A stretch of 63,765 nt of DNA, filler included, from an uncultured virus (IMG/VR IMGVR_UViG_2049941000_000602) (taxonomy: Duplodnaviria; Heunggongvirae; Uroviricota; Caudoviricetes). It is 12 parts of one record of this genome, joined end to end, with 100 filler letters (N's around TTAATTAATTAA, not from the genome) between each part and the next. Parts side by side here need not be neighbours in the genome. Positions count along the whole stretch, not along the records: positions 43,698 to 56,293 come from IMGVR_UViG_2049941000_000602; 11 more parts are not named here. One strand, written 5' to 3'. A model generated the notes under the pieces. It was not told the origin of the DNA. It did no database searches and saw only the letters and a list, made by a program, of their open reading frames with translations. The position numbers were made by a program, and so were the translations under genes. This document shows, piece after piece, positions 1-63,765 of this stretch; the first letter of the stretch is position 1; each line of letters begins with the position of its first letter.

Positions 1-273
1 GGGAATCCCCCGGTGATGCCGCTCATCACCGTGTCCATGTACCTGTGGAGCCCCCACCAGTTCTCGTATCCCTGGTCGGCGAGCATCGTTATGGTCAACG
101 CGCCGTCGTACTGGTTGTCTTCCTGGGTAGGAATCCTGGTACGGAACTTGTAGTGGTATTCGAACTCGAACGACTCGGTGAGGCCGTTGCAGATGTACGT
201 CTTGATTAAGGCGTTAATCATCTCCGGTACCGGGGCGGTGTGCGGCTTCGGCGTGTCCACGGCGTCTCCCGCC
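1..273 (-). CDS. T4 gp3-like tail completion/tube-fold protein (partial)
   Basis: Hand translation ...RTRIPTQEDNQYDGALTITMLADQGYENWWGLHRYMDTV resembles the tube-fold motif PG..l.Y..l.i.F.vDe...ny..i..Wm; open at both ends. Confidence 0.45.
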
Positions 274-317
274 NNNNNNNNNNNNNNNNNNNNNNNNNNN
301 NNNNNNNNNNNNNNNNN

Positions 318-329
318 TTAATTAATTAA
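318..329. other. Artificial scaffold-joining spacer (six-frame stop linker)
   Basis: TTAATTAATTAA flanked by N runs; identical copies at 1922, 6124, 13293, 19940, 22029, 26193, 43392, 43642, 56338, 60640. Confidence 0.97.
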
Positions 330-405
330 NNNNNNNNNNNNNNNNNNNNNNNNNNNNNNNNNNNNNNNNNNNNATGATTTTTTAGTTTTCTTCGCCATGT
401 CAATG

Positions 406-413
406 AGTTTATA
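406..413 (-). promoter_or_regulatory. Putative late promoter TATAAACT
   Basis: Motif recurs 13 times upstream of genes; here 7 nt before ATG (398) of MAKKTKKS... Confidence 0.65.
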
Positions 414-463
414 TCCCGATTGATATAGTTTTTCCCGCAGAAACCTTATAAGGAGATTCAACT

Positions 464-1249
464 ATGTTAATCGAAGTACTGGCAGTCGTCATCGTCGTGC
501 TGTTCGTCGCCGGTTTCCTCATCCTCTTCAACCGCCGCCGCGCAGTCGTGGCCAAGGCTTTCGAGGAAGACTACCCGGAAATCAAGCCCGAGGAATCCGG
601 CAAGCCCGAAACTGAAGAAAGCGGCGACGACAAGAAGACCGAAATCTTCGCCGCCGTCGACACGNNNNNNNNNNTCGACACGTCGAACACCCAGGAAGCC
701 ACCGGGTTCGGCTACGATGCCACCGGGGAGTCCGTCGTGAAGAACCTCGCCTTCGAGGAGAAGCTCGGCAAGGATACCGTCGTCGTGGAAATCCCGTCCA
801 CCAAGGCAAGGCGCAAGGCTCCGGCCAAGGCAGTCAAGGCCGAACCGAAGGCCGCCCCGAAGAAGGACGCCGTGAAGCTCGGTGCCACGCCGGAAGAAGT
901 CGTGAAGATTCTGGAACGCAAGATTGCCCGCAGGGTCGACGTGCTCAAGGTCGCCAAGGTGCCCGAGTCCGGTGACGCCACGCTCAAGCGCTACCGCTCC
1001 AAGCTCGCCGAGCTCAAGGCCACGATTCCCGCTGCCTCCGCCAAGGCCGAGCCAGTCCGGTACATGGGCTACGAGAAGAAGCCGGTGACGTCCACCGACA
1101 GCGCGGAAGTGATTGTCGTAGGCACGGTCGGTGCCGAGAAGAAGGCATCCAAGAAGGCCACCAAGGCCAAGAAGCCGGCAAAGAAGAAGGCTCCTTCCAA
1201 GAAGAAGCCGGCAAAGAAGACCAAGAAGGCCAAGAAGGCCAAGAAGTAG
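464..1249 (+). CDS. Membrane-anchored protein with histone H1-like Lys/Ala/Pro-rich C-terminal tail
   Basis: N-terminal hydrophobic helix followed by RRR; C-terminus KKPAKKKAPSKKKPAKKTKKAKKAKK; AGGAG RBS; spans one 10-N gap. Confidence 0.75.
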   Translation: MLIEVLAVVIVVLFVAGFLILFNRRRAVVAKAFEEDYPEIKPEESGKPETEESGDDKKTEIFAAVDTXXXXDTSNTQEATGFGYDATGESVVKNLAFEEKLGKDTVVVEIPSTKARRKAPAKAVKAEPKAAPKKDAVKLGATPEEVVKILERKIARRVDVLKVAKVPESGDATLKRYRSKLAELKATIPAASAKAEPVRYMGYEKKPVTSTDSAEVIVVGTVGAEKKASKKATKAKKPAKKKAPSKKKPAKKTKKAKKAKK

Positions 1250-1270
1250 GACTTTCCTCCTAGACCACGG

Positions 1271-1295
1271 AAGGCCGGAGCAATCCGGCCTTTTT
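1271..1295 (+). terminator. Intrinsic terminator between convergent genes
   Basis: AAGGCCGGA-GCAA-TCCGGCCTT followed by T tract. Confidence 0.85.
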
Positions 1296-1514
1296 CTATT
1301 TGTACCTGAACTTTATCCTTCCCCTGCCCAGGTCGTATGGTCCTATCTCGACTCTCACCCTGTCGTCGACGGTCACCTTGATGTTGCACCTGGTCATCTT
1401 CCCGCACGGCCTGGCCAGGACCTCGAAGTCGTTGTCCAGCCTTACCAGGAAGAACCCGTTCCCCCGTGCCTCGGCCACGGTGCCGTCTACTTCAACCCCG
1501 CATTCCTTAGCCAT
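1296..1514 (-). CDS. infA: Translation initiation factor IF-1
   Basis: 72 aa, MAKE..VEVDGTVAEA.GNGFF.VRLDN..EVLA...GKM....IKV...DRVRVEI.PYDL.RGRI.FRYK matches IF-1 throughout. Confidence 0.95.
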   Translation of the reverse strand: MAKECGVEVDGTVAEARGNGFFLVRLDNDFEVLARPCGKMTRCNIKVTVDDRVRVEIGPYDLGRGRIKFRYK

Positions 1515-1710
1515 CCAGAGGTTCCCCCAGTTTCGACCGGAGATGCCGGTCGATGAATATGTACTCGTAGTTGATTGCCTTGACGTCGGTCCCGTCCATC
1601 GCGAGCACGAGGACGCCGTCCCTGTTCCTGTAGACCTCGAACTTCTTCCCGTCCTTGCTTGCCCGGATGGACACCACGTAGTCCCGGTAGGCCCTTCCGG
1701 GGCCGTTGTA
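1507..1710 (-). CDS. Hypothetical protein (C-terminal fragment), stop overlaps infA start
   Basis: Open frame YNGPGRAYRDYVVSIRASKDGKKFEVY...KLGEPLDG*. Confidence 0.55.
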   Translation of the reverse strand, partial: YNGPGRAYRDYVVSIRASKDGKKFEVYRNRDGVLVLAMDGTDVKAINYEYIFIDRHLRSKLGEPLDG

Positions 1711-1720
1711 NNNNNNNNNN

Positions 1721-1877
1721 TTGCAAGGGATGCTTCAACGAGGAGACCTGGGACTTCGGTTATGGAAAGCCGTTCACGCTCATAGAGGAGAACGAGCTTA
1801 TCGAAGCATGCCGTCCTGGCTACATAGCCGGGCTTACCGTATTGGGCGGTGAACCCTTCGAGCCAGAGAATCAGGCT
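1721..1877 (+). CDS. nrdG: Allelic fragment of nrdG
   Basis: CKGCFNEETWDFGYGKPFTLIEENELIEACRP...GGEPFEPENQA, near-identical to 7716..8218. Confidence 0.85.
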
Positions 1878-2149
1878 NNNNNNNNNNNNNNNNNNNNNNN
1901 NNNNNNNNNNNNNNNNNNNNNTTAATTAATTAANNNNNNNNNNNNNNNNNNNNNNNNNNNNNNNNNNNNNNNNNNNNTTCTTCGTTGTATGGCTATGGCG
2001 TTTTGAAGGATTTGCCGAACATCATTACGCATGCCGCCACCTTCAGCAATGCCGATTCCGCGGCGAACCTGGCACAAATTCCTGTTGGCTGGGGCGGTAC
2101 ACAAGTTCCTGCTTCTACTCTCATGGTAAGCTCTAGACTNNNNNNNNNN

Positions 2150-2798
2150 GTCTTCGTTGTATGGCTATGGAGTTTTGAAGGATTTGCCGAACATCATTAC
2201 ACATGCCGCCACCTTCAGCAATGCCGATTCCGCAGCGAACCTGGCACAAATTCCTGTTGGTTGGGGCGGTACACAAGTTCCTGCTTCTACTCTCATGGTA
2301 AGCTCTAGACTCAAATGGTTTACTAATTATGATGAATGGACTATTACTGCAGATGGCCCTGACTGGACTGATATGATGGGTGTCTATATCTTGACTACTT
2401 CGTCCGTTTCTAAGTATACCGGTGTATCAATGAACCGTAGTAGAATCAAGTCCAGAAATGGCCTTGCAGCAGGTACGGGTAATGCCCTGTATTTCTATCC
2501 GTGCTTCATGCAGCACAGTTCAACTAGTGTGACATGGGCAGTAATGACACAATCATATAATGGTATGCTAACCGCTTCTCAAGGAAATACCGACATGCCC
2601 GGTGTCCTAGACTATACCGCATACGGTCCCTTTGCGCATGAATACGGTACTTATGATTCTTCACAGGATGTATATTTCACTTTCTTCGTAACGAATGTCC
2701 CAATTGATACCTGGTCCGGCTTGAGCGACGCTTACGGTATTCTCTATAATGCCAACTACAATACGGATGCCGGGCTTAGATGGCTGCGGATGGACTAG
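2150..2798 (+). CDS. C-terminal part of AT-rich beta-rich protein, probably a fibre/receptor-binding head
   Basis: 213+ aa open frame rich in Y/T/S/G/W; first 160 nt duplicated as an allele at 1978..2139. Confidence 0.5.
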
Positions 2799-2852
2799 CC
2801 ATCGAATATAGTCCGCATCGTCAGGAGCTCGTTGCTCCGGCCGTAAAATCAG

Positions 2853-2878
2853 AAAGGACCGCCGAAGCGGTCCTTTTT
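2853..2878. terminator. Bidirectional intrinsic terminator
   Basis: AAAGGACCGC-CGAA-GCGGTCCTTT TT. Confidence 0.85.
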
Positions 2879-2885
2879 AAATGTC

Positions 2886-3149
2886 CTAGCCGAGGTAGGG
2901 GTTCGCCTTCTCCTCGGGCCACCACCTAATCCAGAACGAGCTGTGCTCGTCGAGCACCATCGGGTGTGTCACCTTCACCTCGTACGCAATCGGATTCGGG
3001 GCAGNNNNNNNNNNTACCAGTTCCGGGTGGGATGCCCTGAACGCCTCGCCGTCTTTCGCGATGTCGGCCTGTATGCGTAACACCAGCTTGTCAGCCGAAG
3101 GAATCCTTGGTACTGCCGGTTCTTCCGCCTGCTTCTTTGCCTTTGCCAT
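2886..3149 (-). CDS. Hypothetical protein (gene following the HD hydrolase; allele at 3840..3910)
   Basis: MAKAKKQAEEPAVPRIPSADKLVL.. also seen on + strand at 3840. Confidence 0.6.
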   Translation of the reverse strand: MAKAKKQAEEPAVPRIPSADKLVLRIQADIAKDGEAFRASHPELVXXXXAPNPIAYEVKVTHPMVLDEHSSFWIRWWPEEKANPYLG

Positions 3150-3276
3150 CCTACACCCCCATCACCAGCGCCGCGTACACGTCGGACCTGGTCTCCTTTT
3201 CNNNNNNNNNNTTCGTGAACCGGCGGGTTGCCGGGTGATATGTTGATTTAACCCTTTTAACCGGAAGCAGGAAATT

Positions 3277-3837
3277 ATGCGGTCAAGGGACGAGATTAAG
3301 GAATTCGTGAGGACGGGCATCCCGTCAGGATTGGGTATCGTCGAGCGTGCGGTGAAGTTCGCCGAGTTCGCCCACGACGGACAGGTCGACAAGGGAGGCC
3401 ACAGGTACATCGAGCACGTCGCCGGGGTCGGCCGGGAAGCCGCCAGGCGCTACCAGGACGACAACCTCACTGCAATAGCGTACCTACACGACGTGGTAGA
3501 GGACGGCGGTTTCACCATATCCGACCTGATGATGTGGTTCCCTCCAGTGGTATGGAAGGTGGTCGAGATTCTTACCAGGAAGAAGTCGGAGGACAGGGAC
3601 GTGTACATCGAGCGCGTCTCGGAGAACCTGCTCGCCGCCAAGGTGAAGCTGGTGGACCTCGACAACAACATGGACCTCGGCAGGATTGGCTCGCCCAAGC
3701 AGTCCGACTACGACAGGCGCGACAGGTACGCCATGGAACGGGCGAAAATCCTGGACGCGGTGATACATATGGAAAGGCACATGAGCGAAAAGGAGACCAG
3801 GTCCGACGTGTACGCGGCGCTGGTGATGGGGGTGTAA
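3277..3837 (+). CDS. HD-domain hydrolase, Mesh1/SpoT-like small alarmone hydrolase family
   Basis: A.FAHDGQVDKGG.RYIEH, AYLHDVVED, VKLVDLDNNMD motifs. Confidence 0.85.
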   Translation: MRSRDEIKEFVRTGIPSGLGIVERAVKFAEFAHDGQVDKGGHRYIEHVAGVGREAARRYQDDNLTAIAYLHDVVEDGGFTISDLMMWFPPVVWKVVEILTRKKSEDRDVYIERVSENLLAAKVKLVDLDNNMDLGRIGSPKQSDYDRRDRYAMERAKILDAVIHMERHMSEKETRSDVYAALVMGV

Positions 3838-3920
3838 TATGGCAAAGACAAAGAAGCAGACGGAAGAACCGGCAGTACCAAGGATTCCTTCGGCTGACAA
3901 GCTGGTGTTANNNNNNNNNN

Positions 3921-5305
3921 TGGAATCGGCGAGGTTACCGTTAGCATCGAGAGCAGCAAGGTTGCCTGCTGCGGCCGGAACCGCCTTGTTAGCCTTGGCA
4001 GTATCGGACGGGTGAACGTGGTCAGCGCGTGCATATGCATCGGATACACCGACATCGGCGGTACCGTCCATCTCCGGGGTATCCGTAGAAGCAGCCGCCA
4101 CGGGGACCGTTAGCGTAACTGCGCTACCGGTGCTCGGGGTGATTGTAAGGGTGCTGTTCGATACTGACGCGCTCACAAGGTAATCCGTGATGCCGTCGAG
4201 TTTTGCCTTGTCCGCGCTGGACATGGCACCGTCCGCGCTAGTTGTCGCGTTCGGGATGTTGATATCCTTTGTGCCCGACGTCGGCGAAATGGCAGTGCCG
4301 GAACCGACTGAAATTGTAGTTACCACGTTTTCCAGTTCAGCCACGGTCTTCCCGGAATCGACGATGTCGTCATTCGGTCCAAATACGACGATATGCGTAT
4401 CCGTATGGGTGTTCGGCATTTCGACATAGCCGGACATATCCATCGTCGTATCGCCGACGAGTTCCCATACCGGTCCGGTAGTGTTCGTGCAAATCCATTC
4501 CTTGTATACGTCAGCCCCAGTTGCGGAAGTATCCTTCACGAGATAGATAAAGTGAACATCCGGGTTGGCAACATCGGGGTGCATATCAGCTCCGGTACCA
4601 TTCGCCTTCTTGTACCCGCCGAAGTCGGCGATTGCCGCTTCTAGGGCAGCCTGGTCAACCAGCTTGTTCTGTGCGGTCGCCGTGGAAGGAATGACTTCGG
4701 TAGCGTTGTCGAGGTTAGCCTTGTCGGTATCGGTCATGAGANNNNNNNNNNNNNNNNNNNNNNNNNNNNNNNNNNNNNNNNNNNNNNNNNNNNNNNNNNN
4801 NNNNNNNNNNNNNNNNNNNNNNNNNNNNNNNNNNNNNNNNNNNNNNNNNNNNNNNNNNNNNNNNNNNNNNNNNNNNNNNNNNNNNNNNNNNNNNNNNNNN
4901 NNNNNNNNNNNNNNNNNNNNNNNNNNNNNNNNNNNNNNNNGTGTAGACGTCGGTTTCATGGCCATCGATAACGATGTTACCGTTGGTCTGGGATTCTTCT
5001 ACACAGGTAGCGCCATCGGATATCCCATCGAGCTTTTCCTTGTCTGTCGCGCTCATCACGCCCGGAGTGGCTGAACCGCCGCTAGGGGCGCTCACTGCAG
5101 CCGGAATTGTGACCGTACCGGCAGAAGCCTGGTTAGTGGTGAACGTGCCGGCAGTCGGGCCGGTAGACGCGTCGGCCACCTTGATGGTGATGGTCGAATC
5201 GTTTGCACTCTCGATGTCTTCAAGGAGCCTGCCCTTAAAGTCCCTATTGGCGCGTTCGGCAGCGATTTTCTGCCCGTTAAACCTAGTCCAGAGTTGTTCG
5301 CTCAT
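3921..5305 (-). CDS. Tail-fibre-like protein (gapped)
   Basis: N-terminal LWTRFNGQKIAAERANRD module, two G.MS..DK.KLDGI repeats, HPDV..P...IYL.K...D.YKEWI repeat, YARADHVHP motif; ATAAACT upstream at 5339..5345. Confidence 0.75.
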
Positions 5306-5455
5306 GATATACCCTCTTGGTTATCCGCTTTCGTGCGTAGTTTATGGCCCGATAACCTGGCCATTTTCGTTNNNNNNNNNNAGGGTACGAAAAAAGGCGA
5401 CGAAGCATCTCTCCGTCGCCGTGCTGTGCGCGAATCCCCAGACCAGGAGGTTCAT

Positions 5456-5827
5456 CTAGGGAGCTTCGTACACGATAGGCTCGACATCGCCATCATCTTC
5501 ATCGCCCTCGTCTTCCACGGGGGCGTTTCCAATTGTAAATGACTCGCACTCGTCAACGAGAATCTTGAACGGCTTCGGGACCATCTTGCCCTTGTCGTTC
5601 TCCTCCTTCTCGTTAAGGAACATGGTGCTGAATGCGTTGTCCTGTTCCTCGCCGTTCTTTACGAAGGTGAAGACCATCTCGCGGTCGCCGTTCTTGACGG
5701 AGATTGCGAGCTCGACAAGCTTTACCTTCATCTGCATCCCCGGCTCGTCCGTGTAGAGGTTATGGCCGAAGTCCATGTCGAGATAGATACCGAAGTCGCC
5801 CATCGGGATGGTAATCTTCCATGGCAC
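5456..5827 (-). CDS. Hypothetical protein with acidic C-terminus
   Basis: 123 aa ORF with phage-like GC3, followed by hairpin plus T tract near 5390..5420. Confidence 0.55.
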   Translation of the reverse strand: MPWKITIPMGDFGIYLDMDFGHNLYTDEPGMQMKVKLVELAISVKNGDREMVFTFVKNGEEQDNAFSTMFLNEKEENDKGKMVPKPFKILVDECESFTIGNAPVEDEGDEDDGDVEPIVYEAP

Positions 5828-5895
5828 CTGGGCACTGGGGACCTTCTCGGCGAANNNNNNNNNNTCATAAACTACGGCAAACGAGGTTTACCAGT

Positions 5896-6079
5896 ATGAA
5901 CAACGCAATTCTACGTTTCGCCAAGCAGCTCACCCAGTACGACCCAATCCTCCAGGCCAGGGTGGAAGGGCTGTACCACAAGATTTTCGAGGGTGCCGGC
6001 ACCATCGCCGCACTCGACAACCTGAAGAACCAGGTCGGCGACAACACCCTCGAGACCGAAGGCGACGGCGTGTTCGGCC
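5896..6079 (+). CDS. Putative virion protein, N-terminal fragment
   Basis: ATAAACT at 5867..5873, GAGG RBS, MNNAILRFAKQL...KIFEG. Confidence 0.55.
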
Positions 6080-6179
6080 NNNNNNNNNNNNNNNNNNNNN
6101 NNNNNNNNNNNNNNNNNNNNNNNTTAATTAATTAANNNNNNNNNNNNNNNNNNNNNNNNNNNNNNNNNNNNNNNNNNNN

Positions 6180-6872
6180 TGGCAGCTGGTTGACCTGTCC
6201 TTCAGGAATCCAGCGGTCCGCCTTCCATGCCTTCCCTTCCACGAATACCGGGACGATGGTGAAACGTCCGTCGGCACCGATGCGGACCAGCGTCATGTGC
6301 TCGGCATTTGCCGCCCACGCGATGCATTTCCGGCGGTTAACGCCGTTGTCGTTGAAGCCAAGACTTACAGTTTCCGGACACTGGAACACGACACCCCAGT
6401 AGTAGCCGTCGGTATCCTTGGGAGTGACCTCGCCGAGCTTGGAGACGTAGATGTACCCGTTACGACGGCCACCGACTTCTTCCGGCTTAGAGTCGGTAGA
6501 AATCTTCCAGAACGCGTTGAGGTTCGGCGAGCCGTGGTACACCTGCTCGGTGACTATCTGGCGTGCTTCGACCTCGGACTGCATCATGTCGATGTACCAG
6601 CAGTCATCGTCCTCGGCCTTCGGGTTGTCAGTCCTGTAGAACAGGTTCAAAGTACCGTTGACGAAATCAAGCCACGCCTTGTCGGTGTCGTTCTGGAAGT
6701 CGTACTTCTCGAACCACTCCTGGTACTTCTCCTGGGCTTCCGTGGGAAGCTCGACCACGCGGAACATGTTGCGGAACTGGTAAGGTGTGTAGCCGTAATC
6801 CTGGCACTTCTTCATAATCCAGAAATCGAGGATGATGTCCTTGTGACTCTTCCACGTAATGCCGTCGTTGAT
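6180..6872 (-). CDS. Hypothetical protein (internal fragment)
   Basis: Over 227 aa open frame with strong codon bias; allele at 6883..6999. Confidence 0.6.
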
Positions 6873-7189
6873 NNNNNNNNNNAACGCGGAACATGTTGCG
6901 GAACTGGTAAGGGGTGTAGCCGTAATCCTGGCACTTCTTCATAATCCAAAAATCGAGGATGATGTCCTTGTGACTCTTCCACGTAATGCCGTCGTTGATN
7001 NNNNNNNNNCGTCACCGACGAGATGACCGGCCAGGGCTACACCTGCATCGGCATATCGCCGTACTCGATGGCCTTCCGCGGGAACAACCGGAACGTCTCG
7101 GTCACCATATCGGAGCTTGGCAAGTTCCGTGCGGTAATCCGCCTGACGAGGAAGAAGGACGGCATCCGCCGTGCCTTCGNNNNNNNNNN

Positions 7190-7500
7190 AGGTCGACCCG
7201 CAGTACTACGACGTGACGCAGATTTCCGTGAAGATGGGCGAGCTGGGATGGTGCGACGTCGACTGGCGCTCGGACAACGCCTTCCTCGACCGCATGACGC
7301 AGGAATACCAGCTGTTCCTGCAGGCGAACAAGTTCGTCCCGAGGCGGTATGCCGAGATTGAGGACATACTGGACAGCATCAGGAAACTGGACATCCCTAA
7401 GAAATACCGCGACCGGGTCGTGAAGCTGGTCGACAAGGCGAGCGCCCTGCTGGGCAACGCCGCAACCAAGAAGGAGCCTGAAGATGGCAACGGAAACTAA
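7190..7500 (+). CDS. Hypothetical protein (partial)
   Basis: VDPQYYDVTQISVKMGE...KKEPEDGNGN*, overlaps next ORF starting at 7484. Confidence 0.5.
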
Positions 7501-7715
7501 CTACTACCAGTACGAGGACGCGTCCTCCGTGGACGCGCTCAAGTTCATCGACGAGACAATCGAGGGCATCGCCCTCAAGGACGCGAAGATAACGAGGCTG
7601 TCGCCCAGGAGCTTCCGGGTATCCTACAGCGAGCCCGAGCTCGGCGACTTCTGCCACTACGACGTGTCACTCAGGGCGTCGAACTCAAGGAACCCGGCGA
7701 CAAGCNNNNNNNNNN

Positions 7716-8218
7716 TTGCGGAGCCGGGCTATGTCCGGCCTTTCCAGTATCCTCTGGTTCCTGCTGCCGCGGAACTTCAGCGTGAGGTCGCGCTGCTCCA
7801 GGATGAACGGGCCGTCCACCAGGACATCCACCACGTCAAGGATACGGTCGGTCACCGTGGGGACGTGCTTCCGCTGTCCCGGCAGCAGGTCCCTATCCAG
7901 TACATACCCGGTGAACATCCACAAGGTCTTCATGGGGAACTCCTGGCGAAACCTGTAAACCACCGGGAGGAGGGAAGCCTGGTTCTCTGGCTCGAAAGGT
8001 TCACCGCCCAGGATTGTACAGCCCGAAATATACTTCGGCCGGCATGCCTCGATAAGCTCGTTCTCTTCTATCAGGGTGAACGGCTTACCGTAATTGAAGT
8101 CCCAGGTCTCCTCGTTGAAGCATCCCTTGCAGTGGTTGCGGCAGCCGGAGACGAATAGCGTCACCCGGCAACCATCGCCATCCACGATAGACATAGGGTC
8201 AATCTTGGAATAGTTCAT
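7716..8218 (-). CDS. nrdG: Anaerobic ribonucleotide reductase activating protein (radical SAM)
   Basis: DG.GCRVTLFVSGCRNHCKGCFN (CxxxCxxC), GGEPF, DVLVDGPFI, FRGSRNQRI. Confidence 0.95.
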
Positions 8219-8322
8219 CAGATGTTGTTCCTGTCGCCAAGTTCAGCGAGCTTGCCGTCGTTCCAGGAGCGCACAATGGACTTCCTGGGAGCGCCGGTAA
8301 GGTATCCGGTGATGCGACGGAC
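8218..8322 (-). CDS. nrdD: Class III anaerobic ribonucleotide reductase, C-terminal fragment
   Basis: Hand translation VRRITGYLTGAPRKSIVRSWNDGKLAELGDRNNI*: glycyl-radical loop RxxGYL; TGATG overlap with nrdG. Confidence 0.9.
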   Translation of the reverse strand, partial: VRRITGYLTGAPRKSIVRSWNDGKLAELGDRNNI

Positions 8323-8371
8323 NNNNNNNNNNAGGGGGCAAGTCGCGTCGTAGATAAGCGTAGGCTTCATA

Positions 8372-9302
8372 CTAGAACCTCTTCTGGAACCCGCCCTCGA
8401 TGCACTGGGTGGTCACCTGGCCGTTCGGGTATACCATCGTGGTAACCGGGGAGCACTTGGTGTAGGAGAATTCCTGGTCGTTGCCGGAAGCGGCGGAACG
8501 GTAAGCGCCGAGAATCTCGTCGAGGTCGTCGGCCACGTCGTCCATCGTGCGTTCCCTGGCGTATTCCTGCGCCACTTCCATCGGGCTCGGGTCGATTGTC
8601 AGCCCGTTGAACCCGGCGGGGGCCAGGTCGCGGTCGTTGAACTCGGCCAGGTCGTCTGCCTGGGAGAGGTCCGCGTTGCCCACCTTGGAGAGCTCGTTGC
8701 ACTGGAAGCAGTATTCCGGCCAGACGCCGTCCTTGCCCTTGGCGAAGTCGGCCTCGCAGTTGGTCGGCTTGGCGGTAGTAATCATGTTGCCGTCGTTGTT
8801 CTTCACGATGAAGATGCGAGGGATGCCCGATACCTGCACGGCGTCGCCGAGCTGGAACGCGTTGTTGCGCGTGCAGCCCATATTGTTGCACTCGAACATG
8901 TACTTGTTCACGAAGTTCCTGCCCATGCCGCGCTCAACGGATTCCATGCTGAACGCGAGNNNNNNNNNNGCTCACCTGGTCCGCCGGGTCAACCGTCGGG
9001 CCGTCCTCCTCGAAGAGCGGGCCGCCCTCGACGGGGTTCCCGGTGTTGTCGGTGTAGGTCGGGTTGCCGGAGCTGCCGAAGGACTTCCCGTCGGTACGGG
9101 GCTGCGGAACGCCGTCGATTTCCGGCGTGTCCGTCGATGCCGGAGTAGCCGTTGTAAGCGTCTTGAACTTCCCGCTGCCGTCCTGGTCGTATTCCCTGAC
9201 CGTGGCCGGGAGGTCTTCTTCCTTCTTTTCGGTGTCGGAATTGGTGGATGTCGCTTCCACTAGCTTTGTGAGCTGGAGTAACTGGTCGAGTTCGTCAAAC
9301 AT
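8372..9302 (-). CDS. Hypothetical acidic, probably structural protein(s); two pieces across a gap
   Basis: MFDELDQLLQ.. from 9302 and ..MESVERGMGRNF..GGFQKRF* ending 8372; late motif at 9334..9341. Confidence 0.5.
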
Positions 9303-9336
9303 GGCATGCCCGTGCTTAAAATTGTTCTTCAACAGT

Positions 9337-10109
9337 TTATATTGGTTGAGGAATCGCTTCGGGTGCCTTCTGCTGGTTGGCGGCCATGTTCGCGAGAGCC
9401 AGCTGCTCCTTCATGGCGACGGGGTCTCCCCGGGTGAGGATGGTCGCCTTCATCTCTTCCTTGAACTCGCTCGCGGCGAACGTGATTTCCAGGGCGTCCG
9501 TGAAGGTGAGGTCCTCGTGCTTGCCCGGGAACCAGTTGGAGTCCATGAAGTAGACGCACCAGTAAAGGCTGGTCACGTGGTCGTCGTGGTTTCCGCCGGA
9601 GCCGCCCCAGGTGAACTGGTTCAGCTTGGTGAAGCTCATGAGTTCGTTGATTGTGTTCTCGTCCTTCAGCTTCAGGTACCCGCGCTGGACATACAGCTTG
9701 AGCAGCATGACGGCCCTGGTCTTGACCGGGTTCGTCGAGTAGATGCCGCGGAAATACTGGTCATAGTTGATAAGGTTGTCGTACCCGAGGTTCTCGAACA
9801 TCGTCTTGTGTGCAGTCATGCCGGAACCACCGTTGTACTCGATGGTCAGCGGCGGGTTCCCGTACATCCTGAGGATGCTTGCGGACATGGCGCAGAAGTC
9901 CTCGACCGTTACCTCGTTGGACGACAATACGAGTACCTGCTCGGCACGGCAGGAAGTCTTTGCTAGCAAAATCTGCAGGACGTGGGAGTCCTGGCGCATG
10001 CCGAACCCGGTATCGAGTGCGGCAACGTATGTCCAGTCTTCCTTTTCCATTACTTGCTTGGGAATGGGAGGGGCGAAAACGCGGAGCGAGTATTCCTTGG
10101 GAACTCCCG
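9337..10109 (-). CDS. terL: Terminase large subunit, C-terminal nuclease domain (T4 gp17-like)
   Basis: YVAALDTGFG..QD, TIEYNGGSG, G..ST..VK, DENTINELMSF, GNHDDHVTSLYW acidic RNase H-fold motifs. Confidence 0.88.
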
Positions 10110-10321
10110 NNNNNNNNNNACTGCGCTTGAGGGAACGTCCTACCGGGTTCATGCACTGCTCGTCGGGAGTGACGTTGTTCGCGTCGGAAGTGCCGGTCGT
10201 GCCGGCGGCTTCGGTACTTTCCGCGTTGGCGAGGTTCTCGGCTGCCGTCTGTAGGTCCGCGGTGGCGTCCGCGACCTGCTCGTTGGCCTGGCCGTTCGCC
10301 TGCATTGCACTNNNNNNNNNN

Positions 10322-11245
10322 CGTGTTCGGCACGGTGGCGCTGCTTGACTTCGCCGAGCTGCTTGACTTGGCGTTTGCCTTGTTCACCCCGGCCTTCTGC
10401 TGTTCGGCCTTCTGTGCCGCCTGCCTCTGCTGTTGCTGGTAGAGCGGGGTGGGTGCCTTGGTCGCGTACGGGGCCGAGCCCGCGGTGGCGGCATTGGCTG
10501 CCCCGAATCCGATTGCGGCGGCTGCGGCGGCGTTCTTCCAGAAGCTCTCCATGAGTTCTTCCGATTCGAACACGGGGGCCTTCTTCACGTAGTATACGGC
10601 CTCGTTAGCGGCCGGTGCCTGCTGCTTCTGTTGCTGCTGGCCTCCCTTCTTCGCCTGGGCCGACTTGATGGCCTTCTTGAGAATCAGGTCGGCGAGCTTG
10701 GTGCATACGCCCTGCATGGACTTCTCCGGGAGCGGGGCGTAATTCTTGTTCTTCATGTAGGCCTTGACCGCATGCGCTACAGTTTTCAGGAGCGGGGCCT
10801 CGATGTCCTTGACCTTGGGTTCTCCCGGGAACTGCTCGGCCATTGCCTGGCCGACCCGGGTGAAGATGTTGTCCCCGCCATCGGCGGTGAGTTCCTTGAG
10901 CAGGTTCTCCGGGTTGATTGCGCCCGGTGCGCCGTCCTCCTTGTTGACTTCGTCGGCCGACGGGGCGTCGCCGGGGTTCCCGGTGATGTCGTCGAGGTCG
11001 CTGTCGCCGTCGAGGTCGGTAAGTTCCTCGTCTTCGCCTTCCTTTTCGCCTTCGCCTTCCTTGCCGGAATCGTCTGAACCTTCACCGTCGGACGAGTCCT
11101 CGGACTTGTCCTCCTTGCCGGTGTCCTCCTTGTCGGTATCCTCGTTCGTGCCTTCGGCGAGGTCGTCGTCGTTGCCTACGCCTTCCAGCAGGAAATAGTC
11201 CTTCAGCCTGTCGAATTCGCTCTCGAATGTAAGGTAGTCGCGCAT
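10322..11245 (-). CDS. Acidic low-complexity putative internal head/virion protein (partial)
   Basis: D/E-rich tract, FES/LMES/LLEG motifs, late promoter motif upstream. Confidence 0.55.
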
Positions 11246-11275
11246 CTTGTGCCCCTGACGCAAAATTTTTATAAA

Positions 11276-11311
11276 AGTTTATATCGGCATTGGGGATTTT
11301 TGCTATATTTG
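11276..11311. promoter_or_regulatory. Back-to-back promoters: TATAAACT (minus) and TTGCTATATTTG (plus)
   Basis: AGTTTATA 11276..11283 and TTGCTATATTTG 11300..11311 in a divergent intergenic region. Confidence 0.7.
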
Positions 11312-11344
11312 TTGTAGTGAAATAATAACAATCACAGGAAAATC

Positions 11345-12994
11345 ATGGCCGAAACAAACTTTCTTGACCTTTTGAAGGAACTCGGGAACCAGATTCCCCG
11401 CTTCTCCACGGACTTCATCACGCCGGAAGGACTCGACTGGAAGAAGCTCAAGCGTACAATCCGCGGTGCCAGCTTCAAGAGCATCCTGCCCGCATGTTCA
11501 ATCGCCACCGACCTGGCCTCAAGGCTTTTCGAGAAGTCCACCAACAGGACGCTGAAGGACTTCATCGGGTTCACCCGCAACAGCATCGCCCTGTACTACG
11601 TCCTCGACAATATCCACGCCAACGTGCAGCCGTCCAACTCCATGGAGAACCGTGCCGAAATCGTGTTCTGGAAGGAGATGGCCAACAAGTTCGGCATCGA
11701 GATTCCCATCTGCGACCACTATTCCGGCGCCTGCGCGGGCGCAATCCCGCTCGGCGACATCCTCATGTACCTCACCTACAAGATGAAGGTGAAGTCCACC
11801 TACGAGTTCACAGCCGACGACGGCGTGTACGACTTCAGGATTGAGGGCATCGAGGGAAACCCGCCGACCATCAACTCCACCGGCAACATCATCATCACGA
11901 GCCCGCTCTGCGTGCTCATCCGCTGCCGCCGCCTGAAGGAATCCGGCGGAGACTCGCTCGTCGAGACGCTGTACGTGCTGAAGATGGAGAAGTTCACCGT
12001 GGACGCGGCCTCCAAGGAAGGCGGTATGACCGCATTGACTTCCGACGGGGACGGCTCCAAGTATATCGGCGGCCAGATTCTCACCGAGCACGCCGCGTTC
12101 GTCCTGGAACACCCGACCATCGCCAACGAGGACCCGGTGCAGGCATGCCTCGCATACATCTACCGCGAACTTGACCCGGGGAAGTACCACTACTACGTCG
12201 ACGCCAGCCGCATCTACGTCCGCCCGAACGAACCGCGCACGGACTCCGAGTTCTGGGTCCGCTCAAAGACTATGACGCAGATTTCCGAATGGTGCTCCCG
12301 CGCAGCCGAGAAGAACCAGTCCATGTCATACGCGCTCGTCGGCCCCCTCGGTACCGGCAAGACCTCCACTTGCGAGCACATCATGGACGACCTCGCCGCA
12401 AAGGGCTTCATGATTATCAACTGCAAACTCGAGGACCGGTCTCTCGACACTACGCTCGACCGTATCCAGTTCTGCATCAATATGACGCAGAAGGCGGTAA
12501 TCCTGCTCGATGAGCTCGACTCCCTCGGCATCCAGAACAAGTGCTCGGAAACCAACCAGCTCATCAACTTCTTCGCCAAGGTGCGCGAGTCCAAGTTCCC
12601 GACCATCATCATGTCGACCATCAACGACCCGCTGAAGGTCCACGAGTCCATCATGGAACGCTCCGGCCGTATCGACGAGACCATCGAGGTCGGCTTCCCG
12701 GACGAGGAACTCATGGAGCACCTGGTGCGCAGCTACTGCGGAAGGGAAGGCTACAACATCCCGGACGAAGTGTACAAGAACACCGTGGAGAAGCTGGTCC
12801 AGGCGAAAATCTCCGCGGCCGACGTGGAGAACTTCAGCCGTCAGATTTACGTCAAGAACGGCAAGAAGGACGCCTACACCCAGGAAGACCTGGATGTCGT
12901 CATCGACAGCTTCACCGGAAGCCGTACGGCATCGCGCAAGACCTACTACCAGCGCGACGCGGCAATCCAGGCCAAGAAGTCCGAAATCAGATAG
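11345..12994 (+). CDS. AAA+ ATPase with unknown N-terminal domain
   Basis: Walker A GPLGTGKT, Walker B ILLDELD, second region of homology STIND...ERSGRIDE. Confidence 0.88.
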   Translation: MAETNFLDLLKELGNQIPRFSTDFITPEGLDWKKLKRTIRGASFKSILPACSIATDLASRLFEKSTNRTLKDFIGFTRNSIALYYVLDNIHANVQPSNSMENRAEIVFWKEMANKFGIEIPICDHYSGACAGAIPLGDILMYLTYKMKVKSTYEFTADDGVYDFRIEGIEGNPPTINSTGNIIITSPLCVLIRCRRLKESGGDSLVETLYVLKMEKFTVDAASKEGGMTALTSDGDGSKYIGGQILTEHAAFVLEHPTIANEDPVQACLAYIYRELDPGKYHYYVDASRIYVRPNEPRTDSEFWVRSKTMTQISEWCSRAAEKNQSMSYALVGPLGTGKTSTCEHIMDDLAAKGFMIINCKLEDRSLDTTLDRIQFCINMTQKAVILLDELDSLGIQNKCSETNQLINFFAKVRESKFPTIIMSTINDPLKVHESIMERSGRIDETIEVGFPDEELMEHLVRSYCGREGYNIPDEVYKNTVEKLVQAKISAADVENFSRQIYVKNGKKDAYTQEDLDVVIDSFTGSRTASRKTYYQRDAAIQAKKSEIR

Positions 12995-13015
12995 GTTTAC
13001 AGGCTACGACAAGGG

Positions 13016-13042
13016 AAGGCCGGCAGCGATGCCGGCCTTTTT
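13016..13042 (+). terminator. Intrinsic terminator
   Basis: AAGGCCGGCA-GCGA-TGCCGGCCTT TTT. Confidence 0.85.
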
Positions 13043-13866
13043 CGTCTAAATCATGTGCATCTGCCCGGGAACTATTTTCAGCTTGTTCCATAGGCACCAC
13101 GCGCCGAGCGTGTGTTCGGCAAGGTAGCCGTCGATGCGCTTGTTGAACATGTTCAGCGAGAACACCTTGTCGTACAGGGAGAGCATCGGGAACAGCCAGG
13201 AACACCAGGCGTCCAGGATTTCCCGGCGGGTAACCAGCATGTTGCAGANNNNNNNNNNNNNNNNNNNNNNNNNNNNNNNNNNNNNNNNNNNNTTAATTAA
13301 TTAANNNNNNNNNNNNNNNNNNNNNNNNNNNNNNNNNNNNNNNNNNNNTATCGCCTTCGAGATGATGCTGCGGGCATGCTCCTCAAGTTCCTCCTTGGTA
13401 TACGGTGGGCATACGTCGGACAGCTTCCGTACATTCAGTACCTTGCAGAGTTGCTCCTCGTCCATTACAAGGTCGCTCCCGCCATGCATGTGGTTCCACC
13501 TGCTGCAGCAGGTGTCGAGCGAGCCGTCGGGGGGTNNNNNNNNNNATTGACTTCCTCATTATAGAGGAGGATACGGACTCGTATACTATCCTAGAAACAC
13601 TTTTCATCAGAAATTCTGCCCGCAGTCCGAGTTGTTGAACCATAGGTTAGGCGCGTCCATCCCCTCGGAGTTGGAGATGTCGCCGCGGATGTCGTGGGTG
13701 TCCATGAACCTGGGACCGTTACCCTTGAAGCCGTAGCCGTCGAACACGTATCCGTGCGGTATGATGCCCGGCATCCCGTTGCGGAAATGCACGAGGTCGA
13801 ACTTTCCGTCCCGGGTGAACCGCCAGTCGCGTACCTTTACCGGACCTCTCAGGGGANNNNNNNNNN

Positions 13867-14214
13867 GTTGCCGCAGAACGCGGCATGACCCAGATAATGG
13901 ACGCCATGAACGTCCCGGAAGAGGCACGCGCTCTCGCCCCGCAGATTCTCAACAACGTGGTCGCCAACAACGACGGCACGTACAGCTCCGCCGACGGCAG
14001 CTTCAATATCGGCAACCGCGAGCAGCTGATGTACATGATTCAGCGCACGATGCAGGAAATCGGCGAGGAGATGGCCAGGTGCGGCGGCCAGGCCGTGGCC
14101 GACGTCGGTCCCGACCTCAGGACAAGGCTCACCACCAGGGGAGCCGACGGCAGGCGCAGGCTAATCACGGTAAATCCGGTAGACCCGGGGGAACAGGCAA
14201 TAAATGGCAGATGA
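13867..14214 (+). CDS. Hypothetical protein (C-terminal part)
   Basis: Open frame with strong GC3 bias ending EQAINGR*, overlapping next start. Confidence 0.5.
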   Translation, partial: VAAERGMTQIMDAMNVPEEARALAPQILNNVVANNDGTYSSADGSFNIGNREQLMYMIQRTMQEIGEEMARCGGQAVADVGPDLRTRLTTRGADGRRRLITVNPVDPGEQAINGR

Positions 14215-14750
14215 TTGCGGTGAAATAGGCGGCCTGGTGATGGTCGACGGTCCGGGCTGGGATTCCAGCCCGCTAGAGGGGGAACCTGCAATTTCCCGGT
14301 TCAACCGCATGGCCATGGACAACCCGATATATGGGCACAACGACATACTCGATACTATGAGTAAGTTCGACAATTCCAAGTTTTACACGATTCAAGATGA
14401 CGAGCCCGAACTCGACGAGTTCGTCCAGACCCTGTGGCTCGACGGTGTCGAGGACCACGGCTACAATGTCGACGGTGACCCGTACGGCGAGTTCAAGAAG
14501 GGATATGCCGGGCCTGCCCCGGAAACCGGGGAGAGCATGTACCCGGAACTTGCCGCGCAGAACGCGGCNNNNNNNNNNCGTCGAGGACCACGGATACAAT
14601 GTCGATGGGGACCCGTACGGCGAGTTCAAGAAGGGATATGCCGGGCCAGCTCCGGAAACCGGGGAGAGCATGTACCCGGAACTTGCCGCGCAGAACGCGG
14701 CGGAGTTCATCTCGCAGTTCGGGAAGATTTTTGCCGGCAATAACAATTAA
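14204..14750 (+). CDS. Hypothetical acidic protein (internal assembly duplication)
   Basis: MADDCGEIGG...FAGNNN*; 14447..14568 repeated at 14580..14701 across a 10-N gap. Confidence 0.55.
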
Positions 14751-16810
14751 TCATCACCGCGTTTAACGGCTCGTGGCTTCCATGTGCCCTGTTCCCTGTC
14801 TATTGTAGTTCCATCCAGGGAGATTGCTTCTTTGCGGCCATCCAGATAGACCAGGACTACGACTTCCTTTTCATCCTTATATTCACTGCGTGACATCTTG
14901 TCGTATTCACGACGTGATATCTTGAAGAACGGGTAACTTGCACGGAAGTTTTTCGGCCTTAATACATCGTATATATCGTCGTATTCCTTGACGACCTTAC
15001 CGTCAATCGGGTCAATGATGAAGAACGCACCTCTATTTATTTGTGACAGNNNNNNNNNNNNNNNNNNNNNNNNNNNNNNNNNNNNNNNNNNNNNNNNNNN
15101 NNNNNNNNNNNNNNNNNNNNNNNNNNNNNNNNNNNNNNNNNNNNNNNNNNNNNNNNNNNNNNNNNNNNNNNNNNNNNNNNNNNNNNNNNNNNNNNNNNNN
15201 NNNNNNNNNNNNNNNNNNNNNNNNNNNNNNNNNNNNNNNNNNNNNNNNNNNNNNNNNNNNNNNNNNNNNNNNNNNNNNNNNNNNNNNNNNNNNNNNNNNN
15301 NNNNNNTATTTATTTGTGACAGTGTGAATACCCCGATTGTCGGTATAGTATTGCACGTAAACATATCGGCAGACCATTTCTCTATTTTACCTGTCTGGCT
15401 TTTCCTTGGATACTGAGGGTCGTACATGTTAGCGAGAACGTCGCCGTAGTTTACCAGCTTGTCCTGCGTTACCAGGTATACCTGGGAATCTTTCGCGAAC
15501 ATGTTCCCTGCAGTCGTATCGATGTAGCCGTCACCGGAATCTGGAACGAAATCCATTGTCGTGGTGTCGAATAGGTATGTGCCTTCCCAGTCGACATGCA
15601 TGGACAGCACAATGCCGTGTATGAGTTTCTGGTACGGGTAGTTGTATATGTCCGGGTCGGATTCGCCACTGATGACGTCTTCCACGTAGCAATCGCCATC
15701 CATCTCGCCATCGTCTCCCAGGTATTTCACCTTACCAGTTGTCGCTGAGTACACGACCCTGTACTGCTCGTCCTCGTCCTCATCCTCGTCGTCGCCATCA
15801 AGGCAATACGGGTTGTAGCTTCCGGTAATCGTCCCGTTGCCCCAATCACGGTATTCCGTCAGCGGATACTTCAATACTGGGTTACCGGACCCGTCAACCG
15901 GCACGTACAGGAGCTTTTCGCCTAGGACGAGTTCCCACATTCGCAAGCCGTAGGAATCAAAATAGGTCAACTGATGGGCGTAATGGTCGTCATCCCAGGC
16001 GTCCTTGTTCCGTATGAAGTCCATCGCCTTTGAGATGATGCTGCGTGCATGCTCCTCAAGTTCCTCCTTGGTATACGGTGGACACACATCGGACAGCTTC
16101 CGTACATTCAGTACCTTGCAGAGCTGCTCCTCGTCCATCACCAGGTCGCTCCCGTCATGCATGTGGTTCCACCTGCTGNNNNNNNNNNACTCGTCAAGCG
16201 GGCAGTTCTCCCCGGGAGTTCCCGGTATGTCCTCGAACCCCGGCCTGGTGCAGATGTACATCTTTACCGTGTTTCCCTTCATGTAGTGGTTCCACATCCT
16301 ACGGCTTGCGGTAAGGCACCAGACCTGTGTGGACTCGGTGAACCTGGCATATTTCCGTGCTGTCTCGAAGTCCGGAATCCAGGTGACGTTATAACGGCAC
16401 CCGGTGCCATCGGCCTCGTCGTTGACTATTGCCGTTTCCGAAGTACCGTGTCCGAACCTGGAAGACAGTTCGTCGAAGGTCATTCCGTTCAGGTCGAAAT
16501 CGTAGTCGTCGGCATGCGATTCGGTAATGTTCCTGACTATGCTGGAAAGGGTTTTTACCTTTGTGCGTTCCGGCATCTTCCTGTCACTCCTCCAGTCCAG
16601 GAGGTCTTCCGGCCAGATGCCGAGTTCCGTGTAGGCTATACGGGCGACTCCCGGCTCGAACTTGGGGTTGCTCCTGCCTCCGTCGTGGAAGAATATGTTC
16701 CTGATGTTGTATTCCAGGCATTCGGCGAATGACATTCCCCGGGAATTTTCGGTAGTGAACATCCGGTTCCCCTGGCCGTCCACGGCGGGAGAATCCCACC
16801 CTCCCGGGGG
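14747..16810 (-). CDS. Large phage protein of unknown function (gapped)
   Basis: FEPGVARIAY, WCLT....W..Y, GENCPLDE, SRWNH..GSD.VM blocks resembling an unannotated large-phage family, followed by an AT-richer aromatic/acidic C-terminus; allele at 13349..13535. Confidence 0.6.
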   Translation of the reverse strand, partial: PPGGWDSPAVDGQGNRMFTTENSRGMSFAECLEYNIRNIFFHDGGRSNPKFEPGVARIAYTELGIWPEDLLDWRSDRKMPERTKVKTLSSIVRNITESHADDYDFDLNGMTFDELSSRFGHGTSETAIVNDEADGTGCRYNVTWIPDFETARKYARFTESTQVWCLTASRRMWNHYMKGNTVKMYICTRPGFEDIPGTPGENCPLDEXXXXSRWNHMHDGSDLVMDEEQLCKVLNVRKLSDVCPPYTKEELEEHARSIISKAMDFIRNKDAWDDDHYAHQLTYFDSYGLRMWELVLGEKLLYVPVDGSGNPVLKYPLTEYRDWGNGTITGSYNPYCLDGDDEDEDEDEQYRVVYSATTGKVKYLGDDGEMDGDCYVEDVISGESDPDIYNYPYQKLIHGIVLSMHVDWEGTYLFDTTTMDFVPDSGDGYIDTTAGNMFAKDSQVYLVTQDKLVNYGDVLANMYDPQYPRKSQTGKIEKWSADMFTCNTIPTIGVFTLSQINXXXXXXXXXXXXXXXXXXXXXXXXXXXXXXXXXXXXXXXXXXXXXXXXXXXXXXXXXXXXXXXXXXXXXXXXXXXXXXXXXXXXXXLSQINRGAFFIIDPIDGKVVKEYDDIYDVLRPKNFRASYPFFKISRREYDKMSRSEYKDEKEVVVLVYLDGRKEAISLDGTTIDREQGTWKPRAVKRGDD

Positions 16811-17445
16811 NNNNNNNNNNNNNNNNNNNNNNNNNNNNNNNNNNNNNNNNNNNNNNNNNNNNNNNNNNNNNNNNNNNNNNNNNNNNNNNNNNNNNNNNNN
16901 NNNNNNNNNNNNNNNNNNNNNNNNNNNNNNNNNNNNNNNNNNNNNNNNNNNNNNNNNNNNNNNNNNNNNNNNNNNNNNNNNNNNNNNNNNNNNNNNNNNN
17001 NNNNNNNNNNNNNNNNNNNNNNNNNNNNNNNNNNNNNNNNNNNNNNNNNNNNNNNNNNNNNNNNNNNNNNNNNNNNNNNNNNNNNNNNNNNNNNNNNNNN
17101 NNNNNNNNNNNNNNNNNNNNNNNNNNNNNNNNNNNNNNNNNNNNNNNNNNNNNNNNNNNNNNNNNNNNNNNNNNNNNNNNNNNNNNNNNNNNNNNNNNNN
17201 NNNNNNNNNNNNNNNNNNNNNNNNNNNNNNNNNNNNNNNNNNNNNNNNNNNNNNNNNNNNNNNNNNNNNNNNNNNNNNNNNNNNNNNNNNNNNNNNNNNN
17301 NNNNNNNNNNNNNNNNNNNNNNNNNNNNNNNNNNNNNNNNNNNNNNNNNNNNNNNNNNNNNNNNNNNNNNNNNNNNNNNNNNNNNNNNNNNNNNNNNNNN
17401 NNNNNNNNNNNNNNNNNNNNNNNNNNNNNNNNNNNNNNNNNNNNN

Positions 17446-17566
17446 CTCTCAGGGGAGGCATGTCGGGAAGGGTCGGGATAGACGGGGGTACCGGGGGCAT
17501 CCCGCAGGGAGGCCGGAAGTACCCGGGAGGGCCGAACATTTTCGATGGCTTGGACATATCGGGCAT
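17446..17566 (-). CDS. Proline-rich protein N-terminus (partial)
   Basis: MPDMSKPSKMFGPPGYFRPPCGMPPVPPSIPTLPDMPP; AAGGAG RBS; ATAAACT at 17619..17625. Confidence 0.55.
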
Positions 17567-17909
17567 GCTCCTTCATATTTGGCACAAGCCAAGTAATCAA
17601 AACATTTAACTAAAGAACAGTTTATGCTTTCTTCGCCTGACGGTATCCGGGCGGCCCCTCATTTTTACGGAGATACAATGGAAGACGAGGAAGTAATCGA
17701 CATATGGCGGGCCATACTCATGGCGTACCTGGTGGACGGGAAGGAGGACCCGGTCGACGGAATGTTCATGGACGACTGGGAAGATTAGCCATCTTGGCCT
17801 CCTTGATTAATGAACCACACCATGTGATTCGTTATCAAGGGAGTTCTATGACCCCGAACCGCTGTGGTACGACGACTACGACGACTGAATACGTAAATTN
17901 NNNNNNNNN

Positions 17910-19895
17910 GCCGTGTTGTTTATTGATATATTAAATGACCCACCATATGTCGACCAAGCATAGATAACTGGTATAGTTGCAGAATAACTATACAATTCCA
18001 ATGCTGTATCAGATTCACCACCAAATCGAAGTAATGTTTTGAATCCAGATTCACCACTAGCATGACCAACTACCGACATAATACATTTCTTACCGGGCGA
18101 CAATGATGTAATGGTTATTGAAATTAAACCGTTTCTATCAGCTTTTCTAGCGATAGGTTGTAAATCATATGTTCCGGTAGCATTACCGGCAACAGTCAAT
18201 GTAGTACTCATTATACTAGTGTTTCCGTTTGAATACGTAGTGTCAGTTTTTAGTCTAACATGTGCAGTACTAACAAAGGATTGCTTTAAATATATATCGT
18301 CAAGATTATCAATTTGGCCATCAATATATGCCTTTGATGGGAACATAACTATTGAACCTAAGTCTGAATCGCCGGCCTGTTTGGTTCGTGCTACCGCGTC
18401 AGTACATTTCCTGGGGTTTGTAGTTACCATAAGCATGCAGTCATTGGCAGCCACACCAATATAAGAACTTGCGCTATCGCTGGTCAGTGTATGTAGCTCT
18501 TCAGCTTTATTGACATTAATGAGGTCTATTTCGCCTTTAACACAAGATGCGAGTAGTTGATGCGAGGGGCTAGTAGATGATGCATTAATTATTCGCATCG
18601 CTAGCGTACCGACGGTCAAATTACCTAGGTTATTATCATCATATGAATGATTCGTATTGCCATACAGCGTCACTCGGTCTATTGGAACTTCTTGTGAGCC
18701 CGGTGTGCCACTCAAAGTTCCATCATATACCGAATGTAAGGCTGTTGATAGTTGTCGTATTGATGATGATGCGTTTGGTGTTGCCTGCCCCGGAATCGTG
18801 TCTGCTTGTGATGCCCAAAATTTACCAATATAGTTGCTTCCTTTCGCTTTCACATTAATGAAATGTGATTGGACTGATTCTTCATTAATATGGGTGGCAC
18901 TAAGAGTACTATTGGGGGTAGAGGAAATGTCGGTCTTTACCAGGTCGAGGTATTGGTTATTCTGGTTGCCTATACCAAACTGGATGGTATACCGGGTACC
19001 CGCCGAATCAACCTGCTTGAATACCCCATCAACTACCTGGCCGCTGCCNNNNNNNNNNAATCGATTGCTATTCCAGAACCGGCAGTAAGCCTGCCTTGCA
19101 GCGGCACTACCTCCGTCGTAATAGTGCCGTTAGTAATCAGTTTCCTGATTATTCTGTTCTGGAAGGTATCGTTGCCCTCAAATACATAAGTAATTGGTTG
19201 ACTGCCGTAACCACCTACCCTGCGTTTAAATATGTAATAATATTGGCGACCATATTCGCCGGCGCTCAACAGCATTGGTGTTTTACCGCTTTCCATGTCG
19301 TCGGACACGTCATTATATATTGTACTGTCCGCTTGCGTGCCGTTGCTTTCCCTATACGCGATTTCGCGAACGCTGATATTTGCATTTATGGTATCCCATT
19401 GCATCACGCCGCCGGAGTTGGTGACGAGTTGTCTGTTTGGCGATGGCGGGGGAACTAGATATTTATAGGATGATTCGGTATTGAATTTGATACGCTCATT
19501 TCCGTTATAAAGCTTTTCAACATATATCTTAGTCAAGTCCTCTGCATAGCTAGTTTGTTCATCCTCATACTCCTCGTAGGTACCCATGTCCAAGTCGTCC
19601 CACTCCGGTACACCACCGGTACCGCTGCGGAGATATTTATTGGCGCTGCTTGCAGGTGTAACTAGATAACCAGGTGTATAAGTCGTATCTTCGGTACTGG
19701 TGACACTTACTGCCGCCGGTGTACCGGCAAANNNNNNNNNNATTTCCATTCAAGCTCAGTTGGTAATATTCATAGTAAGAGCTTGCTTGCTGATGGCCCA
19801 ATGAATAATAATCATAATTTCCGCGTGTCAGGTCTTTCACATAAATAGGGGTGTCTCCGTCAGCTAGAATATTGCTCGTTGACGTAAATGGTAAC
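17910..19895 (-). CDS. AT-rich tail fibre/receptor-binding protein fragments
   Basis: Consecutive open frames rich in S/T/G/N with fibre motifs LTAGSGIAI, NKYLRS..GGVPEW, QLVTNSGGVMQW. Confidence 0.6.
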
Positions 19896-19996
19896 NNNNN
19901 NNNNNNNNNNNNNNNNNNNNNNNNNNNNNNNNNNNNNNNTTAATTAATTAANNNNNNNNNNNNNNNNNNNNNNNNNNNNNNNNNNNNNNNNNNNNT

Positions 19997-20690
19997 CTAC
20001 ACGAAGACGGAAACCGGTACCCTGCTCGACGGAAAGGTGGACACGGTAACCGGCAAGGGTCTTTCCACCAACGACTACACCACCGAGGAAAAGAACAAGC
20101 TTACCGGCATCGAGACGGGGGCGCAGGCCAACGTAATAGAATCCGTCAAGGTAGACGGCACGGCATTGACCGTAGATACGAACAAGGCAGTGAACATCCC
20201 GTTGGCGTCTGCCACCGATTCGGGGAACGAGACTGTTTATGTGACGGGTGTGGTGACCGGTCAGGACAAGGAAAAATGGGACAGCTGGGAAACCATTTCG
20301 GTGACTATACCAGACCATTCATTGGATGGTTTTCTGTACTTGACCTACTTCGAGAATCTTGAACCTTACGCCGTATCCAGAACTACCGATACCCCTGTTA
20401 TCGGTGATATTACTTACTACTGGCATTACACCGGACATGCGACGGTGCCATCTACTATCAATGAATATGTGGAAAGTTCCTACACGGGCTTACCTGCAAT
20501 GACCGTGCTAGCCAGTGATAGTAATAGCATGACGGTAGAAAACCGCCAAGGGTTTGCCGAACGCAGCACCGTACTAGACCTTCTGCAAAGCGTAGAAACA
20601 TTCTCGTTTGAGGTCATACTGAATATAGGCTCATTTGAGGGTCTATGGGGCGGTTTGGCTTTCGGGTGCTCGGCAGGCGAGTCAAACTAT
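19997..20690 (+). CDS. Fibre protein: shaft repeat plus start of LamG-like head (partial)
   Basis: KVD.VTGKGLSTNDYTTEEKNKLTGIETGAQANVIESV, then switch to FLYLTYFE.. head resembling 36154..37031. Confidence 0.7.
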
Positions 20691-20700
20691 NNNNNNNNNN

Positions 20701-21234
20701 GGAGACATGGCTTTTTGAATCAGTGCTAATCTGGTTGACCTTGAAGGAACCGCCGAATGTCAGTGTCACGTCACCCGTGGGTACGCCGGTCTTCGAGGCG
20801 GCGCTCCCGTCGGGGTGTTCATAGTTGTTAAAGGATGCCCAGGTACCGGCCTTGGTAAGGGCTTCCGTGTCAGTGCTTCCGTCGAACTCAATGGTAGTTT
20901 TCTTGACGATGTTGTTGTCGCTATAGTCTACTATCAGGAGGGTATCCTTGTTCCCGATTGCGGTGGCGTTGTCGGTAACCTTTCCATCGGTAGTGATGTT
21001 ACCGTGGCTATGGTTCAGCGAAGTGGCTGTACTATTGTTGCAGGTAAGTTCGATTGCCGACTCACGGTTGAACTGTACCTTGTGCTTGTGGTTATTCAGA
21101 TTAGTCTGTACGGTCTCGACGGCTCCGGTAGATGCCGCGTCGATGTTGGCACGAGCCTGTGTCTTGTTGTCAGAAGACAATACCTCTGTCTGGTCTACGT
21201 TCCACAATACCGAAGGTATTTTTGTATTAGCCAT
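20701..21234 (-). CDS. Tail-fibre-like protein (N-terminal part)
   Basis: Q..LS...KTQARANIDA, HSHGNITTDG, N.YEHP fibre motifs. Confidence 0.7.
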
Positions 21235-21265
21235 CTGGTTACCTTTCAATCCTTATACAAACGGT

Positions 21266-21303
21266 AGTTTATACCGGGCTCCCCCAATCAAATGCTATAA
21301 ACT
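21266..21303. promoter_or_regulatory. Divergent pair of putative late promoters (TATAAACTACC on both strands)
   Basis: AGTTTATA 21266..21273 and TATAAACT 21296..21303, each facing a fibre gene. Confidence 0.75.
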
Positions 21304-21332
21304 ACCAACAACGACATACCGGGTCCGGCAAA

Positions 21333-21984
21333 ATGGCAGAAAAGTTAATAAAGAAGCTCAACAACAGGGAATTCTACGCGAAATATTCGGACTACGCCGC
21401 CATGGACGAGGACGGCGAGCGCCTCTCGGACCGCAAGGTCAAGTCCGTGTCGCTGGACGCGGCCTCGGGAACCATGACCGTCACCAGCACGGACGGCTCC
21501 CAGGCAATCCCGGTGGTCCCCGATGCACCGCACACGCAGGGCCTCGTATTGAGAACCAACGCGGACGGAACATATGCATGGGGAGCGGCCGGCGCCGAAC
21601 CGGGCCGGGGCAGACTCCTTATGAGACTCGGGAGTGCACCGGAAGCTACCGATACCGGGTTCAACGCCAACTCGGAGACCGATGTTACTGTGGACATCCC
21701 GGTAGCGTCCGCCGTCGCAGGGGAAGAGACTGATGGACTGATGACGTCCTCGGACAAGTCGAAACTTGACGGAATCGAGACGGGGGCACAGGCAAACAAA
21801 ATTGAGACTGTGCAACTGAACGGTACGGCGGTAACGCCTACCGGAACGACGGTGAATATCCAGTTGGACAAGAGTTCGGTCGGTCTCGGCAATGTCGAGA
21901 ACACGAGCGACCGTGACAAGCCGATTTCAACGGCTACGCAGTCCGCGCTTGACGAGAAAGCCGGAAAGGCCACGGCTATACGGG
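21333..21984 (+). CDS. Tail-fibre-like protein (N-terminal part)
   Basis: LIKKLNNREFYAKYSDYAAMDEDG module; DGLMTSSDKSKLDGIETGAQAN; VGLGNVENTSDRDKPISTATQSALD. Confidence 0.8.
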
Positions 21985-22084
21985 NNNNNNNNNNNNNNNN
22001 NNNNNNNNNNNNNNNNNNNNNNNNNNNNTTAATTAATTAANNNNNNNNNNNNNNNNNNNNNNNNNNNNNNNNNNNNNNNNNNNN

Positions 22085-22486
22085 GTCTATGAGTCCTCCC
22101 GCGGTCTCGGCATCGGCCTTCCGGGGTGGTACGGGACTGGGACGAATCGCTGCACGGCAACGAGTAATTTCGATTTGAAATCTTATGATTCCGGTAGGGA
22201 TGTCCATGCGCTTCCCAAGGACGCAAATAAACGCCGGGGTATCGGCATACACCACCTTGCCGTTGTTGTCGACCGTACTGCCAACGAGGCTCGCGGATAC
22301 TTCGACGGGGAACTGGCCATACGACGCCCGACAATCTCAGAGATTGGTAACATTGCCAATTACTCGTTCACCAACGACATGAACGACACCTTGCAATACA
22401 CGCAGTTTGCAATCCGAGAGGGCGACTGCTCTACCAACGGTGGCCTCAACTATCCGGTTCCGACCAAGCCGTATGTCAAATTCTAA
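22085..22486 (+). CDS. LamG/concanavalin-like head, C-terminal fragment
   Basis: IHHLAVVVDR......GYFDGEL ... QFAIR ... YPVPTKPY*. Confidence 0.6.
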   Translation, partial: VYESSRGLGIGLPGWYGTGTNRCTATSNFDLKSYDSGRDVHALPKDANKRRGIGIHHLAVVVDRTANEARGYFDGELAIRRPTISEIGNIANYSFTNDMNDTLQYTQFAIREGDCSTNGGLNYPVPTKPYVKF

Positions 22487-22504
22487 TTATTCGTGGAGTA
22501 TCTA

Positions 22505-23509
22505 ATGGCCAATAATCAGATAAATTTGTGGAAAAAGTACAACGGAAAGGGATTCTCCGCAGAACATGCGGACTATGCCGAGAAAGCTACTGCCGACGAG
22601 TATGGCAACGCAATACATGAGACCTACGCCACGAAGACGGAATTGCCAGATATTACTGGAAAGGCGGACAAGGTCACCGGCGGTACGGAAAATCACGTAG
22701 TTTCCCTCGATGCTGCCGGTAATATCAAGGACTCCGGTATACCGGCCACTACCGCCGCAGAAGGAACTTCTTCGCTTGTAGTGACCAACACCACGTCGAA
22801 CAACGCAACCACGACTACATACGAATGGAAAGGGTGGACTAGCAAGACAGTGCAAGTACCGTACGAATACGTGGTCATTGGCGATAGGGCATACAAGACA
22901 GTCACTATCGGAAACCGGAAGTGGATGGCGGAAGATTTGGATTACATGCCCGAAACCGGAATAACTCTGGTTACCGAGCGTTTCGATGCCAACCACGTCA
23001 TTGATTCATCGCAATCCGTAGCCTGCTACATGAATTTCGACCAGGCAAATTCACGTGATAAGAACCTTGGATTGCTGTACAGCTTGAAGGCAGCCAAGTA
23101 TCTGATAGCCAACCAGTCTACATTATTCCCGTCGGGCTGGCGTATTCCAGTAAAGGCCGACTTCCAGTCTATAGAATCTGCACTCAACATTGTATATTCG
23201 TCAACTGCGCCGGAATTAAGAACACCGAATTTAAGTTGGTGTAATAATGAATGGAATTATTTCAATCCATCTAACTCATCTGGCTTTACTGCATTGCCGG
23301 GTGGGGGCATTGATTGGAATTCTAATAATGGTAACAATTTCTTTGGTGGATATACTTACCGCTATCGTTGCGTTGGTAATTATACGTGGAATATTAATTT
23401 GCCTAATGACTTATCCGGTATGACGCTATCTGGCACCGCGTATCACAATATCAACACGGAGTTCGGTGCCGGCATGGCATTGCCTATCCGCCTCGTAAAG
23501 GATGTTTAA
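22505..23509 (+). CDS. Fibre-type protein with C-terminal Fib_succ_major (FISUMP) domain
   Basis: YKTVTIGNRKWMAEDLDY, GLLYS, PSGWRIP, SGFTALPGG, PIRLVKD. Confidence 0.9.
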   Translation: MANNQINLWKKYNGKGFSAEHADYAEKATADEYGNAIHETYATKTELPDITGKADKVTGGTENHVVSLDAAGNIKDSGIPATTAAEGTSSLVVTNTTSNNATTTTYEWKGWTSKTVQVPYEYVVIGDRAYKTVTIGNRKWMAEDLDYMPETGITLVTERFDANHVIDSSQSVACYMNFDQANSRDKNLGLLYSLKAAKYLIANQSTLFPSGWRIPVKADFQSIESALNIVYSSTAPELRTPNLSWCNNEWNYFNPSNSSGFTALPGGGIDWNSNNGNNFFGGYTYRYRCVGNYTWNINLPNDLSGMTLSGTAYHNINTEFGAGMALPIRLVKDV

Positions 23510-23510
23510 T

Positions 23511-24797
23511 ATGGCAGAAAAACCCAAACAAAATATAGACATGTGGACTTCGTTTGACGGAAAAGGCTTTTCCGCCAAGCACGCCGAATACGCCGAGCGT
23601 GCAACCACCGACGAAATGGGAAACGACCTCACCCTCACCGTCGAGAGCAACAAGGTCACCGCAATCGGCGGAAAGCTTATTTCCGCAGTAGCCCCCGCCG
23701 AGATGACCGGTGCCACCGCATCTACGGACGGTGAATCCGGGCTAGTCCCCGCGCCCGCAGCCGGGGACCAGGACAAGGTGCTACGGGGAGACGGCACATG
23801 GGTGAACGTGCCCGTGGCTGTTGCGTCCACCTCCGGCGCAGGCGGAACCGACGGCCTTATGCCGGCCACCGACAAGGAGAAGCTGGACGGGGCGAAGTCC
23901 TTCTCCACGGTCAAGGTAACCGACTCGGGAGTCACCGCCACTCTTCCGGCAAACTCGCTCAACGAGGACATCGAACTGGTTGCCGGTGACAATGTCACCC
24001 TCGAGGCCGGGCTGGTAATCGGCGGTCGCCAGTACAAGACCGTCAAGATTGGCAACCAGGTGTGGATGGCGGAGAACCTCGACTTCCTCCCGGATGGAAT
24101 CGAACTTCATGAGGATTCCCCTGCCGATGCTGATTTCGCGACGGCTGGCGCCTGGTACTACGGCAACGACAAGGTTACGGCGCAGTCACGCGGCTATGGG
24201 CTGATATATAATTCGGAGGCAGTCGATTACCTGGAATCTAACAAGGCCACTTATTTCGATGGATGGCACGTGCCTACCAAGGCTGACATGGATGTCTTTG
24301 TACAGAACAACCGTGAATCGCTTCGCGCGTCAGTTCCTTGGGCTTATAGCGACTGGGTGAACGGTACTGCAACCAACACTACCGGGTTCACTGCGATACC
24401 GTGCGGCGATATTCTTGATGGTACTGGTTCAAATCCTCCATATTTTCATGGGGGCTGCAACAGGATGGAACTATGGTCAGCAACGGTAAACGGGGCAGGA
24501 AACCAGTATTTTGTGCCAATTTCCGGTACTTCAACCTTCTATGTATCCGATAATTCCAAAAGCGCAAGCTATGCACGTTCTATCCGTCTCGTCAAGGACG
24601 ACTCCACCCTCCCCAACAAGGTAAGAATCTCAAGCGACGCCGCACTGGAAAAGTCAATCTACGGAACATACATAGCAGGCGAGCAGGGTGAAGGCATCGA
24701 GGGAGAGTCCGGGTTGCTGAGCCTCGGCGAGAACTCCGTGGAACTCTACGACACGTTCAAGGGTGTCAAGTTCGGCGCCGAGCGTGCCGGCGCCGGC
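23511..24797 (+). CDS. Fibre-type protein with internal Fib_succ_major domain (truncated at gap)
   Basis: YKTVKIGNQVWMAENLDF, YGLIYN, GWHVPT, TGFTAIPCG, SIRLVKD; fibre repeats GLVPAPAAGDQDKVLRGDGTW. Confidence 0.9.
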
Positions 24798-24807
24798 NNN
24801 NNNNNNN

Positions 24808-25307
24808 ATCCGGAATCAAACCATATCTATGCGCCGCTTTTTGGTGGCCGTGAAGGGCAATTTGTAAACAACTATACATTGGGTGTGAAGTATGATTCAG
24901 CGGCAAATTGGTACCTGGAAAAGGACTATACGATGCAGCGGTGGTCTAATTATTCCATGCTAAACGTGCACTGCCTCTTAACGACATATGTAAACGGAAC
25001 GCACAGCTATCTAGATGTAAAGACTATAAGTACCGGCGAGGTGTCGACCTATCAAAACGATAACATTGGCGCTGGTATTACTCCGGTATGCTACCTGTTC
25101 TCAATGAACAACAATGGCTCAAAATACACAGGTTCAACTTACGGTAAAGTGTTCGATTTCGCTATCTACACTAATGATGGCACCGAACGATGCCATCTTG
25201 TGCCGACTTTGCGGAATTCCGATAGGGTTTCCGGGTTTTATGACATTACGAATGACAGGTTTATTACTAATGGCGCCGGCGCAACCGGCTACCATACGTA
25301 CGGCTAG
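24808..25307 (+). CDS. Lectin-like C-terminal fibre domain (fragment)
   Basis: YLFSMN....GKVFDFAIY....HLVP..R.SD...GFYD....RF, a common phage fibre C-terminal pattern. Confidence 0.6.
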
Positions 25308-26443
25308 TCAAGGGTAGGCAGAATCTCGTCGAACTGCCAGGACTTTTTCCTCTGCACGCTGTCGGACACCGTCATTGCTGTCGACATCTTCTCCGCATAG
25401 TCCTTCGGCCCCTTGTACCGGCAATGAAGTATCCTCATGCGTTCGTCGTACAACTTATACGGACATTTCGGTATGCCGACTCCCTGGATGTNNNNNNNNN
25501 NNNNNNNNNNNNNNNNNNNNNNNNNNNNNNNNNNNNNNNNNNNNNNNNNNNNNNNNNNNNNNNNNNNNNNNNNNNNNNNNNNNNNNNNNNNNNNNNNNNN
25601 NNNNNNNNNNNNNNNNNNNNNNNNNNNNNNNNNNNNNNNNNNNNNNNNNNNNNNNNNNNNNNNNNNNNNNNNNNNNNNNNNNNNNNNNNNNNNNNNNNNN
25701 NNNNNNNNNNNNNNNNNNNNNNNNNNNNNNNNNNNNNNNNNNNNNNNNNNNNNNNNNNNNNNNNNNNNNNNNNNNNNNNNNNNNNNNNNNNNNNNNNNNN
25801 NNNNNNNNNNNNNNNNNNNNNNNNNNNNNNNNNNNNNNNNNNNNNNNNNNNNNNNNNNNNNNNNNNNNNNNNNNNNNNNNNNNNNNNNNNNNNNNNNNNN
25901 NNNNNNNNNNNNNNNNNNNNNNNNNNNNNNNNNNNNNNNNNNNNNNNNNNNNNNNNNNNNNNNNNNNNNNNNNNNNNNNNNNNNNNNNNNNNNNNNNNNN
26001 NNNNNNNNNNNNNNNNNNNNNNNNNNNNNNNNNNNNNNGTTGTCTTCTCCCAGGGCGAGCAGGTAGCGCCACACGTGCCGGGAAAATTTCCGCATCATTG
26101 GAGAATCCCGGTAGATGTTGAACGCCTGCCCGATTGCGCCTCGCCAGCNNNNNNNNNNNNNNNNNNNNNNNNNNNNNNNNNNNNNNNNNNNNTTAATTAA
26201 TTAANNNNNNNNNNNNNNNNNNNNNNNNNNNNNNNNNNNNNNNNNNNNCCTCCTTGAACCTCTTCGGGAACAGGTGTTTCCAGCGGATGGCGAACATGTC
26301 CATGTGTGGGAACTTGTTCCGGTAGTACATGACACCGTCGTAGATTGACGGGAAGTCGCCTATGTCCAGGAATTCGTCGTCATCGAGCGGGATTATCCAT
26401 TCGGCGTTGGAGCGGCACTCGACGTAGGAGTCGTAGAGGCGGT
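25304..26443 (-). CDS. Fragments (middle and C-terminus) of the two-domain glycosyltransferase
   Basis: EWIIPLDDDEFL (DxD), overlap with allele at 28295..29274, C-terminus ILHCRYKG..Y.EK; pieces lie on both sides of a scaffold linker. Confidence 0.7.
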
Positions 26444-26713
26444 NNNNNNNNNNNNNNNNNNNNNNNNNNNNNNNNNNNNNNNNNNNNNNNNNNNNNNNNN
26501 NNNNNNNNNNNNNNCGAATATTCAGGGTCAGGGTCATAGCCATCTCTTAAATATCCAAAATTTATAAACCAGTTATTATCAATTTCGGCAACATAAGTAT
26601 TATTCACTACTGAATATGGATAGTCTCCATAATCTTCCCATTCTGCGAAACGCCATGTTCCATATTGTGCACTTCCATTTTCGCCGAATGTATTATATGG
26701 GCANNNNNNNNNN

Positions 26714-27669
26714 CGGCCCCGAACCCGTCAAAGCCATATCCATAGTAGAACGTGCCTGCCGGAAGCAGAGAAAACCCGTACGAGTCCGAGTCGCCACCCC
26801 AACTGCTTGCCGGGTACTCAGACACCACTGAATCCGTGGCAGCCTTNNNNNNNNNNNNNNNNNNNNNNNNNNNNNNNNNNNNNNNNNNNNNNNNNNNNNN
26901 NNNNNNNNNNNNNNNNNNNNNNNNNNNNNNNNNNNNNNNNNNNNNNNNNNNNNNNNNNNNNNNNNNNNNNNNNNNNNNNNNNNNNNNNNNNNNNNNNNNN
27001 NNNNNNNNNNNNNNNNNNNNNNNNNNNNNNNNNNNNNNNNNNNNNNNNNNNNNNNNNNNNNNNNNNNNNNNNNNNNNNNNNNNNNNNNNNNNNNNNNNNN
27101 NNNNNNNNNNNNNNNNNNNNNNNNNNNNNNNNNNNNNNNNNNNNNNNNNNNNNNNNNNNNNNNNNNNNNNNNNNNNNNNNNNNNNNNNNNNNNNNNNNNN
27201 NNNNNNNNNNNNNNNNNNNNNNNNNNNNNNNNNNNNNNNNNNNNNNNNNNNNNNNNNNNNNNNNNNNNNNNNNATACCAGACTGTCCTGGCTTAAAGAAC
27301 CAGAATCCGGTACATTCGTTCAGCTGGTACCAGTTACCGTCGTCTCGGCGTTCACCGGTCGGATATGCGCAGAACCCGTAGTCATCGGTATCAGTGCCGT
27401 TTTCCCAGTTAGTTTTCGATTTTACCTTGCTCGCGTCATTGCCGATGTACGTGATTAGGGTCTCATAGTCATTCCTGACGGGGACTCGCCATCCGTCGGG
27501 CAGTATGTTGGCCTCGTAAAGTGCCTGACAAGCATAGTAGTCGTAGCTAAGTCCATAATGCTGGTATGGTTGGTCGGATGCATTTCCGTAGTAGGCACAT
27601 GCGTTCGAGTATCCTGTGGCGCTCGACGCGAGGAACCGGCATCCACTGAATTTCCACTCCAGGTTCTCG
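26714..27669 (-). CDS. Fib_succ_major domain fragments
   Basis: GDSDSYGFSLLPAG; WKFSG...YGLSY..PDGWRVP...GTDTDDYGFCAYPTG in two pieces. Confidence 0.7.
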
Positions 27670-27679
27670 NNNNNNNNNN

Positions 27680-28284
27680 ATCAATCACTGTTCCACCATA
27701 ACCATCGCAGAACGATGTCCTTGCGATTGCACCTAGTGGATACGAATTTCCTTCACCATCATCTACGGTAATCGGGTCGCCATTTCCGTCGACAAGGCCG
27801 ATGCTATCTATGGCTTGGTGAGAACTGGCACATGCATATTCGGTGATTGCATACGTTATCACCATGCGCTCGCCGGTATTTAGTGTAACCGAGTTCTCCC
27901 CTAGCTCTATGCGACTGAACATGTCCCCAACATTCCATGACTGGCTGCCGAATGCGGTTGAAAATGTAGTGCTTATTGCGCAGAAGAACCCGACCTCCTT
28001 GATAGTCACGTTGTCCTCGGTGACCTTCAGTGAGTTGTTGGTAACTCGGTGGGTACTTCTGATATCCCCGGCGATGTAACTGTCAGCAGTTGTCCCTCGT
28101 ATACTCTTGTCAGCCGTTCCAGGAATATAATGAGATGAACTGTACTTGTTCCCGCTGGAATCCAGGTATGGAGAAACCAGGTCAGTCATGTTATATGTAG
28201 TTCCGTTTGCTGATTCACCGGTACCAATTGCGGTAAACCATGTCATCCTAATCCATAGGCCCTCGTCATAAGCACGCTGGTTTT
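27680..28284 (-). CDS. Baseplate/tail-fibre attachment-like protein (fragment)
   Basis: AIGTG...T..MTDL, IKEVG, MFSRIEL....TL..GE...ITY.I pattern. Confidence 0.55.
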
Positions 28285-28294
28285 NNNNNNNNNN

Positions 28295-29274
28295 TGGTAG
28301 GCCTGCCCCTCGACGAGCTCGTACGTGACCCTGCCACCGTATTCCTCGCAGATTGACTTGACGTCGTAGCCGGACTCGTTGTCGAAAACGTGTATTCGGT
28401 CGAACTTGCAGACGTTGAGGTGATGGTCCAGCCATTCCCGGATGTCATCGGGGTTGAGATACTTGGTCAGCAGCATCGCCTCGGTCCTGTACCTGTATTC
28501 TGTCGGGAATATGATTTTCTTGTCGAAGCGGTGCGGGTATACCGGCTTGTTGCAGAGGTAGTAGTACTGGTCGTAGTTGTTGTACGTTATGACAGGAGTC
28601 TGCGTGAAGTGCCCGCAGTATGTCATGTAGGTGGACTGCACTATCTGCAGGCTGGTGACGAATACCTTTAGCTCCGGGTATCTCGCGAGCAGCTTGTGGA
28701 CCACTATTTCGTCTATCCTGACCGGCTTATTGTCTTCTCCCAGGGCGAGAAGGTAGCGCCACACGTGCCGGGAAAATTTCCGCATCAATGGAGAATCCCG
28801 GTAGATGTTGAACGCCTGCCCGATTGCGCCTCGCCAGCCTTCCTGGCCGAACTTCTTGATGAACTTCTTCAGGGCTTCTACGTCGTGGCCGGATACCCGG
28901 ACCGGCTTACGCTTGAGCCATTCCTCTATCTTGTGCTCATCGGACTTGTAGATGGAGCAGAGCACGGAGTAGTCCGAACCTGACTTGTCGAACGCGGTCA
29001 CGATGCTGGACAGTGAATCGTGAATCTGGACCGAGGAATCGATTGTGACTACTATCGGGGTGGAGGCGAATTCGAACGGGTGGTGCCGGACGTAGTAGGT
29101 GGCGTAGAGGGGGTCCTTCTTGGATAGTACGGGGTCGACTATGACCTTCCAGTTTTTTGAAGGAATTTCCTTGTCGGTGACGTAGACATATTCGGCATCC
29201 GGGTCGACGTGTTCCGGTTCGCGGAGGATGTCGTAGTTGCCGAAACAGTAGGATATGATAGTGTATTTAGGCAT
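28295..29274 (-). CDS. Two-domain glycosyltransferase (DUF616/MUCI70-like plus GT-A family 2/92-like)
   Basis: YTIISYCFGNYDILREP...DAEYVYVTD...W; second domain IREWLDHH....FDRIHVFDNES. Confidence 0.8.
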
Positions 29275-29310
29275 AATTTGAATTTGCTATTTATTAGACA
29301 ATATAACAAA

Positions 29311-29338
29311 AAGTGAACGGCATTGCTACCGTTCACTT
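29311..29338 (-). terminator. Terminator hairpin (variant copy at 29620..29647)
   Basis: AAGTGAACGG-N8-CCGTTCACTT with T tract on the minus strand; second copy has a compensatory A-T to G-C pair. Confidence 0.8.
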
Positions 29339-29762
29339 AATAGTTAATAACCTAGTCTAATAGACTAGCCGACATACGGTGACGCACCACCTGAACCATT
29401 ACTTATACATTTCCATGCAAGTGTGCCATCACTNNNNNNNNNNNNNNNNNNNNNNNNNNNNNNNNNNNNNNNNNNNNNNNNNNNNNNNNNNNNNNNNNNN
29501 NNNNNNNNNNNNNNNNNNNNNNNNNNNNNNNNNNNNNNNNNNNNNNNNNNNNNNNNNNNNNNNNNNNNNNNNNNNNNNNNNNNNNNNNNNNNNNNNNNNN
29601 NNNNNTACAATATAACAAAAAGTGGACGGCATTGCTACCGTCCATTTTAGATTTAAGAAAGACAATTGGTTATTAATGTACCGGTAACTCGGATGACTGT
29701 GTTTTAATCGTATAGCCATGACCTAGAACGGTAATTTGAACAAATGTATTATNNNNNNNNNN

Positions 29763-30225
29763 ACACAATTTCATCAATCTGGGTATCCGGGTCACGTTGC
29801 ACAGTCAAGAACTTCCCGGCCTTGTCTCCGGCCGGTGGAACTGGATTTGCTACACTTAGTTTGCGACGGTCGTCACTAAGATAGCCAACCGTCACAATTG
29901 TAAGCGATGTATCATAATCTATCTCAAGTTTTCCGTTAACTTCACGCAGTCCATCATCTGCTAGGCTCTCTGCGGTCGGGATTGCTGGGATTATTGCTAC
30001 GCCATTACTCACGACACTGCTGCCGTCTACAGTGACGTCGGTAACCGGCACATCCGGCTTGATTGCACTCAGCGGCACGTTCACGTTAGTGTTTTCCCCG
30101 CCGACGCTGGTTTTGCCGTACGTGGTCACCGCCGCGTTGGCAAGGTACGTTGCCTGGTCTGCCTGGCTCAGCTCTTCGAGCTTGGGGTACTCGCTCATCC
30201 TCTGGCCATGAATTTCGTCTGCCAT
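29763..30225 (-). CDS. Fibre-like protein N-terminal part
   Basis: MADEIHGQRMSEYP, VTDVTVDGSSVVSNGVA.IP, NPVP....AGKFLTV; late motif at 30257..30264. Confidence 0.65.
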
Positions 30226-30297
30226 GGAATCCTCCGGATTCTAACTGTTTAATTCTAGTTTATATATCCGTATTCTCCCGGGAAACCCCGGGCCGTC

Positions 30298-30424
30298 CTA
30301 GGAGGCGTCCTTGACGAGACGGACCGACATTGCGTGGGGACGCCCATCATAATCCGAATCGATGGTGGTGCGGCTGACCCGAACCAATAACCCAAGGTCG
30401 CTGCTATTCTTTTCCGGGGTCCAT
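30298..30424 (-). CDS. Fib_succ_major C-terminal fragment
   Basis: Hand translation WTPEKNSSD...AMSVRLVKDAS*. Confidence 0.7.
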
Positions 30425-31674
30425 NNNNNNNNNNNNNNNNNNNNNNNNNNNNNNNNNNNNNNNNNNNNNNNNNNNNNNNNNNNNNNNNNNNNNNNNNNNN
30501 NNNNNNNNNNNNNNNNNNNNNNNNNNNNNNNNNNNNNNNNNNNNNNNNNNNNNNNNNNNNNNNNNNNCGACCACGGTGAACCCCCCGTAGTTCGCGAGCG
30601 CGGTATCGATTGCGGTCGTCACCTGTTCCATGGTGGCCTTCGAGGCGATGGACTCGTGGATGTTGGCCCCGGTGTGGTCCTCGTAGGCCCTCCGGGCGCC
30701 GAANNNNNNNNNNACCGTTAAGAACTCTCCGCGATGTTGATTGGTGCCTGGTGCAGGCACCGGATTGGTAAGGGTTAATTCATTGTTGTTAGTCCCGCCA
30801 AGTTTAAACTGGTCATTTTTATAATTCAATCCGAAGCTATATCCGGACATCGTGATAGGATAATCTGCAGAATATGTTGGAATGTTTACGTCAGACCATT
30901 CAAGGTTACCGCCTTGGGCAACTGTGAGTACTTTTTGAAAATCATGTTCCGCGTCAATCTCAGGAAGGACATCCACTGTATCCCATTGTGTACCATCTTC
31001 ATTAGCGTTGACTGTAAGTACTTTTCCGGCGTCGCCGGCTTGAATAGTCGGCAGGGCTTCCCCNNNNNNNNNNNNNNNNNNNNNNNNNNNNNNNNNNNNN
31101 NNNNNNNNNNNNNNNNNNNNNNNNNNNNNNNNNNNNNNNNNNNNNNNNNNNNNNNNNNNNNNNNNNNNNNNNNNNNNNNNNNNNNNNNNNNNNNNNNNNN
31201 NNNNNNNNNNNNNNNNNNNNNNNNNNNNNNNNNNNNNNNNNNNNNNNNNNNNNNNNNNNNNNNNNNNNNNNNNNNNNNNNNNNNNNNNNNNNNNNNNNNN
31301 NNNNNNNNNNNNNNNNNNNNNNNNNNNNNNNNNNNNNNNNNNNNNNNNNNNNNNNNNNNNNNNNNNNNNNNNNNNNNNNNNNNNNNNNNNNNNNNNNNNN
31401 NNNNNNNNNNNNNNNNNNNNNNNNNNNNNNNNNNNNNNNNNNNNNNNNNNNNNNNNNNNNNNNNNNNNNNNNNNNNNNNNNNNNNNNNNNNNNNNNNNNN
31501 NNNNNNNNNNNNNNNNNNNNNNNNNNNNNNNNNNNNNNNNNNNNNNNNNNNNNNNNNNNNNNNNNNNNNNNNNNNNNNNNNNNNNNNNNNNNNNNNNNNN
31601 NNNNNNNNNNNNNNNNNNNNNNNNNNNNNNNNNNNNNNNNNNNNNNNNNNNNNNNNNNNNNNNNNNNNNNNNNT

Positions 31675-31901
31675 ATCCCTTTAGCTCTAATTTCTGAACT
31701 AGGATTTAGGGCATTACCACCTTGCCACCTACAATACTCTGTATATCCAGTATTAACAGGTTCCCAACTTGGAATATAATTACTGCAAGTCCAGAGTTTA
31801 TTACCAATTTTAGTAACTTTATACTCACGGCCATCAATCATTGCACTCGATGGGAATCCCCCACCTTTACTAATACTATTTCCGCCATGCGTCAGAATCA
31901 T
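31675..31901 (-). CDS. Short-leader Fib_succ_major protein (N-terminal fragment)
   Basis: GGAG RBS; MILTHGGNS...IDGREYKVTKIGNKLWTCSN. Confidence 0.65.
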
Positions 31902-33011
31902 ACCCAGTCTCCTACGCCGGAGCCTCGNNNNNNNNNNNNNNNNNNNNNNNNNNNNNNNNNNNNNNNNNNNNNNNNNNNNNNNNNNNNNNNNNNNNNNNNN
32001 NNNNNNNNNNNNNNNNNNNNNNNNNNNNNNNNNNNNNNNNNNNNNNNNNNNNNNNNNNNNNNNNNNNNNNNNNNNNNNNNNNNNNNNNNNNNNNNNNNNN
32101 NNNNNNNNNNNNNNNNNNNNNNNNNNNNNNNNNNNNNNNNNNNNNNNNNNNNNNNNNNNNNNNNNNNNNNNNNNNNNNNNNNNNNNNNNNNNNNNNNNNN
32201 NNNNNNNNNNNNNNNNNNNNNNNNNNNNNNNNNNNNNNNNNNNNNNNNNNNNNNNNNNNNNNNNNNNNNNNNNNNNNNNNNNNNNNNNNNNNNNNNNNNN
32301 NNNNNNNNNNNNNNNNNNNNNNNNNNNNNNNNNNNNNNNNNNNNNNNNNNNNNNNNNNNNNNNNNNNNNNNNNNNNNNNNNNNNNNNNNNNNNNNNNNNN
32401 NNNNNNNNNNNNNNNNNNNNNNNNNNNNNNNNNNNNNNNNNNNNNNNNNNNNNNNNNNNNNNNNNNNNNNNNNNNNNNNNNNNNNNNNNNNNNNNNNNNN
32501 NNNNNNNNNNNNNNNNNNNNNNNNNNNNNNNNNNNNNNNNNNNNNNNNNNNNNNNNNNNNNNNNNNNNNNNNNNNNNNNNNNNNNNNNNNNNNNNNNNNN
32601 NNNNNNNNNNNNNNNNNNNNNNNNNNNNNNNNNNNNNNNNNNNNNNNNNNNNNNNNNNNNNNNNNNNNNNNNNNNNNNNNNNNNNNNNNNNNNNNNNNNN
32701 NNNNNNNNNNNNNNNNNNNNNNNNNNNNNNNNNNNNNNNNNNNNNNNNNNNNNNNNNNNNNNNNNNNNNNNNNNNNNNNNNNNNNNNNNNNNNNNNNNNN
32801 NNNNNNNNNNNNNNNNNNNNNNNNNNNNNNNNNNNNNNNNNNNNNNNNNNNNNNNNNNNNNNNNNNNNNNNNNNNNNNNNNNNNNNNNNNNNNNNNNNNN
32901 NNNNNNNNNTTGGGTGCATAGTTCTTGAACAGCCACACTTTCAGCTTGTCATAGAACCTTTGTAATCGCCTTACACTAACGTAATCTTCTGAAGCCATTT
33001 GTCAAACTCCT

Positions 33012-34138
33012 TTATGAAATCGTCCTGACCAGACGGAGCGAGAAGCCCTCATTCATACTAGTCGTACCATACACCACACACTGTTCTGGCGTATCTGCAT
33101 CTACCCCAACGCCAAACCCGGCAAACGAACTTGCACGACTCGACGCAGTATAGTCCTTTGTCCAGAAATTTGCGCTAGTTCCAAGTTCGATGAACGACGA
33201 ATTAAGATAGCGGCCAGCCGGTAAAACAGTGAAACCATAATTGTCTGTTCCGGACCATCCGCTAGGCCAATTGCTAGTCACGGAACCATCACGCGCCCTC
33301 AACAGGAGGCCACAGTTATATCTACTGCCAATATTGCCAATACGCTCGCCGATTTCATCCCACATTGTCGACCATTCATACCCGGACGGAACATGCCAAC
33401 CATCAGGCAACAATGTGTCCTTGTGTTCATTCAAGTACATGACCGCATATTGGTTATACAGAAGGCCGCACTTGTATGTTCCGTCGATTCCATAGGTGGC
33501 TGGCTCGTTGTTATAGTACCACGCGGCCGGTGTATCGATGAGACCGGGCTCGTCGACCGGAAGCGGAGAACCGTTACAGTCGAACTGGTAATCAAGATTC
33601 TCGGCTAGCCATTCCTGGTTGCCGATTGTAACTGTGCGGTACGTACGAGTGCCTATCACGACGGTAAACATGTTGTCAATTTCAGTGTCTGTTGCCTCGT
33701 CCATTTCAGGCAAGTCCACCTTCTTGAGGTAGGTCGTCTTGATGTTGTTGCCGTCCTGGTCTGCGTAGGTGCGGATGGCGCCGAATCCCTTCCCGGCGAA
33801 ACCGGTCCAGAGCTGGTCGGTGGCGCCGGCGTCGTAGATTGGTTCCTGGGTAGTCTCGTCAAGCATCGGAGCGTCATGCTCGTCGAGCAATTGTGTGCCG
33901 ACCATATCGCGGTCGAATGCTTTCCAAACCGTATCTCCTTGGTCGTCTACCGTTAGGACCTTGTCCTCGTCGGCCGAAGTGGACGCCGGTACTGACCTGA
34001 CTGTGTTCCAGTTGAACTTCTCCCCGGTGGTCACCAGGGAAAGCGCGGTGCCTCCCTCGGCTGCGTTCTTGCTGGTAAGCGATGATGCGGCCACGCCGGA
34101 ATCCTTGAGGTTGCCGGCTGAGTCGAACGATGCTACGT
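33012..34138 (-). CDS. Fibre protein with C-terminal Fib_succ_major domain (5' truncated)
   Basis: YRTVTIGNQEWLAENLDY, CGLLYN, PDGWHVPS, GTDNYGFTVLPAG, ANFWT, FSLRLVR. Confidence 0.9.
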
Positions 34139-34409
34139 NNNNNNNNNNNNNNNNNNNNNNNNNNNNNNNNNNNNNNNNNNNNNNNNNNNNNNNNNNNNNN
34201 NNNNNNNNNNNNNNNNNNNNNNNNNNNNNNNNNNNNNNNNNNNNNNNNNNNNNNNNNNNNNNNNNNNNNNNNNNNNNNNNNNNNNNNNNNNNNNNNNNNN
34301 NNNNNNNNNNNNNNNNNNNNNNNNNNNNNNNNNNNNNNNNNNNNNNNNNNNNNNNNNNNNNNNNNNNNNNNNNNNNNNNNNNNNNNNNNNNNNNNNNNNN
34401 NNNNNNNNN

Positions 34410-35430
34410 CAGGCGATGCTGCCGTTATAGTTAGATGTATTGAAAATACCGTTATTGTTTAAAGACGCGACATAGTAATAGTTATAGCCAGATTGTGAAA
34501 TTCCTGTTTGTGTCCAATATACTGCAACGCCTTGTGTATCAGTTCCATAATGCATCCAGGAATTACTCCATCCACTTCCGGGATAATCCCAATTGCCACT
34601 CGGGTCACCATGAAAACCAAATTCATCGGTACCGTTATTACTAGACCACCCGGAAACGGCTTTCAATTTATATCCGGCCGATGAACTAGAGCCAGCAACT
34701 GCGCCAAGGGCAATGAAGTCATCCCTGGTAGGTATACGCCAGCCAAACGGAAGCCAATTGGATGTACTAGAAAGCAAATCATTCAACGCGGCCATGTTAT
34801 ACATATATCCCCATTCCGGATGCGATGAATAAAGATACTGGCCAGCAGATGGCGTGCTGCCGGTACTATATCCAGTACCATATCCAGCTGGTGCGTAAGC
34901 CAAGTTTGAAGTCATCCAAATCAGGTCACCAATCTGTATTGCATTATAAAGTTTCCCGCCAACTTCTACGCCGTCAGGGAAAGTAAATTCTACAAAGTCA
35001 TCTTCCGATTCACCGTCCCACTGAACATTGCGTGTCCCGCTGTTGCTCATGATTGACAGCACGGCACCGTTCACGTGCCCTTCCGGGTTCGGAAGCTGCC
35101 TCGTGTTGTTCCAGTTGTACTTCTCCCCGGTGGTTACCAGTGACAGGTCTGTACCGCCGTCGGCGGCGTTCTTGCTGGTAAGCGAGGCCGCGGCCACGCC
35201 GGAATTCACCAGGTCCCCGCTGGAATTCAGCGCCGGTATGTTCCCCTCGGCGTTGGCCACTTTGTGGGTGAAATTTGACACGTCCACCGACGTTGTGCCT
35301 ATCACGTCCCACGTATTGTCCGAGGTGTAAATCCACTCGGTGTACGGGTCGGTTTCGGTGCTCCCCGGGTCCTTGTACAGGTAGATGAACCGCTCGGAAG
35401 GGTCCTGCACGTTGGGATGGCCGTCCACTA
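34410..35430 (-). CDS. Fibre protein with alternative Fib_succ_major head (partial)
   Basis: YNAIQIGDLIWMTSNLAY, WGYMYN, PFGWRIPT, AGYKLKAVSGW, GTDEFGF, YWT. Confidence 0.85.
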
Positions 35431-36153
35431 NNNNNNNNNNNNNNNNNNNNNNNNNNNNNNNNNNNNNNNNNNNNNNNNNNNNNNNNNNNNNNNNNNNNNN
35501 NNNNNNNNNNNNNNNNNNNNNNNNNNNNNNNNNNNNNNNNNNNNNNNNNNNNNNNNNNNNNNNNNNNNNNNNNNNNNNNNNNNNNNNNNNNNNNNNNNNN
35601 NNNNNNNNNNNNNNNNNNNNNNNNNNNNNNNNNNNNNNNNNNNNNNNNNNNNNNNNNNNNNNNNNNNNNNNNNNNNNNNNNNNNNNNNNNNNNNNNNNNN
35701 NNNNNNNNNNNNNNNNNNNNNNNNNNNNNNNNNNNNNNNNNNNNNNNNNNNNNNNNNNNNNNNNNNNNNNNNNNNNNNNNNNNNNNNNNNNNNNNNNNNN
35801 NNNNNNNNNNNNNNNNNNNNNNNNNNNNNNNNNNNNNNNNNNNNNNNNNNNNNNNNNNNNNNNNNNNNNNNNNNNNNNNNNNNNNNNNNNNNNNNNNNNN
35901 NNNNNNNNNNNNNNNNNNNNNNNNNNNNNNNNNNNNNNNNNNNNNNNNNNNNNNNNNNNNNNNNNNNNNNNNNNNNNNNNNNNNNNNNNNNNNNNNNNNN
36001 NNNNNNNNNNNNNNNNNNNNNNNNNNNNNNNNNNNNNNNNNNNNNNNNNNNNNNNNNNNNNNNNNNNNNNNNNNNNNNNNNNNNNNNNNNNNNNNNNNNN
36101 NNNNNNNNNNNNNNNNNNNNNNNNNNNNNNNNNNNNNNNNNNNNNNNNNNNNN

Positions 36154-37031
36154 TACCGGTAATTCGCACTCTGTTGGGAGCCGTGCAATACGTACATCAA
36201 ATTCCCGTTGGTATAATAGTACGATTCCTTGTTCACCAAGTCATCCACAACCGCTATGTGAGCAATCTTGTGACGGATATTGGTACCCATACGTAAATAT
36301 CCGGGCGAATAAGTGGTGTTGATACCGGAACCATTATACAAGTCATATCTATCGCACGAGCCTAAATACGGGCCAGATATAGGAAACTCGTAATACGTGA
36401 ACATAGGGTCTATCACTATCTGGGGACCACAGCCCAACGTTATGCCGCTACTGAAATCATAACGGTCTCCAGTTGCATATACCCACAGTTCGGAACTTAG
36501 AAAATCGATTCCTTCCGGAACAGGCTTGTTCACACAAGCTGGGCCACCGGTACCCGTACCGTATACGTCATATATGGCCGGATATGTCAAGCNNNNNNNN
36601 NNACTGGGCGTGTAGGATTGTGCGCCGCTCATGCTATATGCTTCGCCCACCAGCGGAGTATCTATTTTAGTCGTATTGTTGAAATTGTTGAAGTAGGTAA
36701 GGAACAGCAAGCTCACGGGGATGTCCATTTCCTCGGACTCCCATGCATCCCACGCCATCGCGTTCTGGGAGATACCGTAGGAGAGCATGGTGCCCTCCGC
36801 GCCGGGCGTGGGGGACTTGAGTATACCGTCTATGGCAGTCTTGGCCGCACCCGGGGTGAGCTCGGTGTCGGTCGAGTCGGACACGGCGTTCTCCAGCTGG
36901 TGAATCTCGGTTTTCCTGGCATAAGCCTCGTCGATGATGACGCCGTCACGGTCGCGCTCGGTGCGCTTGGCATAGAGCCCGTGGCCGTTGAAGCCTTTCC
37001 AGAGTTGATTGTCGTTTTCCGGTATTGACAT
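36154..37031 (-). CDS. Adaptor-plus-LamG-like head protein (3' truncated)
   Basis: MSIPENDNQLWKGFNGHGLYAKR adaptor; SELWVY, AHIAVV....YYYTNG. Confidence 0.75.
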
Positions 37032-37035
37032 ATTG

Positions 37036-37981
37036 CTACTCCGTCGGTTCGTATATTAGGCGCAGTGAAGTTTTATCGCTCATATTCAAATCGCCACTCT
37101 TTCGCGCGCTGTCCGAATTGTATGCAAAATATACGCATTCGTAATTGTACGACCCAAAGCTTACTGGCGTTCCAATATATGCGTGTGTCCCGATACCCCA
37201 CTGTGAAGTAAAGTATTCGCCAGCGGGTACTGCTCCGAAATTNNNNNNNNNNNNNNNNNNNNNNNNNNNNNNNNNNNNNNNNNNNNNNNNNNNNNNNTCC
37301 GTTTCCATCGTTATTCCATCCTGACGTACTTTTCAGTTTCTTGCCGGCAATCGACGCACCTCCGCACGTATTGAACAATGCTGTGTAATCTGTATAAGTA
37401 GCCACTCGCCATCCTGTTGGCAATAGGGTGCGCTTGTTGTCATCCAGGTATTTCGCGGCAAAATAGTTATATAAAAGGCCATACTTGTTACCATGCTGTC
37501 CGTAAGTAGTTTCGTCCAGTTCAGGGTAACATGCGCGGGGGCTGGCTGTATAGCCACCAGTGTCCAGTCTAAGGCCGTCCCACTGGTAATCCAGGTTGCG
37601 GCCTAGCCAGTATTGGTTTCCGATATGGAGTACCGGGTACTGTACTCCTCCTATGGTGACCATGGTATCCGGTACATCTATTTCCTCGGAATCCCATCCG
37701 GTCCACCCCAGTGCCGACTGTGTTCCCACGCAGAGGGTAGACGGCTGGTTCGCCGTGTCTGGAATCCTCACTATCGAGTTGATGGCCGTATTGACGGCGT
37801 TCGGTGTGACAGCCGTGGTCGTCGACTCGGTGAGGCCGTCGGTCAGCGCCGGGACTTCCGACTGCTTGGCGTAAGTAGTCACGATGTCTTCGCCGTTGCG
37901 GTCTTTCTCAGCACGCTTGGCGTACAGTCCGTGACCGTTGAATCCTTTCCAGAGTTGGGTGTCATTTGATGGAATCGTCAT
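37036..37981 (-). CDS. Adaptor-plus-Fib_succ_major protein
   Basis: MTIPSNDTQLWKGFNGHGLYAKR adaptor; IGNQYWLGRNLDY, YGLLYN, PTGWRV, AGKKLKSTSGW, SLRLI. Confidence 0.88.
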
Positions 37982-37995
37982 ATGTCCCTCTAGTA

Positions 37996-39042
37996 TCAGT
38001 CGATATAGAACTTGTTCGGCAATTCGAACGATTCAGCATCATTATATTTCGGATAGTCCCATACAGCCAACTGGGCGACATCATAATAGCCTAGCTTCTG
38101 TCTATAATTGCTATCGTTCATGTAGTTATACATCCATATCGTATATGCATCCTCATAACTATTCGCATGCAACCAATCAGTTAACGAGTGCGAGGAAGGA
38201 TATACCCTATTGCCGTCAATGTATACTTGAACCCGGTCATAGTTTGCCCCAATGCTGCCAGAATGTGTAACGGTATATGCAACATGATGCCATGCCGAAT
38301 CCCAGGATGGCGAAATAATATCGCCGCTTCCATTGATAACCAGTTGACCCCATGCCCATCCACCGGTAGAATATCCATATAGACATGCGTTCGAATTAGA
38401 TATCATCAGTTTACATGAATTTGGACCTAGTCCAGCAGTATCACGTACCCATGCGCTGGATTCCGATGTTCGTATATAATATTCAACAGTAAACCCAGTT
38501 GACGAATCAACTATATCGGCCAGGCTATATGCTGTAGATGACACCAAGCTGCCAGTATCATTAAAGCGAGCGTATGGAACTGCGTTCCCAAATGTTGAAC
38601 TTTGCTGAATATTGAAATCGGTAGGCAAGCCAGTTTCAACGGATGTAAATACTGATGCGTCTGCCGACTTTCCAAGACGGTAGCCATCTTGGAAATAGTC
38701 CAATATGACGCAATGTTTTGGGAGAATTTCAGGAACATCAATTTCCTCGGTTTCCCAGCCTCCCCAAGCCAAGCTTCCTTGACTTTCCGAGTACAGCGAC
38801 GAGGGAGTCTGCGGGAGCGTCGGTATGACATCCACTTCCGCGATGGCGTCCTTCACAGCCTTCGGCGTGATTGCCGTCGTGGTCGACGTGGACAGTGCGT
38901 TGTCCAGGTCCGGGACGTCGGCCTTCTTGGCATACGTCTGGTCGATTACGTTGCCGTCGACGTCACGCTCCGCCCTCTTCGAGTAGAGTCCGTGGCCGTT
39001 GAAGCCCTTCCATAGCCGGGTATCGTTTTCAGGAATCGACAT
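37996..39042 (-). CDS. Adaptor-plus-LamG/concanavalin-like head protein
   Basis: MSIPENDTRLWKGFNGHGLYSKR adaptor; FTVEYY, WHHVAYT, QVYIDG, AQLAVWDY. Confidence 0.85.
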   Translation of the reverse strand: MSIPENDTRLWKGFNGHGLYSKRAERDVDGNVIDQTYAKKADVPDLDNALSTSTTTAITPKAVKDAIAEVDVIPTLPQTPSSLYSESQGSLAWGGWETEEIDVPEILPKHCVILDYFQDGYRLGKSADASVFTSVETGLPTDFNIQQSSTFGNAVPYARFNDTGSLVSSTAYSLADIVDSSTGFTVEYYIRTSESSAWVRDTAGLGPNSCKLMISNSNACLYGYSTGGWAWGQLVINGSGDIISPSWDSAWHHVAYTVTHSGSIGANYDRVQVYIDGNRVYPSSHSLTDWLHANSYEDAYTIWMYNYMNDSNYRQKLGYYDVAQLAVWDYPKYNDAESFELPNKFYID

Positions 39043-39045
39043 CGA

Positions 39046-40548
39046 CTATTCTCCTGCCGGCAAGGTACCCTTGACTAGACGGACAGCACAGCCGAATTGC
39101 TTGCTGAAATGGCTCATCGCTCCCGTATTATCGCCATAAATTACTCCATACCACTGTTCGCTTCCCGCACTCGCAGTTTCAGAACACCAGTAGTATGCAT
39201 TATTATAATCGTATGAATTNNNNNNNNNNACCATATGTAGTTTCATCACCCCCGCGATAAGTAGCGCAGGCCTTGTTTGAGCTAGTCGTCGTAGTTATGG
39301 TTAATTCGTTCCACTTGTAGTCGAGGTTCTCAGTCATCCATTCCAGGTTACCAATCTTCACGAATCCGTATTCTCGGCCGCCTATCGAAATAGTCTTCGG
39401 TCCGAAATCCTCGATTTCCCATGTCACCGGCGCCCATGTAGCCCCGTCCGCACTGAACAGCATCTGGTTGGCCGCCACCGGGTCGGGCACGGCCTTCGGG
39501 ATGGAGATGTTGACGTTCTTGTTGACGATGGTGGTCGGCGTGTCATTGACCGTGATGCTCTCGATTCGGTTAGCCTGCGCCCCGTTCTCGATACCCCCCA
39601 GCTTCGACAAGGCGGCCGACACGTCGNNNNNNNNNNTTGACGGCACCGCATGGAATCCTGTGGTATCGGTACACGGTATATTCCAGGCATCCCACCTGTT
39701 GCCGGTTGCGCGCAGGCTCTGTATGTCGCCGCTGTACGTCGTATATATGCCATATGAGGGCGTTGCCGTACATCCTATAGACACAAACAAGTCATTAAAA
39801 TCCGCCATGTTTGGCACACGCCACCCGGCCGGTGCAATAGTGGCGATATTGGTATCTATGTATCTGACTGCGGTACCATTGTACAGCAAGTTCCACTTAT
39901 ATCCGGTCGGCCCATATGTATTTTTGTCTTCTTTATAATAAGTAGCGCAGGCACTAGACGAGCTACTCGTCGAGGTTATGCTTAATTCGTCCCACGTGTA
40001 GTCGAGGTTCTCAGTCATCCATTCCAGGTTACCAATCTTCACAAATCCGTATTCTCGGTCGCCTATCGAAATAGTCTTCGGTCCGAAATCCTCGATTTCC
40101 CATGTCACCGGCGCCCATGTAGCCCCGTCCGCGCTGAACAGCATCTGGTTCTGTGCGGAAGGGTCCGGCACCGCCTTGGGGATGACGATGTTCACGTTCT
40201 TGTTGACAGGCGTGACGGCTACGTTGTTTACCGAGATGCTCTCGATTTTGTTGACCTGTGCGCCTTTGGCAATTCCGCTCAGCTTGTACTGGTCGTCATA
40301 CGTATAGAACGGACACCTGAGGTCATCTTCTTTCGTCCAGTGTTCGTTTCCGCTTGACGTATACTTAATTATTGTGTAAGTGATTGAGTTGTACTCCACA
40401 TACTCCGGTTCAGTATAAATAGTCGGTTCGGTATTAAGGAAAGTGGCACTGATATTACCGGCCTCGTCCATAAAATACGAATGAAGCCAATACATCGTAT
40501 TCTCTTTCTCGTAATACTGCGGACTGGCCGGAGTAATGTACCGCAAAC
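39046..40548 (-). CDS. Fibre protein with Fib_succ_major head (two allelic versions interleaved across gaps)
   Basis: KLSGI..GAQ.N.IESI shaft, YGFVKIGNLEWMTENLDY seen twice, AYYW, CAVRLVK; further allele at 43448..43597. Confidence 0.8.
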
Positions 40549-40558
40549 NNNNNNNNNN

Positions 40559-41190
40559 CACTCGCCCTCGGGGTCCCCGGGTTCCCAAATCCATTCCTTG
40601 TAGTGGTCCGGGTCGGGTGTCCCGGGAATCTCGGTCAGGTAGATGTAGTTCGGGGAGCGGTCGGCCATCGGCACGTCCGGCTTCCCGTCCTGCCCCCTGT
40701 CGGCCACCTTGTATCCGCCGACATGCCTGAGAGCCTCCTTGACTGCAGCCGGGGTAATTGCCGCATTTACGTCAGCCGATTCGATATCTGAAGTGAGTTT
40801 AACTACGCCCTTCATGGACATGTCGGCATTCGGGATATTTACCGCTTTTCCAGTCGGAGTCAACGGCTCGCCGCCAACGGTTATGGTTTCGATGACGTTG
40901 GCCTGTGCTCCCTCGGCAATGCCGGAAAGCTTAGCCTGCTCTTCGGTGGTATAGGCCGCGGTGGTCGCGTCGAGGATGTCCTTGTTCTCGTGGGTATGGT
41001 CGTCCCGCACCGCGCTTTCCAGCTCGGCCGCGGAAACCCCGGCGTCCTCCAGGGAACCGTCCTCGGTGAACTTGCCCATGTTGCCTTTTGCGCCGGGCAC
41101 TTTCGGGATGCGGGCGTCGATATGTTCCTCGACCCTCTTGTAGAGTTCCTGCGCTCCCGCCTTGCCTACATATACTTTCTCGCTAGCCAT
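40559..41190 (-). CDS. Fibre protein N-terminal part
   Basis: YVGKAGAQELY, HTHENKDILD, YTTEEQAKLSGIAEGAQANVIE, KGVVKL, DGKPDV...YIYL...HYKEWIW. Confidence 0.8.
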
Positions 41191-41956
41191 TGTCAACCTC
41201 GTCGAGCCATGCTCTCATTTCCGCCGCGCTGCATTCCCTGGTGTTGTCCACGTCGGCCCAGGTGCCGTCCCCCTTGAGGAACTTGTCGTGGTCCGTCTTC
41301 TTCGGGGCGGGTACGAATCCCATCCTTCCTGCCACCGTGACCGTGGCCCCCTTGAACACGCCCGGCTTGTTTTTGATGTAGTCGGACTTGGTGTCGTCAT
41401 CCTGTGCCCAGTCGGACTGTTCCTGCTTCGGTATTACTATCGGTGCCCAGGTTCCGTCGCCGCGGAGGAACCTGTTGCGCTCGTACTTTGCCGGGGCGGG
41501 CACCGTGCCGGGCTTGCCGTCCTCTGTCGACGTGGCACCGACGAAGTCGTACACTCCCAGGGGATTCCCGGGTGTGCCGTCGCCGTACAGCACGTCCTCC
41601 GACGCCTCGTCAATCTTCACCGGCCACTGCACGGAGTTGACCGTGTAGGTCGCCAGCGTGTTGTCGGAGGTCACTTCCTTGGTTACCGTGATGTGCTCGC
41701 CGGCCACCACCTCGACTTCCGGGGCGTGCCTGTAGATTTTCGGGGGGCATCCCCATGCCGGCTGCGGCTCGGGAGGACCCGGGGGAGGAGGCGGCGGGAA
41801 TGCCGGTACGAACGGGCCGCAGCAGCCTGCCCGGTGCATCGGCACGTAGCCTGGAACCATGTTCACGAACGGGTCCGGGTATGTCCTGGACGGGATGTAT
41901 TCGACCGGCCCTTTCTTGGGCGGCGGCGGGGGCGGCATGCAGTCACAGTGTCTCAT
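41183..41956 (-). CDS. Fibre-associated protein with Pro/Cys-rich N-terminus
   Basis: MRHCDCMPPPPPP..; L.GDGT..NPL, two G.VPAP....FL.GDGTW repeats, QSDWAQ.D.....YIKNKP; ATG 7 nt after ATAAACT. Confidence 0.75.
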   Translation of the reverse strand: MRHCDCMPPPPPPKKGPVEYIPSRTYPDPFVNMVPGYVPMHRAGCCGPFVPAFPPPPPPGPPEPQPAWGCPPKIYRHAPEVEVVAGEHITVTKEVTSDNTLATYTVNSVQWPVKIDEASEDVLYGDGTPGNPLGVYDFVGATSTEDGKPGTVPAPAKYERNRFLRGDGTWAPIVIPKQEQSDWAQDDDTKSDYIKNKPGVFKGATVTVAGRMGFVPAPKKTDHDKFLKGDGTWADVDNTRECSAAEMRAWLDEVDNG

Positions 41957-42037
41957 GTCAGACAGTTTATGTCGAATAGGTACAAAAAACGACACCGGGG
42001 AGACCCCGGTGCCGAAATAATGTTGTTGCGGATTTGG

Positions 42038-42670
42038 CTATTCCATGCCCTCGCTGAACACGATTCCGTTCCCGTCCTCGGTGTCGTCCTCGGACACGGT
42101 GAGCATGTTTTCCTTTATACGGCGTACCTCGGCCAGCTGTGCGGAAAGCTCGCGCTCGATACGGGCGAGACGCTTCATCTCCTCTTCCGGCGTGTGCGAC
42201 GACACCGTGTAGGTCTTGTTGCCGGTACTGGAGTCGACCGACATCGACACGTCGACGTTGTCGCCGGCCTCGACGCTGATTTCCCTCTTTGCGAGCCAGT
42301 ACACGTACGGGTGCGGGGCTGTGCGGAGGCCGTCGTAGTCCATCGGGCTCCTCTTGTCCGCTTCCGCCGGGCGTTCCGGCAGTGNNNNNNNNNNNNNNNN
42401 NNNNNNNNNNNNNNNNNNNNNNNNNNNNNNNNNNNNNNNNNNNNNNNNNNNNNNNNNNNNNNNNNNNNNNNNNNNNNNNNNNNNNNNNNNNNNNNNNNNN
42501 NNNNNNNNNNNNNNNNNNNNNNNNNNNNNNNNNNNNNNNNNNNNNNNNNNNNNNNNNNNNNNNNNNNNNNNNNNNNNNNNNNNNNNNNNNNACACGGACA
42601 TCCAGTGGTTGCCCGGCACGACGGCGCTCCTGTATTCAGGCGTTACCTTGTCGAACGGTGTCCTCGGCAT
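42038..42670 (-). CDS. Hypothetical structural protein (gapped)
   Basis: V.AGDNV.V...Y.VSS fibre-like motif; TAATG coupling to upstream gene; hairpin plus T tract at 41985..42014. Confidence 0.55.
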   Translation of the reverse strand: MPRTPFDKVTPEYRSAVVPGNHWMSVXXXXXXXXXXXXXXXXXXXXXXXXXXXXXXXXXXXXXXXXXXXXXXXXXXXXXXXXXXXXXXXXXXXXXXLPERPAEADKRSPMDYDGLRTAPHPYVYWLAKREISVEAGDNVDVSMSVDSSTGNKTYTVSSHTPEEEMKRLARIERELSAQLAEVRRIKENMLTVSEDDTEDGNGIVFSEGME

Positions 42671-43110
42671 TACTTACCCCTTGAAACTTTCCTTGTCTTC
42701 TTAATGGGCTTTCCCGGCATCTCCAGAATCTTCTCGTGGAGCTCGTGGACGTAGCAGTTGCCGCCAAGGGCGCTGTACACCTGGTACATCTCGATGAAGT
42801 CCTTCCGGTCGTACTCCTCGACGTATCCCTTGGCGATGGACTCGTTGTATATGTCGGTGAGGTCCTTCCTCAATGTGGCGATGAGTGCGGCCTTTTCCAG
42901 CGCATGGTCCTCGCCGTACGAATCCAGCTGCTTGGACATCTTGTCCACGTACTTTTCCAACTTCTCGTACCGGCTCTGGTGGCTTAGCTTTTCCATCAGC
43001 CACTTGTTGAGCGGCTTGACAATCGCTGCAATGAGGGCGAAGAGTCCCGTAATCGCGACCAAAAAGGAGGAAAACAGCTGGATATGCGATGTCAATTGTG
43101 CGAGGTCCAT
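42670..43110 (-). CDS. Phage membrane protein, holin-like family
   Basis: N-terminal TM helix, coiled segment, LR..L...Y.....KGY......F..MY..Y.ALGGN...H.L..K...P motif; late promoter at 43143..43150. Confidence 0.6.
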   Translation of the reverse strand: MDLAQLTSHIQLFSSFLVAITGLFALIAAIVKPLNKWLMEKLSHQSRYEKLEKYVDKMSKQLDSYGEDHALEKAALIATLRKDLTDIYNESIAKGYVEEYDRKDFIEMYQVYSALGGNCYVHELHEKILEMPGKPIKKTRKVSRGK

Positions 43111-43697
43111 TTTCTCGAAAGCCCTGAAGTTCTATGCATTGCAGTTTATACCGAAAGAGCCGGCGCGTGTACCGGCCGGCTCCTTATTTAAACGGTATTT
43201 CTTTATGTCGCGGTCTTCCTGCGGCGCCACTCGTCGGCGAACCGCTCGNNNNNNNNNNTGTGAGTTTAACTACGCCCTTCATGGACATGTCGGCATCCGG
43301 GATATTTACCGCTTTTCCAGTCGGAGTCAACGGCTCGCCGCCAACGGNNNNNNNNNNNNNNNNNNNNNNNNNNNNNNNNNNNNNNNNNNNNTTAATTAAT
43401 TAANNNNNNNNNNNNNNNNNNNNNNNNNNNNNNNNNNNNNNNNNNNNACCCCGGTCTGTGCAGTTTCATTGCTGTTAATCATACAATACCATTGGTCGCT
43501 TCCCGCATTCGCAGTTTCCGAACCCCAATAATATGCATTTGCATAATCAATGAACGGCTGAACCGTTTTCCACCTGGTTGACGGCACCGCATGGAATNNN
43601 NNNNNNNNNNNNNNNNNNNNNNNNNNNNNNNNNNNNNNNNNTTAATTAATTAANNNNNNNNNNNNNNNNNNNNNNNNNNNNNNNNNNNNNNNNNNNN

Positions 43698-44346
43698 GTC
43701 GGTGCATCCAGTGATGTAGGCCTTGCGGACGTCCGCGGCCATCTTTGGCGTTGGCCTTTCCGGGGCTTCCGGGTATTCCGTCTCGTCGAACCGGTGGGCC
43801 CTAGCGATGAGCATCTGGTTCTCCCGGAGGAACTTGGCCCACGGGTAGTAGCCGTGCCTGCGGATGAAGTTGGCGATTCCGGCCATTGCCTCCCTGAACG
43901 CGCCGAGGTTGTCCTCGCGGGCCTCGAATATCGGGGGGAGTTCCACTGTTACCGTCTCGCTCTCGTCGAAGTCCGTCATGATTCCCTCAACCAGGACGCG
44001 GTTGTCGCCGCTGAAGAACTTCTGCAGGCACTCGTGCATGTTCCTGCGGCGTGCGTCGTCCCTGGCGAGCGGGTTCACCCGCATCTTGTCCAGCACCTTG
44101 CCGAGCTCGATTGCCTTCTTGAACTGTTCCGAGCCGACGATTTCGTTGAAGTCCTTGATTCCGTAGTTCGACAGGTAGTACTGCACGAGCTCGCAGTTCT
44201 GGTAGAACCTGTTGAGGTCCCTGTCCCAGCAGTCCGGCTCGAAAATCATCGCCTTCCTGACGGTGGCGTAGTCGAACGTGGGCTTCTTCGGGGGTTCCTG
44301 GATTTTGGCCATGTCGTGCGAGGTGGCCCGCTTGGCCTTGTCGATT
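43698..44346 (-). CDS. Hypothetical putative virion protein (C-terminal part; allele at 46069..46208)
   Basis: Open frame over 200 aa; near-identical ending FLRENQMLIARAHRFD..AYITGCT seen twice. Confidence 0.55.
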
Positions 44347-44356
44347 NNNNNNNNNN

Positions 44357-45229
44357 CCAGCCGGGGAAGTGCGTCTTGTTCACGTAGTCCCTCGCCTCGT
44401 CCTCGGGGGAATCCGGGGATGACAGGTGCTGCAGCTCGGGACGCTCGTACCTGAGGATGATATCCTTGATGAGCCTGTGCCTGATGATGTCCTCAACGTC
44501 GAGCTCGACGAACCCGACCCTCCGGACGCCCTTCAGGAGGTCCATGGCGTGACTGAAGCCCGACGTCACCCTGGACGGCAGGTCGCACTGCTGGCTGTCG
44601 CCGCAGATTACCATCTTCGAATTCCGGCCGAGCCTGGTAAGCATCGTCTTCATCTGCGAGATGGTCACGTTCTGGAACTCGTCGCAGACGATGAAGGAGT
44701 TGGCGAGAGTCGAACCGCGGATGTAGGCCAGCGGGCACACCTGCACGAGGTCGTAGAAGGACTTGCGCTCGCGGGCGTCCTCGTCCTTCCTGACTGCGCG
44801 GAGGCGCTTCTTTTCCTTGGCGGACAGCATCTCCGGCATCTGCTCCGGCTCGGTCAGCTTCTCGTCGCGTCCGCCCTTGATGAGCGATATCGCGTCGTAC
44901 AGCGGCTGCATGTAGGGGGCCACCTTCTCGTCCATGGTTCCCGGGAGGAAGCCGAGCTCCTCGCCAGACGTGACTACGGGGCGGGTCAGGACCAGCCTCT
45001 CGTACACCCCGGCGTCGATACCGGCTATGCCAAGCCAGGTGGCTATGGCCGTCTTGCCGGTTCCCGAGGGACCGTTCACGAAGATGATGTCGTTTGCTTG
45101 AATCGCGTCGACTAGGGCCTGCTGTCCCTGTGTCCTTGCGTAGATTGGCTTCCCCTTCCTGGTACGGATGATTTCCGTTCCGCGGAAGCCCTGGTCGTAT
45201 TCATCGGCTCGCGCCGTCTGCTTGCACAT
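44357..45229 (-). CDS. phoH: PhoH family ATPase
   Basis: T.GQ, GPSGTGKT, LTRPVV.SGEELGFLPG...EKV.PY, PLAYIRGSTL, DEFQN, LTRLG, GDSQQCDL, DIIRH. Confidence 0.95.
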
Positions 45230-45384
45230 GAGCAATCCTTATGATTGTGGTCACTTTGCGGTTTTGTCGCGGGGAACTGCCCCGTTACCAAATTTACTTC
45301 AAGTTTAGAGGATTTGGACCGGAAACTCGAAAAATTCCGGGATTCCGCATATTCCAACTTGGAATAAAATTCTTTTGCGTCGCG

Positions 45385-45418
45385 ATTTCCCGGGAATTTC
45401 CGGGAATTTCCGGGGAAA
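45385..45418. repeat. Three tandem approx. 10-bp quasi-palindromic units ATTTCC(C)GGG(A/G)A
   Basis: ATTTCCCGGGAATTTCCGGGAATTTCCGGGGAAA. Confidence 0.75.
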
Positions 45419-45425
45419 GCTGAAT

Positions 45426-45466
45426 TATCAACAGGATATCAACAGCTTATCAACAAAATATCAACA
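45426..45466. repeat. Four TATCAACA direct repeats at exact 11-bp spacing (DnaA-box/iteron-like)
   Basis: Copies start at 45426, 45437, 45448, 45459. Confidence 0.9.
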
Positions 45467-45501
45467 CCTCCGGGAGACCCCGGGACATATAATCTTCGAA
45501 C

Positions 45502-46065
45502 ATGGACGACACATACGATGGCGAAGATTTCGCCCAGGAGAGTAGTGCGGAGCGAATAATCCGGCTTACGGGAGAAATCTCCGAGGAAACTTCGGAGAAA
45601 TTCATCCTTAATCTTCACAGAGTCGCAAAAATCCCGGGCGAAATCATCGTCATCGTGTCCAGCGAAGGCGGGGACATAGAGGAGGGCCTCCGCATAATCG
45701 ACGCCATACAGATTGCCAAGGCAAACGGGTGCCCCGTAAAAACGGTCACTTCAGGCAAGGCCTATTCGATGGGTGCGTACATCGCCTGCACCGGGGACAC
45801 CCGGACAATCTACCCGCATTCCAGGCTCATGTTCCACGGGAGCCGATTCGAGGGCACCGACGATGGCCAGGTCCTGACCGTGGGCGAGCTGCAGAAGATG
45901 CAAGGCGAGCTGTCCCTCTCCAACGACGTATTCCGCGAGATTCTTTCCGGGCTCGGCCTCGATTCCGCCATGGTGGAACGCATGCTCTCCGGCGAAGTAT
46001 ACGTAAATGCCAAGGAAGCAATCTCCCTTGGCATTATGAATTCCATAGAAACAGAGGTAATCTAG
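45502..46065 (+). CDS. clpP: ClpP-like protease subunit
   Basis: RII.LTGEI, SSEGGD..EG..I.DAI, GKAYSMG (Ser), SRLMFH (His), A.EA..LG. Confidence 0.88.
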   Translation: MDDTYDGEDFAQESSAERIIRLTGEISEETSEKFILNLHRVAKIPGEIIVIVSSEGGDIEEGLRIIDAIQIAKANGCPVKTVTSGKAYSMGAYIACTGDTRTIYPHSRLMFHGSRFEGTDDGQVLTVGELQKMQGELSLSNDVFREILSGLGLDSAMVERMLSGEVYVNAKEAISLGIMNSIETEVI

Positions 46066-46218
46066 TTAGTATTCGGTGCATCCAGTGATGTAGGCCTTGC
46101 GGACGTCCGCGGCCATCTTCGGCGTTGGCCTTTCCGGGGCTTCCGGGTATTCCGTCTGGTCGAACCGGTGGGCCCTAGCGATGAGCATCTGGTTCTCCCG
46201 GAGGAACTNNNNNNNNNN

Positions 46219-46371
46219 TGCCTTCCCGGCGATTGTCTTGAACTTGTCGACTAGGCCCTCGTTGATGGCGTACGCCTTGAGGACCGCCTCGAGCACCGGC
46301 CGGTTCTCCTCGGACTTCCTGGAGAGCACAGCGCCGATGAATTTCTTCTGTCTTTCGTTCAGTTCGGTCAT
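46219..46371 (-). CDS. Putative virion protein N-terminus
   Basis: MTELNERQKKF...VLEAVLKAYAINEG; GAGG RBS; ATAAACT at 46392..46398. Confidence 0.55.
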
Positions 46372-46391
46372 AAACGTTTCCTCGATTTGCA

Positions 46392-46416
46392 AGTTTATCT
46401 ACTTTTGCTATATTTG
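46392..46416. promoter_or_regulatory. Back-to-back ATAAACT (minus) and TTGCTATATTTG (plus) promoters
   Basis: AGTTTAT 46392..46398; TTGCTATATTTG 46405..46416. Confidence 0.7.
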
Positions 46417-46443
46417 TATGGACCATAAACGCAGGGACCGAAC

Positions 46444-47832
46444 GTGAAACTACTTACAAAAGACCAGCTTACCGACGACCAGAAAGAGGCACTGCAGTAC
46501 ATGCACGACTTCATCGAGGGCCCGAACCGGGAGATGGTCCTTAGGGGACCTGCAGGTACCGGCAAGACCTCGCTAGTGAACGTGCTCCTGGCCGAGCTGG
46601 ACAAGGCCAAGTTCTACGAGTACATCTGCACGGCGACGACCAACAAGGCCGTCGAAGTCATCTCCAGGAACACCGGGAGGGAATTCGACCGCACCATCTA
46701 CTCCCTTGAGGGCCTCACGGTGAAGGACGAGGACGACAGGGGTGCAAAGCTCGTCCGCGAGCCCGGCGCCCAGTCCAAGCTGAAGGACTACGACCTCATC
46801 ATCGTCGACGAGGCGTCGATGGTTCCACTGCAACTCATCCAGGAAATCGAGTACGACCTTCTCGAGCACAGTCGTCCGAAGGTAATCTACATCGGCGACC
46901 CGTGCCAGCTTCCCCCTGTTTCCGATAAGCTGCTCGGCATGAGCGAGTCCATGATATTCCAGCTGCCCCTGTGGTTCGAACTGACGAAGGTCATGAGGAC
47001 CGCGCTCGACAACCCTATCCTGAAGCTCGTCACCGGGATGCGCGAGGACATGACCTCGGAAGGCGACCGGTTCGAGTACGTCGACTCCCTGACCGAGGAG
47101 GGTGACGGGGTCAGGTTCTACGACAACCGTAAAAAATTCATGGACACCATGTACGAATGCTTTCTGTCCGAGGAATACAAGAAGGACACCGACCACTGCA
47201 TGGCGGTGGCCTGGCGGAACATTTCAGTCGACGCAATAAACGCGGCGGTCAGGAAGCGTATCTACCCGGACATGGAGGCTGAATATGCCGAGGGCGAGGA
47301 AGTCCGTACGGCGATAGCCTTCCGCAGGCCGGTCCCGGGGAAGAAGGACGTGTTCTACCCGGTGTATTCCATGGAGGAGCGCCTGAAGATACTGGAAGTC
47401 GAGGAGGATACCGACCCCCGGTATGAACTGGAGTGCTACAAGGTTACCGTCTGCAACTTCCGCGCCCTGCCTAAGAACCGCACGACCACAATCGCGTTCA
47501 TCCTGAAGAAGATTTCCATCGAGAAGTACAACATCCTGCTGACCGAGAAGGCCGCTGAGTGCAAGGAGCGAGAGAAGGAGCCGGGCCATGACGGGAAGGG
47601 CCACCTGTACACCAAGAAGGAGGCCTGGGCCCCGTACAACGACCTCCGCAGGTACTACCTGTGGGTTGATTACATCTACGCGATGACAACGCACAAGGCC
47701 CAGGGCACAACTGTGCAGAATGTCTTCGTCGTGGAACGCGACATGAACCTGAACCAGGACGTAATCGAACGGAACAAGCTGAAGTACACGGCGTTCACCC
47801 GTGCGGCCAAGAGACTCCATGTCCTTATTTAA
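46444..47832 (+). CDS. SF1B DNA helicase, Dda/RecD-like
   Basis: GPAGTGKT, TATTNKA, IIVDEASM, IGDPCQLPPV, LTKVMR, YAMTTHKAQGTT, YTAFTRA. Confidence 0.92.
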   Translation: MKLLTKDQLTDDQKEALQYMHDFIEGPNREMVLRGPAGTGKTSLVNVLLAELDKAKFYEYICTATTNKAVEVISRNTGREFDRTIYSLEGLTVKDEDDRGAKLVREPGAQSKLKDYDLIIVDEASMVPLQLIQEIEYDLLEHSRPKVIYIGDPCQLPPVSDKLLGMSESMIFQLPLWFELTKVMRTALDNPILKLVTGMREDMTSEGDRFEYVDSLTEEGDGVRFYDNRKKFMDTMYECFLSEEYKKDTDHCMAVAWRNISVDAINAAVRKRIYPDMEAEYAEGEEVRTAIAFRRPVPGKKDVFYPVYSMEERLKILEVEEDTDPRYELECYKVTVCNFRALPKNRTTTIAFILKKISIEKYNILLTEKAAECKEREKEPGHDGKGHLYTKKEAWAPYNDLRRYYLWVDYIYAMTTHKAQGTTVQNVFVVERDMNLNQDVIERNKLKYTAFTRAAKRLHVLI

Positions 47833-47851
47833 TTGCTATATTTACTGTACT

Positions 47852-48013
47852 ATGAAGAAAATGAAGAAAGAATACAAGAAACCAGAAATGAACGTAATGT
47901 CGTTCGAACACACGCCGCAACTCCTTTCCGGTTCCGGGGAGGACCAGTGGTGGGTACCGCCCGAAGAGAAGGAAGGATGCGAGACACCCTGGTGGTGCCC
48001 GAAAGAGAGTTAG
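47852..48013 (+). CDS. 53-aa peptide with RiPP-leader-like N-terminus
   Basis: MKKMKKEYKKPEMNVMSFEHTPQLLSGS then GEDQWWVPPEEKEGCETPWWCPKES; promoter motif at 47833..47844. Confidence 0.7.
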   Translation: MKKMKKEYKKPEMNVMSFEHTPQLLSGSGEDQWWVPPEEKEGCETPWWCPKES

Positions 48014-48015
48014 CT

Positions 48016-48252
48016 ATGGTGAAACATGAGAAATGCCACGGCGTATCCGACGTCGACAAGTTCCTTAACCGGTCTGGCCTCAGGCTGGACCAGGTACAGA
48101 TTGTGTACGGCCTGAGTAAGTTCGGCGGTGACTACTACGTGTTCTACGAGGCACCGGACGAGAAGCCGTCCCGCCGCAAGGCGCCCGAACCTGACGACAC
48201 CCTGGAGCTAGTCCCGGTAGACAAGACGGAAGGGGAGAAGTCCAATGGCTGA
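48016..48252 (+). CDS. Hypothetical protein
   Basis: Tightly packed in operon, MVKHEKCHG...YYVFYE. Confidence 0.55.
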   Translation: MVKHEKCHGVSDVDKFLNRSGLRLDQVQIVYGLSKFGGDYYVFYEAPDEKPSRRKAPEPDDTLELVPVDKTEGEKSNG

Positions 48253-48592
48253 CGAGACTGAAATCTTCACGCGGACATATGACGACGGCAAGGTCGTGGA
48301 CAGTATGCTGAACCCTGACCGGCTCGATGCTCTCTACGAGAAAATACGGGATATCCACAAGAAGGAATTCCCGGACTGGTCCATACCGCAAGTGATACAG
48401 CACATCATATTCTGGGACAGGGCGTTCCGGTGGGAATGGAGAACGGACGAACAGTTCCTCAAGATGCTGCAGGACTATGCGGACGAATTACACAAGGAAC
48501 AGGACGAACTTTTCGAGGAATGTCTCGGTAAATCCGACCCCGAGAAACCTATACTGACGCAGGAGAAGAAACCATGTACGGAAAATCCCTAG
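48245..48592 (+). CDS. Hypothetical phage protein
   Basis: M.NPDRLD.....I...H....PDW...Q.I pattern; overlapping start/stop with neighbours. Confidence 0.65.
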   Translation: MADETEIFTRTYDDGKVVDSMLNPDRLDALYEKIRDIHKKEFPDWSIPQVIQHIIFWDRAFRWEWRTDEQFLKMLQDYADELHKEQDELFEECLGKSDPEKPILTQEKKPCTENP

Positions 48593-49982
48593 CACATATC
48601 GAGAAAATCAAGGCAATCCATCCAATCGAGGGTGCCGACAACATCGAGCGAGTGACGGTGCTCGACTGGAACCTTGTCGCCAAGAAGGGCGAGTTCCAGG
48701 TTGGCGACCTTGCCCTCTATGTCGAAATCGGTGCCATTCTCCCGGACGGCCTGGAGGATGCCGACCGTAGCCGCGTGAAGGAACTGGAGAAGATTATCTC
48801 CGAGCACAAGAAGTACGCCAACGCCTGCGCCAAGGCCAAGGAGAAGGGCAAGGAACCACCCGCCCCCAATACCGAGCTCATGCCGCAGGAAGACGCCGAG
48901 AAGGAAATGGCCGAAATCCAGGCGAAATCCAAGTACCCGTACTTCGAGTTCCTCCGTCCCAGGAAGTTCAAGATTAAGACGATGAACCTCACCAAGTTCA
49001 ACGTGATTTCCCAGGGCATCCTGTTCAAGACCGACGTAATTGGCCTGAATCCGTCCGAGGTAAAGCTCGGTGCGGACTTCACCGAACGATTCGCCATCAC
49101 CGAGGAGGTAGAGGACGAGGAAGAGGCCGGCCTTACATCCAAGCCGCTCTGGGGCCCGTTCAAGTTCTTCGACAAGAAGCTGATGCGCTACGCCTGGTAC
49201 CGCAACTGGAAGAAGTCCCGCGCCGAGAAGGCCGAGTGGTTCCCGTGGTTCCCGGCAAAGTCCGACGAGACCAACGCACAGAAGATTTACTCGGAACTCC
49301 TGGAGAAGTACGGCGACCGTATATGGGTGGCCACCGAGAAACTGGAAGGCCAGTCCATCACAATCTGCTCGCGCGAGGTCACCGGGTTCTTCGGCAAGAA
49401 GAAAAAGAAGATTTACGTCGCTTCCCGTACCCGCAACCTTCCCTGGAAGGGCTGCTCCACGATGAAGTTCTGGAAGACCGTGAAGAAGCACGGCTACGAC
49501 GATAAGCTGAAGGCCGTTCCCGGTGAATGGTTCATCCGCGGCGAGCATGTCGGCGACGGCATCCAGAAGAACATCTACGAGCTCAACGGGAACGATATCA
49601 GGTTCTACGACTTCATGCCGTTCGACAAGGAAGCCGGCAAGTTCGTGAAGAAGCTCAACTACCAGGAAAGCCTCGTGTTCTCCGAGAAGTACGGGTTCCC
49701 GTACGTCCCGGTCATCGACGACAACTTCAAGCTCCCGGCCGACGTGCAGGACATGCTCCGCATNNNNNNNNNNAGTTCTCCGAGAAGTACGGGTTCCCGT
49801 ACGTCCCGGTAATCGACGACAACTTCAAGCTCCCGGCCGACGTGCAGGACATGCTCCGCATTTCCACCGGGAAGACCGTCTTCGGCAACAACCTCAAGCA
49901 TCTCCGCGAAGGGCTGGTCCTCCGTCTCAAGGACGACTACTCCGTATCCTTCAAGGCGAAATCTCCGGACTACAGCATATGA
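48574..49982 (+). CDS. RNA ligase, DRB0094/Rnl2-like
   Basis: LAHIEKI..I.PIEGADNIE...V..W..V.KKGEF, ISQG, motif I TEKLEGQS, V.SR, RGE..G.GIQKN.Y, FYD, REGLV, SFKA.S..Y; short duplication across gap at 49764. Confidence 0.92.
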
Positions 49983-50305
49983 GCGAAGACCTGAAGAACG
50001 AGGCCGGGGACGAGGAGCTCAACCGGCAGTACCGCACCGCCCTGCACACGCTCGAGGAAATCCACAAGAGGAAACTCATCGAGTCGATAGCGAACGGGAT
50101 GGACCCTTACAGCTCCCAGAAGCAGAACTCCTCCGGGTGCGGGTGCGTGTTGTGGACCCTCTTCATGCTGATGATAGGGTTCACCGGGGCGGCCTGCATG
50201 TCGTGGATGTTCAACCACTCGATGCTGCAGGCGTTCGTGCACGGGCTGATTGGCTGGATATACATCTGCTACAAGGCGTTCTGGTACGTAGTTACCACCT
50301 ATTAG
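49979..50305 (+). CDS. Small membrane protein
   Basis: Two C-terminal hydrophobic helices; ATGA overlap. Confidence 0.7.
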   Translation: MSEDLKNEAGDEELNRQYRTALHTLEEIHKRKLIESIANGMDPYSSQKQNSSGCGCVLWTLFMLMIGFTGAACMSWMFNHSMLQAFVHGLIGWIYICYKAFWYVVTTY

Positions 50306-50335
50306 AAGTACGGGACACGCCGTCCCGCTACTTTT

Positions 50336-50347
50336 TTGCTATATTTG
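50336..50347 (+). promoter_or_regulatory. Putative early/host-type promoter TTGCTATATTTG directly after a terminator hairpin
   Basis: Contains TAnnTTTG; hairpin CGGGAC-N5-GTCCCG plus T tract at 50311..50337. Confidence 0.7.
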
Positions 50348-50387
50348 GATTACGTACATCATAAAACACTCACAAGGAAACACAACA

Positions 50388-51206
50388 ATGTCCATTAAAG
50401 TAAGAACGAAAGTCATCACCCCGGCAATCGCCGAGGCCATGCTCCGCACCTCCGCCGAACTCGGCGCAATCAACCGCAAGCTCAACAACAGGCACGTCGA
50501 GCTCTACGCCAACGAAATCCGCTCCAACCGCTGGAAGCTCAACGGCGACGCAATCCGCCTAGACGACGACGGCAGAATCCTCGACGGCCAGCACCGCCTC
50601 CATGCATGCGTACTCGCCGGAATCCCCTTCACGACCATCGTGATGACCGGCGTGGACGCCAACACGTTCGACACCATCGACTGCGGCCGCGTCCGCACTA
50701 CCTCCCAGGTACTCCAGATGGCCGACGTCAAGTACAATTCGCTGGTATCCAGTATCATCCGCGGCGCTTCCGAAATCCGTTCAGTCGGCCACACCGACAT
50801 GAAGGAGAAGCGCCTCTCCAACACGGCGGCACTCGCCGAATACAACACCAATGCCGAGCTCTACAACCGCGCAGCCGCAATCAGCTCGTCCGCGGTCAAC
50901 GAATCCCACGCCGTCCCGCCGAAGCTCGTCGGCTCCGTGTACTACTACCTAGTCCACGACCTCAAGCAGGACGAGGAGAAGGTCGAGAAGTTCGTCCGCG
51001 AAATGGTCTCGTTCGACAGCAGCTCCAGCGCCATCATCGACAAGCTCCGCAAGTGGAACCTCGCCAACCGCGCTGTCAAGGTGTCCGACCGCACCCGTCT
51101 CGGTTTCATCATCCTCACCTGGAACGCCTGGATTAGCGGCTCCCGCAAGGCACCGCGCTTCTCCGAGGCCAACATCGAGGAAATGCCAGTATTCATCGGA
51201 AAATAA
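50388..51206 (+). CDS. ParB/Srx-like (DGQHR) phage protein
   Basis: ITP..A..ML, NRKL, YA.......W.LNG..I.....G..LDGQHRL.A, FDTID.G..RT. Confidence 0.8.
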   Translation: MSIKVRTKVITPAIAEAMLRTSAELGAINRKLNNRHVELYANEIRSNRWKLNGDAIRLDDDGRILDGQHRLHACVLAGIPFTTIVMTGVDANTFDTIDCGRVRTTSQVLQMADVKYNSLVSSIIRGASEIRSVGHTDMKEKRLSNTAALAEYNTNAELYNRAAAISSSAVNESHAVPPKLVGSVYYYLVHDLKQDEEKVEKFVREMVSFDSSSSAIIDKLRKWNLANRAVKVSDRTRLGFIILTWNAWISGSRKAPRFSEANIEEMPVFIGK

Positions 51207-51214
51207 GGAAACAG

Positions 51215-51904
51215 ATGCGCAACAATTTCTTCATCCAGTCCCCGTACGTCCAGCTCCTGGACGAAAACCGCAAGTCCCTCGGCACGATGCCCTCGGGAAA
51301 GGCCAAGGACATCGCGAACAACAGGGACATCCTGCTCGTCCTCGTAGACGGCAGGGCAAACCCGCCGGTGTACGCACTCGGCACGGGCCCCAAGGACGAA
51401 ATCATGACCTCCACGGTCCGACTCATGGACAGCAACCGGGAGAACCTCGGCGTCATGAGCGCGGCCGACGCCAGGAAGCTGGCCGAGGAACGCGGCGAGG
51501 ACATCATCGTCCTCAACCCGAAGGCCGACCCGAACGTCTGCATGCTCGGCGACAGGAAGAAGTACGAATACGAACGCAAGAAGGCAGCCAAGGAAAACGA
51601 GAAGAAGCAGCGCTCCGCCGCCAAGTCGAACGAGCTGAAGGAGCTCAAGCTCCCCGCCGACACCTCCGATTCCTCCAAGGGAGACCGCGTAAGGCTGTTC
51701 TCCCGCGCCGCCGAATTCGTGGCCGAGGGGCATCCGGTGCGCCTCAGCGTCCGTTTCCGCGGTCGAATGATGGCCCATTCGTCCGACGTAATGCAGAGAC
51801 TCTACGAGGAGGCCGTCGCGGCAATCCCCGGCGCGAACATCGCCGAACCGTCCGCAGCAGGCAACATCTTCGCGATGCTCTGCACGCCAAGCAAGAAGAA
51901 ATAG
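51215..51904 (+). CDS. infC: Translation initiation factor IF-3 with tandem N-terminal domains
   Basis: Two N/E.I....V.L.D.N...LG.M....A...A......L..V...A.P.V units, KYEYE.KK linker, LKELKL, F..EGH.V...VRFRGR. Confidence 0.88.
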   Translation: MRNNFFIQSPYVQLLDENRKSLGTMPSGKAKDIANNRDILLVLVDGRANPPVYALGTGPKDEIMTSTVRLMDSNRENLGVMSAADARKLAEERGEDIIVLNPKADPNVCMLGDRKKYEYERKKAAKENEKKQRSAAKSNELKELKLPADTSDSSKGDRVRLFSRAAEFVAEGHPVRLSVRFRGRMMAHSSDVMQRLYEEAVAAIPGANIAEPSAAGNIFAMLCTPSKKK

Positions 51905-51924
51905 CTATTACCTCTGTTGATAAC

Positions 51925-51955
51925 AAGGGCCCCGGGAGAAATCCCGGGGCCCTTT
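51925..51955. terminator. Terminator hairpin
   Basis: AAGGGCCCCGGGA-GAAA-TCCCGGGGCCCTT. Confidence 0.85.
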
Positions 51956-51991
51956 CTGGTGTTTTCGTGAACCTGGCTACTNNNNNNNNNN

Positions 51992-54900
51992 CCGAAGATT
52001 GTCATGTCGTCGTCCTTCTTGACGGTCCTGTCACCCTTGACCTGTTCCTTGTAGTCGCAACGGTGCTTCGCCACCGACTTGCTGAACAGCTTGGTGATGT
52101 AGCTGGAAGTGCCGAGGGACTTCCCGTTCTTCGCCTTGACGTTCCCGTCGCGGTCGGCGAGCCAGTCGACGACCATCTGGACGGTACCGGCGTCGGTAGC
52201 CTTGGCCTGGTCGTTTAGCGTGTACTCGACAGTGAAGTCGTTGACGTAGTTCGCCTGTGTGGTGTAAACCCAAAGGTGCATCGTATACTTCACGTCGTAC
52301 AGCGGGATGTTGAGCCCGTTCTTGGCGTAGTCGGCCTTGAACTCGTCGGTGCAGTGCTCCTCGACGTACTTGTCCACCGGGATTCCCTTGGTGGATGCCC
52401 CAACGATGTTCCCGCGGTCGTCCACCGGAATCATGCCGTTCTTGACGATGTCGTCCAACGTGGCCAGGCCTCCCGTGGCGGAAACGCTGGGAAGCGCGAT
52501 GTCCACCTTGAAGCCGACGCCGATGGTCTCCGGGAGCTTCCCGTCCTTCGGGTCGGTGAACTTCACCTTGACCGGGTTTTTCGGGTTGTAGTGGTGGCCG
52601 TCGCCGTAGTATTCCTCGACCTTGTCGCGGTCAATCTCGGTTACCGGGTGGATGATGGAAACCTCGATGTCCTTGGCTTCCTTCATGATTACCAGTACCG
52701 TGTCGATGGCGACGTTGCCGGCCTTGTCCACGTAGCGGCGGATGACCATGTTCGGGCCCTTCTCGAGCCTCTGGAGGGTGAGGGTGTCCTGGACTTCCCC
52801 GTTGACCGTCCACTTTACCGGGATGGCGTTTGTATGGAAGATGGTGCCCTTCACGGGGTCGAGAATCTCGAGCTTGGGCGGGATGTCGTCGAAGACTATC
52901 GCCACCTCGGCGGATGCGCGGTTCCCGAAGTCGTCGGTATAGTCGTAGCGGACCGTATAGCCGATGTTGCCTTCCTCGTTCTTCACTACCTTCTTCTTGT
53001 CGTCCAGTTCGTAGGAAACTGTCGTGCAGGAATCCACATTGTATGAAACGCGGTAGTTGCCGATGCGTTCGCCGGTCATGCCGTCGGTCGTGTACGTGAT
53101 GGTCACGTCCTTGCCGCCTTCCTTGACCGTATAGGTTACGGTCTGCAGGGTATCTACCGGTTCCATCGTCTTGAGGTCGACAATCCTGGACAGGGTGACC
53201 TTGACGCCGTCGACCGTGACGACTTCCTTGACCTCCGCCTTGCCGTTGCCAATCGGGGTCACTTCCGCCTTGCTCTCGTCAATGATGTAGCTGTNNNNNN
53301 NNNNCCCTCGATTGTAATGTAGTCAATCATGGCGTCGGTGTTCTTGGCATTGGAGAGAATCACGACTGGCGGGACATCGTTGAAGATGAACACAACCTGG
53401 TCGCAGGAGGTCTTCCTCTCGTTGCACACCTTTACGGTCGTGTCCTTCCTGATGGTGACGCCCAGGGTGTCGAACACGCACTTGCCGGACTCGCAAATCC
53501 TGTAGTCGATAGTATGGTCCGGGACGTTGGTACGGACGGTGTCGCGCTTAGGCTCGCCGTCGACCTCGGTAATTTCCGTCTTTTCCGGGACATCCAGAAC
53601 CTTGATTACGACAGTAGCCGTATCGCTGAACTCGCCGTCGGTCACGATGACCTGGACTGTATCGCCGGCGGTCTTCTCGTAGTCGAACGGCTCCTTCACC
53701 GAGATTTCCCCGGTGGAGTCGATGGAATACCTGGCGGTGTCCGAGATGATGTAGGACGGCCTGGTATTGTCCTCGTCCCATGCTGGGACCTTGCAGCCGG
53801 TCTTCCCGGTGGCGTTCTCGGCCACGGTGCAGGTAGTATCCTTGACGTGGACGGGCTCGTTGATGTCACTTACCTTGACCGTGTAGGTCATGATGTCGGA
53901 AGCTCCGGCAGGGTCGCTGACGGTAACGGTCACCTTGACTTCCGGGGTCTTCTCGTAGTCGAGCGGGTCGGTGAGCTTGAGGACGCCGTTGGAGTCGATG
54001 GCGAATCCCGGTTCCAGAACCTTGAACGTCAGGGTATCCCTGTCGGGGTCGGTCGCCGTGATGATGCCGACGATGCAGTTCCCGCAGTTCTCCGGGACAG
54101 TGAGCGAGTCGTTCGGCTGGAGCACGGGAGGCTCGTTTCGGTTGATGACATTGACCACGACCTTCGCAGTATCGTAGAACTCGCCGTCCGTGACGATGAC
54201 TTCGACCGTGTCGGCCTTGGTATCGTCGTAGTTGTACGGGGTATTCAGCGTGAGGTTCCCGGTGGAGTCGATGGAATACTTCGCCGTGTCGGTAACGGAA
54301 TACTTCACCGGGGTCCTGTCCTCGTCGGATGCGGGGACCGTCCCGATTACCCCGGTCTTCCCCTCCTCGACGGCAAATGTCGTATCCGTGGCGTGGACGG
54401 GCTCGTTCACGTTGTCGACGACAATCTTGACCGTAGCGGTTGAGGTCTTGGTCCCGTCGGAAACCTTGACCGTAATCGTGGCGGTCTTTTCGGTCTCGTA
54501 GTCGAACGGAACGGTATTGGTAATTNNNNNNNNNNNNNNNNNNNNNNNNNNNNNNNNNNNNNNNNNNNNNNNNNNNNNNNNNNNNNNNNNNNNNNNNAGC
54601 TCGATTTCCTTCGGGTCCGTCTCGTAGTCGAACACCTTCGTGGCGTAGACCGTCCCGTCGGGGTTCACGGAGATTCCGTCGGCCGGGACGAGGACTTCCA
54701 GGGCGTTGTCGCGGAAGGAAGCCGGGATGTCCTGGTCTGTCCACTCAATCTTGCCGATTTTCGCGGGGACGGGGAGGTTCTCGCTGAACTCGACCTTCTC
54801 ACGACCATCNNNNNNNNNNNNNNNNNNNNNNNNNNNNNNNNNNNNNNNNNNNNNNNNNNNNNNNNNNNNNNNNNNNNNNNNNNNNNNNNNNNNNNNNNNN

Positions 54901-56293
54901 NNNNNNNNNNNNNNNNNNNNNNNNNNNNNNNNNNNNNNNNNNNNNNNNNNNNNNNNNNNNNNNNNNNNNNNNNNNNNNNNNNNNNNNNNNNNNNNNNNNN
55001 NNNNNNNNNNNNNNNNNNNNNNNNNNNNNNNNNNNNNNNNNNNNNNNNNNNNNNNNNNNNNNNNNNNNNNNNNNNNNNNNNNNNNNNNNNNNNNNNNNNN
55101 NNNNNNNNNNNNNNNNNNNNNNNNNNNNNNNNNNNNNNNNNNNNNNNNNNNNNNNNNNNNNNNNNNNNNNNNNNNNNNNNNNNNNNNNNNNNNNNNNNNN
55201 NNNNNNNNNNNNNNNNNNNNNNNNNNNNNNNNNNNNNNNNNNNNNNNNNNNNNNNNNNNNNNNNNNNNNNNNNNNNNNNNNNNNNNNNNNNNNNNNNNNN
55301 NNNNNNNNNNNNNNNNNNNNNNNNNNNNNNNNNNNNNNNNNNNNNNNNNNNNNNNNNNNCGTTGAGGTCGATTACGGATACCGGGATGTATCCCGTGACG
55401 GAATACCCGGCGGTGTCCTTGAGGGTGACCTTGATGGTATCCACCGGGGTAGTTTCGTAGTCTACCGGGGTAAGCAGGGTAAGCACGCCGGTGACGGAAT
55501 CCAGCGAGTAGCGGCCCGCGTATGCGGAATCCAGGACGAACCTGGTGGAGTCGGAGCCGTTCACAATCTTGATGTTGTCGACGACGCCGGTGTAGTTCTC
55601 CTTCTCGGAGTAAACGCCGGTGGAGTCGAACAGCGGGCGGGGGGTGTAGTCGGCGTCGATGATGCGGATTTTGAGTTCTCCGTCGGTCTTGTTGTTCGGG
55701 AGGACCGCGCCGGACTCGATGGAAATCTTCATGACCAGGTAGTCGGAGGGCTCGGTGATGGTGTCCTTCTTCACGTTGACCGTAATCGGGGTGGTCGGGA
55801 CCTTCTTGCCGGTCGGGATTACCACGGTCTTGGTCTCGGTGCCGCAGATGGGGAAGTCCGTCACCAGGTTGAAGTCGTCAACCGTCACGCCGTCGCGGAG
55901 GTCGAAGCAGTAGTTGAAGTATACGTCTACGGTGGCGGTGTCGCTCAGCTTGATTGGGATGACTACGGTGGAGTCGTTCTCGCGGAGGCCGCCGTCCTTG
56001 TTGAGTTCCGGGTCGATGTCGAGCGTATCAGGGTCGAACGGGACGAAGCGGAAGTTCTCGCCCTTGAAGTCGTCGCCGATTTCGAGCTGGTTGGCCAGGA
56101 GCTGCCCGGCGAAGTCCAGGTTGCACTTCAGGAAAATCTTGCCGGTAGTGATGAATGAACCCTGGATGGGCACGTTGTCGGTATTGTCGAACGTGATGTT
56201 GTTGTTGGAATAGAACATCACGTTGCCGCGGTACTGCTTCTGCGTCTGGATTTCATCGCCGTCCTCGGTCCTGTATATCACGTTGAACGTCGT
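51992..56293 (-). CDS. Large cadherin-repeat surface protein of Fibrobacter type (gapped, both ends missing)
   Basis: Repeated (L/F/V)DYE, D.NEP and A.D.D calcium motifs; Calx-beta/Ig-like segments; C-terminal ...WLAD.DG.VK..NG..LGT..YI.K... domain resembling Fibrobacter secreted proteins. Confidence 0.8.
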
Positions 56294-57226
56294 NNNNNNN
56301 NNNNNNNNNNNNNNNNNNNNNNNNNNNNNNNNNNNNNTTAATTAATTAANNNNNNNNNNNNNNNNNNNNNNNNNNNNNNNNNNNNNNNNNNNNTTTTTAA
56401 TCAAAAAGAACCACATCCAACAAAAGTATTTAGAAAAACTATTGGAAATGATATAGATTATTGTAGGATATGGGAATATGTATATGAAAAATATATTACA
56501 CGCGTTAGGCGTATGATTTCATGTGGTGAAAACCCATCATTTTTACTAAGACCAAATGNNNNNNNNNNNNNNNNNNNNNNNNNNNNNNNNNNNNNNNNNN
56601 NNNNNNNNNNNNNNNNNNNNNNNNNNNNNNNNNNNNNNNNNNNNNNNNNNNNNNNNNNNNNNNNNNNNNNNNNNNNNNNNNNNNNNNNNNNNNNNNNNNN
56701 NNNNNNNNNNNNNNNNNNNNNNNNNNNNNNNNNNNNNNNNNNNNNNNNNNNNNNNNNNNNNNNNNNNNNNNNNNNNNNNNNNNNNNNNNNNNNNNNNNNN
56801 NNNNNNNNNNNNNNNNNNNNNNNNNNNNNNNNNNNNNNNNNNNNNNNNNNNNNNNNNNNNNNNNNNNNNNNNNNNNNNNNNNNNNNNNNNNNNNNNNNNN
56901 NNNNNNNNNNNNNNNNNNNNNNNNNNNNNNNNNNNNNNNNNNNNNNNNNNNNNNNNNNNNNNNNNNNNNNNNNNNNNNNNATGAAAAATATTTGAAATTT
57001 AATATAGATTTTACGTTATCATTACCTAATTGCGCTTGATTATAGATAATAATTTTAGTATCACTAGTTTCTTTAAAATCAGTGATGTCGTGTGTTTGCG
57101 CTAATATTCCTGGGCCAAGTAAAATGACCGCATCTTGGCTATCGTTGAAANNNNNNNNNNNNNNNNNNNNNNNNNNNNNNNNNNNNNNNNNNNNNNNNNN
57201 NNNNNNNNNNNNNNNNNNNNNNNNNN

Positions 57227-57481
57227 CACGTACCTGAGCCCCTGCGGACGCTCCACGTAGCCCGAAATGGCAATCTTGGCCCGGTTCGGTTCCTTCAGGG
57301 CGACCCTGATGATTGACTTGGCTATCCCGTGGTCGATGCGGTTCTGCTCGGTCTTGTCGGCATAGCGGGCCTTGTACTCCAGCGCGTGCTCGGTATAGTC
57401 CCCCGAAGCGAGGGCGTTGTATATCATCTTGGTAAGAATCGGGACGTACTTTCCGTCTATCTTGGTAGCCATGTTCGTCAT
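57227..57481 (-). CDS. Hypothetical protein N-terminus
   Basis: MATKIDGKYVPILTKMIY..; TATAAACT at 57500..57507. Confidence 0.55.
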
Positions 57482-57499
57482 TCCGGGTCGGTTTCCTGC

Positions 57500-57535
57500 A
57501 GTTTATACCGGTTCTGCCGGAAATTGCTATATTTG
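57500..57535. promoter_or_regulatory. Back-to-back TATAAACT (minus) and TTGCTATATTTG (plus) promoters
   Basis: AGTTTATA 57500..57507; TTGCTATATTTG 57524..57535. Confidence 0.7.
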
Positions 57536-57539
57536 GACC

Positions 57540-58010
57540 ATGAGCGAATACATTGACGACCCAATTATCCAGCCGGAACCTGAAAACGAGAAACAGGTTA
57601 TTCTTACACTTGGAGTGGAAGTTGAAGCCACCGACGGCAGGTTCCCGGACCCGCATGACGTCACCAACGGCAGGATTGTGTGCATCTCCCTGTGCGTCAC
57701 TGGCCTCGACGGCGTCATGTGCTACGCTACGCATGAACTCACCCCGTACCTTAACGGAAAGATGGACCCGGAAGACACCTACGTCAAGTGCAAGGACGAA
57801 GCCGACATGCTCACCAGGGCACTCAGGTTCATCGGGGTGTGCAAGCCGACCCATCTCCGCGGGGACTCCGGGAAGGACCTGGACTTCATCACTGCCAGGG
57901 CACATGCGATGCACCTGAAAATCGACATGCCTGACCTGGACAAGATGTTCAGGCAGTACGACAAGCCGTTTGCCGACCTATACGGCGGATTCAACCAGGA
58001 GAAGAAATGA
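57540..58010 (+). CDS. Stand-alone family B polymerase 3'-5' exonuclease-like domain, degenerate
   Basis: ILTLGVEV....RFPDP....IVCIS, DEADML...L.FI....P..L.G......DFI..RA. Confidence 0.6.
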   Translation: MSEYIDDPIIQPEPENEKQVILTLGVEVEATDGRFPDPHDVTNGRIVCISLCVTGLDGVMCYATHELTPYLNGKMDPEDTYVKCKDEADMLTRALRFIGVCKPTHLRGDSGKDLDFITARAHAMHLKIDMPDLDKMFRQYDKPFADLYGGFNQEKK

Positions 58011-58267
58011 AGAAACTATTTCCGTTAATTCTGCTTGCCATCGTGACAGCACTTACCGGCTGCAGCACCCCCCAGGGAGAAGTCGAGCATTGGGAGGACG
58101 AGGGACGGATTGTCCGAATCATCGAAATCGGCAAGCACTGGGACATTTACTGCGACAAGTCTACCAACATCGCCTACCTCCGCTACTGGGCGGTTAAGCG
58201 TGCCGGGTTAACCCCTTACCTCAATTCCGATGGGCAGCCTGCCCGCTGCAACGAGGTTCACCGCTAG
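58007..58267 (+). CDS. Small lipoprotein (DUF6440-like)
   Basis: Lipobox LTGC; IY.DK.T...YL......GLTP.L..DG.P. Confidence 0.75.
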   Translation: MKKLFPLILLAIVTALTGCSTPQGEVEHWEDEGRIVRIIEIGKHWDIYCDKSTNIAYLRYWAVKRAGLTPYLNSDGQPARCNEVHR

Positions 58268-58467
58268 TCGTCCCACTGTCCGAGGTCAGCCCCGGAAACC
58301 CCGGAGTTGGCCTTTGCCTCCAGCTTGGCGCTGAAGGCATCGCGGACTACGGTCTCTTCCTTGACCAATACCTTGTACAGCTTTCCATCGGACTTACGTT
58401 CGTAGCCCTTGAATACATAGCCTTCTGCCTTGAGCCGGGCTTCTTTTTCTTTTGCTGACTCCGCCAT
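58264..58467 (-). CDS. Hypothetical protein
   Basis: MAESAKEKEARLKAEGY...GQWDD*, directly after HD gene stop. Confidence 0.55.
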   Translation of the reverse strand: MAESAKEKEARLKAEGYVFKGYERKSDGKLYKVLVKEETVVRDAFSAKLEAKANSGVSGADLGQWDD

Positions 58468-58471
58468 ATCG

Positions 58472-58660
58472 TTAAGCCAATATAACCAGCTGTGCGAGTT
58501 CCTTGCACGGCTGCGGGATGTCCTCACGACGCAGTAGCATCTCGCACACGTTATGGTACATGCGGTTGAGCGCGCTTTCCTTCGGCTGGTCGTACGAGTT
58601 GTAGACCATGTCGGCCAGCTTGATGAGAAGTGCGTCCTTGCTGAGGGAGCAGAGCTTCTC
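58472..58660 (-). CDS. C-terminus of second HD hydrolase (allele)
   Basis: ALLIKLADMVYN; near-identical to 63028..63216. Confidence 0.75.
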   Translation of the reverse strand, partial: EKLCSLSKDALLIKLADMVYNSYDQPKESALNRMYHNVCEMLLRREDIPQPCKELAQLVILA

Positions 58661-58853
58661 NNNNNNNNNNCCCGTTCCAGTTCAGCCACCACAGGTACTT
58701 CTTGTCCTTGTCCCGTTCAAGNNNNNNNNNNCGGTGTGGTTGTCCAGGAAGGCCTGGTCGAACCTCCGCAACCCGGTTTCTANNNNNNNNNNCGTCCCGT
58801 TCACGACGTCCCATTCTTCCTTGGTGTGGTTGTCCAGGAAGGCNNNNNNNNNN

Positions 58854-59416
58854 CCGCCATAGGGCCTGATGAAGAACTCGTCCTGCGGTTCCTCCTCTTC
58901 AGGTTTCTTCTTCTTGCCGAACAGTCCGCGTACGGTATCCCCGATGGACTCGCAACACGCGTCGTAACCTGTACTGAGTGCATCCGACAGTTCCTCGCAC
59001 CCGGCTTCCCTGCATATCGACTCAATCAGGCCTGGCCTGCTATCGGAAATCGACTCCATTCTTGTTTCATCGCTTTCCTTGATTCCCATTACCGACTGCG
59101 GGATTGACTGGTACACCTTCCCCCTGGCGTTGTTGAATGTCCCGTTCACGACGTCCCATTCTTCCTTGGTGTGGTTGTCCAGGAAGGCCTGGTCGAACCT
59201 CCGCAACCCGGTTTCTATGAATGTCCGTATCATGGCGTCGTACTCTGCGTCCGGCACCGGGTTCACCGGGGCCGCCTGGTGAGCCTGGTAGTCCGGCTTC
59301 ACCTTCAGGATGTCCTGTATCGTATCGTATACCGAGAGGTTGATTTTGCTGCGTTCCACCAGGATTTCCTTCATCCGGTCGAACGGTACCGGCTGGCCCG
59401 ACGCGGCGCCCTCCTT
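58854..59416 (-). CDS. Hypothetical putative virion protein (fragment)
   Basis: Open frame with GLIESIC...GYDACCES; pieces repeated at 58732..58843. Confidence 0.5.
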
Positions 59417-59426
59417 NNNNNNNNNN

Positions 59427-59700
59427 CCGACTTCTTGAATGACTTATAATTCTTTTTGACCCACAGAATCTCAACAACTCCACATCGATTCAATAGCAAC
59501 AAGTCTTTGGGAAGCTCTCGCTCTTTCTTTGGAAATTCATCCTCAGATAATGTTAACACTATATGAAATGCCGGCCCACACATGTAATATAAGCTAAATA
59601 TAGTTAAGCCAACCGTGTTAATTCTACGTTTCCAACTGGTCAACGCAATTACTGCCCGTTTCCTGCGTGGCAACGTCCCCTGTTCGATATGCTCCATCAT
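59427..59700 (-). CDS. Glycosyltransferase paralog (partial)
   Basis: IALTSWKRRI, LTLSEDEFP.KE.ELP, EILW..KN.KS.KK. Confidence 0.75.
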
Positions 59701-60383
59701 TTCTTTCCAAGCTCCTTCAGCAGTTTCCTGTAGCATTCCCCGGGGTCGACCTTTGAATACGTCCGGTAGAATGCGGTATTCCCTATTTCAACCTGCTTTA
59801 CGAACGGCCAGGAACCCAGCTTCCTCACATTGGTCCCCGCCAGGTAAACCCTGATTCCGTTCCAGACGTCGTCCTCCAGCCCCCGGAAAATCCGGTCGAA
59901 CAGCGCGTTGTCCAGCGGATACAGCGACCTGGGCGGGAACAGGCGTCCCCACCCGCTAATCTTTATCGCGTGATTCGCCGGGAAGTCCCAGACGTGGGCG
60001 TATATTGCATCCTTCGGGTATTTCCGGTGGCAGTCCATGAAGGACTCCACGAAGTTGTCGCGCACGATGATATCGTCGTCGGTGGTGATAATCGGCAGGT
60101 CTGGGTATGCCTGCATCGCCGGGTCCAGCTTCTTGAGCGCCCGGGTATTCTTCTTGGTCCACATTATGTCGAACTTCGGTTCGACCTGTGCAATCTTGAG
60201 GAGGTTCTTCGGTACATCCCGTTCCTTCCCGGGGAACTCGTCGGTGCTCAGCACAAGGAGCACCTTGTAGTTGTACTTGGTCTTCTGCTGCAGCAGCGAG
60301 AATATGGCCAGCTGCACGATTTCACTGTACAGCCTGCCCTTCCAGCTGGTAAGCGACACTATCACTTCCGGGTTCGTCTCCAT
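59697..60383 (-). CDS. GT-A fold glycosyltransferase (family 2-like)
   Basis: IVSLTSWKGR, LS.DEFP.KE, KKL.PA...YPD.PIITTDDD (DxD), L(F)PP, EDDVW. Confidence 0.82.
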   Translation of the reverse strand: METNPEVIVSLTSWKGRLYSEIVQLAIFSLLQQKTKYNYKVLLVLSTDEFPGKERDVPKNLLKIAQVEPKFDIMWTKKNTRALKKLDPAMQAYPDLPIITTDDDIIVRDNFVESFMDCHRKYPKDAIYAHVWDFPANHAIKISGWGRLFPPRSLYPLDNALFDRIFRGLEDDVWNGIRVYLAGTNVRKLGSWPFVKQVEIGNTAFYRTYSKVDPGECYRKLLKELGKK

Positions 60384-60695
60384 TGTATCTCTCCTTGTGT
60401 ACTTCCACCGGGTCACTCTATCGCGTTCACCACCCTGTACAGGGTATCCTCGAACGTCGGCATGTCGGGGTTATCCTTGATTGCCGGGAGGAGCCTCTTG
60501 ATGTACCCGATTGCCTGTTCCTTGGTTATCTTGCCGTCATAGTCGCAGTTGATTTCCCCGAGGATGCTCCAGATGAGCCCCGGATACCTGTTCGGNNNNN
60601 NNNNNNNNNNNNNNNNNNNNNNNNNNNNNNNNNNNNNNNTTAATTAATTAANNNNNNNNNNNNNNNNNNNNNNNNNNNNNNNNNNNNNNNNNNNN

Positions 60696-61037
60696 GGTCA
60701 TGTACTCGGTCTTCCCGACCTCCTCGATGATGTGCCGGTTGTTGGTCAGTTCCAGGACGAGCTCGGCGACAGCCTCGTTCCCGGACACTACGGCGATTTC
60801 CTCGAAGGATGTCTCGGTGTCCTCAAGCAGGTCGTGGCCGAACGCCGCGTTAATCTGGACTGTAGTTCCACCGTAGCGCTTTACCAGCCAGGCCACCCCT
60901 CTTGGATGTACGAAGTACGGCATACCGCTGCCCTTGCGCTCCTGGTGGGCATGCCTGCCCTTTGCGAAGTAGTACATTGCGCGGCACTCGAGCGGGAAGT
61001 CGGTTGACTTGGACTTCTTGAACATTGCGCTGAACAT
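60696..61037 (-). CDS. Second HD-domain hydrolase, Mesh1/SpoT-like (N-terminal part)
   Basis: FA...HAHQERKGSGMPYFVHPRGVA, AAFGHDLLEDT, VAELV.ELT. Confidence 0.88.
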
Positions 61038-61460
61038 GCTGTGCCTCCTTTTCGTTTCTTGTGGGTTTCTATTACAAATATGGCAATTATCATCAAACCT
61101 ATAACAGGTTATTTTGGCATAAGTTCCTTGGGAAACGGCTTGACCATTCGGTAGTCTTCGTCATAGCGGTTGCATCGCAACCCCGTGNNNNNNNNNNNNN
61201 NNNNNNNNNNNNNNNNNNNNNNNNNNNNNNNNNNNNNNNNNNNNNNNNNNNNNNNNNNNNNNNNNNNNNNNNNNNNNNNNNNNNNNNNNNNNNNNNNNNN
61301 NNNNNNNNNNNNNNNNNNNNNNNNNNNNNNNNNNNNNNNNNNNNNNNNNNNNNNNNNNNNNNNNNNNTAAATTCTTCCCGTGCGAGGTTTTCTTTGATTT
61401 CAAGTTCGGTCTGTTCGGTCATTATGTTGTCTCCCTTTCGTTTCTTGTGGGTTTCTACTC

Positions 61461-61506
61461 CAAATATAGCAATTTCCGTCCGAGCCGGTCATTTTTGCTA
61501 TATTTG
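61461..61506. promoter_or_regulatory. Divergent pair of TTGCTATATTTG promoters
   Basis: CAAATATAGCAA 61461..61472 and TTGCTATATTTG 61495..61506; variant at 61075..61086, another at 61989..62000. Confidence 0.75.
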
Positions 61507-61530
61507 TACAAGAACAATATAGAGGTAAAT

Positions 61531-61986
61531 ATGGATTTAAAAGTTTGCTCAATATGTGGCTTCCCGCTGAAGCACTTCTGGCGGAATGCCGACCCAATCA
61601 AGAACGACATCTGTTGCGACCGCTGCTTCACCATGAAGGTGATTCCCGCCCGCGAGGAGAAGATTCGTGCGTGGAACTCTGAGGAGAGGCTCCGGGAGAC
61701 ACTGGTGGAGAACAAGGGGAAGGCCGAGGAGGTGGACACCGGCTGCCCCACCGGCAAGATACGGTACAAGTCGAAGGTGGATGCCGAGTTCGCCCTGTAC
61801 AAGTGCGGCGCTAAGCAGTCGGGCAACCGGCACGAGAAGGCGGTGTATTTCTGCCAGCAGTGCCAGTCGTTCCACCTTACGAGCCACGACCTGCTCCCGT
61901 CCTGGAAGGATAGGAACCGTCCAGGGAACTATGTTAATCCGGGGCCAGCAAAATATGTCCCCACGGCCCGCGACGTTGAGTGGTGA
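61531..61986 (+). CDS. Protein with two putative zinc-finger domains
   Basis: CSICG...NA.P....CCDRC and CPTGK.RY.....A..AL....E..VYFCQQCQSFHLTS. Confidence 0.75.
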   Translation: MDLKVCSICGFPLKHFWRNADPIKNDICCDRCFTMKVIPAREEKIRAWNSEERLRETLVENKGKAEEVDTGCPTGKIRYKSKVDAEFALYKCGAKQSGNRHEKAVYFCQQCQSFHLTSHDLLPSWKDRNRPGNYVNPGPAKYVPTARDVEW

Positions 61987-62004
61987 ATTTGCTATATTTG
62001 GGAC

Positions 62005-62442
62005 ATGGACGAATCAATCTGGAAGCAATACTTCACACCGCCTTTCATCCGGGATACATTCGAGCCCGGGATAATATGGGATTCCGATGGACTCATGGTG
62101 ACCTCGCCATCTGACAAGATGGAAGACGTCGAGGACTATGACATATCCGCCGTGGAGAAAGTCATGGACGCCATTGTCGAGGCGATGAACGCCTCCTGCG
62201 AGGGAAGGGCGCCCGAAAAGACAGTCCGGTTCGACACAGTCGAATACGAATGCATCAACTTAAGCTTCGGCGCTCTAGGATACGACCTGAACCTGCTTCT
62301 CCGTAGCTGGGGTTACCTTACCGGATACAAACGGCTCAAGGATGATGTTGCCGCGGGCATCCAGGATTCGCTCGGGCAATTTATCGTTGAATGCATCAAG
62401 AATGCAAGCAAAGGAGACGAAAATGAAGAACAGGGACGATGA
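62005..62442 (+). CDS. Hypothetical phage protein
   Basis: F.PPF......IWD..G.M ... LLRSWGYLTG...L....AA.IQD; ATG 4 nt after promoter motif. Confidence 0.7.
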   Translation: MDESIWKQYFTPPFIRDTFEPGIIWDSDGLMVTSPSDKMEDVEDYDISAVEKVMDAIVEAMNASCEGRAPEKTVRFDTVEYECINLSFGALGYDLNLLLRSWGYLTGYKRLKDDVAAGIQDSLGQFIVECIKNASKGDENEEQGR

Positions 62443-62629
62443 CCTGATGCGTACAATCAGGAAGGACAAGCTGGCAGATGACGTGGCAAGCCTTATCGTG
62501 AACCGCTGGGGAATCAACCTCTGCTCGGTCAAGTCCATCGTAATCAACCGGCAACCGGACGGCCAGCTCACCGACCTGCACGTGGAGTTCATCCCGAATC
62601 CTGATGGGGACGAAAAATGGAAAGAGTAA
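62423..62629 (+). CDS. Hypothetical protein
   Basis: AAGGAG RBS; RQPDGQL....VEFIP. Confidence 0.55.
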   Translation: MKNRDDDLMRTIRKDKLADDVASLIVNRWGINLCSVKSIVINRQPDGQLTDLHVEFIPNPDGDEKWKE

Positions 62630-63027
62630 AGGAATACCTCAACCAAATCAANNNNNNNNNNAATGGCTCCACGCCGTGTTCGTCGAGGAATCGCCGGACT
62701 ACGTCTACGAGGACGAAATGGAGGAAAAAGATGATTAACGCCAAAGAAGCACTCAAGATTACCAACGACTCCATCATGACCTACGTCAACAAGATTGAGG
62801 AGGGTATCAAGGCGGCAGCCGCGCTCGGCAAGCACCGCTACGAACACCTCTTNNNNNNNNNNTTTCCGCAAGTATCTCGACGACGAGATAGCCATCATAA
62901 GGGACGCCAAGGAAAGATGCACGGTCGACCGGGTATGCCCCGGGATGCTCTGGAAACTCCGGGGGAAACTCCGGGACTGCCTGCATAGGCTGGCCGACGC
63001 AATTTAAAAAGGGACCNNNNNNNNNNG

Positions 63028-63765
63028 TTAAGCCAATATAACCAACTGTGCGAGTTCCTTGCACGGCTGCGGGATGTCATCACGACGCAGCAGCATCTCG
63101 CACACGTTATTGTACATGCGGTTGAGCGCGCTTTCCTTCGGCTGGTCGTATGAGTTGTAGACCATATCGGCCAGCTTGATGAGAAGTGCGTCCTTGCTGA
63201 GGGAGCAGAGCTTCTCNNNNNNNNNNNNNNNNNNNNNNNNNNNNNNNNNNNNNNNNNNNNNNNNNNNNNNNNNNNNNNNNNNNNNNNNNNNNNNNNNNNN
63301 NNNNNNNNNNNNNNNNNNNNNNNNNNNNNNNNNNNNNNNNNNNNNNNNNNNNNNNNNNNNNNNNNNNNNNNNNNNNNNNNNNNNNNNNNNNNNNNNNNNN
63401 NNNNNNNNNNNNNNNNNNNNNNNNNNNNNNNNNNNNNNNNNNNNNNNNNNNNNNNNNNNNNNNNNNNNNNNNNNNNNNNNNNNNNNNNNNNNNNNNNNNN
63501 NNNNNNNNNNNNNNNNNNNNNNNNNNNNNNNNNNNNNNNNNNNNNNNNNNNNNNNNNNNNNNNNNNNNNNNNNNNNNNNNNNNNNNNNNNNNNNNNNNNN
63601 NNNNNNNNNNNNNNNNNNNNNNNNNNNNNNNNNNNNNNNNNNNNNNNNNNNNNNNNNNNNAAGCCATGCCACCCCTCTTGGATGTACGAAGTACGGCATA
63701 CCGCTGCCCTTGCGTTCCTGGTGGGCATGCCTGCCCTTTGCGAAGTAGTACATTGCGCGGCACTC
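63028..63765 (-). CDS. Allele of second HD hydrolase (gapped)
   Basis: HAHQERKGSGMPYFVHP ... KLADMVYN, linking the 60696 and 58472 pieces. Confidence 0.8.
   Translation of the reverse strand, partial: ECRAMYYFAKGRHAHQERKGSGMPYFVHPRGVAWLXXXXXXXXXXXXXXXXXXXXXXXXXXXXXXXXXXXXXXXXXXXXXXXXXXXXXXXXXXXXXXXXXXXXXXXXXXXXXXXXXXXXXXXXXXXXXXXXXXXXXXXXXXXXXXXXXXXXXXXXXXXXXXXXXXXXXXXXXXXXXXXXXXXXEKLCSLSKDALLIKLADMVYNSYDQPKESALNRMYNNVCEMLLRRDDIPQPCKELAQLVILA

Follow-up and report, generated by a model that had tools for sequence, protein, structure and literature searches.

Layout of the gene trio and its shared module

The window, by which we mean the whole stretch of DNA analysed (63,765 nucleotides, filler letters included), comes from a large uncultivated phage, the sequence of which is found in runs labelled gut metagenomes. 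Three adjacent minus-strand genes, A, B and C, start at positions 39042, 37981 and 37031 and are separated by spacers of 14 nt (A-B) and 4 nt (B-C), as the initial annotation had reported (Table 1). A Shine-Dalgarno-like GGAG/GAGG lies 4-8 nt 5' of each start. The junctions between the genes are indeed free of gaps, but N runs are present within genes B (55 N, 37243-37297) and C (10 N, 36593-36602), and a further 723-N run (35431-36153) swallows the 3' end of gene C. Because of these runs, genes B and C are incomplete in the window.

Table 1 Coordinates of the trio, its modules and heads, and related features in the window; GC3 is the G+C at third codon positions
Feature	Position	Strand	Description
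Gene A	37996..39042	minus	348 aa, complete
Gene A module, type A	38728..39042	minus	residues 1-105, ends WGGWETEEIDVP; GC3 0.724
Gene A head, kind H3	37996..38727	minus	predicted ConA/LamG-like jelly roll, 243 aa + stop codon
Gene B	37036..37981	minus	incomplete, inner N run
Gene B module, type B	37667..37981	minus	GC3 0.686
Gene B head, kind H1	37036..37666	minus	Fib_succ_major, broken by 55-N run
Gene C	36154..37031	minus	3' end beyond 36154, in N run
Gene C module, type C	36714..37031	minus	GC3 0.802
Gene C head, kind H2	36154..36713	minus	truncated; family without a Pfam model
Upstream long fibre gene	39046..41196	minus	split by 10-N runs; tail-fibre-like N-terminal part
Downstream fibre gene fragment	34412..35428	minus	Fib_succ_major head, E 2.1e-12; both ends in N runs
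Further fibre gene	33015..34136	minus	Fib_succ_major head, E 4.8e-26
Two genes	22487-23506, 23499-24797	plus	other contig piece; distant LW..(F/Y).GKGF module at start
Distant module copy	4940-5320

The three proteins begin with a common module of ~105 aa, with pairwise identities of 56, 53 and 48% over the module only. BLASTP aligned A with B at E 4e-39 (55% identity; alignments confined to residues 1-107/120), A with C-type proteins at E 9e-35 (50%) and B with C-type proteins at E 1e-36 (50%). The module itself had been noted before, and its consensus motifs, including those of its W..W(E/D) end, had been given correctly. The module is composed of three segments: a common box (residues 1-40), which has 88% identity within types and 71% across them; a slot-type-specific middle segment (residues 41-92), 78% identical within types and 41% between them; and the W..WE.EE.D.P junction (residues 93-105; 69% within, 55% between), at which similarity among A, B and C ends. 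A tree built on 45 of the 49 module proteins in our comparison set resolved three clades of 22, 12 and 11 rows (SH-aLRT 97, 93 and 99), type A being over-represented because gene A served as the seed of the first search.

Residues 46-70 of the gene A protein matched Phage_fiber_2 (PF03406) with 21.9 bits, below the gathering cut-off of 22, and sub-threshold matches to this family were obtained for 7 of 11 gene A relatives and 6 of 10 gene C family members; we regard this likeness as a resemblance only. The module had no PHROG relative in our scan and nothing significant in a PDB profile search (best E 0.088), and the same type of search with a complete B-type protein gave no significant match. 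AlphaFold2 (AF2) modelled the module monomer with low confidence (pLDDT 23-40), and its model of the whole gene A protein (11 sequences, pLDDT 41.4) was unusable for the module. No related loci were found in IMG/VR, searched by protein and by alignment, and a phage collection yielded no tblastn match, none of its records being similar in sequence. We also looked for longer, fused versions of the module and found none, which we rate as weak evidence.

A, B and C belong to a larger array of short (~300-350 aa) fibre-type proteins, whose genes are co-oriented and closely packed, and the earlier count of three genes, although correct for the trio, was an undercount, as more distant copies of the module lie elsewhere in the window. 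The upstream long fibre gene stops 3 nt ahead of gene A and encodes two Fib_succ_major heads (E 3.1e-13), each preceded by a W..V.WE.ED junction. It matched phrog_2126 (tail fiber) at E 1.1e-4, with tail-fibre PHROG matches ranging from E 1e-4 to 8e-3, and Phage_fiber_2 at E 0.002 (18.1 bits, below the cut-off of 22). It also contains an internal 270-nt duplication (89%), and its counterpart in L002, a related 104-kb contig, is 736 aa long. In the downstream fragment GC3 is 0.736 before the head and 0.398 within it. The further fibre gene harbors an inner copy of the module's first half (residues 107-155, HMM E 6.4e-11) directly before its head, while the two plus-strand genes match the module at E 1.4e-10 and 0.076 and terminate in Fib_succ_major domains (E 6.1e-16 and 1.5e-15). 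A cadherin-domain protein is encoded at 53304-54524.

Related proteins display the same architecture. L002 encodes eight consecutive proteins of the module-head kind, seven of the eight with Fib_succ_major heads, and the 637-aa fibre P0046 ends in the same junction and head. As the module's first half is also found inside longer L004 and L002 proteins, the module may be a stalk repeat rather than a dedicated socket.

Folds and composition of the heads

The gene A protein (P0001) showed no match to Laminin_G_3 (PF13385) at E ≤0.05. This family was matched in 2 of 11 aligned gene A relatives (best E 7.2e-12), which are 37-39% identical over 94-96% of the protein, and a profile search of the PDB returned 4qvs (E 8e-5) and, at E 0.02, laminin LG domains. 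AF2 modelling of the head alone (29 sequences) produced an all-beta model of high confidence (pLDDT 91.0, pTM 0.91) with the two-sheet jelly-roll fold. Structural comparison by VIA placed it with ConA-like entries, 50 of them with Z scores from 13.8 (rmsd 3.9, 194 aligned) to 10.5; the top neighbours (Z 13.8-12) are lectin-like and lyase jelly rolls. Foldseek returned 284 PDB matches with E ≤0.001, the best 50 of which came almost entirely from clostridial neurotoxin binding domains (their lectin-like jelly-roll half), with one alginate lyase besides.

Head B matched Fib_succ_major (PF09603/TIGR02145) with 50.4 bits (cut-off 33.9, E 4.2e-13) over profile positions 2-112 of 187, which precede the N run. 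The complete relative P0034, among others, carries PF09603, and the tail piece of gene B (P0003) aligns with the end of its L001 relative. The function of Fib_succ_major is little known, going by what PMC5758913 says of it.

Head C had no Pfam match and neither did any of its family (0 of 10 members); the complete gene C relatives P0043 and L002_C are 339-341 aa long. Searches of the H2 family against PDB profiles gave nothing significant (best E 0.014, to unrelated hydrolases), and the Atlas provided a sub-threshold lead only (CBM_4_9 at 0.90). Direct comparison of H2 and H3 heads by hhalign gave 49.6% with a shallow profile and 80.7% (E 1.3e-5, 178 columns) with a deep one, so head C is probably a remote LamG relative. 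The initial annotation had proposed a LamG-like head, a Fib_succ_major head and a second LamG-like head: the first holds at the level of the predicted fold and the second by its Pfam match, and the third is probable, on profile-profile evidence. Likewise, similarity between the proteins does stop at the junction, as had been described, but heads A and C probably share one fold as remote homologues, and the three different heads would then represent two folds. The wider pool comprises at least five head kinds, including rarer ones besides Fib_succ_major and ConA/LamG-like.

The DNA past the junction had been called AT-richer, and its composition bears this out: G+C is 0.575-0.607 in the modules and 0.43-0.50 in the heads. 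For core genes GC3 amounts to 0.77-0.87, compared with 0.69-0.80 for the modules and 0.395-0.62 for the heads (0.395 in head A, 0.47-0.52 in head B). Since GC3 falls from module to head, the drop in G+C sits at synonymous sites. That the heads all have a low GC3 although the genome has a high one suggests fast turnover from a more AT-rich pool; alternatively, the low value could reflect selection rather than foreign origin. The sharp GC3 step may be a simple marker for such cassettes elsewhere, and it raises the question of where the heads originate.

Exchange of heads among related phages

All nine combinations of module types A, B and C with head kinds H1, H2 and H3 occur among the 49 proteins, although some combinations could be chimeras, as assemblers can mis-join across a near-identical module of ~315 nt. 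In 62 protein pairs the modules are at least 85% identical and the heads unrelated, and heads of 71% identity sit on modules of 48% identity in P0030 (type C) and P0031 (type B). Mapped on the module tree, head kind changes at least 17 times, compared with a possible minimum of 4 and a mean of 22.1 when shuffled.

Nucleotide comparison with L002 locates the exchanges. L002 retains the A-B-C order, but heads A and B are replaced: homology with the window runs from 39044 to 38732, is lost, resumes from 37990 to 37666, is lost again and continues from 37033 to 36154. The gene A module is 91.7% identical to its L002 counterpart up to 38732, the gene B module 77.6% identical from 37990 to 37666, and the entire gene C 92% identical. 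At base level, homology stops after the D-V-P codons and restarts at the next ATG. Contigs of other runs, in which alternative heads follow the modules at these very breakpoints, bear on the suggested check of whether one adaptor is joined to different heads in different strains. The X1 and X6 contigs depart from the modules at 38732 and 37674 into other heads, and X5 has 495 other letters in place of the 749 nt between 38732 and 37982; for X5 and X6 this concerns the parts of the stretch that their contigs cover. The 44.8-kb X19 contig, which stems from another study, has the A-B arrangement found in the window. The heads behave as cassettes: on its upstream side each is delimited by its own module, and on its downstream side by the point at which the module of the following gene begins. 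The sequence comparisons strongly support the view that heads have been swapped on many occasions, among related phages as well as across slot types.

Could the trio, or the combinations, be produced by assembly, with alleles collapsed in series or chimeric joins made across the module? The window consists of contigs joined in a chain, with N runs at many places, and the X1 run contains minor variants (depth 4 vs 37-50). Against this, the A-B(-C) order recurs in L002, L001 and the X19 contig, and the combinations, for which much of the evidence is from metagenome contigs, were drawn from ENA, JGI and Logan assemblies. Moreover, the modules are too diverged to be alleles, being only 48-56% identical. 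An artefact is therefore highly improbable, and the earlier view of A, B and C as true paralogues, not strain alleles, is supported by the same tandem order in L002, L001 and the X19 contig.

The junction had been proposed as a recombination point. Heads have indeed been exchanged across it, but a dedicated recombination site is unsupported and we rejected it: exact matches between one paralogue type and another extend over 10-17 nt at most, and only 9 of 33 codons for invariant residues keep their third base. With so little identical sequence, flanking homology combined with selection at the domain boundary is the more likely mechanism. Exchange would occur by homologous recombination between co-infecting relatives via both flanking modules, each of which could offer ~315 nt of homology that is 78-92% identical. 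Moves from one slot type to another, which are rarer, would rely on short homology, and selection would retain only those joints that fall at the domain boundary.

Two other mechanisms of diversification were considered. Invertible, shufflon-type switching, as in the Mu G and P1 C segments, does not fit the locus, since every gene points the same way and comes with a start and a full module of its own; no real inverted repeats were found around the heads (20000-41300). The inverted-repeat pairs that did appear could be traced to N-linker palindromes and to the similarity of one Fib_succ to another on a different contig piece. The other mechanism, in which a diversity-generating retroelement (DGR) would vary the C-type-lectin-like Fib_succ_major heads, has some appeal as the main source of head diversity, as Fib_succ_major/DUF1566-type domains are a known DGR target class. 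Yet no reverse-transcriptase family was detected in 69 scanned ORFs or ORF pieces (13 at E ≤0.01, 56 at E ≤1e-4), and no template/variable repeat pair was present in 20000-41300, the search covering unmasked sequence, so that masked N stretches could hide an element. In addition, the differences between the B genes of the window and L001 are not adenine-biased, and heads vary as one whole domain takes the place of another of unrelated fold. We give a DGR next to no weight as the main source; recombination via the flanking modules is our preferred mechanism.

A putative receptor-binding array and its relation to known systems

Taken together, we favour, with a probability of about 70%, a view in which the proteins of the array, each a module plus an exchangeable head that is swapped via the flanking modules, dock on the tail and bind glycans. 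The module would be the socket that mounts the heads on the virion: it would oligomerise and attach the protein to the tail, the probable site being the upstream-encoded long fibre or a place next to it. The heads, judged by fold and family, may bind glycans of the host surface. One virion would then display several specificities and a lineage would shift its host range by head swapping.

The modular plan has precedents. The Klebsiella phages of the KP32, Menlow and PhiK64-1 groups encode side-by-side receptor-binding proteins with a conserved part at the N-terminus (an anchor, or "conserved peptide"), and PMC6872550 describes, for multi-RBP systems, horizontal exchange of the distal specificity domain and the same domain behind different N-terminal elements. 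Multi-RBP systems of Klebsiella phages and the branched TSP1-4 complexes of Ackermannviridae are also treated in PMC11414711 and PMC8262889. As in those systems, the N-terminus here is conserved and the distal domain is exchanged in related phages. Unlike them, the N-terminal elements of neighbouring genes are paralogues, forming three slot types plus distant ones, and the proteins are short (~300-350 aa) with monomer-sized, lectin-type heads instead of beta-helical depolymerases. Pfam and PHROG scans of the neighbours revealed no T4gp10-like docking domain, which these libraries may not detect.

DGR-diversified C-type-lectin RBPs provide a second parallel. They include Bordetella phage Mtd, and Fib_succ_major/DUF1566 targets are reported in, among others, Bacteroides phages (PMC5758913, PMC8143477, as far as these sources go). 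There too the variable, ligand-binding part is a lectin-type C-terminal head on a phage fibre, and the Fib_succ_major class is shared; however, whole heads are replaced between unrelated folds in our array, in place of adenine mutagenesis of a few codons. Head A, finally, has a predicted jelly roll like those of phage LamG proteins in BFVD (Erwinia phage Ea35-70, Ralstonia phage RSL2; Foldseek E ~1e-6, TM 0.5), from which it differs in sharing just 10-16% sequence identity. Our literature search on Fib_succ_major/TIGR02145 in phages or tails returned DGR papers only, one on tail fibres of rumen jumbo phages gave unrelated work, and neither yielded a description of this family. We take it as a new family of modular receptor-binding proteins, a kind already known.

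The same folds would also suit virion decoration. Adhesins on the capsid or tail, which keep the phage attached to the plant fibre, mucus or biofilm in which hosts live and do not determine host range, would explain the general carbohydrate-binding folds, whose structural neighbours are CBM-like and lectin-like modules of glycosidases and lyases. They would also accord with the cadherin-domain protein at 53304-54524, the gut metagenome labels of the runs and the lack of recognised baseplate genes beside the array. On this view, swapping heads would adjust how the phage adheres in its habitat rather than how it recognises a receptor. We consider this unlikely: the array follows a gene that combines tail-fibre PHROG matches with the same junction and head kinds, and fast, wholesale head replacement in close relatives is a pattern known from receptor-binding proteins (PMC6872550, for the systems it covers).

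A role off the virion is quite improbable. Synthesised by the infected cell and then exported or put on display, such proteins could mask receptors (superinfection exclusion) or modify the host surface, and bacterial Fib_succ_major proteins are often surface lipoproteins, according to the account in PMC5758913. Inspection by eye of the conserved N-terminus (M-S/T-I-P-E-N-D..LWKGF), though, showed no evident signal peptide or lipobox, the module bears a tail-fibre-repeat-like motif, and head plus junction also terminate long fibre proteins.

Read as a receptor-binding system, the array would offer a clean natural example of a plug-in design in large uncultivated gut phages, in which host recognition is poorly understood. 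It has three conserved slot types and at least five head kinds, and its cassette boundary is known to the codon, after the junction D-V-P on one side and before the following ATG on the other. Host-range prediction from metagenomes could take its cue from this, by reading the heads instead of the whole gene. The ~105-aa module might also serve as a compact scaffold for lectin-domain display.

Within such an array, slot types A, B and C, rather than building three homo-oligomeric fibres of their own, might co-assemble via their type-specific middle segments into one heterotrimeric stalk with three independently swappable heads. The recurrent, fixed A-B-C order, the identity of residues 41-92 (78% within types, 41% between them) and the monomer-sized heads are compatible with such an arrangement, which we nonetheless judge improbable. 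If it were to exist, a single fibre would show three lectin heads, and L002 would encode two such trios.

Layout and base composition of the gene array

The minus-strand genes A, B and C are separated by spacers of 14 nt (A-B) and 4 nt (B-C), with a Shine-Dalgarno-like motif at all three starts, and their similarity is limited to residues 1-107/120 (BLASTP E values of 4e-39, 9e-35 and 1e-36; module-to-module identities of 56, 53 and 48%). The trio is thus a close-packed set with a common N-terminal module, as the initial annotation had described, and the two consensus motifs given there are correct. The three genes are not the full set, however, as a module HMM located more distant copies elsewhere in the window (Table).

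Table. Features of the window and of the related contig L002. Positions refer to the window unless stated.
Feature	Position	Strand	Remarks
Gene A	39042..37996	-	348 aa, complete
Gene B	start 37981	-	55-N run inside
Gene C	start 37031	-	10-N run inside, then ends in 723-N run
Distant module copy, internal	33015-34136		module HMM
Distant LW..F.G.G module at gene start, Fib_succ_major head at end	22487-23506	+	module HMM, other contig piece
Distant LW..F.G.G module at gene start, Fib_succ_major head at end	23499-24797	+	module HMM, other contig piece
Distant LW..F.G.G module at gene start	4940-5320	-	module HMM, other contig piece
Segment matching L002	39044-38732		91.7% identity
Segment matching L002	37990-37666		77.6% identity
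Segment matching L002	37033-36154		92% identity
Direct repeat in upstream long fibre gene	39257-39526 / 39938-40207		270 nt, 89% identical
Direct repeat	26040-26148 / 28730-28838		109 nt, 98% identical; one copy at extreme end of contig piece
Repeat	29298-29350 / 29607-29659		53 nt, 87% identical; GC-rich hairpin inside, AT-rich intergenic surroundings
ORF, ~380 aa	17909-19048	-	GC3 0.33 vs ~0.8 in core genes
ORF with cadherin domains	53304-54524	-	Pfam E 1.8e-22
Family-2 glycosyltransferase domain gene	18875-20437 (L002)		E 4.7e-9; directly downstream of lectin-headed array

The window consists of contigs chained by N44-TTAATTAATTAA-N44 linkers (21985-22084, 26149-26248, 43348-43447 and eight similar sites), so that it is a concatenation of separate contigs whose order and orientation are arbitrary; the trio lies in the piece 26249-43347. 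Numerous additional N runs have lengths that differ from the true gap lengths. This includes the two short gaps in genes B and C, since relatives show just 4 and 6 residues there. Recognisable large-phage genes in the window encode PhoH, a Dda-like helicase, an RNA ligase, a Clp-type prohead protease, an anaerobic ribonucleotide reductase activase and a clamp-loader-like AAA protein, and the largest contigs with homologues of the genes under study reach 412 kb.

The reported G+C drop from module to head is real and sits at synonymous sites, with a third-codon-position G+C (GC3) of 0.69-0.80 in the modules of A, B and C and 0.395-0.62 in their heads. For comparison, of 14 other genes computed, 11 have a GC3 of 0.77-0.87 and three have 0.74, 0.70 and 0.33. 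The step recurs in neighbouring fibre genes; of the five computed, four show it clearly and one only slightly (0.63 to 0.57). Every head in the window and in L002 has a low GC3 against a high-GC3 genome, pointing to fast turnover of heads drawn from a pool richer in AT; selection on the heads may be an alternative cause. Elsewhere in the window, the ~380-aa ORF, without a Pfam or PHROG match, may be another compositionally foreign gene.

Exchange of heads at the module junction

We assembled 49 proteins, namely 40 homologues of A from databases, the window's own three and six encoded at the related loci L001-L003, split each at the conserved junction and clustered the heads. The modules form three types, A, B and C, and the heads five kinds, comprising Fib_succ (H1, 20), the gene-C kind (H2, 14), the LamG kind of gene A (H3, 12) and the rare H4 (2) and H5 (1). 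Type A modules carry H1 (13), H2 (5), H3 (6) and H5 (1), type B modules only H1 (6), H2 (2) and H3 (4), and type C modules H1 (1), H2 (7), H3 (2) and H4 (2); one duplicate (L002_A = P0011) and three partial proteins are among those counted, and type A is over-sampled, A having been the query of the search. Every combination of A, B and C with H1, H2 and H3 is present among the 49, and the proposal that one adaptor is joined to differing heads, in pairings that are not fixed, is thereby strongly supported. A second search, seeded with a type C protein, returned 20 proteins in all; the head clustering covers the first 49. Its C-type rows are 76-90% identical over the first third and include P0065, P0053 and P0056, which have a precomputed Laminin_G_3 match, alongside previously known H2, H4 and Fib_succ proteins.

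Pair and tree analyses used 45 rows, the duplicate and partial proteins having been removed. In 62 pairs, modules at least 85% identical are followed by heads without a BLAST match, as in P0006 and P0028, whose modules share 97% identity. Conversely, in P0030 (type C) and P0031 (type B), heads that are 71% identical stand behind modules that are 48% identical. A maximum-likelihood module tree resolves three clades of 22, 12 and 11 rows (SH-aLRT 97, 93 and 99), on which head kind requires at least 17 changes, against a minimum possible of 4 and a shuffled mean of 22.1; a value as low as 17 arose in only 4 of 200 shuffles.

On the 104-kb contig L002 the long fibre is likewise followed by A', B' and C', in that order, and there are three further module genes and one further Fib_succ gene. 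That the trio or its combinations are an assembly artefact is unlikely, because independent contigs share the same gene order. Between the segments that match L002 (Table), heads A and B show no detectable similarity to it. Base by base, the match stops directly past the D-V-P codons and restarts at the ATG of the next gene, indicating that the replaced unit is the head, its stop codon and the spacer. Contigs of four public runs, compared over 37298-39219, agree with these breakpoints; as contigs rather than reads, they show presence only. An X19 contig (44.8 kb) has the A-B arrangement of the window. One X5 contig has 495 different letters in place of 749 between 38732 and 37982, and in a second the window's own head continues across 38732. 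A low-depth X1 contig (4.1 vs 49.8) departs from the A module at 38732 into sequence that, compared by eye, matches the start of the P0013 head, and an X6 contig departs from the B module at 37674 into what reads by eye as a P0035-type head.

Breakpoints thus fall at the junction, as predicted, but a dedicated recombination site there is not supported: no DNA-level sign of one was found across nine module sequences, whose longest invariant run is 8 nt and in which the third base is conserved in only 9 of 33 invariant-residue codons. Heads would instead be swapped by homologous recombination between related phages via the two flanking modules, and selection would retain joints at the domain boundary, a simpler mechanism than a dedicated site. 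Moves between slot types would require short homology; exact matches between paralogue types of the window reach at most 10, 17 and 14 nt. Mosaicism also occurs within modules, as the window B and L001 B heads are ~95% identical and module nt 120-240 only ~65%. Head diversification driven by a DGR is not supported, and inversion switching is a poor fit to co-oriented, complete genes.

Nature of the heads and the module

The heads had been described as LamG-like, Fib_succ_major and LamG-like. Gene B's assignment is confirmed by Pfam (50.4 bits vs a cut-off of 33.9). Gene A's head has no direct Pfam match, but Laminin_G_3 is hit by 2 of 11 aligned relatives (best E 7.2e-12); only 21 relatives of this head occur among 1.84 billion representatives searched. 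Its AF2 model (29 sequences) is confident and all-beta (pLDDT 91.0, pTM 0.91), with ConA-like jelly rolls as structural neighbours (VIA Z 13.8 to 10.5; Foldseek E ~1e-6). These include lectin-like modules of sialidases, polysaccharide lyases and GH16/GH43 accessory domains, the lectin-like half of the clostridial neurotoxin binding domain and the lectin module of a streptococcal minor pilin. In a viral structure library, about one third of the 50 matches listed are named, mostly as LamG- or ConA-like-labelled phage proteins. For gene C, none of ten H2 members matched a Pfam model. Profile-profile comparison with the A-head family gave 49.6% with a shallow profile and 80.7% (E 1.3e-5, 178 columns) with a deeper one, the link passing through core strands, so the gene C head is likely a remote LamG relative, as judged from profiles. 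Fib_succ heads are unrelated to the A and C heads (profile-profile probability ≤1%). In another lineage, six metagenomic proteins of ~250 aa (P0049, P0050, P0052, P0058, P0060 and P0062) carry the A-type LamG head without the 105-aa module, behind a ~15-residue conserved N-terminal peptide, which could represent another type of attachment tag for this head family.

Within the module, residues 1-40 are common to all types (88% identity within type, 71% between), residues 41-92 are type-specific (78% and 41%) and the junction is intermediate (69% and 55%). No PHROG or PDB relative was found, and Phage_fiber_2 was narrowly missed (21.9 vs 22 bits). The AF2 monomer is unconfident, which would fit a segment folding only on assembly. 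Close module relatives form the N-terminus of 194-350-aa proteins only, distant copies of the first half lie inside longer fibres, and the 637-aa fibre P0046 ends in the same junction and a LamG head. The context makes a stalk-and-dock role on the tail plausible, as the gene upstream matches tail-fibre PHROGs (E 1e-4 to 8e-3) and no strong terminator was found between the genes. That the array proteins are instead decoration adhesins seems unlikely, and a place outside the virion is more improbable still. In the upstream long fibre, the 270-nt repeat corresponds to two junction-plus-Fib_succ_major units in one protein.

Comparison with known receptor-binding proteins and further observations

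For Klebsiella phages and Ackermannviridae it is well documented that several receptor-binding proteins (RBPs) are encoded side by side, with an N-terminus that is conserved and a distal specificity domain that is exchanged (PMC6872550, PMC11414711, PMC8262889), and one specificity domain can occur behind different N-terminal elements (PMC6872550). The array resembles these accounts in its neighbouring genes, conserved N-terminus and swapped distal domain; it differs from them in that the neighbours' N-terminal elements are mutual paralogues of conserved slot types, the proteins are short and the heads are lectin-type domains rather than depolymerases. Neither the phage collection nor IMG/VR contains a match to the module-protein family, and no published description was found in the literature searched on Fib_succ_major-type phage and tail-fibre proteins. 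The design, modular RBPs with an exchanged distal domain, is already known, and this family is new.

Among the other features of the Table, the 109-nt repeat probably reflects redundant assembly or strain variation, the 53-nt repeat could be a terminator or regulatory element present in two copies, and the cadherin-domain ORF is a further candidate adhesion or decoration protein.

Follow-up and report, generated by a model that had tools for sequence, protein, structure and literature searches.

The gene at positions 51215 to 51904 of the window (the 63,765-nucleotide stretch of DNA analysed here, 12 parts of one uncultured-virus record joined by filler) encodes a homolog of initiation factor IF3 that carries two N-domains, N1 and N2, followed by a linker and one C-domain. 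This N-N-linker-C (N-N-C) architecture is real, and the gene belongs to an uncultured huge phage. IF3 is the factor on which the fidelity of translation initiation in bacteria mainly depends; the contribution of its N-domain is still debated. Our preferred reading, to which we give a probability of about 0.6, is that this is a selected phage gene in which N2, the linker and the C-domain form an IF3 that binds the host 30S subunit, with N1 as an added contact module and a phage IF1 as working partner. The gene and its parts are as follows.

51215..51904, plus strand: IF3 homolog gene, 229 aa, ATG start, arranged N1-N2-linker-C
51227..51385, plus strand: N1, extra IF3_N-like core, aa 5-57, beta-beta-alpha-beta-beta, without linker helix
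51386..51394, plus strand: N1-N2 connector, aa 58-60, G-P-K
51395..51553, plus strand: N2, canonical IF3 N-domain core, aa 61-113, IF3_N 65.3 bits
51554..51634, plus strand: Lys-rich linker helix, aa 114-140, carrying the equivalent of E. coli Tyr75
51635..51901, plus strand: diverged IF3 C-domain, aa 141-229, beta-alpha-beta-alpha-beta-beta, R-F-R-G-R strand retained

Both peptide stretches cited in the original prediction were present in the 229-aa, ATG-initiated translation of 51215..51904. Scanned as a whole against Pfam, the protein gave two IF3_N matches (93.5 bits) and an IF3_C match of 29.1 bits, under the cut-off of 34.8. When the parts were scanned separately, each N-domain passed the IF3_N cut-off of 26.9 bits: aa 1-60 scored 35.3 bits (E 1.3e-8, aa 6-53, profile positions 4-51 of 70) and aa 61-128 scored 65.3 bits (profile 3-70 of 70). 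Residues 129-229 alone gave IF3_C at 31.6 bits (profile 2-61 of 86), again under 34.8. The prediction of two IF3_N domains therefore stands, as two Pfam stretches were found rather than one, each above the cut-off alone. The NCBIfam infC equivalog TIGR00168 covered aa 61-228 with 110.3 bits (cut-off 60), and phrog_9787 (translation initiation factor) matched aa 60-217 (E 1.6e-29, profile 7-158 of 168), leaving aa 1-59 uncovered. The N1 envelope was placed at aa 5-56 by a purpose-built N-core HMM. N1 and N2 aligned in BLASTP without gaps, with 18 of 54 residues identical (33%, E 1e-10). The earlier statements that the gene has no gap and that its N copies are well diverged are both supported.

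AlphaFold modelled the whole protein (mean pLDDT 80) with two beta-beta-alpha-beta-beta units. N1 consists of strands 11-15 and 21-26, helix 27-36 and strands 41-45 and 52-55, and the N2 elements follow in the same order at 67-71, 77-82, 83-93, 96-101 and 107-112. Behind N2 comes a helix, residues 114-138, and after it a C-domain of the order beta-alpha-beta-alpha-beta-beta. The claim of a basic linker and a single C-domain behind both N-domains is thus supported. With a pTM of 0.41, the whole-protein model is silent on the placement of N1 relative to N2. N1 folded separately reached pLDDT 88.9, and a Foldseek search of the PDB with this model gave IF3 N-domains at all of ranks 1-9, the best being 1tif (TM 0.81 on query, rmsd 1.0 A over 51 columns). 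The C-domain of the whole model matched 1tig with TM 0.85 on target and rmsd 1.8 A.

Two domains could in principle be mimicked by an assembly repeat, by the fusion of two genes or by a wrongly called start; we regard such an artefact as extremely improbable. Contigs X4 (3011 bases) and X6 (5092 bases), assembled from two DNA runs of other studies, spanned the stretch with 8 and 14 base differences, respectively, and no insertion or deletion, so an assembly repeat was rejected, as the original prediction had held. The same N-N-C gene was found at 28 related loci and in 64 protein clusters. The divergence between the N copies also argues against an artefact, as do the conserved position of the ATG and the end of the upstream gene 8 bases before it. 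The predicted ordinary ATG start was seen in the window and at the same place in all 28 N-N-C loci. Since Met-64 is not conserved, the family has no conserved internal start for a short N-C form.

The phage setting was recognised from PhoH, Dda-like helicase, RNA ligase, NrdG and tail-fibre-like families in the window and from a terminase large subunit encoded by the related contigs G001 and G002, which confirms the phage assignment made beforehand. Related contigs extend to 398 kb among the loci and to 472 kb in the protein index. A second initiation factor is encoded about 50 kb from IF3.

1296..1514, minus strand: IF1 homolog, 72 aa, PF01176 at 58.9 bits against a cut-off of 30.2

This protein is 68% identical to the IF1 homolog of G001, and G002 also encodes IF1. 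No close relative was found among deposited phages, where the Dda-like helicase reached at most 30% identity and IF1 at most 51%. Near-identical DNA (at least half of the sampled words) occurred in 18 runs from 12 studies, mostly labelled bovine gut metagenome.

The N-N-C family has few members but is widespread. Two N-domains were present in 4 of the best 150 representatives from a library of 1.84 billion proteins, all 4 from the N-N-C family, and the other 146 matched only from profile position 35-74 on, nearly all from 53-67. IF3_N was scanned on 35 of these 150, picked by length and late match start, and all 30 long bacterial IF3 forms scanned (215-512 aa) had a single IF3_N each and no second one. 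Their extensions were unrelated or were Glt_symporter, Ribosomal_L6 and QRPTase_N pieces resembling gene-call run-ons. N-N-C as a common form of bacterial IF3 was thus rejected; among the best 150 representatives it is confined to the phage family. The earlier refuting condition, N-N-C being common in IF3 of the host lineage, was addressed through this global search. A search with alignment A2 returned no relatives in a genome collection holding one genome per species, and the N1 alignment (A3) gave one 20-residue match there, in a Solirubrobacterales MAG, which we regard as insignificant. The nearest ESM Atlas clusters were single-N viral IF3 proteins of 163-178 aa (score 0.87), taken as a lead only. 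As far as these searches reach, the architecture is rare, and our literature search found no description of a doubled IF3 N-domain, in line with the earlier view that it had not been described.

The evolution of N1 was then read from the family itself. By the N-core HMM, two N cores occurred in 67 of 216 compared proteins, and all 67 belonged to the N-N-C family. In an N-domain tree built on 53 columns, the 12 sampled N1 copies all formed one group (support 99/91), which adjoined the single N-domain of the sister IF3 P0072 and not their own N2. This grouping indicates a single origin of N1 in the phage lineage. Of the proposal that the domain is tandemly duplicated, the two N-domains stand, but duplication is just one possible origin, given the position of N1 beside P0072. 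The dN/dS values over 23 distinct coding sequences were 0.22 for N1, 0.24 for N2, 0.18 for the linker and 0.25 for the C-domain, and N1 is thus under purifying selection equal to that on the rest of the gene.

These values bear on whether N1 might be a functionless leftover of duplication or recombination, tolerated as an N-terminal extension. Such a leftover would fit the incomplete N1 match (profile 4-51 of 70 only), with neither the tRNA-contact arginines nor the linker helix, and many bacterial IF3 entries do bear unrelated N-terminal extensions, like the 30 long forms above. It is nevertheless very unlikely, because N1 is as constrained as N2 and C in dN/dS and has 12 invariant and 10 nearly invariant columns in 45 sequences reaching down to 50% identity. 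The mean majority fraction was even 0.79 in N1 against 0.75 in N2. The distant members P0069 and P0070 also retain N1, although their connectors differ, being about 20 and about 35 residues longer, respectively.

We next consider the part of the protein from N2 onwards. The alignment of N2 to E. coli IF3 begins at E. coli residue 17. The R25 equivalent in N2 was Arg in all 45 family members and the R66 equivalent was Met in 43 of them, and Y119, the Tyr75 equivalent in the linker helix, was found in 45/45. In the C-domain, F181, G183 and R184 are invariant and R182 nearly so. Residues R99, R112 and R116 of E. coli IF3 are important for 30S binding; in our alignment to E. coli IF3 the phage C-domain has P, F and E at these positions, and its 30S binding could thus be weaker or different. 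PMC9723500 describes the roles of R25, Q33 and R66 and, for the N-domain contacts with the tRNA elbow, gives R25 as invariant in bacteria and R66 as well conserved; PMC5037330 is our source for the two N-domain sites and the role of Tyr75.

One alternative is a decoy that shuts off the host, filling the IF3 site or using N1 to hold a second site, so that host initiation or subunit joining is blocked and phage mRNAs escape by another way. The C-domain scores under the Pfam cut-off (29.1 and 31.6 against 34.8) and the missing R66 equivalent in N2 are consistent with it. According to PMC9723500, E. coli IF3 with an N-domain unable to hold tRNA stays longer on the 30S and gives less subunit joining, which indicates that N-domain changes can make IF3 a brake. 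We consider the decoy unlikely, though with some weight, since selection has preserved features of a functional IF3 (the R25 and Y75 equivalents in 45/45, the R-F-R-G-R strand), the linker has the lowest dN/dS of the gene, and a phage IF1 fits the running of initiation better than its blocking. We prefer to see N2, linker and C-domain, the back two thirds of the protein, as a diverged but complete IF3 that most likely binds the host 30S in the manner of bacterial IF3. Its C-domain would lie near the P site, its linker on h23/h24, and its N-domain on the platform and then at the elbow of the initiator tRNA.

N1 differs from N2 in its surface. Arg at the E. coli R25 position was found in 0/45 family members, the R66 position was Ala in 35/45, and the median net charge over the 45 members was +1 for N1 and -5 for N2. 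The invariant N1 surface comprises N3, F5, I7, G-K-A-K at the helix start, A-N and P-P-V-Y. Judging from these alignments, N1 has lost the residues that usually contact tRNA and acquired a more basic invariant surface of its own. A new contact for N1 is probable, as it lacks the R25-position Arg and is net basic. The earlier remark that the N-terminal domain contacts initiator tRNA therefore probably does not extend to N1.

From homology we infer that the factor would bind the 30S, check the start codon and initiator tRNA and keep the subunits from joining; the role of N1 and the competition with host IF3 are likewise inferred. On the preferred reading, N1 (the front 57 residues) would be a new contact module, joined to the tRNA-following N2 by a tether of 3 to about 35 residues, and could bind either RNA or a platform protein. 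N1 would most likely provide additional grip on the platform region of the 30S, by which the phage factor, acting jointly with phage IF1, might out-compete host IF3 or retune the fidelity checks; platform anchoring is one of several N1 roles that fit. The shift of start-site selection towards phage mRNAs proposed originally is hypothetical. A more specific version, which is tentative and rather unlikely as a whole, is that N1 and N2 split the two sites between which a single N-domain alternates, N1 taking the 30S platform near uS11 and N2 the initiator tRNA elbow. An IF3 anchored in this way and slow to leave would displace host IF3 and impose, with phage IF1, phage-specific rules on start codon, leader type or tRNA. 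If true, the split would be a natural experiment separating two roles of the IF3 N-domain.

The protein might also act outside start-site selection, in anti-association, release from hibernation or ribosome rescue, supplying free 30S at a late stage of infection; N1 would then raise the affinity for ribosomes that are vacant or hibernating. Anti-association is built into the IF3 C-domain, according to PMC9723500 and PMC5037330, and a jumbo-phage survey (PMC7824862) suggests that phage IF3 may rescue ribosomes or assist phage translation. No observation points to these activities specifically, and the R25 equivalent kept in N2 of 45/45 members speaks for a continuing importance of the fidelity step linked to tRNA, which makes an action of this kind improbable.

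The surroundings of the gene were examined for expression signals.

50336..50347, plus strand: promoter-like motif TTGCTATATTTG, 40 bases 5' of the upstream gene
50388..51206, plus strand: upstream gene, phrog_5931, 272 aa, function not assigned by the family, E 1e-51
51205..51209, plus strand: Shine-Dalgarno-like AAGGA, 5 bases 5' of the ATG, overlapping the last two bases of the upstream TAA stop
51925..51954, plus strand: terminator-like hairpin, 13 pairs, 10 of them G-C, with a T-rich tail, 21 bases past the stop

A phrog_5931 gene lies immediately upstream of IF3 in 22 of 28 N-N-C loci, and the two genes probably share one transcript. The motif TTGCTATATTTG occurs in the window in 7 exact copies and in 10 with at most 2 mismatches, against 2.1 expected; it sits at the same place in 7 related loci and 26 bases 5' of the IF3 ATG in 5 loci without the upstream gene. 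The pair thus appears as a two-gene unit bracketed by the promoter-like motif and the terminator-like hairpin, and expression is probably driven from this putative phage promoter. RNA-library contigs covered 50388-50821 (X19) and 50451-50596 and 51206-51399 (X20) at a depth of 2-3.2, in a library that may contain DNA; the other parts were uncovered, which carries no weight, and the sole RNA hint is one such low-depth contig (depth 2.7). AAGGA or GAGG precedes the conserved ATG in most related loci, and a Shine-Dalgarno sequence was found at 13 of 35 crude, unrefined starts of the window, a count to which we give no weight. Cases of -10-like hexamers beside start codons were too few for claims on leaderless mRNAs.

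E. coli infC has an unusual non-AUG start codon that serves autoregulation. The ordinary ATG and its AAGGA site leave no room for this route in the phage gene. The ATG excludes just the start-codon route, and the wider freedom from autoregulation proposed originally is conjectural.

Judged by its sequences, the N-N-C IF3 is a well-documented architectural variant. A natural IF3 with two N-domains would be a ready-made tool to part platform binding from tRNA binding, because one N-domain keeps the invariant tRNA-contact Arg and the other has a new conserved surface instead. It would also show how huge phages with their own IF1 and IF3 seize host ribosomes. As the near-identical DNA comes mostly from bovine gut runs, any effect would touch phage-host dynamics there.

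Phage IF3 itself is already known, being reported for huge and jumbo phages in PMC7162821 and PMC7824862, and the N-N-C IF3 is apparently an undescribed variant of this known gene. The single-N IF3 proteins of phrog_9787, such as those of Agrobacterium phage Atu_ph07 and Sinorhizobium phage Phosso, are likewise phage-borne; they typically have about 160-200 aa and a single N-domain, whereas the window protein has 229 aa and two. All 21 deposited-phage matches covered 56-77% of the query, none reaching 80%, and they started at residue 61-68 in 19 cases, at 52 in two Atu_ph07 records and at 33 in H11. The nearest single-N relatives, P0065, P0071, P0072 and P0074 (167-196 aa), share special C-domain and linker motifs with the N-N-C lineage, but single-N sister proteins have one IF3_N each and none has N1. 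The extensions of mitochondrial IF3 are, to our knowledge, short tails rather than a repeat of the N-domain fold. Mitochondrial IF3 (PDB 6rw4 chain 8 and 6neq chain z, Foldseek ranks 6 and 7) resembles the phage protein in joining an IF3 core to lineage-specific terminal additions.

Bacterial infC lies in an infC-rpmI-rplT neighbourhood. The phage gene lacks this arrangement and is flanked by the phrog_5931 gene upstream and a convergent cadherin-like gene downstream, and, unlike E. coli infC, it starts with ATG in the window as in the other N-N-C loci. The phage protein has the same folds as bacterial IF3 (e.g. PDB 5lmn chain X, 8jsg chain A, 1tif and 1tig), and its N2, linker and C-domain align full length to E. 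coli and Thermus IF3 (E 1e-19 to 7e-17), with the R25 and Y75 equivalents and the R-F-R-G-R strand in common. It differs from bacterial IF3 in the Met at the R66 position, in a C-domain under the Pfam cut-off, and in N1, which adds an extra IF3_N fold at the N-terminus.

The IF3 homolog is encoded by the open reading frame below, and its translation contained both peptide stretches quoted in the original prediction.

51215..51904, + strand: IF3 homolog, 229 aa, ATG start

The Pfam scan of the whole protein matched IF3_N at two stretches with 93.5 bits, and IF3_C with 29.1 bits, below the cut-off of 34.8. The protein was also cut into three pieces, and each was scanned separately with Pfam (IF3_N cut-off 26.9). 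Residues 1-60 alone matched IF3_N with 35.3 bits (E 1.3e-8, profile positions 4-51 of 70), residues 61-128 matched it with 65.3 bits (positions 3-70), and residues 129-229 matched IF3_C with 31.6 bits (positions 2-61 of 86). The infC equivalog model of NCBIfam covered residues 61-228 with 110.3 bits against a cut-off of 60, and residues 60-217 matched phrog_9787 of PHROGs, annotated as 'translation initiation factor'. These scans bore out the predicted order of an extra front N-domain core (N1), a canonical N-domain (N2) and a C-domain, referred to as N-N-C. The two N copies were diverged, as had been claimed, with 33% identity in a gapless alignment (E 1e-10).

An AlphaFold model of the whole protein, with 45 family members as input, reached a mean pLDDT of 80 and a pTM of 0.41. 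The order strand, strand, helix, strand, strand appeared twice in it, at residues 11-55 and 67-112, followed by a helix at 114-138 and a beta-alpha-beta-alpha-beta-beta domain. Foldseek returned full-length IF3 chains as the top PDB matches of this model, 9a5a_B (E 2.8e-15) and then 5lmn_X, and the isolated domains 1tig and 1tif matched with TM scores of 0.85 and 0.75 on target. When N1 (residues 1-58) was folded separately with 14 family sequences, the pLDDT was 88.9, and the best PDB match was 1tif (TM 0.81 on query, rmsd 1.0 A over 51 columns). The nine best PDB matches of N1 were all IF3 N-domains, with the TM falling to 0.48 at rank 10, so the protein does not have only one IF3_N hit or fold, the result named beforehand as fatal to the duplication.

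A word-index search found 68 protein clusters, and our own N-core HMM detected two N cores in 64 of them (P0001-P0064, two of them partial). Collection scans located 28 N-N-C loci, three of them on viral and 25 on metagenome contigs, with a maximum contig size of 398 kb over both sets; the longest contig listed in the protein index was 472 kb. The ATG start seen in the window was present at a conserved position in 28/28 loci, mostly preceded by AAGGA or GAGG. Met at residue 64 was not conserved among family members, hence there is no conserved internal start. Contigs from two DNA runs of other studies extended across the stretch and differed from it by 8 and 14 substitutions, with zero indels. 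Beside these independent copies, an artefact behind the two-domain reading is extremely improbable, and the N-N-C IF3 gene is confirmed.

To place the architecture among known proteins, a profile of the 45 N-N-C sequences was searched against 1.84 billion representative proteins, which gave 8760 matches at E <=0.001. Among the best 150 of these, only P0050 (the family's own representative), P0069 (248 aa), P0070 (255 aa) and P0073 (a fragment) had a match that began at profile position 1-5; the remaining 146 started at positions 35-74, nearly all at 53-67, with one C-terminal fragment at 128. Since N1 contributes about 20-35 bits, a bacterial protein with N-N-C order and ordinary similarity would be expected to exceed the 94-bit floor of the best 150, and a very diverged one could be missed by this list. 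Pfam scanning of 35 of the best 150, picked by length and late match start, found two IF3_N stretches only in P0069, P0070 and P0073, and one each in all 30 other long forms scanned. By our own HMM, 216 proteins comprised 67 with two N cores, 148 with one and one with none, and all 67 two-core proteins belonged to the N-N-C family. The 21 deposited phage genome records that matched all covered less than 80% of the query, with the match beginning at residue 61-68 in 19, at 52 in two Atu_ph07 records and at 33 in H11. No family member turned up in two scans of prokaryotes in which each species was represented by a single genome. P0069 and P0070 are distant members with a more diverged N1, and their N1-N2 connectors are longer (about 20 and about 35 residues, versus 3), indicating that the N1-N2 spacing is not fixed. 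The interpretation given in the original prediction was partly supported: it stood in its architecture, its ATG start and its rarity, the four N-N-C proteins among the best 150 all being of this family.

In a tree of 66 N-domain cores, weakly resolved because it has 53 columns, all 12 sampled N1 copies formed one group (support 99/91) adjoining the single N-domain of P0072, and the N2 copies were placed among canonical N-domains. P0072 is a 167-aa sister IF3 whose linker and C-domain motifs are common to the N-N-C lineage. By this grouping N1 arose once, inside the N-N-C phage IF3 lineage, either by tandem duplication and divergence or by the joining of parts of two related phage genes.

Passages of one study describe contacts of the E. 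coli IF3 N-domain to the initiator-tRNA elbow through R25 (invariant), Q33 (variable) and R66 (well conserved), whose loss relaxes start codon and tRNA discrimination and slows IF3 release from the 30S subunit (PMC9723500). In parts of another, the N-domain starts out on the platform close to uS11 before moving with the tRNA elbow; Tyr75 contacts the platform (PMC5037330). We transferred the E. coli positions by alignment and counted residues over the 45 sequences. In N2, the R25 position was R in 45/45 and the R66 position was M in 43/45; the Tyr75 position, in the linker, was Y in 45/45. The C-domain retained its R-F-R-G-R strand. E. coli R99, R112 and R116, arginines important for 30S binding, aligned with P, F and E in the window protein. 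Judged by sequence, N2, linker and C-domain form a diverged but complete IF3, and homology and the retained marks suggest that its 30S binding would be of the ordinary IF3 kind. A shutoff decoy is a possible but doubtful reading of the homolog.

N1 carried Arg at the R25 position in 0/45 sequences (Q, L, T, E, M, V or A instead) and A at the R66 position in 35/45, and a canonical grip on the tRNA elbow is improbable for it. It is most likely a re-purposed copy of the IF3_N fold: N3, F5, I7, G23, M25, G28, A30, N35, L41, P50, P51 and Y53 were invariant, K29 and K31 nearly so, and its median net charge was +1 versus -5 for N2. Nei-Gojobori dN/dS over 23 distinct coding sequences was 0.22 for N1, 0.24 for N2, 0.18 for the linker and 0.25 for the C-domain. 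Given a divergent copy with this constraint, a functionless remnant is quite unlikely, and the conserved, more basic face of N1 points to a new contact, with either RNA or protein. N2, to whose N-terminus N1 is joined, is the domain bound to platform and tRNA, so N1 would most likely reach the platform region, where an extra anchor may help displace host IF3 or change the residence time of the factor. We give this platform anchor, jointly with the general reading of a working phage IF3, a probability of about 0.5-0.6.

The IF3 neighbours are phage-type genes, with the following features around it.

44246-45235, - strand: PhoH
45502-46065: ClpP-like protease
46444-47832: Dda-like helicase
48574-49812: RNA ligase
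50388-51206, + strand: phrog_5931 gene, ending 8 bases before the IF3 start, without Pfam match
51802-56281, - strand: large, convergent cadherin-type genes downstream of IF3 (PF00028, 79.7 bits)
51925-51954: strong terminator-like hairpin after the IF3 stop
11300, 46405, 50336, 57524, 61461 (-), 61495, 61989: copies of TTGCTATATTTG before genes

The phrog_5931 gene was linked to IF3 in 22/28 N-N-C loci; it contains a D-G-Q-H-R-L motif reminiscent of ParB/sulfiredoxin-type domains. Conservation of the cadherin-type genes did not extend beyond the closest relatives (L018-L020), and so they resemble a variable adhesion or surface module. NrdG, HD phosphohydrolases, a clamp-loader-like ATPase and a tail-fibre-like protein lay farther from IF3 in the window, and no tRNA genes were found within it. 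Terminase large-subunit matches above cut-off, together with a double IF3_N, were present on both G001 (171 kb, CheckV completeness 41%) and G002 (116 kb, 31%), which are viral contigs related to the window.

The 12-base motif TTGCTATATTTG had 7 exact copies in the window and 10 with <=2 mismatches (2.1 expected), and was found in related loci too (L001, L002, L018, L021-L030). One copy lies 40 bases upstream of the phrog_5931 gene, with the same placement in 7 related loci, and in 5 loci without that gene it lies 26 bases upstream of the IF3 ATG. From this upstream motif and the terminator-like hairpin, IF3 looks like the final gene of a short phage transcription unit. The Bacteroidota -7 promoter element is TAnnTTTG, which the TAtaTTTG core of TTGCTATATTTG resembles; this promoter-like core is a possible hint that the host belongs to the Fibrobacterota-Bacteroidota group. 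The copy at 61989 ends 5 bases upstream of an ATG and could give a leaderless mRNA.

Elsewhere in the window, ORFs at ~14700-41000 (including ones of 939, 673 and 601 aa) had third-position G+C of 0.5-0.67, versus 0.75-0.9 outside this stretch, and hardly any PHROG or Pfam matches; the block is possibly structural or a recent acquisition. An ORF at 9337-11263 (-), broken by unreadable bases, weakly matched Terminase_6C, the terminase nuclease domain (20.6 bits, below the cut-off of 22.6), and is possibly the large terminase subunit.

Eighteen runs contained near-identical DNA, with at least half the sampled words, and most of these carry the label bovine gut metagenome. All 20 matches came from 12 studies, and one sample may be the source of the window DNA. 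A metatranscriptome contig (X20, 195 bases, depth 2.7, zero differences) covered 51206-51399, starting 9 bases upstream of the IF3 ATG and including the ribosome site and all of N1. Since RNA libraries can contain DNA, this contig hints at expression only weakly, if at all.

The window also encodes the second small 30S initiation factor.

1296-1514, - strand: IF1 homolog, 72 aa (PF01176, 58.9 bits)

The phage thus encodes both. IF1 was also present on G001 and G002, 45-63 kb from IF3; the related contigs G003, G004 and G005 had no IF1 match, G003 and G005 being fragments. IF1 adjoins the IF3 C-domain on the 30S subunit, as stated in part of PMC5037330, and its presence fits a phage-run initiation module. 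A role of the IF3 homolog in subunit supply or ribosome rescue is unlikely.

A full-text search of the openly accessible literature found no publication describing a two-N-domain IF3. Huge phages with IF1 and IF3 are reported in passages of PMC7162821, IF3 in a few phages in part of a jumbo-phage survey (PMC7824862), and IF1 as a core gene of Jug gut phages in sections of PMC12880540. Phage-encoded IF3 is already known, and N-N-C is a variant of it.
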